Assembly: GCA_011389995.1 (NCBI GenBank)
Contig: JAABTG010000009.1
Span: forward strand, 13,482-77,481
Reading direction: 5' to 3'
Origin: Thiotrichales bacterium
GTDB taxonomy: Bacteria; Pseudomonadota; Gammaproteobacteria; JAABTG01
DNA: 64,000 nucleotides
Positions 1 through 64,000 of the stretch are shown here, in pieces. The notes beneath the pieces are model-generated. The model had not been told where the DNA came from. It saw only the letters and a program-made list of their open reading frames with translations, and did no database searches. The position numbers and the translations under genes are program-made. Position 1 is the first letter of the stretch. The number at the start of each line of letters is the position of its first letter.

Positions 1-1210
1 CCACCATCACGTTGCTGATGCCCGTGCTCACCAGGGGGAAGTCCTTCTGTACCACCGCCTTCCAGTCGCTGGCGGGCTTCGGCGGCTTGGGTGCCGGGAA
101 CTTGGGCAGCTTCACCTTCTCCTGGTAGTAGTAGCCACCAGGTCGGCCCCATGAACCCAGCAGGGCATTGAGGATGGCGATGGCCCGGCTGCGTTGAGTG
201 TCGTCGCCGTACCAGGTGGTGTGGCGGCCCGGGTGGATGAGGGTGGCCGGCGCGGCGGCGGCCATGGCGCGGGCCGTCTCGCGAATGCGCTGCGGCTCGA
301 TACCGGTCTCGAGGTAGGCCCACTCGGGGTTGAAGGGCTGGACGTGCGCTGCCAGCTCATCGAAACCGCTGCAGTGGTTGGCGACATAGTCCTTGTCGTA
401 GCGCTCCTCGTTGATGAGCACGTTCATCCACGCCAGCAGCAGGGCCATGTCCGTGCCCGGCTTGATGGCAAGCCAGTGCCGGGACTTGGAGGCCGGCACC
501 GAGAAACGCGGATCCACGGTGATCAGATTGACGCCGCGGCCGATGGCCTCGGTGAGGGTCTGGACCTGGCTGTTATGGAGATTTTCGCCGATGTGGGAGC
601 CGATGAGCACGATGCAGCGCGAGTGGCTCATGTCGGTGCGGTCCGGCGACCCCACCCCCTCGCCGTAGGTGAGGCCGAAGCCCGTCTCCCGCGGCCCCCG
701 GCACTGGGCGAAGGAGGGATGGGCATAGGCATCCGAGCCGAAGGCCTGGAGCATGGTCCTGAAGAACTTGCCGCCGCCGCCGTGGGAGAACAGGGCCAGG
801 CGGTCGCGGCCGTGGCGCTCGCCGATGGCCTCCATGCGCCGGGCGATGAAGTCGAAGGCCTCGTCCCAGGACACCGGCTTGAACTCCTGGCCGTCCGCGC
901 CTTCAACCCGCAGCAGCGGCTGGCGCAGGCGGTCCGGGTCCTCATAGCTGCCGATGCCGCCGGTGCCACGGGTACACAGGCGGCCGCGGCAGTGGGGATC
1001 GTCGGGGTGTCCCACCACCTTCCATGGCTTGCCGTCCTCCTGGTACATGGTGCCTGCGCACTGCCAGAAGCAGATGTTGCAGACCGTGGGCGTGGTGGTG
1101 ACCTTGCCGGTACCCGGCAGGGGCTGGCTGGTGCAGCCCCCGAGCAGGCCCGGCATCACCCCGGCGGCACCCAGTGCCCCGGAGATCTTCAGGAACTCCC
1201 GTCTCTTCAT
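1..1210 (-). CDS. Molybdopterin oxidoreductase catalytic subunit, PsrA/PhsA-like (polysulfide/thiosulfate reductase family). N-terminal ~403 aa only; the C-terminus runs off the window start. Tat signal peptide.
   Basis: Own translation of the minus strand from the ATG at ~1210 gives MKRREFLKISGALGAAGVMPGLLG (twin-arginine motif), then a 4Fe-4S Cys cluster (TVCNICFWQCAGTMYQEDGKPWKV ... HCRGRLCTRG) typical of MopB-family N-termini. It is missing from the ORF track because no stop lies inside the window. A rhodanese gene is adjacent. Confidence 0.7.
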   Translation of the reverse strand, partial: MKRREFLKISGALGAAGVMPGLLGGCTSQPLPGTGKVTTTPTVCNICFWQCAGTMYQEDGKPWKVVGHPDDPHCRGRLCTRGTGGIGSYEDPDRLRQPLLRVEGADGQEFKPVSWDEAFDFIARRMEAIGERHGRDRLALFSHGGGGKFFRTMLQAFGSDAYAHPSFAQCRGPRETGFGLTYGEGVGSPDRTDMSHSRCIVLIGSHIGENLHNSQVQTLTEAIGRGVNLITVDPRFSVPASKSRHWLAIKPGTDMALLLAWMNVLINEERYDKDYVANHCSGFDELAAHVQPFNPEWAYLETGIEPQRIRETARAMAAAAPATLIHPGRHTTWYGDDTQRSRAIAILNALLGSWGRPGGYYYQEKVKLPKFPAPKPPKPASDWKAVVQKDFPLVSTGISNVMV

Positions 1211-1223
1211 GACAGCGTCAACC

Positions 1224-2501
1224 TCAGAGCGTGTAGCTGCCGTCCTTGTCGATGGCGATGGTTTCGTTCAGGTAACGGGTCTTGAAACCCATGTTCTTGA
1301 GCATCTGGTAACCCATCTCGGCGCGGATGCCGTTGGCGCAATAAATCAGGATCTCCTTGTCCTTGGGCAGGCTGGTGGCCTTGTCCTCGAGGTCCTCGAG
1401 GGCGATGTGCCGGGCCCCCTCGATTTTGCCGGCCGCTACCTCCTGGTCGGTGCGCACGTCCACCAGCACCACATTCTCACCCTGCTCCTCCAGGGACTTG
1501 AACTCGTTGGGGGCGATGGCGCCGGGGGCGAGCTTCTTCTCGTAGACGATCTGGGTGCTGACGGCACCGGACTCCGTGGGCAGGCTGGCCGCCTGCCAGA
1601 CGTCGAAGCCGCCCTTGAGGATGGAGGCCTTCTTGTAGCCCCAGCTGCGCAGCTCCTTGTAGGCCAGCAGGGCCTCCCTGGAGGTGTGGCTGTCGGCATA
1701 GACGACGACGGGGGCGCGCATGTCACTGACCCCCGGCAGCTGCGGCACGGTCTGCTTGGCGATGAAGCGTTCGGTCATGGCCTGCAACTCGGACACGGGA
1801 AGGGCCACCGCACCCTTGATGTGGGACTGGCCGCTGGCCGCCTCGGGGCGGACATCGAGGACCACGTGCTGCGGGTCGAGGTTCTTGGCCAGCCAGGCGG
1901 CCTCGGAGTGAACGGGCAGCTTGGCCTTCTTCCAGCCGGGCAGGCCGAGCTGATAGCCCTTCAGGTTGGTGTGGCCCACCTTCTCGGCCTTCTCCACCGC
2001 GACGCCGGTATAGGGGCAGGTGGGGCCGCCGCAATAGAACACCAGCAGCGCATTCTTGTCGTCCGGCAGCTTGGCGAGGAAACCCTCCTCCTTGGGGAAG
2101 GCCGACTCGGCGCTGGGGATGTGGGCGGCGCCGAAGCGCTTGGCGGGGCGGGCGTCGTAGAGGTGATAGGGCTGGCCGCCGGTCATGATGCCCAGCAGTT
2201 CCCTGGTGTCGATCTCCACCCCCGGGGGCAGGCCGAAGACCACCTTCTTGATGCTGGCGGCCGCCTTGCCGGGCTCGCGCTGGACCTCGATGAGGTCCGG
2301 GGGGCCGAGTTCCTTGAGGCCTGCCGTACCCTCATACTGGGTGTTGGCGTCGGTACGTACCACGACCTTACCCGCGCCCTTGACGTTGATCTGTATGGTG
2401 CCGGCCTTCTTGGAGATTTCGGCGATGCGTCCCTTCACCGTCTCGGCCTGGGCGACGACGGCGAGGGCGAGGAGAGAAACGAGAAGGATCAGTCTTTTCA
2501 T
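1224..2501 (-). CDS. Periplasmic sulfurtransferase with multiple rhodanese domains (Sud-like polysulfide-sulfur transferase)
   Basis: 425-aa ORF with an N-terminal signal peptide (MKRLILLVSLLALAVVAQA). Repeated rhodanese active-site loops are present (FYCGGPTCPYTG, LIYCANGIRAEMG). It lies immediately upstream of and co-oriented with the PsrA-like gene. Confidence 0.75.
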   Translation of the reverse strand: MKRLILLVSLLALAVVAQAETVKGRIAEISKKAGTIQINVKGAGKVVVRTDANTQYEGTAGLKELGPPDLIEVQREPGKAAASIKKVVFGLPPGVEIDTRELLGIMTGGQPYHLYDARPAKRFGAAHIPSAESAFPKEEGFLAKLPDDKNALLVFYCGGPTCPYTGVAVEKAEKVGHTNLKGYQLGLPGWKKAKLPVHSEAAWLAKNLDPQHVVLDVRPEAASGQSHIKGAVALPVSELQAMTERFIAKQTVPQLPGVSDMRAPVVVYADSHTSREALLAYKELRSWGYKKASILKGGFDVWQAASLPTESGAVSTQIVYEKKLAPGAIAPNEFKSLEEQGENVVLVDVRTDQEVAAGKIEGARHIALEDLEDKATSLPKDKEILIYCANGIRAEMGYQMLKNMGFKTRYLNETIAIDKDGSYTL

Positions 2502-3085
2502 GACTCACTCCATTGGGGTAGAAACAGGAAGAAAAGCTTTATTAGAATTTTCGCTATTTGAATACATCAGGCTTATCAACCGCTTTAATCCAAATCAAGT
2601 TCGCAGTCCAAACTTACCCATTTCGGATGATCTGCGGCAAAAACAACGAGAACGCTGCCAATTCCCGCTTTTTCCCTACAATTAATCGGGCCTTATGTGC
2701 GTTCATGGGGCGCCTCCCGTTGTTCGCAGCATCCGCCTCCCGGGATTATGTTCGCCTCAGGGCATATCCGGCCCCTCGGCGCGACGGTATCCCTCTGCGC
2801 CGTCGACCGTCCCAGGGCCCTGGCGGGCCGACGGCCGTGACGTCGAGGGATCTGAGCTACTCCGGCGGCGCGAAGGATTGCGTGTCGGGGTGGTCGGCCC
2901 GCCGGTCTATGCAGATGTAACCGTGAAACGCAGTCCCAAAGAGCCTCCCGGAGCCTCCTCACACCGCACCAACCGGCTCACCTTCCACGGCTTCGAGCGA
3001 GGACACGTCGCGGTGGTCGCCGCGGGGCTGTCGCCCCTGGTGCGGGAGTCACCACCGGCCGTGAACAGCGGCAGTGGGCGGGGCG

Positions 3086-3727
3086 TCACTCGGCCTCGGA
3101 CAGGGTCACGATGGTGCCGGCCTCCAGGACACGACCCTCGAACAGGTCGTCGTCCATGCGCCCGGAGACGCTCACCTTGTCGCCCACCTCGACCTGCTGG
3201 TAACCCTCATCATCCAGCGGGTCGTAGGCCATCTCGTCCACCTCCACGGTGATGCGCCGGTCACCGGAATCGATGGTGAACTCCTCGTCATTCACCGCGG
3301 TCACGGTGCCCTGGACGATGGTCCCGGAGATGACCACCGGCGTGGTGATGGTAACGAAGGTGTCCTCCTCGTCCACGGCCGAGGCATAGAAATACGTGCC
3401 GATATTCTCCACGTAGACGCTGCTGGCCTCGATGGTGCGGGTCTCGTAGAGGTCGTCGTCGATGATGCCGCTCACCGACACCTTGTCGCCCTCAATCAGC
3501 TTGTAGCCGTCGGCGTCGCGATCGCCGTCGTCCATCTCCACGGTGATGATGCCCTCGCCGTAGTCGAGGACGAAGGCATCCCGGTCGACGCTCTCCACGG
3601 TACCGCTGATGCTGATCCAGGTGTCATCGGGCCTGGTGGCCGGGTCCTCCGCCGCCGTCACCGGCGGCGTCGCGACCAGTCCGAGAATGCCCACCAGTAT
3701 GAAACCCTTCGTTGTCATGACATTCAT
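3086..3727 (-). CDS. Secreted acidic protein with two tandem YgiW/BOF-like OB-fold domains (hypothetical)
   Basis: Signal peptide MNVMTTKGFILVGILGLVATPPVTAAEDP, with a GGGAGA Shine-Dalgarno 5 nt upstream of that ATG. Two ~90-aa internal repeats share the pattern SGTVxSVDxDxFxLDxGxGxITVExDD...GDKVSVSGxxDDDLxExRxxEA, resembling the YgiW/BOF OB fold. The track ORF extends to 3811, but the SD supports the start at 3727. Confidence 0.6.
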   Translation of the reverse strand: MNVMTTKGFILVGILGLVATPPVTAAEDPATRPDDTWISISGTVESVDRDAFVLDYGEGIITVEMDDGDRDADGYKLIEGDKVSVSGIIDDDLYETRTIEASSVYVENIGTYFYASAVDEEDTFVTITTPVVISGTIVQGTVTAVNDEEFTIDSGDRRITVEVDEMAYDPLDDEGYQQVEVGDKVSVSGRMDDDLFEGRVLEAGTIVTLSEAE

Positions 3728-3946
3728 GTCTGTCTCCCGTTGCATGTTCTTTAAATTAACCGGCCTGCGGCACAGTCGGAACGCTGCGCCGGAATAGCAC
3801 AGAAGAGGCAACGGGGATGCCAGGGGCGCGGCAACGGCGAAACAGCCACGCCCACAACGTAAGCCGCCACCAGGGTGGGGCTTTTCAGCCGGGAGAATGG
3901 GGAAATAACCCGCCCCGCCGAGGGGCCGCGAACGGGTTGGCCCGAC

Positions 3947-5380
3947 TCAGCTGGCCGCCAGGGCGGCGACGCACAGGGTCAGCAGGGCCCCGGGAAACAG
4001 GCCGAGGCCCAGCACGGCGAGGCCATTGATGCTGACGGCGGCCTGCAGGTCACCGCCGGCGGTGATGGGGCTGGCGTCCTCGGGCTTGTCGAAGTACATG
4101 AGCTTGACCACCCGCAGGTAATAGAAGGCACCGATGATGGAAAACACCACGGCCACCACGGCGAGCCACACCATGTCCGCCGCCACCACCTCCCGCAGCA
4201 CGGACCACTTGGCCCAGAAACCCACGAAGGGGGGCACGCCTGCCATGGAGAACAGGAACACCATCATGATGAAGGCGAACCACGGGCTGCGCTCATTGAG
4301 GCCCTTGAAGTCCTCCAGGCGGTCCGCCTCGAAGCCGCCGCGGGACAGCAGCACGATCATACCGAAGCCACCGAGGCTCATGATGGCGTAGACGATGGCA
4401 TAGAACATGGAAGCGGCGTAGCCCGCCTCGGTGCCCGACAGCACGCCGAGGATCAGAAAACCCACGTGGGCGATGGTCGAATAGGCGAACATGCGCTTGA
4501 GGTTGGTCTGGGCGATGGCGATGACGTTACCCACCGCCATGGACAGGATGGAGAGGATAACCAGCATGGCCTGCCAGTCGGCCTGCAGGCCCTCCAGGCC
4601 GTCCACCAGCACCCGCATCACCATGGCGAAGGCCGCCATCTTGGGGGCCGAACCGATGAACAGGGTGACGGCGGTGGGGGCGCCGTGATAGACGTCGGGC
4701 AGCCACATGTGAAAGGGCACGGCGCCCAGTTTGAAGGCCAGGCCCACCACCAGGAACACCAGCCCGAACACCAGTACCGTGTCGTCCACGATGTCGCCGC
4801 TGGCCACCACCGCCGCGATCTCCCCCAGGTCCACGGTACCCGTACCGCCGTAGATCATGGAGATACCATAGAGCAGCATTCCCGACGCCAGGGCCCCCAG
4901 TACGAAGTACTTCATGGCCGCCTCGGAGGCATCCGCCGAATCCCGGTGCATGGCCACCATGGCGTAGAGACACAGGGATAGCAACTCCAGGCCCAGGTAG
5001 ATGGTGAGGAGGCTGTGGGCGGACACCATGATCATCATGCCGAGCACCGCGAACAGTCCCAGCACGTAGTACTCGCCCTTGAAGACGTTGCGCTCCCGCA
5101 GGTAGTCCTTGGAATAGGTGAAGGCAAAGAAGGCGATACCGGCGATGAAGGCCTTCAATACCGAACCCATGCCGTCCACCACCGCCGCGCCATGGAACAC
5201 CACCTGGGGCTCGGCGGGATAGAGGGCCACCGTGAGCCCCCCCGTGATGACCAGGGTCATGAGGGCCAGCTGGTAGGTCACCGCGCGATAGGCCTCGGGC
5301 AGGAAGGCATCCACGATGAGCACCACGCAGGCCATGGTGAGGAGAAACAGCTCGGGAGTGATGGCGACGAAGTCGGTCAT
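3947..5380 (-). CDS. nuoN: NADH-quinone oxidoreductase subunit N
   Basis: 477 aa, polytopic membrane protein with NuoN/ND2-type conserved motifs. It is the last gene of the nuo operon. Confidence 0.9.
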
Positions 5381-5391
5381 TGTTGGAAACC

Positions 5392-5419
5392 GGGAATAGG
5401 GAATAGGGAATAGGGAATG
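5392..5419. repeat. Heptanucleotide tandem array (GGGAATA)x4; left arm of the inverted repeat pair flanking the four-helix-bundle gene
   Basis: Direct read: gggaatagggaatagggaatagggaatgg. It lies between the nuoN start codon and the four-helix-bundle gene stop codon. Confidence 0.85.
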
Positions 5420-5422
5420 GCT

Positions 5423-5803
5423 TTAAAGGCGTCTGCGGGCATCCTGGATACTCCGGATGAATCCCGCAAGGAGACGGGACTCATTGGCCACTGTTTGAAA
5501 AATCTCATCATCTCTTTGCAGATATCCCAGTTCGCTCGCAATGATAAGTTGAGTATCCACTTCACTGAGCGAGCCACTTGCCACATCCAGGAACCTCAAC
5601 AATTCCTTATCGCTCCTTCGCGCGACACCCTCCGCAATATTGCTCGGAACAGATACAGACGCCCTGCGAAGCTGCGCGCAAAGGCCATATCGCTCATCTT
5701 TGGGGAACCGTCCAGTTAAATCGTAAACGGCCTTTACAAGAACGATCCCCTGTTTCCATACATCAAGCCTATAGTGGCGTCTCCACTTCACATCGGCATC
5801 CAT
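5423..5803 (-). CDS. Four-helix-bundle protein (TIGR02436, '23S rRNA intervening-sequence protein' family; related to DGR Avd) inserted inside the nuo operon
   Basis: 126 aa: RYGLCAQLRRASVSVPSNIAEGVARRSDKELLRFLDVASGSLSEVDTQLIIASELGYL matches the family signature (QIRRAAxSIxxNIAEG ... GSxxELETQLxIA). A strong SD (GAGGAGGG) sits 6 nt upstream. It is co-oriented with the nuo genes and flanked by inverted heptamer arrays. Confidence 0.85.
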   Translation of the reverse strand: MDADVKWRRHYRLDVWKQGIVLVKAVYDLTGRFPKDERYGLCAQLRRASVSVPSNIAEGVARRSDKELLRFLDVASGSLSEVDTQLIIASELGYLQRDDEIFQTVANESRLLAGFIRSIQDARRRL

Positions 5804-5851
5804 TCCGGTCCCTCCTCGGCCTCACCTGACCCATCCCCGTCCGGCTTCCTG

Positions 5852-5878
5852 CTATTCCCTATTCCCTATTCCCTATTC
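5852..5878. repeat. Heptanucleotide tandem array (TATTCCC)x~4; reverse complement of the (GGGAATA) array
   Basis: Direct read: ctattccctattccctattccctattc, between the nuoM stop (5907) and the four-helix-bundle gene start (5803). It is perfectly complementary to 5392-5419. Confidence 0.85.
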
Positions 5879-5906
5879 ACTCGCCTTTGAATCATTCCCT
5901 TTTCCC

Positions 5907-7424
5907 TCAAAGCTTCGACTGCACCATATGCCCGATCAGATGCTCCACCGTGGGATGCATCACCTCCAGAATGGGCTGGGGCCAGACCCCGAAGAGGATG
6001 ACCACCACGGCCAGGACGCCGAGGATCAGGAACTCCCGGGTGGCGAGGTCGCCGAGTCCGGCCACCTTGTCGTTGGCCACCTTGCCGTAGATGACCCGCT
6101 TGTACATCCACAGGTTGTAGGTGGCCCCCAGCAGCAGGATGCTGGCGGCCAGGAAGGCGTACCAGAAATTGGCCTGGAAGCTGGACAGGATGACCATGAA
6201 CTCACCCACGAAGCCGGAGGTACCCGGCAGGCCCGAGTTGGCCATGATGAACAGCATCATGAAGGCGGCGAATACCGGCATGGGATTGGCCACGCCGCCA
6301 TAGGCACCGATCTCGCGGGTGTGCATGCGGTCGTAGAGCACCCCCACGCACAGGAACAGGGCGCCGGAGATGAAGCCGTGGGAGATCATCTGCATCATCC
6401 CCCCCTCCATACCCAGGGCCGCCCCCTGGATGTCCCCGGTGTTGTCGAGGATGGCGAAGGCCACGAAGAAGCCCAGGGTGACGAAGCCCATGTGGGAGAT
6501 GCTGGAGTAGGCCACCAGCTTCTTGAGGTCCTTCTGGACGATGGCCACGAAGCCGATGTAGACCACGGCGATGAGGGACAGGCCGATCATGAGCCAGTCC
6601 AGCTCGCGGCTGGCATCGGGGGTGATGGGCAGGCTGAAGCGCAGGAAGCCGTAGCCGCCCATCTTGAGCATGATGGCCGCCAGCACCACGGAGCCGCCGG
6701 TGGGGGCCTCCACGTGGGCATCCGGCAGCCAGGTGTGCACCGGCCACATGGGCACCTTCACCGCGAAGGCGATGAGGAAGGCCAGGAAGATGAGAATCTG
6801 CGCCGACAGGCCGATGGAGACCACGTGCATGTCCTGGATGGCGAAGCTGCCGGCCTGACCGTAGAGATAGAGCAGGGCCACCAGCATGAACACCGAGCCC
6901 AGGAAGGTATAGAGAAAAAACTTGATGGTGGCGTAGATGCGGTTGGGCCCGCCCCAGATGCCGATGATGAGAAACATGGGGATGAGCATGGCCTCCCAGA
7001 ACACGTAGAACAGCATGGCGTCCATGGCGGCGAACACGCCGTTCATCAGGCCTTCCATGATGAGGAAGGCCGCCATGTACTGGCCCACCTTGTACTGGAT
7101 GACCTCCCAGGCGGAGATCACCACCAGCACCGTGGTGAAGGTGGTCAGCAGTATCAGGGGCATGGAGAAGCCGTCCACCCCGAGGTGATAGTTGATGCTG
7201 AAGGCCTCGATCCAGGGCATCTTCTCCACGAACTGCATGGCCGGCGTGGTGGTGTCGAAGCCGGTGTAGAGGGGGATGGAGAGCAGGAAGGTGGCCAGGG
7301 ACACCACCAGGGCGATCACCCGTGCACCCTGGGCGTTGCGCTCGCCGGCGGCGAGGATCCACGCGCCACCCAGGATGGGCAGCCACACCAGCAGGCTCAG
7401 AAGGGGCAGTTTCTCGAACAGCAT
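5907..7424 (-). CDS. nuoM: NADH-quinone oxidoreductase subunit M
   Basis: 505 aa; NuoM/ND4 family membrane subunit. Confidence 0.9.
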   Translation of the reverse strand: MLFEKLPLLSLLVWLPILGGAWILAAGERNAQGARVIALVVSLATFLLSIPLYTGFDTTTPAMQFVEKMPWIEAFSINYHLGVDGFSMPLILLTTFTTVLVVISAWEVIQYKVGQYMAAFLIMEGLMNGVFAAMDAMLFYVFWEAMLIPMFLIIGIWGGPNRIYATIKFFLYTFLGSVFMLVALLYLYGQAGSFAIQDMHVVSIGLSAQILIFLAFLIAFAVKVPMWPVHTWLPDAHVEAPTGGSVVLAAIMLKMGGYGFLRFSLPITPDASRELDWLMIGLSLIAVVYIGFVAIVQKDLKKLVAYSSISHMGFVTLGFFVAFAILDNTGDIQGAALGMEGGMMQMISHGFISGALFLCVGVLYDRMHTREIGAYGGVANPMPVFAAFMMLFIMANSGLPGTSGFVGEFMVILSSFQANFWYAFLAASILLLGATYNLWMYKRVIYGKVANDKVAGLGDLATREFLILGVLAVVVILFGVWPQPILEVMHPTVEHLIGHMVQSKL

Positions 7425-7440
7425 GTCTAATTCATCCCCC

Positions 7441-9402
7441 TCACGAACCGCCCACGGCGAACTGCAGCAACAGCAGCAGCCCGATGATCATGGCGAAGGC
7501 ATAGGTATACAGATACCCCGTCTGGATGCGCCGGAAGATGCCGGAGAACCAGGCCACCACCTTCGCCGAGCCGTTCACCACCAGGCCGTCGATGAGGGCC
7601 AGATCCCCCACCCGCCACAACAGCCCCCCGAGACCCCGGGTACCCCCGCCGAAGAACCAGTCGTTGAAGCGGTCGTGTCCGTACTTCTCCACCAGGATGG
7701 TATGGAGGGGCCGCACCCGCGCCACTATCTTCGCCGGCAGATCGGTGCGCTTCATGTACAGGAACCAGGCCGTAAACACCCCGAGGGCCGCCAGCCAGAA
7801 GGGTGGCGCCATGATGCCATGGAGCATGAAGGCCACCAGCCCGTGGTAGCCCTCCCCCAGGCGGGCCAGGGTGTCGTGCTCGGGGGCAACGAAGATGGCC
7901 TCGCCGAAATAGTCGCCGAACAGCATGGGCTCGGCCCACAACCAGCCGATGATCACCGACGGGATGGCCAGCAGGATCAGAGGCACGGTGACCACCCACG
8001 GGGCCTCGTGGAGGTGTTCCCGGGTATGTTCGTCCATGCGTTCCTCGCCGTGGAAGGTCATGAAGAACATGCGGAAGGAATAGAGGGCGGTGATGAATAC
8101 CCCCGAGAGTACTGCCAGGTAGGCGATGTCGGCCCCCCACAGCTCCGAATGGTGCACCGCCTCGATGATGCCGTCCTTGGAAAAGAAGCCGGAGAAACCC
8201 GGAAACCCGATGAGGGCCAGGGAGCCGATGAGGGAGGTGACATAGGTGATGGGCATGTACTTGCGCAATCCGCCCATGCGGCGCATGTCCTGCTCGTGAT
8301 GCATGGCGATGATGACCGCCCCCGCCCCCAGGAACAGCAGGGCCTTGAAGAAGGCGTGGGTGCCGAGATGGAACATGGACGCCGCGTAGGCCGAGGCCCC
8401 CAGGCCCACCGCCATGTAGCCCAGCTGGGACAGGGTGGAGTAGGCCACCACCCGTTTGATGTCGTTCTGCACCAGCCCCAGCAGCCCCATGAAGAAGGCG
8501 GTGATGGCACCAATGATGAGGACGAAGGACAGGGCCGTCTCGGAGAGCTCGAACAGGGGCGACATGCGGCTGACCATGAAGATACCGGCGGTCACCATGG
8601 TGGCGGCGTGGATGAGGGCCGAGATGGGGGTCGGGCCCTCCATGGAATCGGGCAGCCACACGTGCAGCGGCCACTGGGCGGATTTGCCCATGGCACCGAT
8701 GAACAGCAGGATGCAGATGACGGAGAACAGGGACCACTCGGCGCCGGGGATGACCTCCATGGTGGTCCCCACCAGCTCCGGCGCCCTGGCGAAGACCTCG
8801 GCGTAATCCAGGGTGCCGAAGTACATCAGCACCGCGGCGATGCCGAGCAGGAAGCCGAAGTCTCCCGCCCGGTTCACCAGGAAGGCCTTCATGTTGGCGT
8901 AGATGGCCGAGTCCCGCTCGTACCAGAAGCCGATGAGCAGGTAGGACACCAGGCCCACCGCCTCCCAGCCGAAGAACAGCTGGAGGAAGTTGTTGGCCAT
9001 CACCAGCATCAGCATGGCGAAGGTGAACAGGGAGATGTAGCTGAAGAACCGCTGGTAGCCCGGGTCGTCGTGCATGTAACCGATGGTGTAGATGTGGACC
9101 ATCAGGGACACGAAGGTCACCACCACCATCATGGTGGCCGTCAGTTGGTCGACGAGAAAGCCCACCTGGAAGGCGATGCCGTCGCTCACGGCCCAGGTAT
9201 AGACGTTGCCGTTGAAGGCGTCGGCACCCTCCAGCACGTGGTGGTTGTAGACCACGAAGGAGAGCACGGTGGACAGGGCCACGCCGATGATGGTGACCCA
9301 ATGGGCCCCGGCCCTGCCGATGGCCTTGCCCAACAGGCCGGCGATGAGGGCACCCACCAGGGGGGCCAGGGGGATGGCCAGATAGATGTCGAACATGTCC
9401 AT
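7441..9402 (-). CDS. nuoL: NADH-quinone oxidoreductase subunit L
   Basis: 653 aa; NuoL/ND5 family with a long C-terminal extension. Confidence 0.9.
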   Translation of the reverse strand: MDMFDIYLAIPLAPLVGALIAGLLGKAIGRAGAHWVTIIGVALSTVLSFVVYNHHVLEGADAFNGNVYTWAVSDGIAFQVGFLVDQLTATMMVVVTFVSLMVHIYTIGYMHDDPGYQRFFSYISLFTFAMLMLVMANNFLQLFFGWEAVGLVSYLLIGFWYERDSAIYANMKAFLVNRAGDFGFLLGIAAVLMYFGTLDYAEVFARAPELVGTTMEVIPGAEWSLFSVICILLFIGAMGKSAQWPLHVWLPDSMEGPTPISALIHAATMVTAGIFMVSRMSPLFELSETALSFVLIIGAITAFFMGLLGLVQNDIKRVVAYSTLSQLGYMAVGLGASAYAASMFHLGTHAFFKALLFLGAGAVIIAMHHEQDMRRMGGLRKYMPITYVTSLIGSLALIGFPGFSGFFSKDGIIEAVHHSELWGADIAYLAVLSGVFITALYSFRMFFMTFHGEERMDEHTREHLHEAPWVVTVPLILLAIPSVIIGWLWAEPMLFGDYFGEAIFVAPEHDTLARLGEGYHGLVAFMLHGIMAPPFWLAALGVFTAWFLYMKRTDLPAKIVARVRPLHTILVEKYGHDRFNDWFFGGGTRGLGGLLWRVGDLALIDGLVVNGSAKVVAWFSGIFRRIQTGYLYTYAFAMIIGLLLLLQFAVGGS

Positions 9403-9412
9403 GGTCAGCGCC

Positions 9413-9718
9413 CTAGCCTTTCATCGTATCCAGATCGGCGACATTGATGGTCTGACGGTTGCGGAACAGCACCACCAGGATCGCCAGGCCGATGGCCGAC
9501 TCCGCGGCCGCCACCGTGAGAATGAAGAACACGAACACCTGGCCCGCGTTGTCACCGAGATAATGGGAGAAGGCGATGAAGTTCATGTTCACCGACAACA
9601 GCATGAGCTCGATGGACATGAGCAGGATGATCACATTCTTGCGGTTGAGGAAGATGCCGGCCATGGACAGGCAGAACATGATGGCCCCCAGGATAAGTAC
9701 GTAGGACAGGGGGATCAC
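9413..9718 (-). CDS. nuoK: NADH-quinone oxidoreductase subunit K
   Basis: 101 aa, three TM helices; NuoK/ND4L. Confidence 0.9.
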
Positions 9719-10335
9719 GAGCCGTCCTCCCGGCCGTTGCGGGGTTCGGAGGCCATGGAGACGATGCGGATGCGGTCCTCCCGGCGCACCGCCACCTGCA
9801 TCTCGGGCTTCTGGGTTTTCACCGTGTTGCGCCGGCGCATGGTGAGGGAGATGGCCGCCACGATGGCCACCAGCAGGATCACCGCCGCCACCTCGAAGGC
9901 AAAGAGATACTCGGTATAGAGCACCGCCCCCAAGGCCTCGGTGTTGCTGTAGTCGGCGGCCTTGGGCACGGGCTTGGGATAGTCCTCGAGCCCGAAGCGC
10001 TCGCCCCCCACCACCATGATGAGCTGGAAGGCGATGAGCACCGCCACCAGCAGGCCCACGGGCAGGTAGCGGATGAAGCCCTCCTTGAGACGTGCCGTAT
10101 TGACGTCCAGCATCATGACCACGAACAGGAACAGCACCATCACCGCCCCCACGTAGACCAGCACCAGGACGATGGCCAGGAACTCGGCCTCCATGAGCAG
10201 CCAGATGGCCGCACTGGAGAAGAAGGCGAGCACCAGGAACAGGGCGGAATGCACGGCGTTGCGCACGGTGATCACCATGACCCCGGCGAATACCATGATC
10301 GCCGCGAAGACGAAGAAGATGACTAGCTGACTCAT
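9715..10335 (-). CDS. nuoJ: NADH-quinone oxidoreductase subunit J
   Basis: 206 aa; NuoJ/ND6 family. Its stop overlaps the nuoK start. Confidence 0.85.
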
Positions 10336-10420
10336 GTTAACCAGGGCGACGCCGCGGCGTCGCCTTTATTCCCCCCGCCCTGTTGTCGTTTGCGGAACGC
10401 CCTCGCGGCATCCCGCGCAT

Positions 10421-10909
10421 TTAGCGATACCGTGCGTCCTCCGCACGGTCTGCAGCGATCTGGGCCTCCCATTTGTCGCCCACCGCCAGCAGTTTCTCCT
10501 TTGTCATGTAGAGGTCCCCGCGCTTCTCGCCGTGATACTCGTGGATGCGGGTCTCGACGATGGAGTCCACAGGACAGGACTCCTCGCAGAAACCGCAGAA
10601 GATGCACTTGACCAGGTCGATGTCGTAGCGCGTGGTACGCCGGCTGCCATCCTCCCGCACCTCGGAATCGATGGTGATGGCCAGGGCCGGGCACACCGCC
10701 TCGCACAGCTTGCAAGCGATGCACCGCTCCTCGCCGTTGGGGTAACGGCGCAGGGCGTGAAGGCCGCGAAAGCGCGGCGACATGGGGGTCTTCTCTTCCG
10801 GGTACTGCACCGTCACCTTGCGCTTGAACAGGTAGCGTCCGGTGAGGCGCATGCCCACCAGCAGTTCCCACAGCATGAAGCTCTTGAAGAAGTGGCGGAA
10901 TCCGTTCAT
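10421..10909 (-). CDS. nuoI: NADH-quinone oxidoreductase subunit I (2x[4Fe-4S] ferredoxin-type)
   Basis: 162 aa starting [11 protein letters not shown]. Two CxxCxxCxxxCP motifs are present ([24 protein letters not shown]). The track ORF is N-terminally over-extended to 11239. Confidence 0.9.
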
Positions 10910-12060
10910 GGCATGATCACCCCGCTCGGTTTCACCGCCCCCCGGAAAACCACCAGCAGCAGGGTCAACGCCACGGCCAGCAGGCCGAAGCCCGTGAGCC
11001 AGTCCCACAGGGGCGGATACATCACCGCCACGCCCACCACCACCAGCCACACCAGGGTGACGGGTATGAAGACCTTCCAGCCCAGACGCATGATCTGGTC
11101 GTAGCGGTAACGGGGAAAGGTGGCCCGGAACCACAGATAGAGAAACACGAACAGGGCGATCTTCAGCAGCAGCCAATGTATGCCGTTGCCCAGCAGGGGC
11201 AGGGAGGCCAGGGCGGTCCCCTCGAAGGGCGACAGCCACCCCCCCAGGAAGAGGATGGCCGCCAGCGCCGCAATGAGGATCATGTTGGCGTACTCCGCCA
11301 GGAAGAAGACGGCGAAGGCCATGCCCGAGTAGTCCACGTGGAAGCCGGCGACGATCTCCGATTCCCCTTCCGCCACGTCGAAGGGCGCGCGGTTGGTCTC
11401 CGCCACCCCGGAGATGAAATAGACCAGAAACATGGGCAGCAGCGGGGCCCAGAACCAGCCGAGGACACCGCCTTCCTGGGCCAGCACGATGTCACGGATA
11501 TTGAGACTGCCGGCGGCCATCAGCACCACCACCAGGGCGAAACCCATGGCGATCTCGTAGGACACGATCTGGGCGGCGGAGCGCATGGCGCCGAGGAAGG
11601 CGTACTTGGAGTTGGAGGCCCACCCCGCCACGATGACGCCGTAGACCCCGATGGAGGTCATGGCCAGGATGTAGAGCAGGCCGGCGTTGATGTCGGCGAT
11701 GACGAACTCGGCGTTCAGGGGCAGCACCGCCCAGGCCGCCAGGGCCGGGCCGAGGGACAGCATGGGGGCGATGAGGAACAGCACCCGGTTGGCCCCGCTG
11801 GGCAGCACGATCTCCTTGAACAGGAGCTTGACGGCGTCGGCGATGGGCTGGCCGAGACCCCACAGGCTGTGGCCGAAGAAGCCCACCCGGTTCGGTCCGA
11901 TGCGGACCTGGATGCGACCGATGATCTTGCGTTCCGCCAGGGTGACGTAGGCCACCGCCAGCATCAGGGGCCCCACCACCATCATGATCTTGGTGCTGGC
12001 GGCGAGCACGGCGCGCAGGCCCTCGGGCAATGCCATCCACATGTCGGTAAAGAATTCCAT
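10906..12060 (-). CDS. nuoH: NADH-quinone oxidoreductase subunit H
   Basis: NuoH/ND1 membrane subunit. The track ORF starts at a TTG (12066); an ATG at 12058-12060 ([15 protein letters not shown]) is the likelier start. Confidence 0.85.
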
Positions 12061-12066
12061 CGCCAA

Positions 12067-14448
12067 TCAGCCCCTGTCCAGGCTCACCTCGCCATAGGCC
12101 GGACCGGCGAGGCCGGCGGCCGTGGAACCCATGTAGATCAGCACCCCGCCCTCGGCGAGCCGCTCATCGAGGCGTGCGGTGACGGTCACGGCGCCGGCGG
12201 AGCCGGCCATCGTCAGATGGGCGGCATCCCCGTCGCCCAGGCCCAGACGCTCGGCGTCCGCCGGATGCATGTAGACCGCCTTCCCCGCCTTGCGTCCGTC
12301 CAGGGTGTCCTGCAACGAACCGGCACGGCGCACCACCGCGTCCGTGCCATAGATGGCGGGCTCCGGGATGCGGCCCAGCTGCCCCGCCCCTTCTTCCCCG
12401 TCACCCGGTTCCCCCAGGGCGTCGATACCGCGCACCGCCTGGTCATCCACCCCCTTGCGCACCTCGTCGTGGACCTGGCCGCAATTGGTGTAGTCGAAGC
12501 CCTCCAGACCCAGCCGGTTGGCCAGCACCCGCAGCACCTTCCAGGCCGGGCGGGCCTCCCCCACCGGGCGGGCGGCGCCTTCGAAGCGTTGCCACAGGCC
12601 GGCGGCGTTGACGTGGGTGCCCGCGGTCTCGGCAAACACGCCGATGGGCAGCAGCACGTCGGCCTGGGCCTCCAGCTCGGGGGTGCGGTAGGCGCTCAGG
12701 CAGACGGTGAACTCCGCCTCCTGCAGCCGCCGCGCCGCGAGACCTCCGTCCCAGCAGTCGGCCGCCGCTTCCACGCCCACGGTGACGAAGCCCTTGAGGC
12801 CCCTTGCCAACATGGCCGCGGCGTCCAGGCCGGCCACGCCGGCCGCCGCACCCCCCGCCTCCCGCAGGGGCAGGGCCCCCGCCAGATGGCCCCCCACGCT
12901 GTTGGCGGCGGGTAGGTAGCCGCGCACGCCGCCGGTGGCCCGGGCGATGTAACCGGCCAGGGCGCGCAGGGTGGTGAAACGGGGATGGGCCAGGGCCATG
13001 GCACCGAGCAGGATCAGTGGCCGCTCCGCCGCGTTCAGCCCTGCGGCCACGGCGCGATGGTCATCGGTCATCTCGGCCGCGGCGATGAGGTCACCGAGGA
13101 CCCCGTCGGGCAGATCCCTGTCCAGGGCCCGGGCCACGCCGGCCAGGGTGGCAGTCCAGCGAGCGGTGTTGATGCCTGGATTGAAGGCGGTGTCGTAGTT
13201 GAAATCGTAGCGTGCGGGGTTCAGGAACATGGCCCGCGCGCCCCCCTGCACCGCCTTGCGCAGGCGGTGATTGAGGATGGGCACCTCCTTGCGCAGGTGG
13301 GAACCCACCACCAGGAAGGCATCCCGGCCCTCGAACTCTTCAAAGCTCAGGTTGAGCCCCGGAAACAGCGGGTCGTTGCCGGCGTCACCGAAGTCCACCT
13401 GGCGCAAACGATGATCGATGTTGCCCGAGCCCAGTCCGCGCAGCAGACGCTGGGTGAGGTAATGCTCCTCCAGGGTGGCGGCGGGAGATACCAGGGCCCC
13501 CAGTTCGGCGGGCCCGTGGGCCTCCACCACGGCCCGCAGACCGTCGGCCGCCGCCTCCAGGGCCACGTCCCAGTCCGCCTCCTGCCATTTGCCCTTGACC
13601 TTCACGACGGGCCGCTCGAGGCGGTCCTCGGCATAGATCCCCTGGTAGCTGTAGCGGTCGCGGTCCGACAACCAGGTCTCGTTGACCGCCTCGTTGTCCC
13701 GCGGCACCACCCGCATCACGCGACCTTCCCGGGTGTGGAGAAACAGGTTGGAGCCCACGCAGTCGTGGGGCGCGACACTCGCGCGCTGCATCAGCTCCCA
13801 GGCCCGGGCCTTGAAGCGGAAGGGCTTGTTGGTGAGGGCGCCCACCGGGCAGAGGTCGATGACGTTGCCCGACAACTCCGAGTCCATGTTGCGCTCGATG
13901 AAGGTGCCGATGCGCATGTCCTCGCCCCGACCGGTGGCCCCGAGTTCCCGGATCCCCCCGATCTCCTCGCCGAAGCGCACGCAGCGGGTGCAATGGATGC
14001 AGCGGGTCATGTCGGTGGCGATGAGGGGCCCGAGATCCTTGTCGGGCACCACCCGCTTGCGCTCGGAGAAGCGCGACACGTCGCCGCCGTACCCCATGGC
14101 CACGTCCTGCAGCTCGCACTCGCCACCCTGGTCGCAGATGGGGCAGTCCAGGGGATGATTGATGAGCAGGAATTCCATCACCGACTTCTGGGACCGCAGC
14201 GCCTCCTCGGAGCGGGTATAAACGGTCATGCCGTCGTTGACGGGCGTGGCACACGCGGGCAGGGGCTTGGGTGCCTTCTCCACCTCCACCAGGCACATGC
14301 GGCAGTTGGCCGCCACCGACAGCTTCTTGTGGTAACAGAAGCGCGGAATGTGGATGCCCGCCTCGTCCGCCACCTGGATGAGCATGGTGCCGCGGGGGGC
14401 CTTGAGCTCCCGGCCGTCGATATGGATGGTGACGAGGTCTTCGGACAT
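12067..14448 (-). CDS. nuoG: NADH-quinone oxidoreductase subunit G (75-kDa Fe-S subunit)
   Basis: 793 aa. N-terminal 2Fe-2S and 4Fe-4S Cys motifs are present (CYHKKLSVAANCRMCLVEV, CPICDQGGECELQ). MopB-like C-terminal domain. Confidence 0.9.
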   Translation of the reverse strand: MSEDLVTIHIDGRELKAPRGTMLIQVADEAGIHIPRFCYHKKLSVAANCRMCLVEVEKAPKPLPACATPVNDGMTVYTRSEEALRSQKSVMEFLLINHPLDCPICDQGGECELQDVAMGYGGDVSRFSERKRVVPDKDLGPLIATDMTRCIHCTRCVRFGEEIGGIRELGATGRGEDMRIGTFIERNMDSELSGNVIDLCPVGALTNKPFRFKARAWELMQRASVAPHDCVGSNLFLHTREGRVMRVVPRDNEAVNETWLSDRDRYSYQGIYAEDRLERPVVKVKGKWQEADWDVALEAAADGLRAVVEAHGPAELGALVSPAATLEEHYLTQRLLRGLGSGNIDHRLRQVDFGDAGNDPLFPGLNLSFEEFEGRDAFLVVGSHLRKEVPILNHRLRKAVQGGARAMFLNPARYDFNYDTAFNPGINTARWTATLAGVARALDRDLPDGVLGDLIAAAEMTDDHRAVAAGLNAAERPLILLGAMALAHPRFTTLRALAGYIARATGGVRGYLPAANSVGGHLAGALPLREAGGAAAGVAGLDAAAMLARGLKGFVTVGVEAAADCWDGGLAARRLQEAEFTVCLSAYRTPELEAQADVLLPIGVFAETAGTHVNAAGLWQRFEGAARPVGEARPAWKVLRVLANRLGLEGFDYTNCGQVHDEVRKGVDDQAVRGIDALGEPGDGEEGAGQLGRIPEPAIYGTDAVVRRAGSLQDTLDGRKAGKAVYMHPADAERLGLGDGDAAHLTMAGSAGAVTVTARLDERLAEGGVLIYMGSTAAGLAGPAYGEVSLDRG

Positions 14449-14460
14449 TTTCAGGAGCGA

Positions 14461-14490
14461 GGGAATAGGGAATAGGGAATAGGGAATAGC
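14461..14490. repeat. Heptanucleotide tandem array (GGGAATA)x4 in the nuoG-nuoF spacer
   Basis: Direct read: gggaatagggaatagggaatagggaatagc. Same unit as the arrays flanking the four-helix-bundle gene. Confidence 0.85.
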
Positions 14491-14533
14491 AAGCTACCGC
14501 CCCGGGTCGGCCGCGGCGCGGTGCCCCTAACGA

Positions 14534-14563
14534 CCAATGACGAATGACCAGTGACCAATGACA
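14534..14563. repeat. Degenerate heptanucleotide tandem array (CCAATGA/CGAATGA/CCAGTGA)x4 in the nuoG-nuoF spacer
   Basis: Direct read: gaccaatgacgaatgaccagtgaccaatgac, ending at the nuoF stop codon. Confidence 0.8.
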
Positions 14564-15844
14564 TCAGGCGGCGTCCTTCACCAGGCTGCGGCCGTGTTCG
14601 ATGTAGTGTTCGAACTCGGGGCGGAAGTGCTCAAGGAAGCTGCGCACGGGCATGGCGGCGGCGTCCCCCAGGGCACAGATGGTCCGCCCCATGATGTTGT
14701 AGGCCACGTTGTCCAGCAGTTCGAGGTCCTCGGGCCGGCCCTTGCCTTCCACGATGCGCGTCAGCATGCGGTACAGCCAGCCGGTACCCTCGCGGCAGGG
14801 CGTGCACTGGCCGCAGGACTCGGAGAAATAGAAACGGGAGATGCGTCGCAGCACCTGGACCATGTCGGTGGTCTCGTCCATCACCATCACGGCACCGGAG
14901 CCCAGCATGGAGCCCGCCTTGGCGATGGAGTCGTAATCCATGTCGACCTCCATCATCACCTCGCCCGGCACCACGGGCACCGAGGAGCCGCCGGGAATGA
15001 CCGCCTTGATGGTCCGCCCCTTCCAGATCCCGCCCGCCAGCTCCAGCAGCTCCCGGAAGGGCATCCCCAGGGGGACCTCGTAGTTGCCGGGACGCTCCAC
15101 GTGGCCGGAGACGGAGAACAGCTTCTCGCCCCCGCCGTTGTCGCAGCCGAGGCCCTTGAACCACTCACCGCCGTTGCGCATGATGATGGGCACCGAGGCC
15201 AGGGATTCGGTGTTGTTGATGGTGGTGGGGCACCCGTAGAGCCCGTAGTTGGCCGGGAAAGGCGGCTTGAAGCGCGGCTGCCCCTTCTTGCCTTCCAGGG
15301 ATTCCAGCAGGGCCGTCTCCTCGCCGCAGATATAGGCCCCGGCCCCCAGGGTGTCGTAGAGGTCGAAATCCACGCCGCTGCCGAGGATGTCCCGCCCCAG
15401 GTAACCTGCCGCGTAGGCCTCGTCCAGGGCCTGCTTGAAGCGCAGATAAACCTCGTCCAGGAACTCACCCCGCATGTAGTTGTAACCCACCGTGGCACCG
15501 ATGGCGTAGCCGGCGATGGCCATGCCTTCCACCAGGGCATGGGGATTGAAGCGCAGGATGTCGCGGTCCTTGCACGTACCCGGCTCCGACTCGTCGGAAT
15601 TGCACACGATGTAGCTCTGGGCCACCTTGCCCTTGGGCATGAAGCTCCACTTGAGACCGGTGGGGAAACCCGCGCCGCCGCGTCCACGCAGGCCGGATTT
15701 CTTGACCTCCTCGATGACGTCCAGGGGAGTGATCTTGTCCCGCAGAATACGTTCCCAGGCCTCGTAGCCACCGATCCTGCGGTAGGTCTCCAGACTCCAG
15801 GGCTCATCGAAGTCGAGGGTGGTGAAACAGACTTGGTTGGCCAT
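14564..15844 (-). CDS. nuoF: NADH-quinone oxidoreductase subunit F (NADH-binding, FMN, 4Fe-4S)
   Basis: Start [16 protein letters not shown]. Contains [16 protein letters not shown] and [10 protein letters not shown] motifs. The track ORF is over-extended to 15877. Confidence 0.9.
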
Positions 15845-15851
15845 ACTCGCG

Positions 15852-16349
15852 CTACTCCAGTCCGTCCAGGATCTCATCCACCCGGGCGGGAGTGAGGTTC
15901 TCGTAGTAAACGTGATCCACCTGCATCATGGGGGCACCGCAACAGGCCGCCAGACACTCCTCCTCGAGCTTGAGGTAGATGCGTCCGTCGGGGGTGCTCT
16001 GACCCACCGCGATGCCGAGCCTGTTCTCGATGTGGGCGAGGATATCGTCGCCACCCCGCAGCATGCAGGACACGTTGGTGCATACGGATACGCTGTGGCG
16101 GCCCACGGGCTCCAACTCGAACATGGAGTAGAAGCTCGCCACCTCGTAGACGGCGATGGCGGGCATCTCCAGATAGGCCGCCACGGCATCCATCAGGGGC
16201 GTGGTGAGGTAACCCCCGTTCTCGTGCTGCACCTCCCGCAGGGCGGCCAGCACTGCAGACTGCTTCTGGTCGTCCGGATAGCGGGCGAGCCAGCGGTCGA
16301 TCTCCTCCCGGGCATGGGCCGAAAGGACGGTGTCAGGGGTGGCCGTCAT
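15852..16349 (-). CDS. nuoE: NADH-quinone oxidoreductase subunit E (2Fe-2S)
   Basis: ~165 aa from [10 protein letters not shown]. Contains [10 protein letters not shown] ... CLAACCGAP. The track ORF is over-extended to 16709; the real start overlaps the nuoD stop. Confidence 0.85.
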
Positions 16350-17602
16350 CAGCGGTCGATCTCCCCGAATACGATGTCCTGGGTGCCGATGACCGCCACC
16401 ACGTCGGCCAGCATATGCCCCTGAACCATCTCGTTCATGGACGCCAGGTGGGCAAAGCCCGGTGCCCTCACCTTGACCCGGTAGGGCTTGTTGGCACCGT
16501 CGGAGATCATATATACGCCGAACTCGCCTTTGGGGTGTTCCAGGGCGGCATAGACCTCGCCCTCGGGCACGCAGTAGCCCTCGGTAAACAGCTTGAAATG
16601 ATGGATCAGGGACTCCATGTCCTCTTTCATCTCCTCCCGCGTCGGAGGGATGATCTTGTGGTCGTCGATGGCCACCGGGCCGGGGTTCGCCCGCAGCCAC
16701 TCTATGCACTGGCGGACGATGTGGTTCGACTGGCGCATCTCCTCCATGCGCACCAGATAGCGGTCATAACAGTCACCATTGACGCCGACGGGGATATCGA
16801 AGCGCACCCGATCGTAGACCTCGTAGGGCTGCTTCTTGCGCAGATCCCACTCCACCCCGGACCCCCGCAGCATCGGCCCCGAGAAGCCGAGTTGCATGGC
16901 CCGCTCCGGTGACACCACGCCGATGCCCACGGTGCGCTGTTTCCAGATGCGGTTATCCGTGAGCAGGGTCTCGTATTCGTCCACGCAGGCCGGGAAACGG
17001 CCGGTGAAGTCCTCGAGGAAATCCAGCAGGGAGCCCTGACGGGTCTCGTTCATGGCCGCCACCTCGACGTCGCTGTGCCACTTGGAGGCCTGATAGCGGG
17101 GCATGGCGTCCGGCAGGTCCCGGTACACGCCGCCGGGGCGGTAATAGGTGGCGTGCATGCGCGAGCCACTCACCGCCTCATAGCAGTCGATGAGGTCCTC
17201 GCGCTCACGGAAGGCGTAGAGGAACACCGTCATGGCACCGATGTCGAGGCCGTGGGCCCCCAGCCACATGAGATGGTTGAGGATGCGCGTGATCTCATCG
17301 AACATGACCCGGATGTACTGGGCCCGCAGAGGCGGCTCGATGCCCAACAGTTTCTCGATGGCCATCACATAGCCGTGCTCGTTGCACATCATGGACACGT
17401 AGTCCAGGCGGTCCATGTAGCCGATGCTCTGGTTATAGGGTTTGCTTTCCGCCAGCTTCTCGGTGCCCCGGTGGAGCAGCCCGATATGGGGATCGGCGCG
17501 TTCTATGACCTCGCCATCCATCTCCAGCACCAGCCGCAACACCCCGTGGGCCGCCGGATGCTGGGGACCGAAGTTCAGGGTCAGATTCTTGATCTCAGGC
17601 AT
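16349..17602 (-). CDS. nuoD: NADH-quinone oxidoreductase subunit D
   Basis: Start [24 protein letters not shown], the canonical NuoD N-terminus. ~417 aa. Confidence 0.9.
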
Positions 17603-18323
17603 CGCCCGCCTCCTCGGCCCTGGCGGCGGTGGTGGCCCCATCATGCCGGCTCTCACGGATGACCCGCGGCACCAGCACGCGCGGCTCGATGGTGATGGGC
17701 TGGTAGACGACCCGCTGCTTGACGGCGTCGTAGCGCATCTCGACGTGGCCCGAAGTGGGGAAATCCTTGCGCATGGGATGGCCGATGAAGCCGTAGTCCG
17801 TGAGGATCCGCCGCAGGTCCGGGTGGCCCTCGAAGAGGATGCCGAAGAGGTCGAAGGCCTCCCGCTCGAACCAGTCCGCCGAGTTCCAGATCTCCACCAG
17901 GGACTGCACCCGTGGCGGGTCCGTGTCGAGCAGTGTCTTCAACCGCAGGCGGCGATTGTGCTTCAGGGACAGCAGGTGCACGACGACGGCGAAGCGTCCC
18001 GGCGCATCTCCGGAGGGCTCCCAGCTGGTGTGCTCGAAGCCCCGGGAGAAGCCCGCCTCGGTGGCGGTCTCACTCGTCTCCCACTCGGCCTTACCATAGG
18101 CCAGGTAATCGACACCGCACAGGTCCATGAGCTGCTCGAAGGCGAAGTCCGGCTCGTCCCGCAGCACCTGGGCCACCTCGAACCAGTGATCCGCGCCCAC
18201 CATCAGGGTGAGCTGGCCGGCCGCGTCTGTCTCCACCCGGGGTGAAAACCCGGCGAAGCGCTCTTCGAGGCGCATGGCGTAGGTGGGAGCGCTGTCACTC
18301 ATGGGTTTGAAGTCCTGTGCCAC
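17595..18323 (-). CDS. nuoC: NADH-quinone oxidoreductase subunit C
   Basis: NuoC (30-kDa subunit) family. The start may be an internal Met (~18302). Separate nuoC and nuoD genes, not fused. Confidence 0.85.
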
Positions 18324-18422
18324 TCATAAGTTGTTGGTCACTCGTTGGTGTCTCACCGGGGCGGTCCCCGTGGAGACACCTTACCCTCTTCGAGCCGGGG
18401 AGCACCCTCATGCCCGGCGGCC

Positions 18423-18587
18423 CTAGTGTCCTGTCCCGCAAGAATCATTCGATTCTCGCTTGTTCGCAGCCCGCCATGCGGCGTTATTCGTCGTCGCCAT
18501 AGCGGTGCTATGCCTCCTCCTCTTGCCTTGCCTGGCGCACTGCGCCCGGCGCGATTTCTCGAACATTCTTACGGGACAGGACACTAG
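18423..18587. mobile_element. MITE-like element: 23-bp terminal inverted repeats (1 mismatch) enclosing ~119 bp, inserted in the nuoC-nuoB spacer
   Basis: Left arm ctagtgtcctgtcccgcaagaat (18423-18445); right arm attcttacgggacaggacactag (18565-18587), which is its reverse complement at 22 of 23 positions. The terminal CTAG of the right arm supplies the nuoB TAG stop codon. The nuoB-nuoC spacer is 260 bp where these genes are normally near-contiguous. Confidence 0.6.
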
Positions 18588-19060
18588 CGGGCTATGGTGT
18601 TGGTGCGATGGATCTTCTTCTGCAGCTGAAGGATCCCGTACAACAGGGCCTCCGCGGTGGGCGGGCAGCCCGGCACATAGATGTCCACCGGCACGATACG
18701 GTCGCAGCCGCGAACCACGGAGTAAGAGTAGTGGTAGTAACCGCCGCCGTTGGCACACGACCCCATGGAGATCACCCAGCGGGGCTCCGCCATCTGGTCA
18801 TAGACCTTACGCAGAGCGGGTGCCATCTTGTTGACCAGGGTACCCGCCACGATCATCACATCGGACTGGCGCGGGCTGGGCCGAAACACGACCCCGAAGC
18901 GGTCGAGGTCATAGCGGGCAGCCCCCGCATGCATCATCTCCACCGCGCAACAGGCCAGACCGAAAGTCATGGGCCACAGAGAACCGGTGCGCGCCCAGTT
19001 GATGAGCTTGTCGGCAGAGGTGGTGACCACCCCTTCCTTGAGTACGCCTTCTATTCCCAC
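18584..19060 (-). CDS. nuoB: NADH-quinone oxidoreductase subunit B
   Basis: 158 aa; CCAVEMM ... [10 protein letters not shown] ... CPP motifs of NuoB/PSST. Confidence 0.9.
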
Positions 19061-19407
19061 TCAAGGGCTCCCTTCTTCCATTCGTAAATGAAGCCCACCA
19101 CGAGGATCCCGAGAAAAACCATCATGGCCAGGAATCCCTCCATGCCTATCTCGTCCAGGACCACCGCCCACGGAAAGAGAAAGGCGATCTCGAGATCGAA
19201 GATGATGAACAGGATGGCGACCAGGTAATAGCGGACGTCGAACTTCATGCGGGCATCCTCGAAGGCCTCGAAGCCGCACTCATAAGGCGACGTCTTCGCC
19301 TCGTCCGGGCGCCGCGGCCCCAGCGCGAAACCCACGGCGAGGGGGACGATGGCGAAAACAACGCCAATGACGATGAACACGAGAATCGGTAGATACTGTT
19401 CAACCAT
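19051..19407 (-). CDS. nuoA: NADH-quinone oxidoreductase subunit A
   Basis: 118 aa; the PYECGFEAF motif of NuoA/ND3. First gene of the operon. Confidence 0.9.
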
Positions 19408-19543
19408 GGCGTTCTATGCGCTCACATCCTCGCGTTGTTGTACACCCGCAGGTTGCAGGTACTTCCCGTACGTCGCCGGCACAGGAACGGGCCAGCCCGA
19501 GACTTGAGCCCGGGATTTGACCCCGAGACCTAACTCTTTGTTT

Positions 19544-19627
19544 GGTGCCGATGGCCGGAGTCGAACCGGCACGGCTTGCGCCACTGCCCCCTCAAGACAG
19601 CGTGTCTACCAATTCCACCACATCGGC
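19544..19627 (-). tRNA. tRNA-Leu (anticodon GAG)
   Basis: The reverse complement reads GCCGATGTGGTGGAATTGGTAGACACGCTGTCTTGAGGGGGCAGTGGCGCAAGCCGTGCCGGTTCGACTCCGGCCATCGGCACCA. It has an acceptor stem, a D-loop (GGTAGA), anticodon loop TTGAGGG, a long variable arm and a T-loop (GTTCGACTC), plus an encoded CCA. The position after secG is the classic context. Confidence 0.85.
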
Positions 19628-19659
19628 TTGTCCCGCCCCCCTTACGGGGGCGCGGGGAA

Positions 19660-20100
19660 CTACTCGTTCCTCCCGTCGGCGGGGCCCGGAATATTCGGCA
19701 CGTCATCGGTGAAGCCCACACCGGCCCCGCTCCCGTTACCCGCGCCGGGGGCCGCCGGAACGTCACGCGCCGGCCCACCGGAGTCCGAAGGCTCTGCGGG
19801 TATCTCGCTCTCCGGCCCCAGCACTCGCTCGAGAACGCTGGAATCCCGCTCCACGCTGCTGCCGGCGAGTATCGCCAGACCGATACTGTTGAGGAAAAAC
19901 ACAATGGCCAGGGCCGCAGTCGACTTGGTGAGGAAAGACCCCGAGCCGCGCGATCCGAATACGGTTCCGGACGCACCGCTGCCGAAGGCGGCCCCCATGC
20001 CTGCCCCCGGGCCCTGTTGCAGCAGGATCAGCGTTATCAGCCCCACCGCCAGCAGCACGTGCAGGCCGGTGAGGATGGAGACGATCAGGGAGGCATCCAT
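19660..20100 (-). CDS. secG: Preprotein translocase subunit SecG
   Basis: 146 aa; two N-terminal TM helices and a Gly-rich motif (GMGAAFGSGASGTVFGSRGSG). Sits in the tpiA-secG-tRNALeu context. Confidence 0.85.
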   Translation of the reverse strand: MDASLIVSILTGLHVLLAVGLITLILLQQGPGAGMGAAFGSGASGTVFGSRGSGSFLTKSTAALAIVFFLNSIGLAILAGSSVERDSSVLERVLGPESEIPAEPSDSGGPARDVPAAPGAGNGSGAGVGFTDDVPNIPGPADGRNE

Positions 20101-20104
20101 GCAG

Positions 20105-20854
20105 TCAGCCCGCCGCCCGACAGATGGCCACGAAGTCGTCCACCTTCAGCGAAGCGCCGCCGATCAGTCCGCCATCGATATCGGGCTGGCCGAACAGGCC
20201 CTCGGCGTTATCCCCCTTGACGCTGCCACCGTAGAGAATGCGCAGACCCTCGGCCACCGCCCCGTCATACTTCGCCACCCCGGCCCGTATGAAGGCATGG
20301 ACCTCCTGAGCCTGCTCCGGCGTGGCCGTCATGCCCGTCCCGATGGCCCATACCGGCTCGTAGGCGATGACACCGCGGGCGATGCCTGCCGCCCCCACCG
20401 CGTCCAGGACGGCATTCAGCTGCCGGCCCACCACCTCCTCGGTTTTACCCGCCTGGCGTTCCTCCAGCAGCTCCCCCACACATACGATGGGCAAGAGGCC
20501 GTCTGCCAATGCACGTACCGTCTTGGCCGCCACCACGGCATCATCTTCACCGTAGAGGCTGCGGCGCTCCGAATGGCCGAGAATCACGTAGCTGCAACCC
20601 ATGTCCTGCAGCATGGAACCGGCCACTTCGCCGGTGAACGCCCCGGCCTCCTCCCTGGCCATGTTCTGGGCACCCAGCTGGATGGCGGTGCCGTCGATGA
20701 GCCGACCCACCTGCTCCAGGTAGACGAAGGGCGGACATACAACCACTTCGGTAGCCAAGCCGCCGATTCCGGCCGCCACGCCCTTCAGCAGGCCCGTCGC
20801 GCTGTCCCGCGAACCGTTCATCTTCCAGTTGCCGGCTACTAGTGGCTGGCGCAT
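20105..20854 (-). CDS. tpiA: Triosephosphate isomerase
   Basis: Start MRQPLVAGNWKMNG. Contains YVILGHSERR and AYEPVWAIGTG motifs. The track ORF is extended to 20881. Confidence 0.9.
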   Translation of the reverse strand: MRQPLVAGNWKMNGSRDSATGLLKGVAAGIGGLATEVVVCPPFVYLEQVGRLIDGTAIQLGAQNMAREEAGAFTGEVAGSMLQDMGCSYVILGHSERRSLYGEDDAVVAAKTVRALADGLLPIVCVGELLEERQAGKTEEVVGRQLNAVLDAVGAAGIARGVIAYEPVWAIGTGMTATPEQAQEVHAFIRAGVAKYDGAVAEGLRILYGGSVKGDNAEGLFGQPDIDGGLIGGASLKVDDFVAICRAAG

Positions 20855-21025
20855 CGGTGGAACCCCCGGTTTCTGATTCATGAAAATAGCCGCGCAGAAT
20901 AGTGACTGCTCGCAGTAAAATCAATCTCCCTGACGGGAGGCTCGACTCTACTACGGTGGATTTGGTCTTGGCGGCAAGTTCTTGACTATACTCGGAGACC
21001 GACTGACAGGCTATTAAGATTCTTT

Positions 21026-21433
21026 ATGCTGGAATGGATACCGTATGTATTGCTCGGGATCATCCTGATGTTCCCCGTGCTACAGGCAGGCGTCTGGCTC
21101 AACACCCGGCGCCTGCGGGGTCGGCCGGCACCGCAATACGGGGATCTACTGGATGCGGACACGGCGCCGCCGGGTGCGCCCACCCTGTTCTACTTCTACA
21201 GTTCTCATTGCGGGCCCTGCCGTACCATGACCCCGCGCGTCGCGGCCATGACGGCGGATTTCCACAATATCGTCATGGTCGATATCGATAAGCAGGACGA
21301 GCTCACCTGCCGCTTCGGCGTTTCCGCCGTGCCGTCGGTCATTGTGGTCAACGCCGGAAGAATCGAACGGGCGATGCTGGGGAAACAATCTGAAAGGACA
21401 TTGCGCGCCCTCATGAGCGCACTCCAGGATTGA
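21026..21433 (+). CDS. Membrane-anchored thioredoxin-family protein (CGPC active site)
   Basis: 135 aa; one N-terminal TM helix, then FYFYSSHCGPCRTMTP ... AVPSVIVV (thioredoxin fold). Confidence 0.7.
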   Translation: MLEWIPYVLLGIILMFPVLQAGVWLNTRRLRGRPAPQYGDLLDADTAPPGAPTLFYFYSSHCGPCRTMTPRVAAMTADFHNIVMVDIDKQDELTCRFGVSAVPSVIVVNAGRIERAMLGKQSERTLRALMSALQD

Positions 21434-21585
21434 ATAGCCGTCCTGGCTTACCCGGCACAGGCCAAGGGAAGCTCCGGTGCCTGCCCTGGCTTCCCTCCCC
21501 AACACCGTCGCGCCAAGCCGCTTAACGTGAAAGACGCCCCGCCGTTCGATGTCGCCGGGGGCGGCCGACCTTCAGGCCAAGGCTT

Positions 21586-22938
21586 TCAGGGCCCGGCGGC
21601 GATGGCCTGCTCCACGATACCGGCGAGGCTCTCCGCCGCCGCCCGGACTATGGGGGCATGGCGCCCTTCCACCATCACGCGCACCAGGGGCTCCGTACCC
21701 GACAGCCGCAGCAGCACCCGCCCCTCCGTGCCCAGATCCGCCTCCACCTGGCGCACCCCGGATGCCACCGCGGGCAGGCCCACCACGTCCAGCCGCTGTT
21801 CCAGCCTTACGTTGATCATGGTCTGGGGGAACTTGCTCATGCCGGACTTCAACTCGGCCAGGGCCTTGCCGGTACGCACCATGGCGGCCAATACCTGGAG
21901 GGCGGCGACGATGCCGTCGCCGGTGGTGGTGCGATCACGACAGATGATGTGTCCCGAGCTCTCGCCCCCCAGGGACCAACCCGTGTCCTCGAGGCGCTCG
22001 ATGATGTAGCGGTCGCCCACCTTGGTGCGTTCCATGGTCAGCCCGAGCTCGCCGAGGGCGACCTCGAGGCCCAGATTGGACATCAGGGTTCCCACCACGG
22101 CACCCCGCAATTCGCCGAGGTCATATAGGTTGCGGGCGATGATGTAGAGGATCTCGTCGCCGTCCACCACCTCGCCCCGATGGTCCACCATGATCACGCG
22201 GTCCCCGTCGCCGTCCAGGGCCACACCGAGATCCGCACCGTGTTTCAGGACCTCGGCCCGCAGGTTCTCGGGCTGGGTGGCGCCGCAATCCGCGTTGATA
22301 TTCAATCCGTCCGGCTTCACGCCGACGCTCACCACCTCCGCACCCAACTCATCGAATACGCTGGGGGCCACCTTGTACGTGGCGCCGTTGGCGCAGTCCA
22401 CCACGATGCGAAACCCCCGCAGGGTGGCGCCATTGGGAAATGTGCTCTTGCAGTATTCGATATAACGGCCGTCCACATCCGTTACCCGCTCGGCCTTGCC
22501 GAGATCCTTAGAGGGTACGGTAGTCATGGGCCGCTCAAGCTCCGCCTCGATGGCTTGTTCCACCGCATCGGGGAGTTTCCGGCCGCTGGCGGAGAAAAAC
22601 TTGATGCCGTTGTCGCAAAACGGGTTATGGGAGGCACTGATGACGATACCCGCCTGGGCATGCAGCGTCTGGGTCAGGTAGGCAATGGCCGGCGTGGGCA
22701 TGGGGCCCAGAAGGGCGATATCGACACCTGCGGCCGACAGTCCGGCCTCCAGGGCCGACTCGAACATGTAGCCGGAGATGCGGGTGTCCTTGCCGATCAC
22801 CACCTTACCTCCGCCCTCCCGTGCCAACACCTTGCCCGCCGCCCAGCCGAGGCGCAACATGAATTCGGCGGTAATGGGGTAGGTGCCCACTGCGCCGCGA
22901 ATACCGTCTGTCCCGAAATACTTGCGCTCACTGCTCAC
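21586..22938 (-). CDS. glmM: Phosphoglucosamine mutase
   Basis: 450 aa; start [15 protein letters not shown]. Active-site Ser loop [10 protein letters not shown] is present. Confidence 0.9.
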
Positions 22939-23082
22939 GTGTCGATTCTCTCCTTGGCAACCACCATCTCAGTTCCGCCCCGTGTTCCAAACGTTTAGCG
23001 GACGCCCGGCGGGAGATCTTTATGCCAGAAAGGATCGGGGTTGTCACAGGCGACGGCCCCATTTGCGAAGGCTGCACCAAAA

Positions 23083-23113
23083 AAAAGGCCCCCGGCATGC
23101 GGGGGCCTTTCAG
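23083..23113 (-). terminator. Rho-independent terminator of ftsH (bidirectional hairpin)
   Basis: Plus-strand read aaaaaaaaggcccccggcatgcgggggccttt: a GC stem (ggcccccg / cgggggcc) with an A8 run on one side and a T-run on the other. On the minus strand the stem is followed by U8. It lies 3' of ftsH, beyond the 122-bp repeat. Confidence 0.7.
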
Positions 23114-23132
23114 GGTACGCGGACCTGCTTCG

Positions 23133-23250
23133 CCTAACGGACATGGCGCGAGGCCACCCCGAAGGATGAAAGGTGCGCCATGTCCCCCCTCACCCCGGCC
23201 CTCTCCCAGGGGGAGAGGGAGTCCAAAGGTGTCGCTGCGCGACTTTCACG

Positions 23251-23254
<4 letters not shown>
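23133..23254 (+). repeat. 122-bp multi-hairpin intergenic repeat, copy 1, in the ftsH 3'UTR
   Basis: cctaacggacatggcgcgaggccacc...ggtgcgccatgtcc...ccctctcccagggggagaggg...gtcgctgcgcgac...tttcacgttaa. About 95% identical to 42629-42752. Three internal hairpins. The terminal TTAA supplies the ftsH TAA stop codon. Confidence 0.85.
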
Positions 23255-25176
<1,922 letters not shown>

Positions 25177-25225
25177 GTCATTCAACGTGTTAGACCTCTA
25201 CAGCGGCCAAGAATAATTGTCCAAA

Positions 25226-25846
25226 CTATACACCATAGCCCCGTCCGAGCACATAAACCTCTCTCGACCGTGGGCGGGATGCCCTGGGTTTACGCGTCAG
25301 CACCTTGGCAAAGTCCCGACGCATATCCCGGATATATTCATCGAACCCCTCGCCCTGAAACACCTTCGCGAGGAAGCTCCCACCTTCACTTAGCAATTGC
25401 CGGGCCAAGTCCAGTGCGAGTTCTGACAGGAACATGGCCCGGGGCTGATCCACATTCCTTACTCCACTCATATTGGGCGCCAAGTCTGACATTACAAGAT
25501 CAGCGCCGGAATCCCCCACCGTTGTGACTATCTGTGCCACCACGGCATCGTCATGGAAGTCTCCCTGTATGAACTCGACGCCCGCCAGAGGTTCCATTGG
25601 AAGGATGTCGGTCGCCACCACCCGTCCTTTACTGCCAATACGTTCCAGGGCCACCTGGGACCATCCACCGGGCGCCGCCCCCAGGTCCACCACCATCCGC
25701 GCCGCGGCCAGCAGGCGATCCCGATCGTCTATCTCCAGGAGCTTGTAGACCGACCGCGAACGGTAACCGGCGCTCCTTGCCCGTTTGACATAGATGTCAT
25801 CCTGGTGTTCCTTAATCCACCGCTTACTACTATGGGAATGTTGCAT
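25226..25846 (-). CDS. rlmE: 23S rRNA (uridine2552-2'-O)-methyltransferase RlmE/FtsJ
   Basis: Start [14 protein letters not shown]. Contains [11 protein letters not shown], the SAM-binding motif. Synteny with ftsH. The track ORF is extended to 25909. Confidence 0.9.
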
Positions 25847-26120
25847 GTTGTCAGGAAAACACAAGAACGAGCTGCGTGGCCGGGCCCATGCACTGCGCCC
25901 CGTGGTCACCGTGGGTTCCGGCGGTGCCGGCCCCGGTGTGCTGGCGGAACTGGATGCGGCCCTCCAGGCCCATCAGCTGGTCAAGGTCAAGCTGCCCTCG
26001 TCTGATCGATACGAGCGGGCTGCACTGGCGGATCACCTGTGTATCGCCAGTGGTGCGGAGCTGGTACAGGCCATGGGGCGCATGGCGGTGCTGTACCGCG
26101 CCCGCCAGGACCACCCCTGA
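25845..26120 (+). CDS. yhbY: RNA-binding protein YhbY (CRS1/YhbY domain)
   Basis: [27 protein letters not shown] ... LVKVKL is collinear with E. coli YhbY. It is divergent from rlmE and shares the CATG of the two start codons. Confidence 0.85.
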
Positions 26121-26145
26121 TGCACAAACCGGCGACCCGCCGCGA

Positions 26146-26618
26146 TCAGATGTACTCCACCGCGAGCAGTTCGTATTCCTTCTTCCCAGAGGGGGTCTGG
26201 ACGGTCACCTCGTCCCCTTCCCGCTTCCCTATCAGGGCGCGGGCGAAGGGGGAGCCGACGGAGATGAGGCCCGCCTTGATATCGGCCTCGTCCTCTCCCA
26301 CCAGCTGATAGCGCACTTCTTCGTCGGTGGCCAGGTCCAGTAGTTCGACCGTGGCCCCGAACACCACGCGGCCCTTCGCGTCCACCTGAGTCACGTCGAT
26401 GACATGGGCGTGGGACAACTTGCCCTCGATCTCGGCTATGCGACCCTCGATGAAGGACTGCTGCTCCCGCGCCGCGTGATACTCGGCATTCTCCTTGAGG
26501 TCGCCGTGGGCCCGGGCCTCGGCGATGGCCTTGATGACCCGCGGCCGATCCTCCTGCTTGAGGCGTTTGAGCTCCGCCCGCAGACGCTCGGCACCCCGTA
26601 CCGTCATGGGGGATTTGC

Positions 26619-26622
<4 letters not shown>
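26146..26622 (-). CDS. greA: Transcription elongation factor GreA
   Basis: 158 aa; [17 protein letters not shown] ... [22 protein letters not shown]. Confidence 0.9.
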
Positions 26623-29843
<3,221 letters not shown>

Positions 29844-29851
29844 AGGGTGGT

Positions 29852-30997
29852 TCAGCCGGCCGGCCGGCGGTGCTCCCGCATCAGATCAATGAAATGGTCG
29901 AACAGCCGTGCCGCGTCATGGGGCCCCGGGCTCGCCTCGGGGTGTCCCTGGAACGCGAAGGCCGGCCTGTCCGTGCGATGGATACCCTGCAGGGTGCCGT
30001 CGAACAGGGAGCGATGAGTCGGGCGCAGGTTGTCGGGCAGGGTCGCCTCGTCCGCCGCGAAGCCGTGGTTCTGGCTGGTGATCATCACTCGCCCCGTGGC
30101 GATGTCGAGCACCGGATGATTGGCACCGTGATGGCCGAACTTCATCTTCAGCGTGCGGGCACCGCTGGCCAGGGCCAGCAGCTGATGGCCCAGGCAGATG
30201 CCGAAGGTGGGAATGCCCCGCTCCAGGAATTCCGCGATGGCGGCGATGGCGTAATCGCAGGGCTCGGGATCGCCGGGGCCGTTGGACAGGAAGATGCCGT
30301 CGGGCTCGAGGGCCAGGGCATCGGCGGCGCTGGTGCGGGCGGGTACCACGGTGATGCGACAGCCGCGGGCGGCCAGGATGCGCAGGATGTTGCGCTTGGT
30401 GCCGTAATCATAGGCCACCACGTGGTACTCGGCGGTATCGGCCGGGGGCGTGCCGTAGCCCTGGCCGAGCCTCCACTCGCCACCGCTCCAGGTGTAGGGC
30501 TCGGTGACACTCACCTCCTGGGCCAGATCCATGCCGGCGAGGCCCGGAAAGGCCCGGGCCTGGGCCAGGGCCGCATCCACGTTGGGCTCATCTCCCGCCA
30601 TGATACAGCCGTTCTGGGCCCCGCCCTCCCGTAACACCCGGGTCAATTGCCGGGTGTCCACTTCGGCGATGGCCACCACGTTCTGCCCCTTGAGGTAGTC
30701 CACCAGGGAGCCCTCCGAACGCCAGCTGCTCAGCAGCCGGGGGACATCACGCACCACCAGGCCCGCGGCCTGTATCCGGTCCGACTCCTGGTCCTCGGCG
30801 TTGACGCCGGTGTTGCCGATGTGGGGATAGGTCAGGGTGACGATCTGGCGGGCATAAGAGGGGTCCGTCAGTATCTCCTGATAGCCGGTCATGGCAGTAT
30901 TGAAGACCACCTCCCCGACGGTGTTCCCCTCGATGCCCACGGACTCCCCGTTGAACACGGTGCCGTCGGCGAGTACGAGTATGGCAGGCTTACGCAA
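29852..30997 (-). CDS. carA: Carbamoyl-phosphate synthase small subunit (glutamine amidotransferase)
   Basis: 381 aa; [10 protein letters not shown]-terminus, and GATase catalytic Cys in [10 protein letters not shown]. Confidence 0.9.
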
Positions 30998-31150
30998 AAG
31001 CCCCCTCCTGACAAGGAAAGCGGGAGTAAACCCTCATGGGTTAAACTCCCGCCGAATGTGGTTTACAGCCCGGGGACAGCGAGCTTGCGCGCCGCCTCCG
31101 GGCCCCTTAAGTATAGGCCAATATTATAAGAAATCGCTTAAAGCTGTCCA

Positions 31151-31543
31151 TTGATGGATCCCGGCCACCACCACGTCCCTCCTCCCGCCCTGCCCCTCAG
31201 GCTGGCCGCCGTGGAGGAGATCCCCGACGGCGCCTGCCTCGGCATCGAGGCCGGCTTCGGGGGGCTCGCCGCGGGCGTCTTCCTCTACCGGCGTGGTCGC
31301 CAGGTAAGCTGCTACGTCAACAGCTGTCCCCACACCGGGGTGGCTCTGGAATGGCTGCCCCACCGCTTTCTGGACCCCGCGGGTGAACACATCCAGTGCA
31401 AGACCCACGGGGCCCTGTTCCGGCCGCAGGACGGTCTTTGTATCGCGGGTCCCTGCGTCGGCCAGGGCCTGCGTCGCTGTAACATCGGCGTCGAGGACGG
31501 GCTGGTATGGCTGAAGTCACCACCACCGCCGCCTTTCGGCTGA
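31151..31543 (+). CDS. Rieske [2Fe-2S] domain protein
   Basis: 130 aa; CxH...CxxH ligands (CPHTGVALEW ... CKTHGALF). Confidence 0.7.
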   Translation: MMDPGHHHVPPPALPLRLAAVEEIPDGACLGIEAGFGGLAAGVFLYRRGRQVSCYVNSCPHTGVALEWLPHRFLDPAGEHIQCKTHGALFRPQDGLCIAGPCVGQGLRRCNIGVEDGLVWLKSPPPPPFG

Positions 31544-31660
31544 TCTCGCCGGTGCGGTGAATACATCCGGGACAGGCGCAACGGGCCGCCCTTCAGGGGC
31601 ACCTCTCGCGGCCGGGGGATGGCGCCGCGCCAAGGTGTCCCGCCTCGTCGTCGCCGCGCC

Positions 31661-32803
31661 CTAACCATCCCGGTCCCGTCGACCGTCCGCGGTGGCCGGG
31701 GTGGTGACCTCCTCGGAAGCCACCGCTCCCGCATCGGGCACCTCCTCAATGATCCCCAGCAGGCGCGCGCGCCGCTCCCAGGCCCGGCGTGCCAGGCGCT
31801 GCATGTCCTTGGCACTGTCCATCTCGTCCACGATCTCCATGCCCAGCAGGGTCTCGATGACATCCTCCATGGTGACGATACCCGCCATGCCGCCGAAACC
31901 GTCGATGACAAGGGCGATGTGCTCGCGCTTCTCGACGAAGCGGTTGAACAGGTCGGGGATGCGGAAGTCCTCGGCGATGACCATGATCTCACGCCGCAGG
32001 CTGCGTACCTTCTCCGCGTCACCGCCCTCCACCAGCCTGGCCAGCAACTCGTCCTTGAGAACATACCCCGTGATCTGATCCTTGGAGCCATGACGGAAGG
32101 TGGGCAGGCGGGAGAAACGCCACTTGCGCTGGGACTCATAGACCTCCCGGATGGTGACCTCCTCGGGCATCGCCTCCACCACCGTGCGCGGCGTCATCAC
32201 GTCCTCGGCCCGCACGGTATTGAAGCGCAGCAGGCTGTTGAGCATCTTCGACTCGGTGTGGTGGAGCACCCCCTCCTGGGCACCGATCTCGGCCATCACC
32301 AGGAAATCCGAGCGCGACAGCACGCTACCCCCGCCGTCCCGGCGGATGCTGCGGGTGATCATCTGGCTCAGCCACACCAGCGGCGCCAGCAGCCGGGTCA
32401 GCAGGGTCAGGGAGGCCACGGTGAAGGGCGCCAGCTCCTTCCAGAATACCGCCCCCACCGTCTTGGGGATGATCTCGGACAACACCAGGATGGCCATGGT
32501 CATGGCCACCGGGATGGCGAACTGGGTGATGGCGGGATGGGTATCCCCCCAAATGCGCGCCGACTGGTCACCCACCCCCAGCGCCCCCACGGTATGGGCG
32601 ATGGTGTTGAGGGTGAGGATGGCCGCCAGGGGCCGGTCGATGTTCTCCTTGAACTGCTGCAGTCGCCGCCCGGTGCGGGTGCCTTCCCGCAGTTTGATCT
32701 GGGCGTAGGAGGGCGTCACGCTGAGCAGCACCGCCTCCCACAGGGAGCATATGAAGGAGACCAGGATCGCCAGCAGGAAGAAGACAACCAGCAGGGTGTA
32801 CAT
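31661..32803 (-). CDS. CNNM/CorC-HlyC family transporter (DUF21 + CBS pair + CorC_HlyC domain)
   Basis: Start MYTLLVVFFLLAILVSF. Four TM helices of DUF21, then CBS domains, then a C-terminal transporter-associated domain (IALVIDGFGGMAGIVTMEDVIETLLG). The track ORF is extended to 32923. Confidence 0.75.
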   Translation of the reverse strand: MYTLLVVFFLLAILVSFICSLWEAVLLSVTPSYAQIKLREGTRTGRRLQQFKENIDRPLAAILTLNTIAHTVGALGVGDQSARIWGDTHPAITQFAIPVAMTMAILVLSEIIPKTVGAVFWKELAPFTVASLTLLTRLLAPLVWLSQMITRSIRRDGGGSVLSRSDFLVMAEIGAQEGVLHHTESKMLNSLLRFNTVRAEDVMTPRTVVEAMPEEVTIREVYESQRKWRFSRLPTFRHGSKDQITGYVLKDELLARLVEGGDAEKVRSLRREIMVIAEDFRIPDLFNRFVEKREHIALVIDGFGGMAGIVTMEDVIETLLGMEIVDEMDSAKDMQRLARRAWERRARLLGIIEEVPDAGAVASEEVTTPATADGRRDRDG

Positions 32804-32969
32804 GGATTCGCCCTTAAGTGACCGGCACCACGGAAGACCCCGGCCCGGGTGACAGGCAACGGACCCCGAAAGTCGCCGAGGTGCTCCCCGCAGGGTTGCC
32901 CAAGGAATACGGAAGCCCACCATATGCCGTCATGGTAGCCGCACCTTACAGGTGCCGTGACCCGTACCC

Positions 32970-33827
<858 letters not shown>

Positions 33828-33861
33828 TGCTGCACTCAACTCCTTCACTCTGCCGGCCAAG

Positions 33862-33903
33862 AACAAAGGACAAAGGACAAAGGACAAAGGACAAAGGACA
33901 AGG
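33862..33903. repeat. Heptanucleotide tandem array (GGACAAA)x~5, dapB-dnaJ spacer; near-inverted relative to the (TTTGTCA) array
   Basis: Direct read: aacaaaggacaaaggacaaaggacaaaggacaaggacaagg, ending at the dnaJ stop. Confidence 0.8.
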
Positions 33904-33904
33904 A

Positions 33905-35029
33905 TCATATCTTCATGTCCTCGAAAAACTTCTTCACCCCGTCCAGCCACGACGACGCCCGGGGCGAATGGCGGTCGCCGCCATGGGTCATGGTCTCCTC
34001 GAACTCCTTCAGCAGACCCTTCTGCTTCTTGTTGAGGTTCACCGGTGTCTCGACGATGGCCCGGCAGATGAGGTCGCCTTCATATCCCCCCCGCACGGAA
34101 CGCACGCCCCGGCCGCGGATGCGGAAGAGTTTTCCGCTCTGGGTCTCGGCCGGGATCTTCAGGACCACCCGGCCGTCGAGGGTGGGCACCTCGAGCTCAC
34201 CACCGAGGGCCGCCATGGTGAAGCTGATGGGCACCTCACAGTAGAGGTTGTTCTTCTCGCGGCTGAAAATGGGATGGGGACGGATGTTGATCTGGACATA
34301 GAGATCACCGGGCGGTCCGCCGTTCTCCCCCGGCTCCCCTTCCCCCGCCAGACGTATGCGGTCCCCCGTATCCACCCCCGCCGGCACCTTCACCGACAGG
34401 GTCTTCTCGCTCTTGACCCGCCCGGCGCCCCGGCAGGTGGTGCAGGGGTCGTCGATGATGGTGCCCCGCCCGCGGCAGGTGGGGCAGGTCTGCTGGACCG
34501 AGAAGAAGCCCTGTTGCAGGCGCACCTGGCCGGCGCCGTGGCAGGTGGTGCAGGTCACCGGCGACGAACCCTTCCGGGCCCCCGAGCCACCGCAGGTGTC
34601 GCATGTCTCGGCGGTGGGGATACGGATGGAGGCCGTGGTGCCGGCCACTGCCTCCTCCAGGGACAACTCCAGGTCGTAGCGCAGGTCGGCACCGCGATAG
34701 ACACGGCTGCCGCCACGACCGCCACCGCCGAAGATGTCGCCGAACATCTCGTCGAAGATGTCCCTGAATCCGGCACCGCCGCCCCCGCTCATGCCCGCGG
34801 CGCCTTCCACGCCCGCATGACCGAACTGGTCGTAGGCGGCACGCTTGCGGGCATCCGCCAGCACCTCGTAGGCCTCCTTCGCCTCCTTGAACAGGGTCTC
34901 GGACTCCATGTCTCCGGGGTTGCGATCCGGATGGTGCTTCATGGCCAGCCGCCGGTAGGCCTTCTTGATATCGGCCTCGCTGGCATTACGGGTCACGCCC
35001 AGGACTTCGTAGTAATCGCGTTTTGACAT
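33905..35029 (-). CDS. dnaJ: Molecular chaperone DnaJ
   Basis: 374 aa; J domain (DYYEVLGV ... HPDRNP), G/F-rich linker, and four CxxCxGxG zinc-finger repeats. Confidence 0.95.
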
Positions 35030-35152
35030 CTTTTATAGTTCTTCAGGAGTCGGGTATGCGGTCCCGGCGGCCGGCCCACGGCCGGGGACAAACGCGAAAC
35101 GCGGGCCGTGCCCGCGCTCGCTTTCCCCGGCTTCAGGCCAACGGGCCAGGGC

Positions 35153-37105
35153 TCACTTCTTGTCGTCGTTCACCTCTTCGAATTCCGCGTCGACCACATC
35201 GTCTTCGGCACGACCGGAACCCTCCTGGCCGGCCGCCCCACCAGCGGCCCCGCCCCCGGCGGCGCCACCGGCCGTACCGGAGGCCGCCTGTTGCTGGTAG
35301 ACCCGCTCCGCCAGCTTGCCGGAGGCCTCGGCCAGGGCGTTGGTCTTGGCCTCTATTTCGTCCTTGTCGCTGCCCTTCATGGCCTCTTCCACGGCATTGA
35401 TGGCGGACTCGATCTGCTCCTTCTCGCCGGCCTCCACTTGATCCCCCAGATCCGACAGGGATTTGCGGGTGGCATGGATGAGGTTATCCGCCTTGTTGCG
35501 GGCATCCACCGTCTCATGGAACCTCTTATCCTCGTCGGCATGGGCCTCCGCGTCCTTGACCATGTTGTCGATCTCGTCGTCCGACAGGCCGGACGAGGCC
35601 TTGATGACGATGGACTGGGCACGGTTGGTGGCCTTGTCCTTGGCCGACACGTTGAGGATGCCGTTGGCGTCGATGTCGAAGGTGACCTCCACCTGGGGCA
35701 CACCCCGGGGCGCGGGGGGGATGTCCGTGAGGTCGAAACGCCCCAGGGACTTGTTGGCCGAGGCCATCTCCCGCTCACCCTGGAGCACGTGCACCGTCAC
35801 CGCCGTCTGGTTGTCCTCCGCGGTGGAGAACACCTGGTTGGCCTTGGTGGGGATGGTGGTGTTCTTCTCGATGAGCTTGGTCATCACGCCCCCCAGGGTC
35901 TCGATACCCAGGGACAGGGGGGTGACATCCAGCAACAGCACGTCCTTCACCTCACCGGAGAGCACGCCGCCCTGGATGGCGGCGCCCACCGCCACCGCCT
36001 CGTCCGGGTTCACGTCCTTGCGGGGTTCGCGACCGAAGAATTCCTTGACCGCCTCCTGGACCTTGGGCATGCGGGTCTGGCCCCCCACCAGGATCACCTC
36101 GTCGATGTCCGACCCGCTGAGGCCGGCGTCCTTGAGGGCCACGCGGCACGGGTCGATGGTGCGGGTCACCAGATCATCCACCAGGGATTCCAGCTTGGCG
36201 CGGGTGATCTTCATGTTCAGGTGCTTGGGGCCGCTGGCGTCGGCGGTGATATAGGGCAGATTCACCTCCGTCTGCTGACTCGAGGAGAGCTCGATCTTGG
36301 CCTTCTCCGACGCCTCCTTGAGGCGCTGCAGGGCCAGGGGGTCGTTGTGGAGGTCGACGCCACTCGACTTCTTGAACTCGTCGGCCAGGTAATCGATGAG
36401 GCGCAGGTCGAAGTCCTCGCCCCCGAGGAAGGTGTCGCCGTTGGTGGACAGCACCTCGAACTGGTGCTCCCCATCCACATCCGCCACCTCGATGATGGAG
36501 ATATCGAAGGTGCCGCCGCCCAGGTCGTACACGGCGATCTTCTGATCACCCCGCCGCTTGTCCATACCGTAGGCCAGGGCCGCCGCCGTGGGCTCGTTGA
36601 TGATACGCTTGACATCCAGGCCGGCGATGCGCCCGGCATCCTTGGTGGCCTGACGCTGGGAGTCGTTGAAATAGGCCGGCACGGTGATCACCGCCTCCTT
36701 GACCTCTTCGCCCAGGTAATCCTCGGCGGTCTTCTTCATCTTCTGAAGCACCCGGGCGGCGATCTCGGGCGGGGCCATCTTCTTGCCGTTCACCTCGACC
36801 CAGGCATCGCCGTTGTCCGCCTTGGTGATCTTGTAGGGCACCATGGAGATGTCCTTCTGCACCACGTCATCCTCGAAACGCCGTCCGATGAGGCGCTTGA
36901 TGGCGAACAGGGTGTTGGAGGGATTGGTCACCGCCTGACGCTTGGCCGACTGCCCCACCAGGATCTCGTCGTCGCTGGTGAAGGCGACGATGGACGGTGT
37001 GGTACGGTCACCCTCGCTGTTCTCGATGACGCGCGTCTTGTCGCTTTCCATGATGGCCACGCATGAATTGGTGGTCCCGAGGTCTATGCCGATGACTTTG
37101 CCCAT
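35153..37105 (-). CDS. dnaK: Molecular chaperone DnaK (Hsp70)
   Basis: Start [17 protein letters not shown] with a GGAG SD. Full-length Hsp70. The track ORF is extended by 4 codons. Confidence 0.95.
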
Positions 37106-37191
37106 TGTTTTCTCCAAAAACGGTTCGTGTCTGTTACTGAAAGACTTCTATGTTGTTCCATATGGGGCCATGGGGGCCCGATTCAACAGGT

Positions 37192-37845
37192 TCACTCGGG
37201 TTTCTTGGCCACCATCACCAGGGCAGGACGCACCAGTCGGTCGTTCAGCATGTAACCCTTCTGAATCACCGTGGCCACCGTACCGGGAGGCACCTCGTCC
37301 GTCTCCTGCATGGTCATGGCCTGATGGCGTTCCGGATCGAAAGCCGCACCCACCGGATTGATCTGCTGAACCCCCATCTTCTCCAGGGCGCCCGCCAGCA
37401 TCTTGAGGGTGAGTTCCATGCCTTCCCGGACCTTGTGCAGGTCGGCCCCTTCTTCCGACGCCGCACCGAGACCCATCTCCAGGCTGTCCCACACCGGCAG
37501 GATCTCGGCGACATATTGCTCGGCCCCGTATTTGTGGGCCTGCTCAACGTCCCGCGCCGAACGCTTGCGCAGGTTCTCCATCTCGGCCTTGGTCCTCAGC
37601 AGGGCATTCCAATGCTCGTCGGCCCGGTTGCGGGCATCCTCGAGCATCAGGCGCAACTCCTCCGGGGAATTGGATTCCTCGGCCTGGGGCTGCCCCGGGG
37701 AAGCCGGCCCGGACTCGCCCCGCGAGGCCTCCGCCCCGCTCTCCGGCACGCTCTCGGCCGACTGTGCGGAACCTTCGATGGTCTGGGACCCGTCCTCGCT
37801 CTGGTTCATGGCCTCATTGCTGTTCATATCTTTAAACATCCTCAA
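37192..37845 (-). CDS. grpE: Nucleotide exchange factor GrpE
   Basis: Contains LRTKAEMENLRKR and the C-terminal VIQKGYMLNDRLVRPALVMVA. The start among several N-terminal Mets is uncertain. Confidence 0.85.
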   Translation of the reverse strand: MRMFKDMNSNEAMNQSEDGSQTIEGSAQSAESVPESGAEASRGESGPASPGQPQAEESNSPEELRLMLEDARNRADEHWNALLRTKAEMENLRKRSARDVEQAHKYGAEQYVAEILPVWDSLEMGLGAASEEGADLHKVREGMELTLKMLAGALEKMGVQQINPVGAAFDPERHQAMTMQETDEVPPGTVATVIQKGYMLNDRLVRPALVMVAKKPE

Positions 37846-37920
37846 ATCAAATGCTTGCCCGCCCCACCGGCTGCCTGATGAGCGGTGGAACCCGAAAATC
37901 TGTGCCTGCTTGTAGGGCGT

Positions 37921-37950
37921 AGATGGGGAGCGGGCGGCCGAAAATCAACC
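37921..37950 (-). promoter_or_regulatory. Putative sigma32-type heat-shock promoter for grpE-dnaK-dnaJ
   Basis: The reverse complement reads ggTTGATTTtcggccgcccgctCCCCATCT: a -35 TTGATTT and a -10 CCCCATCT separated by 13 nt, compared with the sigma32 consensus CTTGAAA-N13-15-CCCCATNT. It sits ~75 nt upstream of grpE. Pattern match only. Confidence 0.3.
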
Positions 37951-38078
37951 CCGCCGAAAGGCGCGCCAGCGGCGACGCGGGATGGGAGGATTCTAGGGAC
38001 TTGGCGGCCGCAGAACAAACGCCACCGCGGCGTCCTCATCGCGGCGGGGGCCTGTCGGATGGCGGAATGGGCGCGGCT

Positions 38079-39128
38079 TCAGTGGGATTGATGCAGGGCC
38101 GCACCCAGCAGCCGGGCGGTCATATCCACGATGGGGATGACGCGATCGTAGGCCATGCGGGTAGGCCCGATGACGCCGAGCACGCCCACCAGCTGGCCAT
38201 CCACCCGGTAGGGGGCGGTGACCACGCTGCAGTCGTCCAGGGCCTCGTAGCCCGACTCCTCGCCAATGAAGATCTGGATGCCGTCGGCACTGATGGCCCC
38301 GTCCAGCAGGTGCAGGATCTGGCTCTTCTCGTTGAAGACCTCGAACAGCTGACGCAACTTCCCGGTGTCCGCCAACTCCGCCAGCCCCATGAGGTTGGTC
38401 TGGCCTGCCAGCAGGTAATCGTTCTCCTCCGCCGTGGCCAGGGCCTTGTCGGCGATCTCGATGGCGTCCCGCATCAGCTGGTCCATGTGGTCGCGGGTGT
38501 TCTGCATCTCCGTCAGCACCCGCCGGCGGATCTCGAACAGATCGTGACCGGCAAAGGTGGAATTGAGGTAATTCGATGCCTGTTCCAGCTCGCCAGGCGA
38601 ATAATCCCGGTCCACCGTGATGATGCGGTTCTCCACCTCGGAGTTGTTCACCACCAGGATCACCAGCACCCGGCGCTCGGACAGGGGCAGGAATTCCACC
38701 TGACGCAGCCGCAGGCGGTCATGGTGAGGCAGGGTCACCAGCCCCGCCAGGCGCGTGAACTCCGACAGCAGATTCGAGGTGTTGGACATGAGTTCCCGGA
38801 TGGAGACGTCGGGCGCCAGTTTGGCGCGCAGGCGCTCGGCCTCCGAACTATCCAGGGGCTGGACCGTGAGCAGGGAATCGATGAACAACCGCAGGCCCTG
38901 GCTGGTGGGAATACGCCCGGCGGAGGTATGGGGGGAGCGCACCAGGCCCATATCCTCCAGGTCCGACATGACATTACGCACCGTGGCCGGGCTGAGTTCC
39001 AGCCCGGAATCCCGGGACAGGGTGCGCGACCCTACCGGCTGGCCCTCCCGCAGATAGCGCTCTATGAGCACCCGCAGGAGACGCTGGGCCCGTTCATCGA
39101 TGTCGTGTTGGGGGGATACTTCGCCCAT
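38079..39128 (-). CDS. hrcA: Heat-inducible transcription repressor HrcA
   Basis: 349 aa; N-terminal winged helix (ERAQRLLRVLIERYLREGQPVGSRTLS), HrcA family. Sits upstream of grpE-dnaK-dnaJ. Confidence 0.85.
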   Translation of the reverse strand: MGEVSPQHDIDERAQRLLRVLIERYLREGQPVGSRTLSRDSGLELSPATVRNVMSDLEDMGLVRSPHTSAGRIPTSQGLRLFIDSLLTVQPLDSSEAERLRAKLAPDVSIRELMSNTSNLLSEFTRLAGLVTLPHHDRLRLRQVEFLPLSERRVLVILVVNNSEVENRIITVDRDYSPGELEQASNYLNSTFAGHDLFEIRRRVLTEMQNTRDHMDQLMRDAIEIADKALATAEENDYLLAGQTNLMGLAELADTGKLRQLFEVFNEKSQILHLLDGAISADGIQIFIGEESGYEALDDCSVVTAPYRVDGQLVGVLGVIGPTRMAYDRVIPIVDMTARLLGAALHQSH

Positions 39129-39387
39129 GGGTTCTCGCGTCCGTAACAGCCGGGCGGGTTACCCCGCCAGGGTATGGATGATGAGGGCGCCGGCCGGCCA
39201 AAACCCGCAGGTCTCGTGGCAGTAACACCCACTCGATGTGATGGGGCGTCGGAAGACCTGCGGCGTCCTCGGCCTCATCGCCCGAAACTCGCTGGCGACG
39301 GGGCCATCCTCAGGAATCTAGAATTGGGTAATTCTCAGCAAAAGACAAGCCTTCCCTCCCCGTGGCCGCGCCGCTGGTTGGCGACAC

Positions 39388-40329
39388 ATGGGCCCCATGC
39401 TACTTTCGTCACACCTTCGACCCGCCACCCAGGGACCACCTTTGTTCAAACACATCGGGCTCATCGCCAAGACCAATCACGCCAGGGTCCGTGACACCCT
39501 CGAGGCCCTGGTCTCCTATCTGGACCGGCGGGGCATGCCTCACCTGCTCCTCGGCGGCGGCGACCACCCGATGCCGGAGCACGCCGGTCCGGCGGTGGAC
39601 TACGCGACCCTCGGTGCCCAATGCGACCTGGCCATCGTGGTGGGTGGTGATGGCAGCCTGCTGAGGGCCGCCCGCGCCCTCGTGGACTACGATGTCCGGC
39701 TCATGGGCATCAACCTCGGCCGTCTGGGCTTCCTGGCGGACGTCCCGCCGGACGAAATGGAGCAGCGGCTGGATGAGATCCTGGATGGCCGGTTCGTGGA
39801 GGAACGCCGCCTGATGCTGAACGCCGTGGTCCGCCGCGACGGGGCGGCGGTGGAAGAATGCACCGGGCTCAACGATGCCGTGGTGCACAAGTGGCAGTTC
39901 TCCCGTCTCATCGAGTTCGAGGTATGCGTCGACGGCAACTTCGTGAACCGCCAGCGCTCGGACGGTATCATCGTGGCCACCCCCACCGGCTCCACGGCCT
40001 ACGCCCTGTCGGGGGGCGGCCCCATCCTCCAACCCACCCTCGAGGCCATGGTCCTGGTACCCATCTGCCCCCATACCCTGAGCAACCGTCCCATCGTGGT
40101 GGCGGCCGACAGCCGTGTGGAGATCGTGGTGCACACCTCGGATGATAACAGCGCCATGCTCACCTGTGACGGCCAGAACAGTCATCCCCTCAGGCACCTG
40201 GACGAGATCCTGATATACGCCCGGGAACGCCGCCTGCGGGTGATCCACCCGGCGGATCATGACCATTACGGGGTCCTGCGCACCAAGCTCCACTGGGGGC
40301 GGGAGTTCTACGGCCTGCCCCCCGCCTGA
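39388..40329 (+). CDS. nadK: NAD kinase
   Basis: Contains GGDGSLL, NLGRLGFLAD and DGIIVATPTGSTAYALSGGGPI motifs. Divergent from the grpE cluster, as in E. coli. The start may be an internal Met (~39397). Confidence 0.9.
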   Translation: MGPMLLSSHLRPATQGPPLFKHIGLIAKTNHARVRDTLEALVSYLDRRGMPHLLLGGGDHPMPEHAGPAVDYATLGAQCDLAIVVGGDGSLLRAARALVDYDVRLMGINLGRLGFLADVPPDEMEQRLDEILDGRFVEERRLMLNAVVRRDGAAVEECTGLNDAVVHKWQFSRLIEFEVCVDGNFVNRQRSDGIIVATPTGSTAYALSGGGPILQPTLEAMVLVPICPHTLSNRPIVVAADSRVEIVVHTSDDNSAMLTCDGQNSHPLRHLDEILIYARERRLRVIHPADHDHYGVLRTKLHWGREFYGLPPA

Positions 40330-40353
40330 GGAACGCGCGACGGCCCGCCCTCG

Positions 40354-42030
40354 ATGCTCACCAGTCTGCATATCAGGAACTTCGCCATCGTCGATGTCCT
40401 CGACCTCGAGTTCGGCGCCGGCCTGTCGGTGCTTACGGGGGAGACCGGGGCGGGCAAGTCCATCCTCGTGGACGCCCTCGCCCTGGCCCTGGGAGAGCGG
40501 GCCAACAACGCCAACCTGCGGGACGGCGAGCAGCGCACGGAGGTCAGCGCCTGCTTCGATGTGGCGGCGCGCCCGCAGGCCATCAACTGGCTCGCCGAGC
40601 GGGCCCTGGAGCCCACGGAGGAGTGCGTGATGCGGCGGGTCATCGGCACGGACGGTCGTTCCCGGGCCTTCATCAACGGCAGTCCGGTGGCCCTCCAGGA
40701 CCTCCGGGCCCTCGGTGAGTTGTTGGTGGACATCCACGGCCAGCATGCCCATCACGCCCTGCTGAGGCCCGACGTCCAGAGGGCCCTGCTGGACGACTTC
40801 GGCGACCATCGTGACCTGCTGTCCCGGGTGCGGGAGGCCCACCAGGAGTGGCGACGGCTGGAGCGGGAACTGGCGGATACCGGGGGCGACCCGGCCCAGC
40901 GCCATGCCGAACTCGAATTGCTGCGCTTCCACATCGATGAACTCACTCAGCTGGCGGTGACGGCGGGCGAGGCGGCTGGCCTGGACCAGGAGCACCGCCG
41001 TCTGGCCAACGCCGAGCGCCTGCGGGAAGGCGCGGGGGCGGTATATGACGTCCTCTACGGGGACCAGGACGGCGCCGCCCTGCCCGCGGTCCAGGCGGCG
41101 GTGAAGCAACTGGACGTCCTCGCCGCATCCGATGGGGCCCTGGCGCCCATCGGCATCCAGCTGAACGAGGCCGCCATCCAGCTGGCGGAATGTGACCGTG
41201 AGCTGCGCGGCTACGTGGAGACCATGGCCGCGGATCCCCAGCGGCTGGCGGTGGTGGAGCAGCGGCTCGATGCCCTCCATCAGGCCGCCCGCAAGCACCA
41301 GGTGACGCCGGAGGAGCTGCCTGCCCTGCTCGATGGCCTCACGGAACGTCTGGCACGGCTGGAGGATGGCGGCGAGCGGCGGCGTGAACTGGCCGCGCGG
41401 CTGGATCGGGTCAAGGAAGACTACGACGCCCATGCCCGGCGGCTGAGGGACGCCCGCAGCCGGACGGGCCGGCGGCTCGCGGAGGCCGTCACCGCCGATC
41501 TGCATCGCCTCGGCATCGCCCAGGGCACCCTGGCGGTGGAAGTCACCCCGCTGCCCGAACCCCAGGTCACCGCCCACGGCCGGGACCGGGTCGAGTTCCT
41601 GGTCACCACCAATCCCGGGCGCCCCGCCGGGCCCCTCAACAGGGTCGCTTCGGGCGGCGAGTTGTCCCGCATCAGCCTGGCCATCCAGGTGGTGGGTTCG
41701 CGGGACCACGGCATACCCACCCTGGTGTTCGATGAGGTGGACGTGGGGATCGGCGGCGGCGTGGCGGAGATGGTGGGCAACCAGCTCCGCGCCCTGGCTG
41801 CCAACCGTCAGGTGTTGTGCGTCACCCACCTGCCCCAGGTGGCCGCCCAGGGACACCAGCACCTGCGGGTGGTCAAGGCGGCGGACAACGGCGCCACCAC
41901 CACCCGCGTGGAGTCCCTAGAGGGCAGCCATCGCGTCGAGGAGGTGGCACGCATGCTCGGGGGACTCGAGATCACCCGCCACACCCGCGCCCACGCCAAA
42001 GAGATGATCCAGCGTATCGGGGGCCCCTGA
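40354..42030 (+). CDS. recN: DNA repair protein RecN
   Basis: 558 aa; N-terminal Walker A (LTGETGAGKSI), coiled coil, and a C-terminal signature motif. nadK-recN synteny. Confidence 0.9.
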   Translation: MLTSLHIRNFAIVDVLDLEFGAGLSVLTGETGAGKSILVDALALALGERANNANLRDGEQRTEVSACFDVAARPQAINWLAERALEPTEECVMRRVIGTDGRSRAFINGSPVALQDLRALGELLVDIHGQHAHHALLRPDVQRALLDDFGDHRDLLSRVREAHQEWRRLERELADTGGDPAQRHAELELLRFHIDELTQLAVTAGEAAGLDQEHRRLANAERLREGAGAVYDVLYGDQDGAALPAVQAAVKQLDVLAASDGALAPIGIQLNEAAIQLAECDRELRGYVETMAADPQRLAVVEQRLDALHQAARKHQVTPEELPALLDGLTERLARLEDGGERRRELAARLDRVKEDYDAHARRLRDARSRTGRRLAEAVTADLHRLGIAQGTLAVEVTPLPEPQVTAHGRDRVEFLVTTNPGRPAGPLNRVASGGELSRISLAIQVVGSRDHGIPTLVFDEVDVGIGGGVAEMVGNQLRALAANRQVLCVTHLPQVAAQGHQHLRVVKAADNGATTTRVESLEGSHRVEEVARMLGGLEITRHTRAHAKEMIQRIGGP

Positions 42031-42071
42031 TCCCCGCATGTTCTTTTCCGAAACCCCTTGAGGAGACCCCA

Positions 42072-42542
42072 ATGCCAGGCAAAATCGACCAGCGCCTCGC
42101 CGATCTGGGCATCGAGATACCGGTCACCCCGGCCCCCCAGTTCAACTACGTACCGGTACAGTTCAGCGACCATCTCGCCTTCGTGGCCGGCCAGGTGCCC
42201 ATGGCCGACGGCGCGGTCCGCTACAGCGGCCAGGTGGGTACCCATCTGGACGTGGAGGCGGGCCAGGCAGCCGCGCGGCTGTGCGCCATCAACATGCTGG
42301 CGCAATTGAAGACGGCCCTCGATGGCGACCTCGATCGCATCGTCAAGGTGTTGCGGGTGGGGGGCTTCGTGAGTTGTGCAGCGGATTTCACCGCCCAGGG
42401 CCAGGTCATCAACGGCGCGTCCGACCTGTTGGTGGAGGTTTTGGGAGACGCCGGGCGCCACGCCCGCGCCGCCGTGGGCTGCTCGTCCCTGCCCCTCGGG
42501 GCCGCCGTGGAGGTGGAGGGACTGTTCATGGTGGATCGCTGA
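42072..42542 (+). CDS. RidA/YjgF-family (endoribonuclease L-PSP-like) protein
   Basis: ~156 aa from MPGKIDQRLADLGIEIP. YjgF/chorismate-mutase-like fold pattern. The track ORF is N-terminally extended to 41817. Confidence 0.7.
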   Translation: MPGKIDQRLADLGIEIPVTPAPQFNYVPVQFSDHLAFVAGQVPMADGAVRYSGQVGTHLDVEAGQAAARLCAINMLAQLKTALDGDLDRIVKVLRVGGFVSCAADFTAQGQVINGASDLLVEVLGDAGRHARAAVGCSSLPLGAAVEVEGLFMVDR

Positions 42543-42544
42543 AT

Positions 42545-42573
42545 CAAGCCATGCTGGCTTTCTCAGCGCGCCC
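42545..42573. repeat. 29-bp terminator-like palindromic motif (copy in inverse orientation)
   Basis: atcaagccatgctggctttctcagcgcgc. Its reverse complement gcgctgagaaagccagcatggcttgat matches 58994-59022 (gcgctgagaaagccaggatggctttat) at 27 of 29 positions. Confidence 0.6.
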
Positions 42574-42628
42574 GAAGCGCAAAGTGGAGCCTGCAACCAT
42601 CCCGCCCGCCGTCGGCGGGCCCATCCCG

Positions 42629-42752
42629 CCTAACGGACATGGCGCGAGGCCACCCCGAAAGGATGAAAGGTGCGCCATGTCCGTCCCTCACCCCGGCCCT
42701 CTCCCAGGGGGAGAGGGAGTCCAAGGGTGTCGCTGCGCGACTTTCACGTTAA
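42629..42752 (+). repeat. 122-bp multi-hairpin intergenic repeat, copy 2, in the fur 3'UTR
   Basis: About 95% identical to 23133-23254 and in the same orientation. The terminal TTAA supplies the fur TAA stop codon. Confidence 0.85.
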
Positions 42753-43174
42753 CCCTCGTAATGGGGGCACTTGGCGCGGGTACAGTCGCCGTAGATGATG
42801 AGGGAATGGTCGGTGATGTCGAAGCCCGCCTTCTTGGCCACCGTGTGTTGATGCTTCTCGATGGTCTGATCCACGAATTCCTCGATGTAACCGCACTGAT
42901 TACACACGATATGGTCGTGATGCTTGCCTTCATAGAGTTCGAAGACCGCCTGGCCACCCTCGAAGTTATGCCTTTCCACCAGCCCGGCCGTCTCGAACTG
43001 GGTCAACACCCGGTAGACGGTCGCCAGGCCCACCTCTTCGCCGGCATCGAGTAGCGCCCGGTAGACGTCCTCGGCGCTGACGTGGCGCTTTTCCGACTGT
43101 TCGAGGATATTGAGGATGCGGATACGCGGGAGAGTGGCCTTGAGCCCGGCCTTTTTCAGATCATGACGGTCCAT
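42749..43174 (-). CDS. fur: Ferric uptake regulator Fur
   Basis: Start MDRHDLKKAGLKATLPRIRIL. Contains HHDHIVCNQCG and is collinear with E. coli Fur. The track ORF is extended to 43228. Confidence 0.9.
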   Translation of the reverse strand: MDRHDLKKAGLKATLPRIRILNILEQSEKRHVSAEDVYRALLDAGEEVGLATVYRVLTQFETAGLVERHNFEGGQAVFELYEGKHHDHIVCNQCGYIEEFVDQTIEKHQHTVAKKAGFDITDHSLIIYGDCTRAKCPHYEG

Positions 43175-43226
43175 TGGGTTCCTCAGCCGTGCATGGAATG
43201 GGGGGCATGGGATATGATGCCAGCCC

Positions 43227-44624
43227 ATGCCCAGGCACTACGGAATGAATCAGGTAATGCAAAAGCTTCTCATCATATCGTTCCTTTGCGCAAGCTCGTT
43301 CATGAGCGCCTGCAGCAGCACCCAGGTCCCATTCGTCCACCGCATGGAGATCCCCCAGGGCAACGTGGTCACCAAAGACATGGTGGAGAAACTGGAGCCG
43401 GGGCTCACCAAGCGGCAGGTCACCTACATCATGGGCTCGCCCATGCTGGTGGACGTCTTCAACCAGGAGCAGTGGGTCTACATCTACAGCTTCGAGCCGA
43501 GCTCCGGAGAACGGGTCCAGCGACAGCTCTCCCTCGGCTTCGAGGACGATGCCCTGGTGCGGGTAAGCGGCGACGTGGATGTCATCACCGAAACGTCCCT
43601 GGCGGTCCAGAGCGCCCAAGGCAAGAGCCGTTCCGTGGATGTTCCGGAGGGCGTGGGTGCGGGCTACAACGACGGCGGCATCCTCCAGGGGGTTATCGAC
43701 CGCTTCAAGGGCCTGAATCCCTGGTCCGGTAAGGACGGGCAGGAGACCGCCCAAGGCAAAGACCAGGGCAAGGACCAGGGCAAGGACCAGGACAGTGACC
43801 CGGGCAAAGGCTCCGGCGCTCCGCCACCGGCGGCCACGGCGGACACCGGCAGGGACACCATGCAGAAGTTCAGCCTGGAAGAGAAGGACATCGGCACCGT
43901 CAGCCCGCCGGACGCCGCGCGGGAAGCACCCGCGGCCGCCAACGGGGGCGACGGGGAAGAAACCGGGCCCATTGATGACAGCAGCAAGGGCTGGCGGCTC
44001 AAATTCGGCAGTGACGCCAGCAACCAGGCCTTCGCCCCCACACCCCGTGCCGCAGACCCGCCCCGGGAGTCACGCCCGGCGGCATCGGCCCGGGCCCAGG
44101 TCCCGGCCCGGACGGCCACCCCGACGTCGAACCAGCCCCCCCAGGCCGGGCAGGACGGCGATGGGCCGGGCTTTTTCAGCCGCCTGAACTCCACCCTCAA
44201 CCCCTGGGCGGACGACGAGACCACCGGCAGCGGCGGACCGGGGCCGGCCGTCGAGGCCGGCGACGCGGCTGACTCCACGGCAGGCACCGGGGCCGGCCCG
44301 GAGGGCGCGTCCGCGGAGCGCACCGAGACCATACGCCCGGTGTTGCGCCGCTCGCAGCCCGGGGAGCGGGCACCCCTGCCCCAGTTCATGGCGGGTGATC
44401 GGCCGGCCGACGCGGCGGACAGCGACGCGGCCGCGGACGAGTACGACGAGCACCGTCTCATCTTCGACAGCCCCGATCTGGGCGTCGGAGACGGGACTGC
44501 AGGGAGCGGGGAGGACCCTGAGTGGACGATTCGGGTGAAGGGACCCCGGGACGCCAGCCCTCACCAGCCCTTTGCGCCGGCCCCTTCCCAATCGTCTCCC
44601 CAGCCCGACGACAAGTCCGATTAG
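43227..44624 (+). CDS. bamE: Outer-membrane lipoprotein BamE/SmpA with a ~330-aa low-complexity C-terminal extension
   Basis: Lipobox ...SSFMSAC. BamE core LTKRQVTYIMGSPMLVDVFNQEQWVYIY. A G/D/A/P-rich tail follows, with KDQG repeats (AQGKDQGKDQGKDQ). fur-bamE and recN-bamE adjacency are conserved. The true start is probably an internal Met (43245 or 43257). Confidence 0.75.
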   Translation: MPRHYGMNQVMQKLLIISFLCASSFMSACSSTQVPFVHRMEIPQGNVVTKDMVEKLEPGLTKRQVTYIMGSPMLVDVFNQEQWVYIYSFEPSSGERVQRQLSLGFEDDALVRVSGDVDVITETSLAVQSAQGKSRSVDVPEGVGAGYNDGGILQGVIDRFKGLNPWSGKDGQETAQGKDQGKDQGKDQDSDPGKGSGAPPPAATADTGRDTMQKFSLEEKDIGTVSPPDAAREAPAAANGGDGEETGPIDDSSKGWRLKFGSDASNQAFAPTPRAADPPRESRPAASARAQVPARTATPTSNQPPQAGQDGDGPGFFSRLNSTLNPWADDETTGSGGPGPAVEAGDAADSTAGTGAGPEGASAERTETIRPVLRRSQPGERAPLPQFMAGDRPADAADSDAAADEYDEHRLIFDSPDLGVGDGTAGSGEDPEWTIRVKGPRDASPHQPFAPAPSQSSPQPDDKSD

Positions 44625-44670
44625 GGATTTACCCGAGGCCCCGGAGGGACCCACGGGCCCGGGGACGGCA

Positions 44671-45018
44671 TCAAACGGTGGGGTCGGACGACGCCTCCGG
44701 CTCCAGGTCCCCGCCCCCCTTTTTCATGCGCTTGCCTTCCTTCGCCCGCAACCGCCGCACCTCCTTGGGATCCGCGATGAGGGGCCGATAGACCTCCACC
44801 CGGTCGCGGGCCCGCAGCACCTGGTCCGGCTTGGTGACCTTACCGAAGATCCCCAGGCGACTGTTGTCGAGATCCAGCTCGGGGCAGGCCTCCAACAGGC
44901 CGGACGACTCCACCGCCTGGCGCGCCGTGGTGCCCTCCGGGACCTGCAGTTCCAGCAGCCATTGCTGCTCCGGCAGGGCATAGGCCACCTCCACGGTGAT
45001 GGTGTCAGCGTTTCCCAT
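44671..45018 (-). CDS. ratB: RnfH-family ubiquitin-like protein (RatB/YfjF)
   Basis: Start MGNADTITVEVAYALPEQQWL, RnfH family. Overlaps the ratA 3' end as in E. coli. The track ORF is extended to 45114. Confidence 0.75.
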   Translation of the reverse strand: MGNADTITVEVAYALPEQQWLLELQVPEGTTARQAVESSGLLEACPELDLDNSRLGIFGKVTKPDQVLRARDRVEVYRPLIADPKEVRRLRAKEGKRMKKGGGDLEPEASSDPTV

Positions 45019-45463
45019 AGCGCCGGTGGGCCTCCTCGACGAAGGCGTCCACGAGATGGTTGACCATGTTGTTGAACAGGCTGCCGATGGTGCGCTCCAC
45101 CAGACGGCTGGCATAGCCGAATTCGATGTCCATGGTGATCTTGGAGCCCTGGTCGCCGAGGGGAGTGAAGTGCCAGATCCCCTCCAGATGACTGAAGGGG
45201 CCCTCGATCAGGGAAAGCTCCATGCGTTCCTGAGGGAACAGGCGGTTGCGCGTGGTGAACCATCGATGCACCGGTCCCCTGGCCATCTCGATACTGGCCT
45301 TCACCTCCTTGTCGGTGCGCTCCAGCACCTTCACCGCCCGACAGCCGGGCAGAAAGCTGGGGTAGGAATCCACGTCCTCCACCAGCTCATACATGGCGGA
45401 CACCGAATAGGGCACCAGCGCCGTCTTGTGTACTTTGGCCATAGCGAGGCTACTCCCAACCAC
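45005..45463 (-). CDS. ratA: SRPBCC-fold ribosome-association toxin RatA / PasT (type II TA toxin-like)
   Basis: TALVPYSVSAMYELVEDVDSYPSFLPGC is collinear with E. coli RatA. The start is likely an internal Met (~45442). Confidence 0.8.
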   Translation of the reverse strand: MVGSSLAMAKVHKTALVPYSVSAMYELVEDVDSYPSFLPGCRAVKVLERTDKEVKASIEMARGPVHRWFTTRNRLFPQERMELSLIEGPFSHLEGIWHFTPLGDQGSKITMDIEFGYASRLVERTIGSLFNNMVNHLVDAFVEEAHRRYGKR

Positions 45464-45479
45464 GGTTCATCATGTCAGC

Positions 45480-46865
45480 TCAGCGCCCCATCCCCGACAG
45501 CACAGCGAGCACGCCGGTGACGTTCAACATCACCAGCAGGATGGCCAGCGGCACCACGTAACGGGTGAGGAACCGCCACGCCTCGTAGACCGGGCCGGGG
45601 GCCAGGGCGAGTTCCTTCTCGCTCGCGGCACGGGCGAGCTTCCAGCCCGCGAACAGGGCGATGAGCAGCCCGCCCAGGGGCAGCATCACATTGGCCGTGG
45701 TGTAGTCCATGAGGTCGAAGAAGCCCTTGCCGAACAGCGTGTAATCCGACCACAGGTTGAGGGACAGCAGCGACGGTACCCCCAGCAGCCAGGCCAGGCC
45801 GCCGCCCGCCGCCGCGCCCTTGATGCGGTTGACACCGCGGTTCTCCACCAGCCAAGCCACGATGGGCTCCAGCAGCGAGATGGCCGAGGTCCAGGCGGCG
45901 AACAACAACAGCACGAAGAACAGGGTGCCGAAAAACGCGCCCCCGGGCATCTGGCCGAAGGCCACCGGCAGGGTCTTGAAGATGAGCCCCGGTCCCCCGG
46001 CCGGCTCCAGGCCCGCGGCGAAGACGATGGGAAAGATGGCCAGACCGGCCAGCAGGGCCACCAGCGTATCGACCAGGGCGATAATACCCACGGTGCGGGG
46101 TATGGAGGCCTTGGACGACAGATAGGAGCCGTAGATCATGATGGCCCCCATGCCGAGGCTGAGGCTGAAGAAGGCCTGGCCCGCCGCCTCGAGCACACCG
46201 GTTGGCGTCAGCTTGCTGAAATCGGGCGAGAACAGGTACTCCAGACCCCGGGCGAACTCGCCGTTGCCCATGGCATATCCCACCATGGCCACCAGCAACA
46301 CGAACAGCGCCGGCATGAGAAAGCGCACCGCCTGCTCCAGGCCGCTCTTGACGCCCCGCGCCACCACCACCGTGACCATGATCATGAACACGGTGTGCCA
46401 GGCCAGCAGACGTTCCGGGTCGCTCACCAGGGAATCGAAGGCCATGCTGATGGCCTCGGCATCCATGGCGGCAAACATGCCGGAGGCGGAGCGAAAGACG
46501 TAGGCCAGGGTCCAGCCCGCCACCACGGAGTAGAAGGACAGGATCATGAATCCGGCCAGGATCCCCAGCCACCCCAGGTACTCCCAGCGCGGGTTGTGCC
46601 CCTCGTCGCGGGCCAGGGCGCGCATGGTGTTGATGGGGCTGCGCCGGCCGCGCCGCCCCAGCATCACCTCCGCGATCATGATGGGCACACCGATGAGGGC
46701 AACGCATAGCAGGTAGACGATAACGAATGCACCGCCGCCGTTCTCCCCCGCGACGTAGGGAAAACGCCAGATATTCCCCAGGCCCACGGCCGAGCCGGTG
46801 GCCGCGAGGATGAAGACGAGGCGTGACGACCACTGACCGTGGATGGATGTTCTCTGCGACGACAT
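45480..46865 (-). CDS. Sodium-dependent transporter, NSS (SNF) family
   Basis: 461 aa; GSAVGLGNIWRFPY, the NSS signature in TM1. 11-12 TM helices. Confidence 0.85.
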   Translation of the reverse strand: MSSQRTSIHGQWSSRLVFILAATGSAVGLGNIWRFPYVAGENGGGAFVIVYLLCVALIGVPIMIAEVMLGRRGRRSPINTMRALARDEGHNPRWEYLGWLGILAGFMILSFYSVVAGWTLAYVFRSASGMFAAMDAEAISMAFDSLVSDPERLLAWHTVFMIMVTVVVARGVKSGLEQAVRFLMPALFVLLVAMVGYAMGNGEFARGLEYLFSPDFSKLTPTGVLEAAGQAFFSLSLGMGAIMIYGSYLSSKASIPRTVGIIALVDTLVALLAGLAIFPIVFAAGLEPAGGPGLIFKTLPVAFGQMPGGAFFGTLFFVLLLFAAWTSAISLLEPIVAWLVENRGVNRIKGAAAGGGLAWLLGVPSLLSLNLWSDYTLFGKGFFDLMDYTTANVMLPLGGLLIALFAGWKLARAASEKELALAPGPVYEAWRFLTRYVVPLAILLVMLNVTGVLAVLSGMGR

Positions 46866-47090
46866 ATTCGTTTCCGTTATTGATGTTTTGCCGCACCGGC
46901 CGTAAAAATGCCCGTTCAGTCCAGCGCGAGCCTGATGGGCCTTTGCCGTCTCGCGAGGGCGCAGTATAACCCAATGATTCTTAATGAGAACCGGCGCACG
47001 ACGGCACGCAATGATTTAGTCATTCAAAGGGATTACCATTGCATTCTTCTGTCCGCGGAACACCCACGAGAGACCCCGTCAGCAACCACC

Positions 47091-47642
47091 ATGGCTCCTA
47101 CGGCCCCCCTCCAGACGCCACGGGCCACCCCCCTGGGGCGCCGCAACGGCTTCACCCTCATCGAGATGATGGTGGTGCTCATCATCGTGGGCGTCATCGC
47201 CAGCCTCGCCATGGTGCGCCTGACCACCGACGATGATGCCGCCCAGGCCCGGCGCGAGGCCGAACGCCTCAGCGCCCTCCTTCACCTCGCCCGCGACGAG
47301 GCCATCGTGCGGGCCCGCTCCATGGGCCTGCGCCTGGCCCCCGACGGCTACCGCTTCGCCCTGTATGACGGCGGTCGCTGGCGCGACCTCGACGACGACG
47401 GGGTGTTTCGCGCCCGCCGGCTGCCCGATCACCTGCGCCTCGCCGTCCATGGCGTGAACCGGGGGACCGCCGATGGCGACCCCCGGGATGGCCGGGAACC
47501 GCCGCCCCAGGTGATCCTCACCCCCGGTGGCGAGGCCACCCCCTTCGAACTCTCCATCGCCGGGCTGGACGGCGGCGGCGCCCAGCGCATCCACGGCGGG
47601 GCCATGGGCCGCTTCACCATCGAGACGGGCGATGAGAGCTGA
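47091..47642 (+). CDS. gspH: Type II secretion minor pseudopilin GspH
   Basis: Prepilin motif GFTLIEMMVVLIIVGVIA. Start MAPTAPLQT within track ORF 46908..47642. Confidence 0.75.
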   Translation: MAPTAPLQTPRATPLGRRNGFTLIEMMVVLIIVGVIASLAMVRLTTDDDAAQARREAERLSALLHLARDEAIVRARSMGLRLAPDGYRFALYDGGRWRDLDDDGVFRARRLPDHLRLAVHGVNRGTADGDPRDGREPPPQVILTPGGEATPFELSIAGLDGGGAQRIHGGAMGRFTIETGDES

Positions 47643-48024
47643 CCACCGCAGAACAGGAGGCTTCACCCTGCTGGAGATCCTGGTGGCCCTCACCATCGTG
47701 GCCCTGGCCCTCGGCGCCGCCATCAGCGGCACGGGCGGCCACGTGGAGAGCACAGACCACCTGCGCAACAAGACCATCGCCCACTGGGTGGCCCTCAACC
47801 GCGTCACCGAACTCCAGGTGGCCGAGCCCTGGCCCGCCCTCGGCGCGAGTTCCGGCTCGGAGGAGATGACCCACCGTGAGTGGCGCTGGACCGCGGACGT
47901 GAAGCAGACCCCGGACGCCGGCGTACGACGCCTGGAGGTGGCGGTGACGCCGGCGGCCTCCCCCGACGCCGTGCTGGCCCGGGTCACCGCCTTCACCACC
48001 GCCCCTGCCGGGGCCACGCCATGA
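47632..48024 (+). CDS. gspI: Type II secretion minor pseudopilin GspI
   Basis: MRADHRRTGGFTLLEILVALTIVALALGAAI. Overlaps the gspH stop. Confidence 0.75.
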   Translation: MRADHRRTGGFTLLEILVALTIVALALGAAISGTGGHVESTDHLRNKTIAHWVALNRVTELQVAEPWPALGASSGSEEMTHREWRWTADVKQTPDAGVRRLEVAVTPAASPDAVLARVTAFTTAPAGATP

Positions 48025-48644
48025 CCTGCCCTGCCGCCAGCCGTCGGCGCCCCCGCGCCCAGGGCGGTTTCACCCTGCTGGAGCTCATCGTGGCCACGGG
48101 GATCTTCGCCCTGCTCTCCCTCATGGCCTTCGGCGGTCTGCGCAGCGTACTGGACACCGAGGCCGCCTCCCGCGACACCGGCACCCGGCTCGCCGATCTC
48201 CAGACCACCCTGTGGTTCATGGGCCGTGACATGAGTCAGATGGCCCCCCGGGACATCCGCGACGCCTTCGGCGATCCCCGGCCCGCCCTGGTGGGCACCT
48301 CCGGCACCCCGGGGGCCCTGGAGTTCACCCACGGCGGCTGGGACAATCCCCTGGGCCAGGCCCGCAGCAACCTGCGCCGGGTGGCCTACCGGGTGCGGGA
48401 CGGCGGCCTGGAACGGCTGACCTGGGCGACCCTCGACCGGGTCCAGGGCAGCGAGCCCGTTACCGAGACACTGCTGGAGGGGGTGGCGGACCTGGCGCTG
48501 CGCTATCTGGACGGGCAACGGGAGTGGGGCCCTGCCTGGCCGCCCGCCGGAGGGGCCGCCCATGCCCTGCCCGTGGCGGTGGAGGTGGTACTGGAGCTCG
48601 AGGACTGGGGCCCGGTGAGGCGCGTGTTCCGGGTGGCGGGCTGA
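48020..48644 (+). CDS. gspJ: Type II secretion minor pseudopilin GspJ
   Basis: MTCPAASRRRPRAQGGFTLLELIVATGIFALLS. Start at the ATG overlapping the gspI stop. Confidence 0.75.
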
Positions 48645-49618
48645 TGGCGGCCAGGCTCCCCCGCCGGCCAACGGTCGTGGTCCGGCCTGCGGCCGGCGTG
48701 GCCCTCATCACGGCCCTGCTGGTGGTGGCCGTGACCACGGTGGCCATGGTGGGCATGACCTCCCGGCTGATGGTGGAACTGCGCCGCACCGAGAACATCC
48801 TCCACGGCGAGCAGGCCGTGGCCCTGCTGTCGGGGGTGGAGGGATGGGCCCACGGGCAACTCGTCGCCGACCTCGAGGAGGGCGGGGCCGTCGACCATCC
48901 CGGCGAGAACTGGGCCCGTCCTCTGCCCCCCACGGAACTGGAGAACGGCTACGCCCAGGGTCGTATCGTGGATCTGCAGGGCCGCTTCAACATCAACACC
49001 CTGGTGGATGACGCCGCCCAGGTGAACGCCGTGGCCCGGCAGCGCTTCGAGCGCCTGCTGGCCTATCTGGACCTGCCGGCGCGCCTGGTCCCCGCCCTGC
49101 TGGACTGGCTGGACAAGGATCAGGCCATCCGCTTTCCGGGGGGGGCCGAGGACGATTACTACAGCCGCCTCACGCCCCCCTACCGCCCCGCCAACCGCCC
49201 GCTGCTGACGGTGTCGGAGTTGCGCCTGGTGGCGGGCTTCGAAGAGGCCATCTACCAGACCCTGCGGCCCCACGTGAGCGCCCTGCCCGGGGTCACCACC
49301 ATCAACGTCAACAGCGCCCCGGTGGCGGTGCTCATGGCCCTCGCCGACGGCCTCGCGGCCACCGACATGGAGGCCCTGGTGAAGGGCCGCCAGGAACAGC
49401 CCTTCGTGGACGTGGAGACCTTTCTGCGCCACCCCGCCCTGGCGGGCACCACGGTGGACGCCGCGGGCCTCGGCGTGACCAGTGACCACTTCGCCGTCCA
49501 CGGCACCGCCACCGTGGGCCGCGCCGAGGCCCGCCTCACCGGCTTTCTGCAGCGCCGGGGCGGGGCCGACCGGGGCGTGCTGATGCGCTACCGCCACTAC
49601 GGCAGCGGCGGGCCGTGA
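48644..49618 (+). CDS. gspK: Type II secretion minor pseudopilin GspK
   Basis: MAARLPRRPTVVVRPAAGVALITALLVVAV. GspK family, ~324 aa. Confidence 0.75.
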   Translation: MAARLPRRPTVVVRPAAGVALITALLVVAVTTVAMVGMTSRLMVELRRTENILHGEQAVALLSGVEGWAHGQLVADLEEGGAVDHPGENWARPLPPTELENGYAQGRIVDLQGRFNINTLVDDAAQVNAVARQRFERLLAYLDLPARLVPALLDWLDKDQAIRFPGGAEDDYYSRLTPPYRPANRPLLTVSELRLVAGFEEAIYQTLRPHVSALPGVTTINVNSAPVAVLMALADGLAATDMEALVKGRQEQPFVDVETFLRHPALAGTTVDAAGLGVTSDHFAVHGTATVGRAEARLTGFLQRRGGADRGVLMRYRHYGSGGP

Positions 49619-50832
49619 GCGACCTCGCCTTCATCCGTCTCGCCGCCCGCGGCGATGATCCCGTGACCTGGTGGCCCGCCGCCGACACCGGGGCCGTGGG
49701 CAGCGGCACCCTCCAGGAGGCCGCCGCCGCCGTCGGACAGCGCGAGGTGGTGGTGCTGGTCCCCACCGAGCAGGTGCTGCTCGCCACCGCCCGGGTACCG
49801 GGCCGCCATCGCGCCCAGCGCGCCCGCGCCGTGCCCTACAGCATGGAGGACGACATGGCCCGCGACGTGGAGGACAGCCACTTCGCCCTGCCGGCCGGCG
49901 GCGGCCCCAGCCCCCTGCCCGTCTGCGTGGCCGACCGCGAGCGCATGGACGACTGGACGTCGGCCCTGCAGGAGGCCGGCCTGCGCCCCGCCGCCCTGGT
50001 GCCCGACGCCCTCGTACTGCCCCTCGTCGAAGATTCGTGGACGGTGGCCCGCGTCAACGGCCACGCCCTGGTGCGCACCGCCGTCAACGCCGGTTTCATG
50101 GCCGACGAGGACAACCTGCCCACCCTCCTCGCCCTGGCCCTGGAGGCGCACGACGGCCGGCCCCCGGCACGTCTCATGGTACTGGCGGACGACGAGCCCG
50201 CCGCGGCCGGGGCCCTCGCCGGGGCCGCGGCGGGCCTGGAGATCACGGTGGACGAGCCGCCGCGCCCCCTGCTGGCGCGGGCGGCGGCGGGCTACGACCG
50301 GCGCACCACCCTCAACCTGTTGCAGGGTGAATACGCCCCGGGCGGCGAAGACGGCGAACGCTGGCGGCCATGGCTGGTGGTGGCCGCCCTCGCCGTGCTG
50401 TGGCTCGCCATGGAAGGGGCCATCCAGGTGGCGGACTTCTCCCGCCTCAAGCAGCAGGAGGCCCGCCTCGATGCCGGCATCGAGGCCACCTTCCGGGACG
50501 CCCTGCCCGGCGTGACGCGCATGGTCAATCCGCGGGTCCAGATGGAGCGCCGACTGGCGTTCCTGGAAGGCCGGGAGAGCGGCGCCACGGGCCTGCTGCC
50601 TTTGCTCCACGCGGCCGGTGGCGTGCTCCGGGACGAGGCCGATATCAAGCTGACGGCCCTCAGTTACCGCGGTGACGCCCTCTACCTCGATCTGCAGTTG
50701 CCCAACCTTCAACGCCTGGACCGGTTGAAATCATCCCTCGCCGAGGACGGCCGCGCCGTGGAAATCCAGAACGCCTCGTCCGAGGGCGGCCGCGTGCGCG
50801 CCCGCATCCTGGTGCGGGAGGGCGCCCCATGA
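49615..50832 (+). CDS. gspL: Type II secretion inner-membrane protein GspL
   Basis: 405 aa; cytoplasmic actin-like domain, one TM helix and a periplasmic domain. Position between gspK and gspM. Confidence 0.75.
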   Translation: MSDLAFIRLAARGDDPVTWWPAADTGAVGSGTLQEAAAAVGQREVVVLVPTEQVLLATARVPGRHRAQRARAVPYSMEDDMARDVEDSHFALPAGGGPSPLPVCVADRERMDDWTSALQEAGLRPAALVPDALVLPLVEDSWTVARVNGHALVRTAVNAGFMADEDNLPTLLALALEAHDGRPPARLMVLADDEPAAAGALAGAAAGLEITVDEPPRPLLARAAAGYDRRTTLNLLQGEYAPGGEDGERWRPWLVVAALAVLWLAMEGAIQVADFSRLKQQEARLDAGIEATFRDALPGVTRMVNPRVQMERRLAFLEGRESGATGLLPLLHAAGGVLRDEADIKLTALSYRGDALYLDLQLPNLQRLDRLKSSLAEDGRAVEIQNASSEGGRVRARILVREGAP

Positions 50833-51347
50833 GGGCCTGGTTCGACAGCCTCGCGCCCCGGGAGCGCCGCGTGGTCGTGGCCGGCGGCACCGTGTTGGTG
50901 GTGGTACTGCTGTGGGCCCTGGTGTGGGCGCCCTTCCGGGACCGCTACCTGGCCCTGCAGGACGCGGTGGCCGGCAAGCAGGAACTCGCGACCTGGATGA
51001 GCCGCACGGCGGCCCGCATCCAGGCCCTGGAGGGCGACCGCGCCCCGGCGCCCGCGGGGGACGGCAACCGCTCCCTCCTCGCCACCGTGGACCAGACCTC
51101 CAGGCAGTCCGGCCTCGGCCCCCACATCAAGCGCATCGAGCCCGACGGCCAGGGCGCGGTGCGGCTGTGGCTGGAGGAGGCCCCCTTCGATCCCATGGTG
51201 CGCTGGCTGGTGGCCCTCGCCGAGGGCCACGGCATCCACGCCCGTCAGGCGGGGGTGGATGCCCGGGACGCCGCAGGCCGGGTGAACGCCCGCCTGACCC
51301 TGGAGCGGGATGCCGCCGCCGGCAGCGACGGAGGCCTCACGCCATGA
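50829..51347 (+). CDS. gspM: Type II secretion protein GspM
   Basis: 172 aa; N-terminal TM (VVVAGGTVLVVVLLWALVW), bitopic like GspM. Confidence 0.7.
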   Translation: MRAWFDSLAPRERRVVVAGGTVLVVVLLWALVWAPFRDRYLALQDAVAGKQELATWMSRTAARIQALEGDRAPAPAGDGNRSLLATVDQTSRQSGLGPHIKRIEPDGQGAVRLWLEEAPFDPMVRWLVALAEGHGIHARQAGVDARDAAGRVNARLTLERDAAAGSDGGLTP

Positions 51348-51910
51348 AGGCCGGCGGCGCACGCCTGGCGGTGGTGGCGACGAGCCTGCTGTTGCTGGTG
51401 GTCATGGGCTGGCGCGGCTGGAGCGGCTACCGGCAGCTCTCCCAGCCACCGCCGGCCCTGCCCGCAACCACCCTGGCGGTGGACCCCGCCGCCCCGGGCC
51501 GCCCCGAACGGCGGCTGGCGGACCTGGCCCACTGGCACCTGTTCGGTAACGCCGCGGGACCCGCCGCGCCGGCGCCACAACCCCGGCCGGTGGATGCCCC
51601 GGCCACCCGCCTGGACCTCAAACTGGTGGGGGTACTGGCCTCCGACGACCGCGGCGACGCGCGGGCCATCATCGGCGCCCCCGGGGTACCGGATCGCCAC
51701 TACCGCCTCGGTGACACCGTCCCCGCCGGCGCCGAACTGGCCGCCATCCGCCGGGACCATGTGCTGCTCAAGCGCAACGGCCGCTTCGAGACCCTGGCCC
51801 TGGCCCGTGAAGACAATGCCGCCACCGACACCAACGTCTCCCGGGCCCCGGCCCTGGCGAGGCCGGCCCCCGGCCGCTCCGCCCGCGCCCCTGTAGTTCC
51901 CGATGACTGA
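51344..51910 (+). CDS. gspC: Type II secretion protein GspC (XpsN-like)
   Basis: Start MKAGGARLAVVATSLLLLVV (TM helix). The C-terminal secretin-interacting HR-like region is present (LKLVGVLASDDRGDARAIIGAPGVPDRHYRLGDTVPAGAELAAIRRDHVLLKRNGRFETL). It lies immediately upstream of gspD, as Xanthomonas XpsN does. Confidence 0.65.
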   Translation: MKAGGARLAVVATSLLLLVVMGWRGWSGYRQLSQPPPALPATTLAVDPAAPGRPERRLADLAHWHLFGNAAGPAAPAPQPRPVDAPATRLDLKLVGVLASDDRGDARAIIGAPGVPDRHYRLGDTVPAGAELAAIRRDHVLLKRNGRFETLALAREDNAATDTNVSRAPALARPAPGRSARAPVVPDD

Positions 51911-53915
51911 TGCCACCCTGCCCGAAGGCCCAACCACCATGCGTAATATGAAGCCCGCCCTCCCCGCCCTGTTCCTGCTCCTGCTGCTGTACGCCGGCAC
52001 GGCGTTGCTGGCCCCCGCGGCGCGGGCGGAACCCGTCACCCTCAACCTGGAGGAGGCGGAGATCGGCACCCTCATCGCCACGGTATCCGAGGTCACGGGA
52101 CGCAACTTCGTCGTCGACCCGCGGGTGAAGGGCAAGGTCAGCGTGGTCTCCTCCATGGCCATGGAGAAGGAGGAGCTCTACCAGGTATTCCTGTCCATCC
52201 TCGAGGTCCACGGCTTCGCCGCCGTACCCTCGGGCAACGTCGTCAAGATCGTGCCGGACGCCAACGCCAAGCACATCGACACCCCGCTGGCCAGCGATAG
52301 GGCACCCGGGGTCGGCGACGAGATCGTGACCCGGGTGGTGCAGGTGGAGAACGTCTCCGCCTCCCAGCTGGTACCCATCCTGCGGCCCCTGGTGCCCCAG
52401 CAGGGCCACCTCGCCGCCTATCCGGCCACCAACGTCCTGGTGGTATCGGACCGCGCCGGCAACATCGAGCGGCTGGTGAAGATCATCACCCGCATCGATC
52501 AGAAGACCGACGCCGAGATCGAGGTCATCAACCTGCAGCATGCGACGGCCGCCGAGGTGGTGCGGGTGATCACCGCCCTGCAGCGGCCCGCCCAGGGCCA
52601 GGCCGCGGTGGAAGGCGGCCAGGGCCTGCCCAGCCTGGTGGCCGACGAGCGCACCAACAGCATCCTCATGAGCGGCGACCAGCTGGCCCGCCTGCGCGTC
52701 CGCGCCCTCATCACCCACCTGGACACCCCCCTGGAGTCCACCGGCAACACCCACGTGGTCTATCTGCGCTATGCCCGGGCGGCCGAGCTCGCCGACGTCC
52801 TCACGGACATCAGCAGCGACATCCAGCAGGATGAAGGGGCCGGCAACGCCGCCGGCGGCGCCAACAACCAGCGCGGCAACGACATAGGTATCCGTGCCGA
52901 CGAGGCCTCCAACGCCCTGGTGATCACGGCTCCGCCCGAGGCCTACGCCTCCCTGCGCCAGGTCATCTCCCAGCTGGATATCCGCCGCGCCCAGGTACTG
53001 GTGGAGGCCATCATCGCCGAGGTGCGAAGCGAGAATGCGGCCGAAATGGGGGTGCAGCTTCGCGACCTGGTGGGCGGCAGCGACGGCAGTTTCGTCATCA
53101 GCAATCCCCAGGGCCCCAACAGCCCCTTCGTCGGTGCCGATGGCGCCTCCACCCTCTCCGGCCTGACCCTGGGCCTGGTACGCAACGGCGACATCCGCGG
53201 CCTGTTGCGGGCCCTCGCCACCTCATCGGACACCAATCTCATCGCCACTCCCACCCTCCTCACCCTGGACAACGAGGAGGCCGCCATCGTGGTGGGCCAG
53301 AACGTGCCCTTCCTCACCGGCAGCTTCACCAACGACTCCACCACACCGGACAATCCCTTCCAGACCATCGAGCGCCGGGACGTGGGGCTGGAACTCACCG
53401 TCACCCCCCAGATCAACGAAGGCGACGCCATGTCCCTGGTGATCTCCCAGGAGGTCTCCAGCATCGACGACAGCGCCCAGGCGGTGGACCTCATCACCAC
53501 CACCCGCTCCATCAACACCACCGTACTGGTGGACGACGGCGAGATAGTGGTACTGGGAGGACTCATCCGCGACGACTTTCAGACCACGGAACAGAAGGTG
53601 CCTGTGCTCGGGGACCTGCCGGTGCTGGGCAACCTGTTTCGCAGCACCAGCAGCGACAGCACCAAGAACAACCTGATGGTGTTCATCAAGCCCACCATCG
53701 TCCGTAACCGCGCGGATATCGCCCACATCACCAGCAGCAAGTACAACTTCCTGCGGGCCAAGCAGCTGGAGCAGCCGAAATCCCGGGTGCTGTTCGAGCC
53801 GGCCATGCAGGTGCCATTGCTGGCCCCCTTCGAAGAGGCACCGAAGCCCCCTGGACGACAGGAGAACCCCCCTGCCCCCGAGGAAGAGCCCAGGGCCCTC
53901 TTCGAGTACGACTGA
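51903..53915 (+). CDS. gspD: Type II secretion secretin GspD
   Basis: 670 aa; signal peptide, N0-N3 domains, and a secretin C-domain (VVLGGLIRDDFQTTEQKVPVLGDLPVLGNLFRS). Confidence 0.9.
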   Translation: MTDATLPEGPTTMRNMKPALPALFLLLLLYAGTALLAPAARAEPVTLNLEEAEIGTLIATVSEVTGRNFVVDPRVKGKVSVVSSMAMEKEELYQVFLSILEVHGFAAVPSGNVVKIVPDANAKHIDTPLASDRAPGVGDEIVTRVVQVENVSASQLVPILRPLVPQQGHLAAYPATNVLVVSDRAGNIERLVKIITRIDQKTDAEIEVINLQHATAAEVVRVITALQRPAQGQAAVEGGQGLPSLVADERTNSILMSGDQLARLRVRALITHLDTPLESTGNTHVVYLRYARAAELADVLTDISSDIQQDEGAGNAAGGANNQRGNDIGIRADEASNALVITAPPEAYASLRQVISQLDIRRAQVLVEAIIAEVRSENAAEMGVQLRDLVGGSDGSFVISNPQGPNSPFVGADGASTLSGLTLGLVRNGDIRGLLRALATSSDTNLIATPTLLTLDNEEAAIVVGQNVPFLTGSFTNDSTTPDNPFQTIERRDVGLELTVTPQINEGDAMSLVISQEVSSIDDSAQAVDLITTTRSINTTVLVDDGEIVVLGGLIRDDFQTTEQKVPVLGDLPVLGNLFRSTSSDSTKNNLMVFIKPTIVRNRADIAHITSSKYNFLRAKQLEQPKSRVLFEPAMQVPLLAPFEEAPKPPGRQENPPAPEEEPRALFEYD

Positions 53916-54004
53916 GGCCGCGCCGCTGCGCCACCCTCGGGGCGGCCCGTCAAGCCGCCGCCCGACGGGCCGCTATGTAGGGTACCCGCCCCACCGGTAC
54001 CCTC

Positions 54005-56353
54005 ATGGCCGCCAAGCCCTCCACCCGCCCCCGCCCCCATCCCACCCGTATCGGTCGCTACGTGGTGGGAGGGATCCTGGGCCGCGGTGCCCAGGGGGTG
54101 GTCTACCTGGCCACGGATCCGGAACTCGACCGGGAGGTGGCCATCAAGACCCTGACCCGCCGCACCCGGGATGCCGCCACCCTCCTCAAGGAGGCCCAGC
54201 TGGTGGGACGCATGAAACACCCCGGCATCGTGCCGGTATACGACGCCGGGCGCCTGGGGGACGTGCCCTACGTGGTCTACGAGCGGGTCAGGGGGCGCAC
54301 CCTGGACCAGGTGCTCGCGGAGGAGCCCCGCCTGCCCCTGCCCCGCATCGTGGCCTGGATGACGCAGATCCTGGACGCCCTGGAATACGCCCATGGCCAG
54401 CAGGTGGTGCATCGCGACATCAAACCCGCCAACGTGGTGATTCAGGACGACGACTCCCCGCGGGTGCTGGATTTCGGCATCGCGCTCCCCAGCGGTACCG
54501 AGACCCGGGTCATGGAGGGCCTGTGGGGCACCTTCCAGTACCTGGCACCGGAGATGGTGGACAAGGGGCGGGCCACGGCGGCCACGGACATCTTCTCCCT
54601 GGGGCTCATCCTGTTCGAAATGCTCACCGGCCGGCGCGCCATCGCCGAAGACGACCCCATGGCGGCCATGTACCACATCGCCCATCGGCCGGTACCCCCG
54701 CCGTCATCCATCCGTCCCGAGGTGGCCCCCGGCCTCGACGGCATCGTGTCCCGGGCCCTGCAGAAGCGGCCCGACGCCCGTTACTCCGATGCCGGCGAGA
54801 TGCGGGACGCCCTGGCGGTATTCGCCGAACCCGAGGTGCACGAGCATGAGCCACGCCGCCAGTCGACCCTGAATTTCCTGTTGCGGCGCATGCGCCAGAA
54901 GCCGGATTTTCCCGCCATCGGGCGCCACATCTCGGAGATCAGCCAGAAGACCGCCGCCATCGATCGCGCATCGGTGGACGAGCTCACCAACCTGATCCTG
55001 GAAGACTATGCCCTCACCACCAAGCTGCTGCGGCTGGTGAACTCCTCCTACTACGGCCAGTACGGTGGTTCCATCAGCACCGTATCCCGGGCGGTGGTGA
55101 TCCTCGGCTTCAACCAGGTGCGCATGGCGGCCCTGAGCCTGCTGCTGTTCGAGCACATCGCCGACAAGCCCAACGTGCCGGTGCTCAAGGAGGTGGGCGG
55201 ACGGGCCTTCTTCAGCGGCCTCATCAGCCGCCGCCTGGCCGCCGACATGGCCCACGCCGACGCCGAACAGGGCTTCGTGAGCGCCATGTTCCACACCCTG
55301 GGACGCTATCTGTCGGCCTATTATTTTCCCGACGAGGACGAGGAGATCGGCCGTCTCATGGACAACCAGGGCCTGTCCGAGGAGGCCGCCGCCGTGGCAG
55401 TGCTCGGCCTCACCTTCGAGGCCCTGGGCATCGGCGTGGGCAGGGAGTGGCATCTGCCCTCCGAACTCCTGGAAGGCATGCGCACCCTGGGTGTCGACGA
55501 GATGCCGCGGCGTCCCGCCAACCCCCGGCAGGCCATGCGCCTGCTGTCCTGTTTCGCCAACGAGGTGGCCATGGCCATGGGCGGCGACGACCCCGGCGCA
55601 TGCCACGAACGCCTGTCACAGCTGGAGCAGCGTTACGGTCAGGCGGTGCGGCTGGCGCCGGACCGCATGCAACAGGTGATCGCCGAGGGCGTGGAGGATA
55701 TCCAGCGCTTCTCCCGCGCCGCCGCCATCGACCTCGGCGACAATGCCATCCTGCGCAACGCCCGCCGCCTGGGGCGGCAGGAGGAGGACTCGGAGGACGA
55801 GGACCCTCGGGAAGGTGCCGCCGTGGAGGACAGCGGCCAAAACGACGCACCATCGACCCAGACCACGCTGCTGAGCGGCATTCAGGACATCAGCCAGGCC
55901 CTGGTGGACAACTACGGCATCAACGACATTCTCATCATGATCCTCGAGACCCTGTTCCGGGGTCTCGGCTTCACGCGGGTGGTGCTGTTCATCAACAACT
56001 CCCGGCAGGCCGAGATGAACGCCCGCTTCGGCCTCGGTCGCGACATCGACAAGCTGCTGCCCCGCCTCAAGTTCTCCACCACCAGGGCCCAGGACATATT
56101 CGGCCGGGCGGTGCGCGAACACGAGGACATCATCCAGGTCCAGGGGCCCCGGGGGGGAGACATACCGGCCTGGCACCGCGACCTGCTCTCTCCCAGCACC
56201 TTCGCCCTCTACCCGGTAATCATCGGCAACAAGTGCCTCGGCCTCATCTACGCCGATCGCGACGAACGCAACCGCCCCATCACCGAAGCCGAGCGCAATT
56301 ACCTCAACACCCTGCGCAACCAGGCGGCCCTGGCGATTCGGCAAAGATCATAG
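54005..56353 (+). CDS. Hanks-type Ser/Thr protein kinase fused to HDOD and C-terminal GAF domains
   Basis: N-terminus has GxGxxG (ILGRGAQGVVY), catalytic HRDIKPANV, DFGIA and APE. The middle has the HDOD signature (LRLVNSSYYGQYGGSISTVSRAVVILGFNQVR). The C-terminal ~180 aa are GAF-like. Confidence 0.8.
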   Translation: MAAKPSTRPRPHPTRIGRYVVGGILGRGAQGVVYLATDPELDREVAIKTLTRRTRDAATLLKEAQLVGRMKHPGIVPVYDAGRLGDVPYVVYERVRGRTLDQVLAEEPRLPLPRIVAWMTQILDALEYAHGQQVVHRDIKPANVVIQDDDSPRVLDFGIALPSGTETRVMEGLWGTFQYLAPEMVDKGRATAATDIFSLGLILFEMLTGRRAIAEDDPMAAMYHIAHRPVPPPSSIRPEVAPGLDGIVSRALQKRPDARYSDAGEMRDALAVFAEPEVHEHEPRRQSTLNFLLRRMRQKPDFPAIGRHISEISQKTAAIDRASVDELTNLILEDYALTTKLLRLVNSSYYGQYGGSISTVSRAVVILGFNQVRMAALSLLLFEHIADKPNVPVLKEVGGRAFFSGLISRRLAADMAHADAEQGFVSAMFHTLGRYLSAYYFPDEDEEIGRLMDNQGLSEEAAAVAVLGLTFEALGIGVGREWHLPSELLEGMRTLGVDEMPRRPANPRQAMRLLSCFANEVAMAMGGDDPGACHERLSQLEQRYGQAVRLAPDRMQQVIAEGVEDIQRFSRAAAIDLGDNAILRNARRLGRQEEDSEDEDPREGAAVEDSGQNDAPSTQTTLLSGIQDISQALVDNYGINDILIMILETLFRGLGFTRVVLFINNSRQAEMNARFGLGRDIDKLLPRLKFSTTRAQDIFGRAVREHEDIIQVQGPRGGDIPAWHRDLLSPSTFALYPVIIGNKCLGLIYADRDERNRPITEAERNYLNTLRNQAALAIRQRS

Positions 56354-56385
56354 TTCGAGCCGAAGATGGGCCAGTATTGTTCAAT

Positions 56386-56449
56386 GCCGAGATGGGCCAT
56401 CCATGGCCCACTTCGGCGCGGCAGGGGAAAACGCGGTTTTCCCCTGCCT
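56386..56449 (+). repeat. 64-bp direct repeat, copy A, with a perfect 12-bp-stem hairpin (GCAGGGGAAAAC-GCG-GTTTTCCCCTGC)
   Basis: gccgagatgggccatccatggcccacttcggcgcggcaggggaaaacgcggttttcccctgcct. Repeated 160 bp downstream with 1 mismatch. Confidence 0.85.
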
Positions 56450-56545
56450 ACATGGGTCGCGCCGGGCGCGCCCCATGGCGAGGCTCCTGCCTCGCGGGGA
56501 CTTCCGGCTTCGCAGCTCTATGCCGGGATGGGGCGGATCGTTCAA

Positions 56546-56630
56546 GCCGGGATGGGCCATCCATGGCCCACTTCGGCGCGGCAGGGGAAAACGCGGTTTT
56601 CCCCTGCCTCGCGGGGGCTTCCGGCCAAAG
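56546..56630 (+). repeat. 64-bp direct repeat, copy B, plus the shared tail ctcgcgggg(a/g)cttccgg
   Basis: Identical to copy A apart from g/a at position 5. Copy A carries an extra 38-bp GC-palindromic insert before the shared tail. Confidence 0.85.
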
Positions 56631-56704
56631 CTCATGCGGCTAGGGCGCGTAGCCGAGCGGGGGTCGGGAGTCGGGGGTGGACCAGCACTAAGGGCATCAC
56701 AATT

Positions 56705-56751
56705 AAAAATTCAAAATTCAAAATTCAAAATTGAAACCGCATAGCGGTTTC
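56705..56751. repeat. Heptanucleotide tandem array (AAAATTC)x~4 followed by an 8-bp-stem hairpin (gaaaccgc-ata-gcggtttc)
   Basis: Direct read: aaaaattcaaaattcaaaattcaaaattgaaaccgcatagcggtttc. AT-rich island ~260 bp upstream of fdhD. Confidence 0.8.
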
Positions 56752-57006
56752 CTGCCGTGGTGAGGACCAAGGATGTGGAAAATTGTGCCAAGAGTGCTCA
56801 CATTCCTAGCCATATTGTCCTATCCATGAGGAATGCAGGGACAAAATGCGGCAATCTCCGGTGGTTTTGCCGACGACGACGGGGCTTTGCGCCCCGTAAC
56901 CGCGGTCCCCGGGGCGCTGCCGGCCCGATGGGAATGGTTCTTGCTTGGACTTTGGGAGGCCGCCGCGGCAGGCGGCCATCGGCTTACCCAGGAGTACCCC
57001 AGCCCC

Positions 57007-57910
57007 CATGAAAGACACCCCTCCCCGTTACGTGCCGGAAATGAGCGACGCCGGCCTGCGCCCCTCCCACGAGGTGGTGGCCATCGACGAATACGGTACG
57101 TCCCGGGCCGGCTTCGTGGCCGGTGAGCGTGCCCTCGCCCTGGTGCTGGACGACCGCGAGGTGGTCACCCTCATGACCCTCGGCAGCCACCCGGAGCTCC
57201 TGACCCTGGGTTACCTCCTCAACCAGCGCCTGGTGCCCTGTCTCGAATCCGTCGATGCCATCACCGTCGACTGGGACAAGGCCATCGTGAAGGTGGACAC
57301 CTTCGAACGCATCAGCGACCTCGAGGAGAAGATGAAGCACCGCACCGTCACCAGCGGTTGCGGCCAGGGCACGGTGTTCGGACGCATGGCGGAACAGATA
57401 GAGAACATCCGCCTGACCCCGCGCACCGTCGCCCAGTCGGAGATCTACGCCCTCCTGGAACACCTGACGGATTACAACGAGGTCTACAAGCAGGCCGGCG
57501 CGGTGCATGGCTGCGCGCTGTGTGAGGTCCATCCCCGGGAGGGCCCGCGCATCCACCTGTTCGTGGAGGACGTGGGGCGCCACAACGCAGCAGACGCCAT
57601 CAGCGGCTACATGTGGCTGAACGGCGTGGACGGCGGCGACAAGTGCTTCTATACCACCGGGCGTCTCACCTCCGAGATGGTCATCAAGGTGGCCCAGATG
57701 GGCATCTCGGTGCTGCTGTCCCGCTCCGGCGTCACCTTCAAGGGCCTCGAACTCGCCCGCACCATCGGCGTCACCATGATCGCCCGCGCCAAGGGACGGC
57801 ATTTTCTCGTCTACAACGGCGCCGAGCACATCGTCTTCGACGCCATCCCGCCGGCGCGTCCGGCGGGCGCCGGCGGTACGCGGCGCCGGAGCACGGCCGA
57901 CGTGGGCTGA
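57007..57910 (+). CDS. fdhD: Formate dehydrogenase accessory sulfurtransferase FdhD
   Basis: Start MKDTPPRYVPEM. Contains SGCGQGTVFG and HNAADAISGYMWLNG motifs of FdhD. The track ORF is extended to 56945. Confidence 0.85.
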
Positions 57911-57915
57911 ACACC

Positions 57916-58833
57916 ATGAGCGCCGTCATGACCACCGACACGCCCGCCGTCTTCATGAACGTCAAGCAGGTGGCCAGTTATCTCCACCTCAACGAAAAGA
58001 AGATCTACGCCATGGCCAGCGAGGGGCGGATCCCGGCCACCAAGATCACCGGCAAATGGATGTTCCCCCGGGAACTCATCGACCGCTGGATACTGGACTC
58101 GGCCCACGGCGGCCTGCTGGTGGACCGCCTGGCCATCGCCGGCAGCGATGACCCCCTCCTCTACCGGGTGGTGACGGGCTTCACCCGCGACCTCAAGGCC
58201 CACGCCCAGATCAGCTACACCCCCACGGGCACGCGCCTCGGCCTGGACCTGCTGCAGTCCCAGCGCATCGACGTGGGCGGGCTGCACTGGGGGCCCGGCA
58301 CCGAGAGCCATACCCGCCATCCCGCCCTGCTGCGCCAGTATTCCCAGCACCGCAACTGGGTGCTGATCCGCGCCTTCTCCCGGGAGCAGGGGCTGATGGC
58401 CCGGGCCTCGGTGCTCAGCCGCACCAGGGACCCCGCGGAACTCGCCGCATCCCGCTTTCGCTGGGTGCAGCGCCAGTCCGGTTCCGGCGCCCAGCGTTTC
58501 CTCATGGAGATGTACAACCAGCCCGGGGCCTGGCCCCACAGCCTCAACGTCACCACCACCGCCCTGTCGGAGCGCGAGGCGGCCACCGCCATCGTCATGG
58601 ATCAGGCGGACGTCGCCCCCGGCTCGCGGGCCGCCGCCAACGAGGCCGGCCTCGGCTTCGTCTCCTTCGGCTGGGAATCCTTCGACTTCGCCCTGCCCCG
58701 CAACATCTGGTTCCGGCGCCTGTTCCAGGAGCTGCTGTCGCGTCTCAACTGCGGCGAGGGCCGCCGCCTGGCGGACACCCTCGGGGGCTACGAGATGAAG
58801 GGCACGGGGGAACTGGTGTGGGCCCACGAATAG
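57916..58833 (+). CDS. Excisionase/MerR-type HTH DNA-binding protein fused to a periplasmic-binding-protein-like (molybdate/tungstate-type) domain
   Basis: N-terminus VKQVASYLHLNEKKIYAMASEGRIPATKITGKWMF (HTH_17-like). The ~250-aa C-terminal domain has PBP-fold-like alternating pattern. Located between fdhD and mobAB. Confidence 0.55.
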   Translation: MSAVMTTDTPAVFMNVKQVASYLHLNEKKIYAMASEGRIPATKITGKWMFPRELIDRWILDSAHGGLLVDRLAIAGSDDPLLYRVVTGFTRDLKAHAQISYTPTGTRLGLDLLQSQRIDVGGLHWGPGTESHTRHPALLRQYSQHRNWVLIRAFSREQGLMARASVLSRTRDPAELAASRFRWVQRQSGSGAQRFLMEMYNQPGAWPHSLNVTTTALSEREAATAIVMDQADVAPGSRAAANEAGLGFVSFGWESFDFALPRNIWFRRLFQELLSRLNCGEGRRLADTLGGYEMKGTGELVWAHE

Positions 58834-58962
58834 AACCGCCGCGCCAGCCACCCCAGCCATGCCGGGTTTCGCGTCCCTCAACCCGGCCTGCGGAGCTTTC
58901 AACGCGTCCTGCGGCCCAGGGATGGGCCGCCATTCTCGGACCCGCCAGGGTTCGAGAATGAC

Positions 58963-58993
58963 GCCCAGGGAAAATCGCATTTTCCCTGGGCGT
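58963..58993. promoter_or_regulatory. Perfect palindrome CGCCCAGGGAAAAT-CGC-ATTTTCCCTGGGCG, related to the 56386/56546 hairpin
   Basis: Shares the core GGGAAAAnCGCnTTTTCCC with the hairpin in the tandem repeat upstream of fdhD. Confidence 0.5.
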
Positions 58994-59034
58994 GCGCTGA
59001 GAAAGCCAGGATGGCTTTATTCAGCGCTTTTATT
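58994..59034 (+). terminator. Rho-independent terminator (hairpin plus TTTTATT) shared by convergent fdhD-HTH and sigma54-activator transcripts
   Basis: gcgctgagaaagccaggatggctttattcagcgc followed by ttttatt. The T-run overlaps the stop codon of the minus-strand regulator gene. Confidence 0.65.
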
Positions 59035-60493
59035 ATGAACTCCCCCAGGCCTGACACTTGCGCTCCAGGGTCTTGCGGGATATCCCGAGCCGCCGTGCCG
59101 CCGCGGACTTGTTGCCGTCCTCCATGGCCAGCACCCTGAGGATGTGGCGGCGCTCCACGCTCTCGAGGGACAGGTCGTCCTCCTGGCCCGCCACCGCCTC
59201 CTCCGGGGTGCCCCGATATCCGGACAGGCACTGGGACGGCCGGCTGTTGAGCAACAGGGCGCGTTCGATGACGTTGCGCAATTCCCGGATGTTGCCCGGC
59301 CACTCGTAACGGGCCAGCCGATCCAGCTCGGCGTCGCCGATGGCCGGGGCCTCCACCCCCAGTTCGGTGGCCAACAGGCCGCAGAAGTAATGCACCAGTT
59401 CGGGCAGGTCCGCCGCCCGCTCCCGCAGGGCCGGCATACGAATGCTGAGGACGTTGAGGCGGTAGTACAGGTCCTCGCGGAACCTGCCCTCGGCCACCTC
59501 CTGTTGGAGTTGACGGTTGGTGGCGGCCACCAGACGCACGTCCACGGTGACCTGGGAATTGCCTCCCATGGGCCGCACCGCCCGTTCCTCCATCACCCGC
59601 AGCAGATGGGTCTGCATGGTCAGCGGCATCTCGCCGATCTCATCCAGGAACAGGGTGCCGCCGTCGGCGTAGGAGAACAGGCCTTCCCGCGCCTGACTCG
59701 CCCCCGTGAAGGCCCCTTTGACGTGGCCGAACAACTCGCTTTCCAGCAACTCGCCGTTCATGGAACCGCAGTTCACCGGCACGAAGGCCCCGTTTCGGCC
59801 GCTCCAACGGTGCAGGGCCCGGGCCGCCAACTCCTTTCCGGTGCCGGACTCGCCCTCGATGAGCACCGTGGAGGGCCTGGGGGCCACCCGCTTGATGACG
59901 TCACATATGCCCTTGATGGCCTCGCAGGAACCCACCATGCCACTGCTGTCATAGAGGTGATCCACCTGGCGATGGAGGGCATAGTTCTCCTGCTCCATGC
60001 GCCGACGCTCCAGGGTGCGCGTCAGGGCCTCTTCCATCTGCTCCATGGTGAAGGGCTTGAGGATCAGGTCCGAGCCCCCGGAGCGCAGGGCCTCGATGGC
60101 GGTCTTCACGTCGGCGTCGGCGGCCATGAAGATCACCGGCGTGCCGCAATCGCGGGCCCGCAGATCAAAGACCCAGTCCACCCCGGAACGGTCCGGCAGA
60201 CCCACCGCGACGATGATGAGATCGAAATGGCAGCGGGCCAGCAGTTCGTCGGCGGTGCTGCTGTTCTCCACTACTTCCACGAGGCTGAAGCGGGGGAGGA
60301 GCCCTTTGCGCAGCAGGTTGATGGTGGCCGTGTCGCCGTCCACCACGAGGACCGAGCTGAGACGTGCGTTGGGGGTCGTGGAGGCCTGGGGGCTCGCCGC
60401 GTCAGTCACCGCGGCCGCCTCGACCCGCCGGGTATGAACCCTGGAATCGCGTCGAACATGCTCTCTCCTTGGCTGGGGACAGAAGAAACCCAA
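59033..60493 (-). CDS. Sigma54-dependent two-component response regulator (NtrC family: receiver + AAA+ sigma54-activation + Fis HTH)
   Basis: Receiver domain (VLVVDGD ... [14 protein letters not shown]). AAA+ domain with Walker A GESGTGKE, the GAFTGA motif ([11 protein letters not shown]) and ELFGH. C-terminal HTH ([20 protein letters not shown]). The N-terminus is uncertain: the track start is a TTG and there is no early ATG. Confidence 0.85.
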
Positions 60494-60537
60494 AGGGGCC
60501 GGGATGCCCAGGGTTACTCCTCAGGACAGGTGAAAAT

Positions 60538-60552
60538 AGGACATTCTGTCCT
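60538..60552. promoter_or_regulatory. Palindromic putative enhancer-binding site AGGACA-TTC-TGTCCT
   Basis: A perfect 6-bp inverted repeat with a 3-bp spacer, plus an adjacent half-site (caggacagg). It lies ~175 bp upstream of the sigma54 promoter, in the divergent regulator/mobA intergenic region. Confidence 0.4.
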
Positions 60553-60718
60553 GCGCATTCAACCCGAATTGGTCAATTTGCCCCACATCGTCGGCGGCCT
60601 GACGGATCCGGTTCCCTCGCTCGGGTGGAGCACCGGGGTCCATGCGGGACACCGGCGCCGGACGATCCACCGTCCCGGCATCCGCCCCACGCCCGTGGCC
60701 GCGCCAAAGGAGCGCCCA

Positions 60719-60735
60719 TGGCACCGGTATTGCTT
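60719..60735 (+). promoter_or_regulatory. Sigma54 (-24/-12) promoter for mobA-mobB-moeA
   Basis: TGGCACcggtaTTGCTt matches TGGCAC-N5-TTGCW exactly. It lies 180 bp upstream of the mobA ATG on the coding strand. Confidence 0.65.
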
Positions 60736-60915
60736 ATGCAACAATCTCTTTAGAACGTGCTCCCATCCCGTGACGCCTGGAACCATGCCCCTTACCGCCC
60801 TGTCCCTCCACCTCCGCCCCCGCCTCACGGCCCCGCCATGGCCTCCCGCGGCCACCGGCGCCGGGGGTTTGAACCCCGTCACCGTGTCTCCCGCTGGCCA
60901 CAAGGTGTCCGGGGC

Positions 60916-61548
60916 ATGACCCGCGGGCGGACCAACGGTATCACCGCCCTGGTGCTCGCAGGGGGGCGCGGCCGGCGCATGGGCGGCAGGGACAAGGGCC
61001 TGGTGGAACTCCGGGGACGCCCCCTGGTGGCCCATGTCCTGGACGCCATCGCCCCCCAGGTGGAGGCGGTGCTCATCAACGCCAACCGCAACGGCGACCG
61101 CTACGCCGCCTTCGGCTGGCCCGTGGTATCGGATGCCCTGACGGACTACCAGGGCCCCCTGGCGGGCTTCGCCGTGGGCATGGCGGCGAGCACCACCCCC
61201 CTGCTTCTCACCCTGCCCTGCGACGGCCCCATGGTGGCGCCCCATCTGGCCGAGCGCCTGGCCGGCGCCCTCGAAGGGGCCGGGGCGGATATCGCCGTGG
61301 CCCATGACGGCAACCGTATGCAGCCCGTTTACGCCCTCCTGCGCTGCACCCTGCTGCCGAGCCTGGAGGCCTTCCTGGCCGCCGGCGACCGCAAGATCGA
61401 CCTGTGGTACGAAGGGCACCATACCGTCAACGTGGATTTCTCCGATTTCCCGGAGCAGTTCACCAACGTCAACACCCCGGAAGAGCGGGCCCGCCTCGAA
61501 GGTGAGGCAACAGGCGACGCCCAGGTGGCCCAGCATGGCGCAGATTGA
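60916..61548 (+). CDS. mobA: Molybdenum cofactor guanylyltransferase MobA
   Basis: Start MTRGRTNGITALVLAGGRGRRMGG ... DKGL (LAGGxxxRMG motif). The track ORF is extended upstream to 60757. Confidence 0.85.
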   Translation: MTRGRTNGITALVLAGGRGRRMGGRDKGLVELRGRPLVAHVLDAIAPQVEAVLINANRNGDRYAAFGWPVVSDALTDYQGPLAGFAVGMAASTTPLLLTLPCDGPMVAPHLAERLAGALEGAGADIAVAHDGNRMQPVYALLRCTLLPSLEAFLAAGDRKIDLWYEGHHTVNVDFSDFPEQFTNVNTPEERARLEGEATGDAQVAQHGAD

Positions 61549-62098
61549 GTATCCGGTCCCCCTCATGGGCTTCGCGGCCTTCAGCGGCACGGGCAAGACC
61601 ACGCTGCTGGCCCGCCTGTTGCCGGCCCTCACGGCCCAGGGCCTGCGCATAGCCGTGGTCAAGCACGCCCATCACAGCTTCGACATTGACCATCCGGGCA
61701 AGGACAGCCACACCCTGCGTCAGGCGGGGGCCGAGCGCATCCTGGTGGCCTCCCGCCATCGCATGGCCCTCATCGTCGAGCAGGCCGAGCGGCGGGACGA
61801 CGTCTACCTGGCCGATGCCCTGGCCATGCTGGACCCCGCGGGACTGGACCTGGTGGTGGTGGAGGGCTTCAAGCATGAGTCCTTCCCCAAGATAGAGCTG
61901 CATCGCCCCGCCCTGGGCAAGCCCCTGCTCCACCCCGACGACCCCACCATCGTGGCCATCGCCACCGACGGCGAAGGGCCCGGCAGCGGCTACGGCATCC
62001 CCCACCTGCCCCTCAACGGGCCCGCGGACATCGCCGCCTTCGTCATCACCCACCTCGGCCTGACACCGCGCCCCTCACCGACGCCCCCCAGGGCCTGA
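61535..62098 (+). CDS. mobB: Molybdopterin-guanine dinucleotide biosynthesis adapter MobB
   Basis: Start MAQIEYPVPLMGFAAFSGTGKTTLL (P-loop). MobB family. Overlaps the mobA end. Confidence 0.8.
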   Translation: MAQIEYPVPLMGFAAFSGTGKTTLLARLLPALTAQGLRIAVVKHAHHSFDIDHPGKDSHTLRQAGAERILVASRHRMALIVEQAERRDDVYLADALAMLDPAGLDLVVVEGFKHESFPKIELHRPALGKPLLHPDDPTIVAIATDGEGPGSGYGIPHLPLNGPADIAAFVITHLGLTPRPSPTPPRA

Positions 62099-62102
62099 AG
62101 CC

Positions 62103-63380
62103 ATGTCGCCTTCCGATGCCATCCGCAATGCCACCCCGTCCTGTGCCGACGACTCGGATCCCGGGGCCCTCGCCATCGACGAGGCCCGCCGGCGCATCGC
62201 CGCCCTCGCCGTCCCCGTCGCCGGTGGCGTGCGGGTGGCCCTGCGCAGCGCCCTGGGGCGCGTGCTGGATGCCGATGTGGTGTCGCCCCGCGATGTCCCC
62301 AACCACACCAACTCCGCGGTGGACGGGTATGCCCTGGCGGGCTCGGACCTGCCGCCGTCGGGCACCCGGGAGCTCACCGTGGCGGGCGCGGCCCTGGCGG
62401 GTACGCCCTTCGCCGGGCGATGGCAGGCCGGCGCCTGCGTGCGCATCATGACCGGCGCGGCCATGCCCGCCGGCACGGACACGGTGGTGATGCAGGAGCA
62501 CGTCGACGCGGCGGGGGAAGGGCGCATCCGCATCGACGATCGCCACCGGCCCGGCCAGAACGTGCGCCAGGCCGGCGAGGACATCGCCGCCCACAGCGTG
62601 GTGCTGCCCGCCGGGCGCCGCCTGACGCCGGCGGACATGGGGGTCATGGCCTCCCTGGGCCTCGGCGAGGTCACGGTGCATCGCCCGGTGCGGGTGGCCT
62701 TCTTCTCCACCGGCGACGAGCTGCGCGCCGTGGGGGATCCCCTGGGGCCCGGGGATGTCTACGACAGCAATCGCTACACCCTGTTCGGCATGCTCGAACG
62801 GCTGGGGGTGGAGGTCCTGGACCTCGGCGTGGTGCGGGACTCCGCCGCGGAGCTGGCCCGGGCCTTCAGCCGGACCTCCGCCATGGCCGACGTGGTGATC
62901 ACCTCGGGTGGGGTGTCCGTGGGCGAGGCGGACCACATCGGCGCCGTGCTGGGGGACCGGGGCCGGGTGGAATTCCGCAAGCTGGCCATGAAACCCGGCC
63001 GGCCCTTCACCTTCGGCCGGCTCGGGGACGCCCTGTTCTTCGGCCTGCCCGGCAACCCGGTGGCGGTGATGGTCACCTTCTACCTGCTGGTGCAACCCAC
63101 CCTCGGCCAACTGGCCGGCGCCGGCTGGCAGGAGCCCCTCACCCTGCGGGCCACCAGCACCGGCCGTATCCGCAAACGCCCGGGGCGCTTCGAATGCGCC
63201 CGCGGCATCCTCGACCACGCCGCCGCCGGCGGCCCGACGGTTGCGGTGACGGGCAGCCAGGGCTCCGGCATGCTCACCTCCATGAGCCGCGCCGACTGCT
63301 TCATCCTGCTCCCCGAATCCCAGGGCACGGTGGAGGCGGGGGAGACGGTCACCGTGGCACCCTTCGCCGCCTTCGTCTGA
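62103..63380 (+). CDS. moeA: Molybdopterin molybdotransferase MoeA
   Basis: 425 aa; MoeA N- and C-domains. The MoCF-biosynthesis domain is present (VVITSGGVSVGEADH). Confidence 0.85.
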   Translation: MSPSDAIRNATPSCADDSDPGALAIDEARRRIAALAVPVAGGVRVALRSALGRVLDADVVSPRDVPNHTNSAVDGYALAGSDLPPSGTRELTVAGAALAGTPFAGRWQAGACVRIMTGAAMPAGTDTVVMQEHVDAAGEGRIRIDDRHRPGQNVRQAGEDIAAHSVVLPAGRRLTPADMGVMASLGLGEVTVHRPVRVAFFSTGDELRAVGDPLGPGDVYDSNRYTLFGMLERLGVEVLDLGVVRDSAAELARAFSRTSAMADVVITSGGVSVGEADHIGAVLGDRGRVEFRKLAMKPGRPFTFGRLGDALFFGLPGNPVAVMVTFYLLVQPTLGQLAGAGWQEPLTLRATSTGRIRKRPGRFECARGILDHAAAGGPTVAVTGSQGSGMLTSMSRADCFILLPESQGTVEAGETVTVAPFAAFV

Positions 63381-63472
63381 CGCCCCCGTCCCTTTCGCCA
63401 CGGCCCCCCGTGCCGTAGGCAAGGCGCGGGCGCGGTGTGTATAGTAGTTCGTTTTTCCCCACCCACAGTGCC

Positions 63473-63946
63473 ATGGCCACCAAGAAAAAAGCCGCTCCCT
63501 CCAACCTCATCGCCGCCAACAAGAAGGCGGGCCACGACTACAGCTTCACCGACAAGCTGGAGGCGGGGCTGGTGCTGGAAGGCTGGGAGGTGAAGAGCCT
63601 GCGGGCCGGGCGGGCCCAGCTGCGGGACAGCTATGTGCTGGTGAAGGACGGCGAGGCCTGGCTGCTGGGGGCCCACATCACGCCCCTGCCCACCGCTTCC
63701 ACCCACATCAAGCCGGAGCCCGACCGCACCCGCAAGCTGCTGCTCCACCGCAGCCAGCTGGACACCCTCATCGGCGCCGTGGAGCGCAAGGGCTTCACGG
63801 TGGTGCCCACCCGCATGTACTGGAAGAAGGGCCGCGCCAAGGTGGAAGTCGCCCTGGCCAAGGGCAAGAAGCTCCACGACAAGCGGGCCACCGAGAAGGA
63901 GCGGGACTGGCAGCGGGACAAGCAGCGCATCCTCAAGAACAACTGA
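63473..63946 (+). CDS. smpB: SsrA-binding protein SmpB
   Basis: Start [25 protein letters not shown] ... GWEVKSL. Collinear with E. coli SmpB. The track ORF is extended to 63437. Confidence 0.9.
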
Positions 63947-64000
63947 CACGCCGGGCCCCTCGGGGCACCGCCGTCAGAACCCCTCGTCCACCACCAGCCG

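Follow-up and report, generated by a model that had tools for sequence, protein, structure and literature searches.

We consider it probable that the distal half of the spacer between the kinase gene and fdhD (56354-56760 of the window, i.e., the whole 64-kb stretch of DNA that was analysed) consists of tandem copies of a structured intergenic repeat and lies outside the conserved fdhD control region. The repeat unit is a non-coding module of about 125 nt with four adjacent GC-rich hairpins (H1-H4), larger than the first-pass annotation of this DNA had described, and the window yielded four copies, of which three cluster around fdhD within 2.7 kb. The main gain is in annotation: a lineage-specific repeat is set apart from a short conserved stretch, the most likely control region of fdhD.

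Copies A and B in the kinase-fdhD spacer

The kinase gene ends in a TAG stop codon (56351-56353), the last base of which is the first base of a pre-A segment (GTTCGAGCCGAAGATGGGCCA..., 56353-56385, plus strand) that the direct-repeat families and the global alignment of A against B identify as a partial duplicate of the outer arm of H1. Copy A, a complete four-hairpin module, follows at 56377-56500 on the minus strand, as delimited by its fold and by its match to R1, a covariance model built from copy C alone. In plus-strand coordinates its hairpins are H1 (56386-56417), H2 (56420-56448), H3 (56451-56477) and H4 (56478-56495); on the minus strand the loops read AGGA in H4 and UGGA in H1, and the folding energy is -83.7 kcal/mol (z -5.6), compared to -85.1 kcal/mol on the plus strand. 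Copy B (56537-56618, minus strand), recognised by its inverted repeats and an R1 match, is a deletion derivative that retains H1 (56546-56577) and H2 (56580-56608, extendable to 56576-56612) and lacks about 50 R1 model positions, namely H4 and H3.

Two 64-nt direct repeats 160 bp apart had been noted here at first pass, and these are borne out, i.e., 56386-56449 and 56546-56609 are identical at 63 of 64 positions with a spacing of 160, for which shuffled sequences gave no chance matches. Both carry the hairpin GGCAGGGGAAAAC-GCG-GTTTTCCCCTGCC with the perfect stem and 3-nt loop originally described, the stem being 13 bp long and not 9 or 12 bp, and the shared tail CCTGCCTCGCGGGGrCTTCCGGC was found at 56486 and 56603. 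The extra segment attributed to copy A also exists, with a length of 43 nt (56450-56492) instead of 38; the repeat scan and the alignment of A with B place in it a 27-nt palindrome (56451-56477) together with the greater part of an 18-nt hairpin (56478-56495). Direct 7-nt CCTGCCT repeats border the segment (56443-56449 and 56486-56492), a sign that copy B underwent a microhomology deletion, and as copy C has both the H3 and the H4 hairpin, four hairpins are the ancestral state. The recent tandem duplication followed by an indel that had been proposed is thus supported and can be polarised as a deletion in B. Alignment of the two copies gives 98% identity in the cores and about 70% in the flanks, a contrast that calls for either gene conversion or selection. 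The open reading frames across the repeat are artefacts, as had been suspected, with no Pfam or NCBIfam matches and no homologues in the protein database, where the 122-aa frame spanning the repeat, searched for copies called as genes, also had no match. An exact look-up of the kinase protein for other assemblies covering the left flank returned nothing on record.

Copy C and a partial copy after fur, and the structure they share

Copy C (58906-59036, plus strand) is full, diverged and inverted relative to A and B, as seen from its fold, the R1 model and alignment. Its hairpins are H4' (58911-58930, loop GGGA), H3' (58931-58960), H2' (58961-58993) and H1' (58994-59027, loop GGA), followed by the tail UUUUAUUAU (59028-59036). 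The palindrome reported earlier as a third member of the set is H2', with a perfect 15-bp stem and a 3-nt loop. The copy folds at -90 kcal/mol (z -10.8), and its local alignment with the unit scores 30, compared to 18.8 +/- 2.6 for shuffled sequences. It overlaps the stop codon of the convergent NtrC-like gene and ends in a terminator-like hairpin with a U-tract behind the fdhD-HTH/PBP operon, of which, judging from the sequence, it likely forms the 3' UTR and the terminator. A partial fourth copy was located downstream of fur (42528-42643, minus strand; R1 match of 23.8 bits, E 1e-3 window-wide). The H1-type hairpin of this copy (42537-42569) matches that of copy C (H1') at 31 of 33 positions and has a GCA loop in place of GGA, a GGCGGGATGGGCCCGCC hairpin stands in the H4 position, and H2 is missing. 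Being 14 kb away and next to another gene, this copy indicates that the family is not specific to fdhD. In three of the four copies a stop codon lies within about 35 nt of the module start.

Although built from copy C only, R1 finds copy A at full length on the opposite strand (62.8 bits, E 4e-12, versus 28.1 bits for A's other strand) and copy B with 35.3 bits (E 3e-6). At an identity of only about 60-65% between the compensating copies, 23 of 51 base pairs carry changes in both partners (no more than 4 do so in slid controls), and 96% of cells remain paired. A, B and C are homologous modules, with four helices kept by compensatory changes. The idea raised earlier that the tandem unit is a small structured RNA is supported in part, for the structure of the unit as a maintained four-hairpin module; its transcription is putative. 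At gathering score an Rfam search found a tRNA and nothing else, and at that score the module resembles no Rfam family in sequence. A MITE would have terminal inverted repeats and a target-site duplication; repeat scans of the A-B spacer and inspection of the copy C ends showed no such inverted repeats, and no target-site duplication came to light.

Eight distinct perfect hairpins in the 64-kb window have stems of 9 bp or more, and the three of GGGAAAA type are the longest. The GGGAAAA-type palindromes had been read as double-stranded DNA operators or enhancers, with GGGAAAA-N5-TTTTCCC dyads flanking fdhD-HTH/PBP and being bound by the HTH/PBP or the NtrC-like regulator, and it speaks for such a role that they are the strongest perfect palindromes of the window, that they flank the operon and that sigma-54 promoters are in use in the cluster. 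However, the stems of A/B and C differ in length and sequence with compensatory changes, which fits a hairpin and not a fixed recognition sequence, and in H1 the loop that separates the GCCA arm from the TGGC arm has 4 nt in A/B and 3 nt in C, a difference tolerable for a hairpin but not for a dimeric operator on double-stranded DNA. Moreover, A and B are upstream of the -24 element at a distance of 330-500 nt, and C is downstream of the operon. Together with the comparison of relatives below, this leaves the operator claim without support, and we regard it as exceedingly improbable.

The preferred reading, a structured intergenic repeat, would place the module in the general class of REP/BIME/ERIC-like repeats, probably co-transcribed with the upstream gene as 3'-UTR hairpins. 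It would act, if at all, through its very stable hairpins, as a barrier at the 3' end or as a terminator; copies A and B may insulate the sigma-54 promoter of fdhD against read-through from the kinase gene. Duplication, slippage and deletion would account for its spread and change. The module is now defined by coordinates, a covariance model and compensatory changes; the model can be searched in the full genome, and it could show whether such modules mark transcript 3' ends, move or bind protein.

When read in the direction of the gene immediately upstream, each copy has a fold that is equal to or slightly better than that of the opposite strand. The functional strand was also sought from G-U pairs and fold energies, which gave a mixed picture that we did not accept, C and B being about 5 kcal/mol better on the plus strand of the window and A equal on both. 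As a separate observation, of six independent H1/H4 loops five have kept GGA, a hint that the function may be sequence-specific.

Relatives and the conserved, probable control region of fdhD

In close relatives, i.e., those whose FdhD is 90% identical or more, gene order and promoter-proximal blocks are conserved but A, B and C are missing, and the spacers hold other repeats or only about 10 nt. The GGGAAAA dyads are absent in L122, L245, L247 and L248, where gene order and promoter are retained. Copy C is present in L124, of the same species, and absent in L122 and L245, its site being occupied by 85 nt of unrelated sequence in the former and by about 10 nt in the latter. The kinase-fdhD spacer of L122 carries another repeat family, which is headed by GTAG and found again after moeA, that of L247 is unrelated, and that of L248 is 235 nt in total; the inserts of L122 and L247, different from the module, have TIR-like arms. 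In 55 kb of related loci other than L124, R1 yielded no convincing copy. As the sequence comparison shows, the insertion or expansion of the module is lineage-specific, and close relatives have short or otherwise filled spacers at these sites. For the operator claim, the first-pass annotation had itself named as refuting observations, among others, a dyad common genome-wide in non-regulatory contexts and repeats missing from closely related strains with unchanged fdhD expression, and our findings largely go that way: relatives without the dyads retain the regulators, the gene order and the promoter, their spacers lack both the tandem repeats and the third palindrome, and a related module sits downstream of fur. 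A composite element, in which A/B and C mobilise the fdhD-HTH/PBP pair, was also considered and rejected because relatives without the repeats have the same gene order. 

A remnant of about 30 nt, covering H1 and the start of H2, is found at this locus in L122 as well as L245/L247, and thus part of the module is ancestral at the locus and not newly inserted. This remnant also suits an explanation in which the repeats are functionless by-products of a recent local tandem duplication of ancestral spacer and its decay, with palindromes that merely arise and are copied as units. Such an origin would agree with the 98% identity of the A and B cores, the deletion at a microhomology, the great variation of spacers here among lineages, and the breaks at 56732 and 56795 in same-species assemblies. 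It is at odds with 23 of 51 pairs having changed on both sides while staying paired in copies about 60-65% identical, with the GGA kept in the loops and with copy C finishing in a well-formed hairpin and U-tract at the operon end. Together, these features suggest that some of the copies at least are under structural selection, and we consider by-products without function rather unlikely.

Beyond these loci, a scan of a genome collection with GGGGAAAACNNNGTTTTCCCC gave at least 120 loci, all unrelated (Halieaceae, Omnitrophota, CPR, Ruminococcaceae), with none sharing the window flanks among the matches listed; the pattern is too loose and picks up unrelated hairpins. A metagenome scan with CAGGGN{0,1}AAAAYNNNRTTTTN{0,1}CCCTG returned mostly gut contigs and no homologue among the matches listed.

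Conservation is limited to roughly 200 nt proximal to fdhD. The control elements of fdhD are most likely a sigma-54 type -24/-12 element and a TTGTCC...GGACAA dyad, candidates on sequence grounds that both lie within 200 nt of the start codon. The former (GGGAATGGTTCTTGCT, 56930-56945, plus strand, with GG at 56931-56932 and GC at 56943-56944) was already suspected at first pass and proves to be conserved in relatives; it has GG-N10-GC spacing with TTGC at -12 and stands 64 nt before the fdhD ATG at 57008. By consensus it is weak, with three mismatches, and no better than chance, 68 such sites having been found versus 99 expected. ATGGGAATGGTTyTTGC is invariant in L122, L245, L246 and L247 within otherwise diverging spacers, more distant versions read CGGAACGATTCTTGCT in L248, GGGAATGTTTATTGCA in L249 and CGGAACGCTTCTTGCA in L252, and in five other lineages both TTGC and the GG-N10-GC core persist, the core being retained out to 72-77% FdhD identity. 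A sigma-70 promoter search found none. Downstream of the element, the alignments of relatives show a conserved 5'-leader hairpin, GGAGGCCGCCGC-GGCA-GGCGGCC, and the ribosome-binding site AGGAG (56990-56994), together spanning 56953-56994 on the plus strand.

The second element, the conserved dyad TTGTCCTAT-N13-AGGGACAA with an invariant AAATGyGGCA (56815-56853, plus strand), comprises blocks invariant in relatives. Its TTGTCC-N18-GGACAA core (56815-56844) lies about 90-115 nt upstream of the sigma-54 element, is the sole dyad of its type in the window, and has arms that co-vary in more distant relatives, and we propose it as the candidate site (UAS) for activator binding at the fdhD promoter; an NtrC-type activator gene is adjacent. 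Upstream of mobA stands another sigma-54 promoter, stronger than that of fdhD and likewise accompanied by a related dyad. The fdhD dyad shares the octamer ATAGGACA only with this mobA dyad (AGGACA-TTC-TGTCCT), and it is a better operator candidate than the GGGAAAA palindromes. The comparison shows the molybdenum-cofactor gene cluster to run on sigma-54 promoters with a shared ATAGGACA-type dyad.

Likeness to known repeats and RNAs

REP/PU elements, BIMEs and RAYT-associated REPINs of Enterobacteria and Pseudomonas are extragenic, GC-rich imperfect palindromes, often just past stop codons or between convergent genes. They are species-specific, form clusters and mosaics, have stems kept by compensatory change and can serve as mRNA 3'-end stabilisers or partial terminators. 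The module likewise consists of extragenic GC-rich hairpins near stop codons, is lineage-specific and has compensatory stems, and in the corresponding spacer of the relative L122 there is a typical inverted REP doublet with a GTAG head. It differs from REP/REPINs in being a fixed series of four different hairpins (~125 nt) and not a single palindrome of 20-40 nt, its copies A and B form a direct tandem in place of an inverted doublet, and the GTAG/GTGG head is not conserved, i.e., GTAG is found only beside H2 of copy A (minus strand), while B has CGAG and C has ATGA. REP/REPIN sequences number tens to hundreds of extragenic copies per genome, and the cognate RAYT (Y1 transposase) gene is flanked by repeats; of the module, 64 kb contain four copies, and no link to a transposase or RAYT gene came to light. 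ERIC/IRU elements are structured repeats of about 127 nt in transcribed intergenic or 3'-UTR positions, in either orientation, with variable presence and frequent internal deletions or insertions. They resemble the module in size, in intergenic or putative 3'-UTR positions, in internal deletion and in variable presence between close relatives; an ERIC is nevertheless one long imperfect stem-loop with a conserved central inverted repeat, whereas the module has four separate hairpins.

RNA decoys of the Csr/Rsm type (Rfam clan CL00106) are also series of hairpins with GGA in the loops, and copy C sits in a 3' UTR. RsmW itself is reported to derive from a 3' UTR and to have 3 of its 7 GGA motifs in loops (PMC4950607; PMC13622538). 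If the module were a CsrA/RsmA-type decoy or platform, an sRNA that is derived from a 3' UTR or transcribed on its own and exposes GGA in terminal loops as RsmW, RsmY and RsmZ do, one orientation would present H4/H1 loops of AGGA/UGGA in A and GGGA/GGA in C, which with the closing pair opened fit CANGGANG. It would be consistent with this that the H1 remnant of L245/L247 reads AGGGAU, that GGA stayed while the stems diverged, that copy C in its 3' UTR has a terminator end, and that the minus strand of copy A matches RsmW (RF02809) at full length, with 37.8 bits against a gathering threshold of 52 (E 8e-5 in a 501-nt search).

That match falls short of the threshold, as does copy B with 17.8 bits, and copy C matches the unrelated CrfA about as well (31.5 bits, E 4e-4), which suggests that such matches are generic for GC-rich multi-hairpin sequence. 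Membership in RsmW (copy A) or CrfA (copy C), both below threshold, was rejected because two unrelated families score alike; an Rfam search of the relatives gave no matches. A full copy has two GGA in loops and just four in total per ~130 nt, a density no higher than composition predicts, compared to seven or eight in RsmY and RsmZ, and the loop of the fourth copy is GCA. In the GGA orientation A and B are without a recognisable promoter, GacA box or terminator, with the terminator-like hairpin upstream on that strand, and a csrA gene is absent from the window. We thus view a decoy as quite improbable. The broader proposal, in which the modules are dispersed NGGA-loop RNA platforms in 3' UTRs (of the fdhD-regulator operon and fur) or separately transcribed and titrate a CsrA/RsmA-type regulator, we hold to be decidedly improbable. 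Were it true, Csr control would extend, through such platforms, to iron regulation and to the maturation of the molybdenum cofactor and formate dehydrogenase. We know of no Csr antagonist RNA in this uncultured sulfur-oxidiser lineage, and functional GGA loops, unlikely as they are, would offer a route to Csr-type decoys beyond well-studied genera.

Several smaller features accompany the repeat. A small hairpin, CGGCTA-GGGCGCG-TAGCCG (56637-56655), is followed by a G-rich stretch and shows no conservation in alignments of relatives. The (AAAATTC) array described at first pass was recovered by the tandem-repeat scan as 5.7 copies of a TCAAAAT/AAAATTC heptamer (56697-56736, period 7) in a patch of 40-47% GC and is absent in relatives; the 8-bp hairpin beside it is likewise present, as GAAACCGC-TAT-GCGGTTTC (56733-56751). 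Read on the minus strand, this hairpin is followed by U-rich heptamers, which makes it look like an intrinsic terminator for leftward transcription, and it is the single terminator-like site in a scan of 56000-59300, no more than chance expects. Arrays of the heptanucleotide TAACTGA are known as intergenic direct repeats in Beggiatoaceae and cyanobacteria (MacGregor 2015, PMC4679880). The (AAAATTC)n array is similarly a short heptamer array in an intergenic spacer; there one heptamer is used genome-wide, whereas here the unit differs array by array (AAAATTC, GGGAATA, GACCAAT, GTCATTT, AAGGACA). At least seven short heptamer arrays lie in intergenic spacers of the window, and one relative also has one. 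Other structured repeats in the window begin exactly at stop codons, e.g., a 125-nt repeat after ftsH and fur.

A four-hairpin module around fdhD

In the window, whose GC content is 66%, the repeats sit in a 654-nt spacer that separates a gene for a Ser/Thr kinase with HDOD and GAF domains (54005-56353) from fdhD (57008-57910), both on the plus strand. An HTH_17/PBP_like regulator gene follows fdhD (57928-58833, plus strand) and converges with an NtrC-type sigma-54 activator gene (59033 to about 60409, minus strand), beyond which mobA-mobB-moeA runs divergently from the activator. An identical FdhD is also on record in one NCBI metagenome-assembled genome; one member of its 90% cluster carries the name uncultured Gammaproteobacteria bacterium, and at 72-77% identity the other named relatives comprise Chromatiaceae, Sedimenticolaceae, Thiosocius and symbionts.

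All features listed by the first-pass annotation were found in the sequence, and its observation is confirmed and extended here. A 64-nt direct repeat (56386-56449 and 56546-56609, 63 of 64 positions identical, spacing 160 nt) carries in each copy a hairpin, GGCAGGGGAAAAC-GCG-GTTTTCCCCTGCC, with a perfect 13-bp stem and a 3-nt loop, as well as a common tail, and the ORFs called over the repeat, regarded there as artefacts, have neither family match nor homologue. The third palindrome that it had noted is a perfect 15-bp hairpin at 58961-58993. Of the eight distinct perfect hairpins in the 64-kb window whose stems reach 9 bp or more, the longest three are those of GGGAAAA type.

The unit itself is larger than first described and comprises four hairpins. 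Labelled in plus-strand order, those of copy A are H1 (56386-56417), H2 (56420-56448), H3 (56451-56477) and H4 (56478-56495), with gaps of 0-2 nt between neighbours and a predicted fold of -84 to -85 kcal/mol (z about -5.5). Downstream of the HTH/PBP gene, the spacer is likewise predicted to form these four kinds of hairpin, in reversed order (copy C; -90 kcal/mol, z -10.8), i.e., the counterparts H4' (58911-58930), H3' (58931-58960), H2' (58961-58993, the third palindrome) and H1' (58994-59027, then UUUUAUUAU). A covariance model with copy C as its sole source sequence matches copy A at full length on the minus strand (62.8 bits, E 4e-12; plus strand, 28.1 bits), thus copies A and B have the opposite orientation to C; copy B scores 35.3 bits, its match lacking H4 and H3. 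Paired cells make up 96% of the model-based alignment and both-sided changes that keep pairing occur in 23 of 51 pairs, against at most 4 with partners slid; as the alignment was fitted to the model, these figures are biased towards structure, although the contrast is still large. Copy B lacks 43 nt (56450-56492 of A), i.e., H3 and most of H4, a segment that in A sits between two CCTGCCT direct repeats. Since the C-built model matches A in full and B without H4 and H3, copy B is, to judge from sequence, a deletion derivative, the four-hairpin state being ancestral. A partial fourth copy (42528-42643, minus strand, 23.8 bits with the same model) lies downstream of fur, and its H1-type hairpin is identical to H1' of C at 31 of 33 positions.

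L001 (SRR29699978) and L124 (SRR29699989), assembled independently from the same species, begin at window positions 56732 and 56795, respectively. Both breaks fall just right of the repeats, which is consistent with strain-level variation or assembly difficulty in the distal spacer.

Lineage-specific spacers and the nature of the module

Among the close relatives, i.e., loci whose FdhD shares 90% identity or more (L122 from GCA_034522055.1, and L245, L246 and L247 from JGI metagenomes), the gene order secretin-kinase-fdhD-HTH/PBP-NtrC-mobA is kept, the kinase-fdhD spacer is alignable only over the ~200-230 nt adjoining fdhD, and its distal part is different in every lineage compared. In L122 this part holds GTAG-headed inverted palindromes, again found after moeA (sites of this REP/REPIN-like family: 9479-9507, 9541-9569, 9615-9642, 16279-16307 and 16686-16723), and in L247 it is unrelated sequence between TIR-like arms. 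As such arms bound both distal spacers (L122, 9420-9448 and 9685-9713; L247, 1241-1252 and 1594-1605), the data suggest MITE-like inserts at the same site. The whole spacer is just 235 nt in L248, a relative at 77% identity. Copy C is found in L124; at its site, L245 has ~10 nt and L122 an unrelated stretch of 85 nt. All that is shared is a remnant (~30 nt, GGGCCATCCcTGGCCCcTTCGGCGC) derived from H1 and the beginning of H2; in L122 and L245/L247 it directly precedes the conserved block, so the module is partly old at the fdhD locus. Conservation, position and the variable geometry of the stems do not support reading the GGGAAAA dyads as DNA operators or enhancers, as had first been proposed.

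Based on its lineage-specific presence, the partial copy elsewhere in the window, stop-codon proximity, tandem duplication, microhomology deletion and hairpins kept by compensatory change, we consider that the module most likely belongs to the structured intergenic repeats (REP/BIME/ERIC-like). Three of the four copies begin no more than ~35 nt from a stop codon, which for copy A is that of the kinase and for C that of the activator gene converging on the operon, whereas the copy near 42.5 kb follows directly after a 125-nt repeat that begins at the fur stop codon. The two copies of this second structured repeat (TTAACGTGAAAGTCGCG..., in minus-strand reading) lie at 23131-23256 and 42627-42753 and are 96.7% identical; each starts precisely at a TAA stop codon, that of ftsH and that of fur, respectively, and the first copy separates the ftsH stop from a canonical terminator (23084-23110 and T-run). 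A REP proper is not supported for the module, the unit being composite and without a conserved GTAG head. The hairpin patterns used in large collection scans are common in unrelated taxa.

It is improbable that the module is instead a Csr/Rsm-like decoy RNA, even though in one orientation the outer loops of A are AGGA and UGGA and those of C are GGGA and GGA, AGGGAU stands in the L245/L247 remnant, and the minus strand of copy A aligns at full length with Rfam RsmW (37.8 bits; gathering score 52), an RsmA binder derived from a 3'-UTR with three of seven GGA motifs in loops (PMC4950607). However, copy C matches CrfA, an unrelated family, just as well, the GGA density is what composition predicts, the fourth copy has GCA in its loop, and neither promoter, GacA box nor terminator was found for A and B in the GGA-loop orientation. 

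As a structured repeat, the module would be co-transcribed with the upstream gene and work through its hairpins: H1' of C, with UUUUAUUAU directly after it, is a plausible terminator for the fdhD-HTH/PBP operon, and past the kinase gene A and B may act as a barrier to read-through or exonucleases. C and B are predicted to fold ~5 kcal/mol better on the plus strand, that of the kinase and fdhD-HTH/PBP genes, which is weak evidence for this reading.

The conserved, probable control region of fdhD and the mobA promoter

Five blocks near fdhD are invariant or almost so among the close relatives. Two of them, ATTGTCCTAT and AGGGACAAAATGyGGCA, form a dyad, TTGTCC-N18-GGACAA (56815-56844), that occurs once in the window; another, ATGGGAATGGTTyTTGC, is a GG-N10-GC sigma-54 element (56930-56945), and the remaining ones are a leader hairpin and the ribosome-binding site. 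The weak sigma-54-like element suggested upstream of fdhD by the first-pass annotation is thus supported by conservation, not by consensus match, as it has three mismatches and such sites are no more frequent than chance predicts (68 in the window versus 99 expected). Its counterparts read CGGAACGATTCTTGCT in L248 and, upstream of moaA-fdhD, GGGAATGTTTATTGCA in L249 and CGGAACGCTTCTTGCA in L252, and the dyad arms co-vary (TTGTCCC/GGGTCAA, TTGTCT/AGACA and TTGTCGC/GCGACAA, respectively).

Ahead of mobA-mobB-moeA lies a near-consensus sigma-54 promoter, TGGCACCGGTATTGCT (60719-60734), with a perfect dyad, AGGACA-TTC-TGTCCT (60536-60553), ~170 nt upstream, both kept in L122 (dyad 13437-13457, promoter 13609-13626). 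The octamer ATAGGACA occurs just twice in the window, once ahead of mobA and once ahead of fdhD (56816-56823, minus strand), a count reached in 8 of 100 shuffles. As an enhancer for the NtrC-like protein, the dyad with this octamer is a far stronger candidate than are the GGGAAAA hairpins. A further near-consensus -24/-12 match, TGGCCCGGCAATTGCT (one mismatch; 25392-25407, minus strand), lies in a 665-nt spacer (25186-25850).

Heptamer arrays and other repeats

The heptamer array and 8-bp hairpin of the first-pass annotation were located at 56697-56736 and 56733-56751, and both are lineage-specific. The hairpin, GAAACCGC-UAU-GCGGUUUC, looks like a terminator for leftward transcription from the fdhD promoter region, because U-rich heptamers follow it on the minus strand only; neither a gene nor a promoter was identified on the minus strand there. 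Heptamer arrays of various units are common in the window's spacers and are reminiscent of the direct heptamer repeats described from Beggiatoaceae (PMC4679880). Further arrays (GACCAAT, GTCATTT and AAGGACA at 14532-14562, 33792-33818 and 33859-33901; GGGAAAT in L122, 16360-16395) occupy short spacers between co-directional genes. Inverted arrays, (GGGAATA)4 at 5392-5418 and (TATTCCC)4 at 5852-5878, bound a low-GC insert whose gene (5425-5806, minus strand) encodes a 23S_rRNA_IVP four-helix-bundle protein (Pfam E 6e-33), and a GGGAATA-type array recurs at 14460-14489.

A motif, GTGAGACCTGGAT-GGGGAAAAC-NNN-GTTTTCCCC-ATYATTC, is present in L009, L011, L015, L016, L021, L048, L073 and ~25 other Halieaceae/Cellvibrionales loci, and matches no Rfam family at gathering score. 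It is doubled, 300-480 nt apart, in L021 (3698, 4179), L048 (3950, 4385) and L073, the L021 copies lying in a non-coding spacer that adjoins a sigma-54 response regulator, and it might represent an sRNA or leader not yet described.

Follow-up and report, generated by a model that had tools for sequence, protein, structure and literature searches.

Within the 64-kb stretch of DNA analyzed here (the window), mobA, mobB and moeA lie divergently from a gene that encodes a sigma-54 activator, and fdhD and an HTH/PBP-like gene, the latter convergent with the activator gene, complete the locus (Table 1). Searches against Pfam and NCBIfam bore out the identities that the initial annotation had given to mobA, mobB and moeA, and Pfam likewise recovered fdhD, the HTH protein with a PBP-like domain, and the receiver-AAA+(GAFTGA)-Fis architecture of the divergent response regulator. 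The longest open reading frame was rejected as the activator gene in favor of the version with a GTG start. What had been described as a PsrA-like molybdenum cofactor (Moco) enzyme at the far end of the window is actually NuoG of complex I (12067-14448). The window does not contain rpoN.

Table 1. Genes and putative regulatory features of the locus (window coordinates; L081 is the locus of the closest relative)
Feature	Position	Strand	Remarks
Two blocks with half-dyads, AGCCAtatTGTCC and GGACAaaaTGCGG	56808-56851		30 bp apart; flanks diverge relative to L081
Second sigma-54-like promoter, GGGAAT-ggttc-TTGCT	56930-56945	+	62 nt upstream of fdhD start codon
fdhD, formate dehydrogenase sulfurtransferase/chaperone, 300 aa	57008-57910	+	Pfam FdhD-NarQ, 1.8e-69
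HTH_17 + PBP_like regulator, 301 aa, TunR-type architecture	57928-58833	+	HTH_17, 5.9e-12; PBP_like, 1.7e-38
Sigma-54 activator (bEBP), 458 aa, GTG start	59033-60409	-	Response_reg + Sigma54_activat (GAFTGA) + HTH_8 (Pfam)
Candidate upstream activating site, perfect dyad AGGACA-TTC-TGTCCT (AGGACAttcTGTCCT)	60538-60552		Unique in window
Second, weaker dyad-like block, GGTCAATTTGCCC	60571-60583		Kept between window and L081
Sigma-54 promoter, TGGCAC-cggta-TTGCT	60719-60734	+	Faces mobA-mobB-moeA
Predicted 5' leader, ~170 nt	60746-60915	+	Only last ~45 nt (RBS, start region) conserved relative to L081
mobA, molybdenum cofactor guanylyltransferase	60916-61548	+	TIGR02665, 235 bits (cutoff, 152); Pfam NTP_transf_3
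mobB	61535-62098	+	Pfam MobB, 8.9e-47; overlaps mobA stop by 14 nt
moeA, molybdopterin molybdotransferase	62103-63380	+	NF007960, 540 bits (cutoff, 440); start 4 nt past mobB stop

The sequence in front of mobA (TGGCACcggtaTTGCT; TGGCACCGGTATTGCT) matches TGGCAC-N5-TTGCW without a single mismatch, and its GG and GC elements are spaced by exactly the 10 nt that the sigma-54 (-24/-12) class demands. It is intergenic, points at the downstream gene, and is the sole occurrence of the exact consensus in the 64 kb, which confirms the position and orientation originally proposed; the distance to mobA, previously put at about 180 bp, measured 182 nt from the end of the match (60734) to the start codon (60916). 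We infer that transcription starts at this promoter, with a predicted start near 60745-60747. In the resulting leader, Rfam gave no match to a Moco riboswitch, whether at the gathering score or at an E value of ≤1, and no RNA element was recognizable (fold z-score, 0.24). A scan of the activator-mobA spacer for sigma-70-like promoters, crude for a genome of such high G+C content, also found none.

The perfect dyad that had been noted about 175 bp above the promoter is indeed present, centered 174 bp upstream of the -24 GG and 136 bp from the GTG start of the divergent activator gene, likewise on the upstream side, and its core (GGACANNNTGTCC) occurs nowhere else in the window (0.08 expected). 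In an alignment with L081, whose activator is 84% identical to that of the window, 21 nt at the dyad are identical, and both the dyad and the promoter are perfectly conserved, as islands inside a diverged spacer. The additional half-site AGGACA (60523-60528) that had been reported farther upstream is not kept in L081. The weaker block at 60571-60583, 32 bp center to center from the main dyad, is a candidate second activator site, and in two other loci (L086 and L087) the main dyad is accompanied, at about 33 bp, by a similar weaker site.

The initial annotation had named absence of the promoter from orthologous loci as grounds for rejecting sigma-54 control. In a phylogenetically nonindependent set of 19 distinct orthologous loci from five orders (among them Vibrio, Photobacterium, Shewanella, Aeromonas, Thiothrix and metagenome-assembled genomes of sulfur oxidizers), 17 have TGGYAY-N5-TTGC facing the operon (at tupA or mobA) and divergent from the activator gene, and 16 have a GACA-N3-TGTC dyad, which in loci with both elements lies 84 to 202 bp upstream of the promoter. 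The control set, 800 kb of unrelated activator-encoding loci, gave 13 matches to the promoter pattern and 7 to the dyad. All of the loci L001 to L009 have mobA-mobB-moeA divergent from an orthologous activator. L001 has neither promoter nor dyad, and L085 has kept the dyad and lost the promoter, indicating that the circuit can be lost. Could both elements in the window simply be chance matches in a G+C-rich spacer? The exact consensus is expected about 0.25 times per 64 kb when both strands are counted, and 22% of shuffled windows contained at least one exact match somewhere; however, the expectation falls to about 0.001 for one orientation of the 506-bp intergenic region. That position and orientation, the conservation over five orders against the background, the conserved islands in L081 and the ChIP-seq signal at the Vibrio cholerae orthologue (see below) effectively refute this reading, to which we attach a negligible probability.

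The promoter in front of fdhD, missed in the initial annotation, likewise forms an island of conservation when the window is aligned with L081, and GGGAAT, AGGAAT, CGGAAC or TGGAAC followed by N5-TTGC precedes moaA-fdhD or fdhD in L083, L088, L090, L091 and L009. The blocks AGCCAtatTGTCC and GGACAaaaTGCGG, 87 to 117 bp above this promoter, are kept in L081 and are candidates for weaker activator sites. The HTH/PBP-like gene occupies the same position in eight other loci (L003, L005, L009, L081, L083, L088, L090 and L091). Judging from these sequence features, the regulon most likely also takes in fdhD and the HTH/PBP-like gene.

The activator combines a receiver, an NtrC1-like helical linker, an AAA+ domain in which all motifs are intact (Walker A from residue 186, GAFTGA from 232 and Walker B from 256) and a C-terminal Fis-type HTH. 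It scores below every NCBIfam cutoff for the named equivalogs (AtoC, NtrC, ZraR, GlrR, NtrX and others), the best being AtoC with 376 bits (cutoff, 714) and NtrC with 366 (cutoff, 559). The receiver is degenerate: the acidic pair DD has become DG (D24 and G25), the acceptor Asp is Ala68, and Thr is Ala96, while K118 is kept. Alignment with orthologues identifies Gly25 as replacing one Mg-binding Asp and Ala96 as replacing the switch Thr, and P0002 to P0004 have the same acceptor and Thr substitutions. The protein therefore lacks the phosphorylation residues of a group I bEBP (acceptor Asp, complete acidic pair and switch Thr), and its activation cannot depend on phosphorylation. Even so, the degenerate receiver is still under purifying selection; compared with L081, every domain has a dN/dS of about 0.2 (receiver, 0.19; AAA+, 0.16).

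No homologue of the sCache_3 kinase was found in the 64-kb window, nor is one present at the syntenic L081 locus. tupABC is also absent from the window, as it is from L001, L003, L081, L085, L089 and L091, and so is not universal. A TupABC-like transporter and the sCache_3 kinase are encoded in relatives. Receiver degeneration tracked kinase loss in all 22 loci examined: D or T is lost in 10/10 loci without the kinase, and both are intact in 12/12 loci with it. The ancestral form is a two-component system of sCache_3 histidine kinase and activator, with the kinase gene directly following that of the activator, often driving tupABC-mobA-mobB-moeA. The suggestion that the window lacks the cognate kinase held as far as its absence goes, but not in the sense that the kinase is merely elsewhere; because the activator has no phospho-acceptor Asp, it is not expected to be the target of any kinase. 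In relatives that retain the Asp, a kinase may be encoded elsewhere in the genome.

Sigma-54 control of mobAB-moeA, which had been regarded as unusual, is instead widespread in the gammaproteobacteria and partly known. In V. cholerae, VC1523-27 (described as an ABC transporter plus the synthesis of molybdopterin) has an RpoN site by ChIP-seq and is RpoN dependent, the RpoN-bound site TGGCATCCCATTTGC being orthologous to the mobA promoter; fdhD (VC1519) has an RpoN ChIP site of its own, and fdhD and the FDH operon are both RpoN bound and RpoN dependent (PMC3439928). That study assigned neither activator nor binding site (Dong & Mekalanos 2012, PMC3439928). SO4718 of Shewanella oneidensis is annotated as a [quoted passage not shown] (PMC2667191). 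Like the window, VC1522/VC1523-27 and SO4718 pair a sigma-54 regulator with a divergent operon whose last genes are mobA-mobB-moeA, TGGCAY-N5-TTGC faces the operon, and fdhD also lies behind a sigma-54 promoter; two Vibrio loci (L007 and L008) have the same layout and dyad. The window has the divergent activator, promoter and GACA-N3-TGTC dyad of this regulon, and fdhD, with its own sigma-54 promoter, and the HTH_17/PBP_like gene downstream. However, in Vibrio and Shewanella the operon still begins with tupABC, the activator gene is followed by that of an sCache_3 kinase, and the receiver has its Asp and Thr intact, none of which holds for the window. Genes of molybdenum and tungsten metabolism are usually controlled by TunR-type HTH + PBP-like regulators, by ModE, or by the Moco riboswitch. 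The locus resembles the TunR type in its HTH_17 + PBP_like architecture and in having target genes in Mo/W cofactor metabolism, but it departs from the usual controls in having no Moco riboswitch and in that the recognizable operon promoter is of the sigma-54 type.

Among solved structures, the best relative of the activator is Aquifex aeolicus NtrC1 (PDB 4L4U and 1NY5; top PDB scores). NtrC1 and DctD-type activators have the same domain order, and NtrC1 aligns without gaps through the receiver, the helical linker (NtrC1 segment EHRKLRKENELLRRE) and AAA+. Phosphorylation of the receiver Asp is what switches NtrC1; the window activator has Ala68 at that position and Ala96 in place of the switch Thr. 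The unphosphorylated NtrC1 receiver has been reported to hold the ATPase off. Activators of the FleQ/FlrA type have REC-like N-terminal domains and are not phosphorylated, and others act unphosphorylated. The activator resembles the FleQ/FlrA type in its receiver-like fold without a working phospho-acceptor or partner kinase, but FleQ is not close; matches to its chains begin no earlier than query residue 84 and score lower. Control of FleQ is by c-di-GMP and FleN, and we know of no comparable control for the window activator.

Taken together, we consider it about 80% probable that a conserved gammaproteobacterial sigma-54 regulon, which serves the supply of W/Mo bis-MGD cofactor, is present here in a reduced form that has no kinase. 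The idea of a Mo/W-bis-MGD supply module under sigma-54/EBP control is supported by the conservation of promoter and dyad and by the V. cholerae RpoN data. The activator would bind the GGACA-N3-TGTCC dyad and probably also the weaker site next to it; through DNA looping and ATP hydrolysis, it would open the closed complex of the sigma-54 holoenzyme at the promoter, which would drive mobA-mobB-moeA as a single, translationally coupled operon. The same activator would most likely drive fdhD and the HTH/PBP-like gene from their weaker promoter. The lineage of the window is without the kinase gene and tupABC, and its receiver is without the acceptor Asp, one Mg-binding Asp and the switch Thr. Activity is now most likely constitutive, limited by the level of the activator, or set by some other signal, for instance through the HTH/PBP-like protein that senses Mo/W.

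The promoter may be real and the dyad nonetheless the operator, exclusive or shared, of the HTH_17/PBP_like (TunR-type) oxyanion-sensing regulator, so that Mo/W status gates the operon. The HTH/PBP-like gene and the locus are conserved together, the dyad spans a short 13 bp, with half-sites only about 8 bp apart center to center (short for a Fis-type HTH dimer), it lies 136 bp above the activator gene and could help regulate it, and L085 retains it despite having lost the sigma-54 promoter. Nevertheless, the distance from the promoter is typical of an enhancer rather than an operator in every locus; the dyad occurs in L004, L006, L008 and L089, though no HTH/PBP-like gene lies within the stretch examined at these loci; a one-mismatch version precedes another sigma-54 promoter in L083, that of the DUF3305 (FDH) operon; and a binding site for an activator, or its equivalent, is required at every sigma-54 promoter. 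We therefore think an operator unlikely and infer that the dyad is bound by the activator. We regard as less probable still that the activator is a decaying relic, locked off after loss of the kinase, with a silent promoter and with mobA-mobB-moeA transcribed from an unrecognized constitutive promoter. Given NtrC1 as closest solved relative and a linker that aligns to it gaplessly, an unphosphorylatable receiver could be locked off on the NtrC1 model; that erosion of the circuit can happen is seen in L085 and L001; and our sigma-70 scan was crude enough for a constitutive promoter to be possible. Such decay is hard to reconcile with the low dN/dS in all domains, receiver included, with intact ATPase motifs, and with a promoter and dyad perfectly kept in an 84%-identical relative across a diverged spacer. 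Moreover, acceptor-less, kinase-less variants in at least three groups all retain promoter and dyad, and no sigma-70-like promoter was found.

The sigma-54 circuit itself, widespread and seen in V. cholerae, was already known. What is new is the loss of kinase and tupABC in the window, a receiver that is degenerate yet selected, and a second sigma-54-like promoter before fdhD. One tentative possibility, which we favor less than the reduced regulon as such, is that several lineages of sulfur-oxidizing Gammaproteobacteria have repeatedly shed the sensor kinase and that the maintained pseudo-receiver takes a different input (e.g., a small ligand, or contact with the HTH/PBP-like regulator that binds Mo/W) and is not simply constitutively on. 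If true, these loci would represent a natural series of rewirings of the NtrC1-type off-switch.

Comparison with orthologous loci supported the central proposal of the initial annotation, namely, that mobA-mobB-moeA is controlled by sigma-54 and the divergently encoded activator. A TGGYAY-N5-TTGC promoter facing tupA or mobA is conserved in 17 of 19 distinct orthologous loci (L001 and L085 lack it), and an exact GACA-N3-TGTC dyad (consensus GACAT-T-Y-TGTC) was found in 16, lying 84 to 202 bp upstream of the promoter in loci having both. A lack of promoter conservation among orthologues, which the initial annotation named as grounds for refutation, is clearly not what is seen. As background, 800 kb of unrelated activator-encoding loci from the same scan contained 13 matches to the promoter pattern and 7 to the dyad. 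Nine of the orthologous loci (L001 to L009; 46 to 59% identity) were obtained by scanning species-representative genomes with the activator, and derive from a Chromatiales MAG, Thiothrix lacustris, a gammaproteobacterial MAG, Shewanella frigidimarina, Aeromonas salmonicida, two Photobacterium and two Vibrio; ten further distinct loci came from a protein search and contig look-ups, among them the syntenic L081 (GCA_034522055.1; activator identity, 84%). mobA-mobB-moeA is divergent from the activator in all nine of L001 to L009, with a TupABC-like ABC transporter (PBP_like_2 binding protein, permease, and ATPase) at the operon head in L002 and L004 to L009, and a sCache_3/HAMP/HisKA/HATPase histidine kinase gene follows the activator in L001 to L010. 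Two control regions are eroded: that of L085 (3157-3441) retains a dyad (AGGACATTTTGTCAT) ca. 55 nt before mobA without a sigma-54 promoter, and that of L001 (5640-6001) is missing both promoter and dyad, with kinase and receiver intact.

Within the window, the gene identities first assigned (activator, mobA, mobB, moeA, fdhD, and an HTH protein) were confirmed by Pfam and NCBIfam, the upstream genes being fdhD and an HTH_17/PBP_like gene. Since mobA overlaps mobB by 14 nt and 4 nt separate mobB from moeA, these genes form one operon; smpB comes next. The HTH/PBP-like gene is convergent with the activator gene and lies directly after it, as it does in L081. (In L089, three moeA paralogues [732-3873] adjoin the locus; one carries a fused PBP_like domain, as found in this regulator.) No tblastn match to tupABC or the kinase was obtained anywhere in the window, which also contains no FDH catalytic subunit. 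What had been read as a PsrA-like Moco enzyme is NuoG, inside a nuo operon; with the antiporter subunit beside it, it represents complex I and is not a Moco enzyme. Elsewhere, an ORF (35108-37066, +) very strongly matches Pfam PF10712 (NAD-GH), a family suspected of being an artefact of translating dnaK in antisense; the real gene is likely the ORF of 654 aa on the other strand (35153-37117).

Features of the locus and of the nuo region (window coordinates)
Feature	Position	Strand	Remarks
NuoM/N-type antiporter subunit	5907-7424	-	beside NuoG
NuoG	12067-14448	-	Fer2_4, NADH-G_4Fe-4S_3, Fer4_Nqo3
half-dyad block AGCCAtatTGTCC	56808-56820		upstream of fdhD promoter
half-dyad block GGACAaaaTGCGG	56839-51		upstream of fdhD promoter
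sigma-54-like promoter GGGAATggttcTTGCT	56930-56945		62 nt ahead of fdhD ATG (57008)
activator (P0001)	59033-60409	-	GTG start, 458 aa; Response_reg, Sigma54_activat, AAA_lid, HTH_8 (Pfam)
dyad AGGACAttcTGTCCT	60538-60552		upstream of promoter; core GGACANNNTGTCC
sigma-54 promoter TGGCACcggtaTTGCT	60719-60734	+	faces mobA-mobB-moeA
mobA	60916-61548		TIGR02665, score over cutoff
mobB	61535-62098		Pfam/NCBIfam
moeA	62103-63380		NF007960, score over cutoff

The promoter and dyad originally described are present at their reported positions. TGGCAC-N5-TTGC has a sole exact match in the 64-kb window, against ca. 0.25 expected on both strands and ca. 0.001 in one orientation inside the 506-bp spacer, and the dyad core has one exact copy against 0.08 expected. 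When up to one mismatch is allowed, the core occurs 10 times across the window versus 3.0 expected (10 being reached by no shuffle), and only the site at 60539 is exact. Alignment with L081 left three identical or near-identical islands within a diverged spacer: the dyad (GAAATAGGACATTCTGTCCTG), a second block (GGTCAwTTTGCCCC), and the promoter (ATGGCAyCGGTATTGC-TATGCA). The half-site that had been noted upstream (60523-60528) is not conserved in L081. A simple scan found no sigma-70-like promoter in the spacer and located one ahead of smpB; inspection by eye found no convincing IHF site between dyad and promoter. A Moco riboswitch or other RNA element was rejected for the 170-nt leader, which is no more structured than expected (z, 0.24) and, like the spacer, matches no Rfam family.

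A comparable arrangement precedes fdhD, where the promoter and the two half-dyad blocks, spaced 30 bp apart, are conserved islands with respect to L081. With promoters before both fdhD and mobA, the activator gene therefore lies between two sigma-54 operons. Equivalent promoters stand ahead of moaA-fdhD or fdhD in L083, L088, L090, L091, and L009 (-24 elements GGGAAT, GGGAAT, AGGAAT, CGGAAC, and TGGAAC, respectively, before N5-TTGC), and the divergent DUF3305/DUF3306 (FDH) operon of L083 is served by a separate sigma-54 promoter, a one-mismatch dyad lying ca. 75 bp upstream of it. In relatives, sigma-54 promoters lie back to back (L083, 9815-10035; L088, 11488; L090, 12163 and 12367; L091, 15840), directed toward moaA-fdhD-(HTH/PBP-like) one way and DUF3305-DUF3306-(FDH) the other, which suggests that the entire FDH and W/Mo cofactor module is a single sigma-54 regulon. 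The 650-bp spacer before fdhD also contains two 64-nt repeat copies (56386-56449 and 56546-56609; 98% identical), each terminating in a GGCAGGGGAAAAC-gcg-GTTTTCCCCTGCC hairpin; these copies resemble REP-type elements. Where the HTH/PBP-like and activator genes converge, a similar hairpin (CCCAGGGAAAATcgcATTTTCCCTGGG, 58963-58989) could be a bidirectional terminator. An A+T-rich tandem repeat (TCAAAATTCAAAAT, 3 × 14 nt, 56697-56738) interrupts the otherwise very G+C-rich spacer, and a partly similar stretch is present in L081.

Sigma-54 control of these genes, initially considered unusual, is widespread and already known at the regulon and annotation level. In V. cholerae, expression of VC1523-27 is 5.4- to 2.1-fold RpoN dependent; the same RpoN table lists fdhD (VC1519), VC1518-17, and the FDH operon VC1516-10 (dependence reaching 64-fold or more), and there is an RpoN site at fdhD (PMC3439928). 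VC1522, divergent from VC1523, is a response regulator. The literature searched yielded no binding site or direct characterization for the VC1522/SO4718 activator family, and nothing specific on a characterized tungstate or formate sigma-54 two-component system. The circuit itself is of a known, thinly studied kind; new here are a form with a pseudo-receiver and no kinase, the fact that this form has emerged repeatedly, and the enhancer motif.

The pseudo-receiver is evident from an orthologue alignment and a gapless alignment to Aquifex NtrC1. In the window activator, the acidic motif VVDDE has become VVDGD (Gly25), the acceptor Asp of DLxIxDIRLP is Ala68 (codon GCG, 60206-60208), and FMT is FMA (Ala96); Lys118 is kept. 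The close homologues P0002 and P0003 (93 to 94% identical) share all three changes, and P0004 (84%) has the acceptor and Thr changes with its acidic pair (VVDDD) still in place, which rules out sequencing error. The Walker A, Walker B, and GAFTGA motifs are all intact, and comparison with L081 gave dN/dS values of 0.19 (receiver) and 0.16 (AAA+ domain); judged by its sequence, this is not a decaying protein. The acceptor Asp is missing from 11 of the 120 closest homologues, in at least three groups, each with nearest neighbours that keep it. Among 22 phylogenetically nonindependent loci, the kinase is present in all 12 in which Asp and Thr are both intact (L001 to L010, L091, and L092) and missing from all 10 in which either is replaced (the window, L081, and L083 to L090). 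A strict rule by which Asp implies a kinase was rejected on account of L088 to L090, which keep Asp and have lost both Thr and kinase; what does hold is that a kinase occurs only where both residues are intact. These three loci suggest that kinase loss came first and receiver decay after. With the exception of L085, the kinase-less variants have retained promoter and dyad alike. In L083, L084, L086, L087, L090, and L091, the gene after the activator, or after the kinase if there is one, is ThiF/MoeB-like; in kinase-less loci, the deletion took the kinase gene and left this gene directly behind the activator. Beside fdhD, and syntenically in L081, lies a gene for a Ser/Thr protein kinase with fused HDOD and GAF domains (54005-56353; Pfam), which is missing from the other orthologous loci; any input from it to the kinase-less activator is purely speculative.

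Most likely, the activator would bind the dyad as an enhancer, contact the sigma-54 closed complex through a DNA loop, and open it by ATP hydrolysis, thereby driving mobA-mobB-moeA and, more weakly, fdhD and the HTH/PBP-like gene. The HTH/PBP-like protein is an alternative candidate for the dyad, although we favour the activator because of the enhancer-like distance and because dyads occur in loci without a nearby HTH/PBP-like gene. In NtrC1 and DctD, the ATPase is held off by an unphosphorylated receiver dimer, and NtrC1 (4L4U and 1NY5) is the closest solved relative, the alignment taking in a gapless helical linker (EHRKLRKENELLRRE). One possibility is that the Ala68 protein is locked off; however, purifying selection speaks against this, as does retention of the promoter and enhancer. 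It is also possible that the off-state no longer works, so that activity is constitutive and depends on protein level, or that another signal has replaced phosphorylation.

These findings correct the view of mobAB-moeA as solely constitutive or controlled by ModE/FNR: in many Gammaproteobacteria, a single sigma-54 regulon appears to cover tungstate uptake, FDH maturation, and the final steps in making bis-MGD. GACA-N3-TGTC is a candidate enhancer motif for the VC1522/SO4718 activator family. For annotation, the acceptor Asp needs to be checked before such proteins are named two-component response regulators. The kinase-less, acceptor-less variants constitute a natural series for studying what becomes of an NtrC1-type receiver off-switch, whether re-use or disablement, after the loss of phosphorylation.
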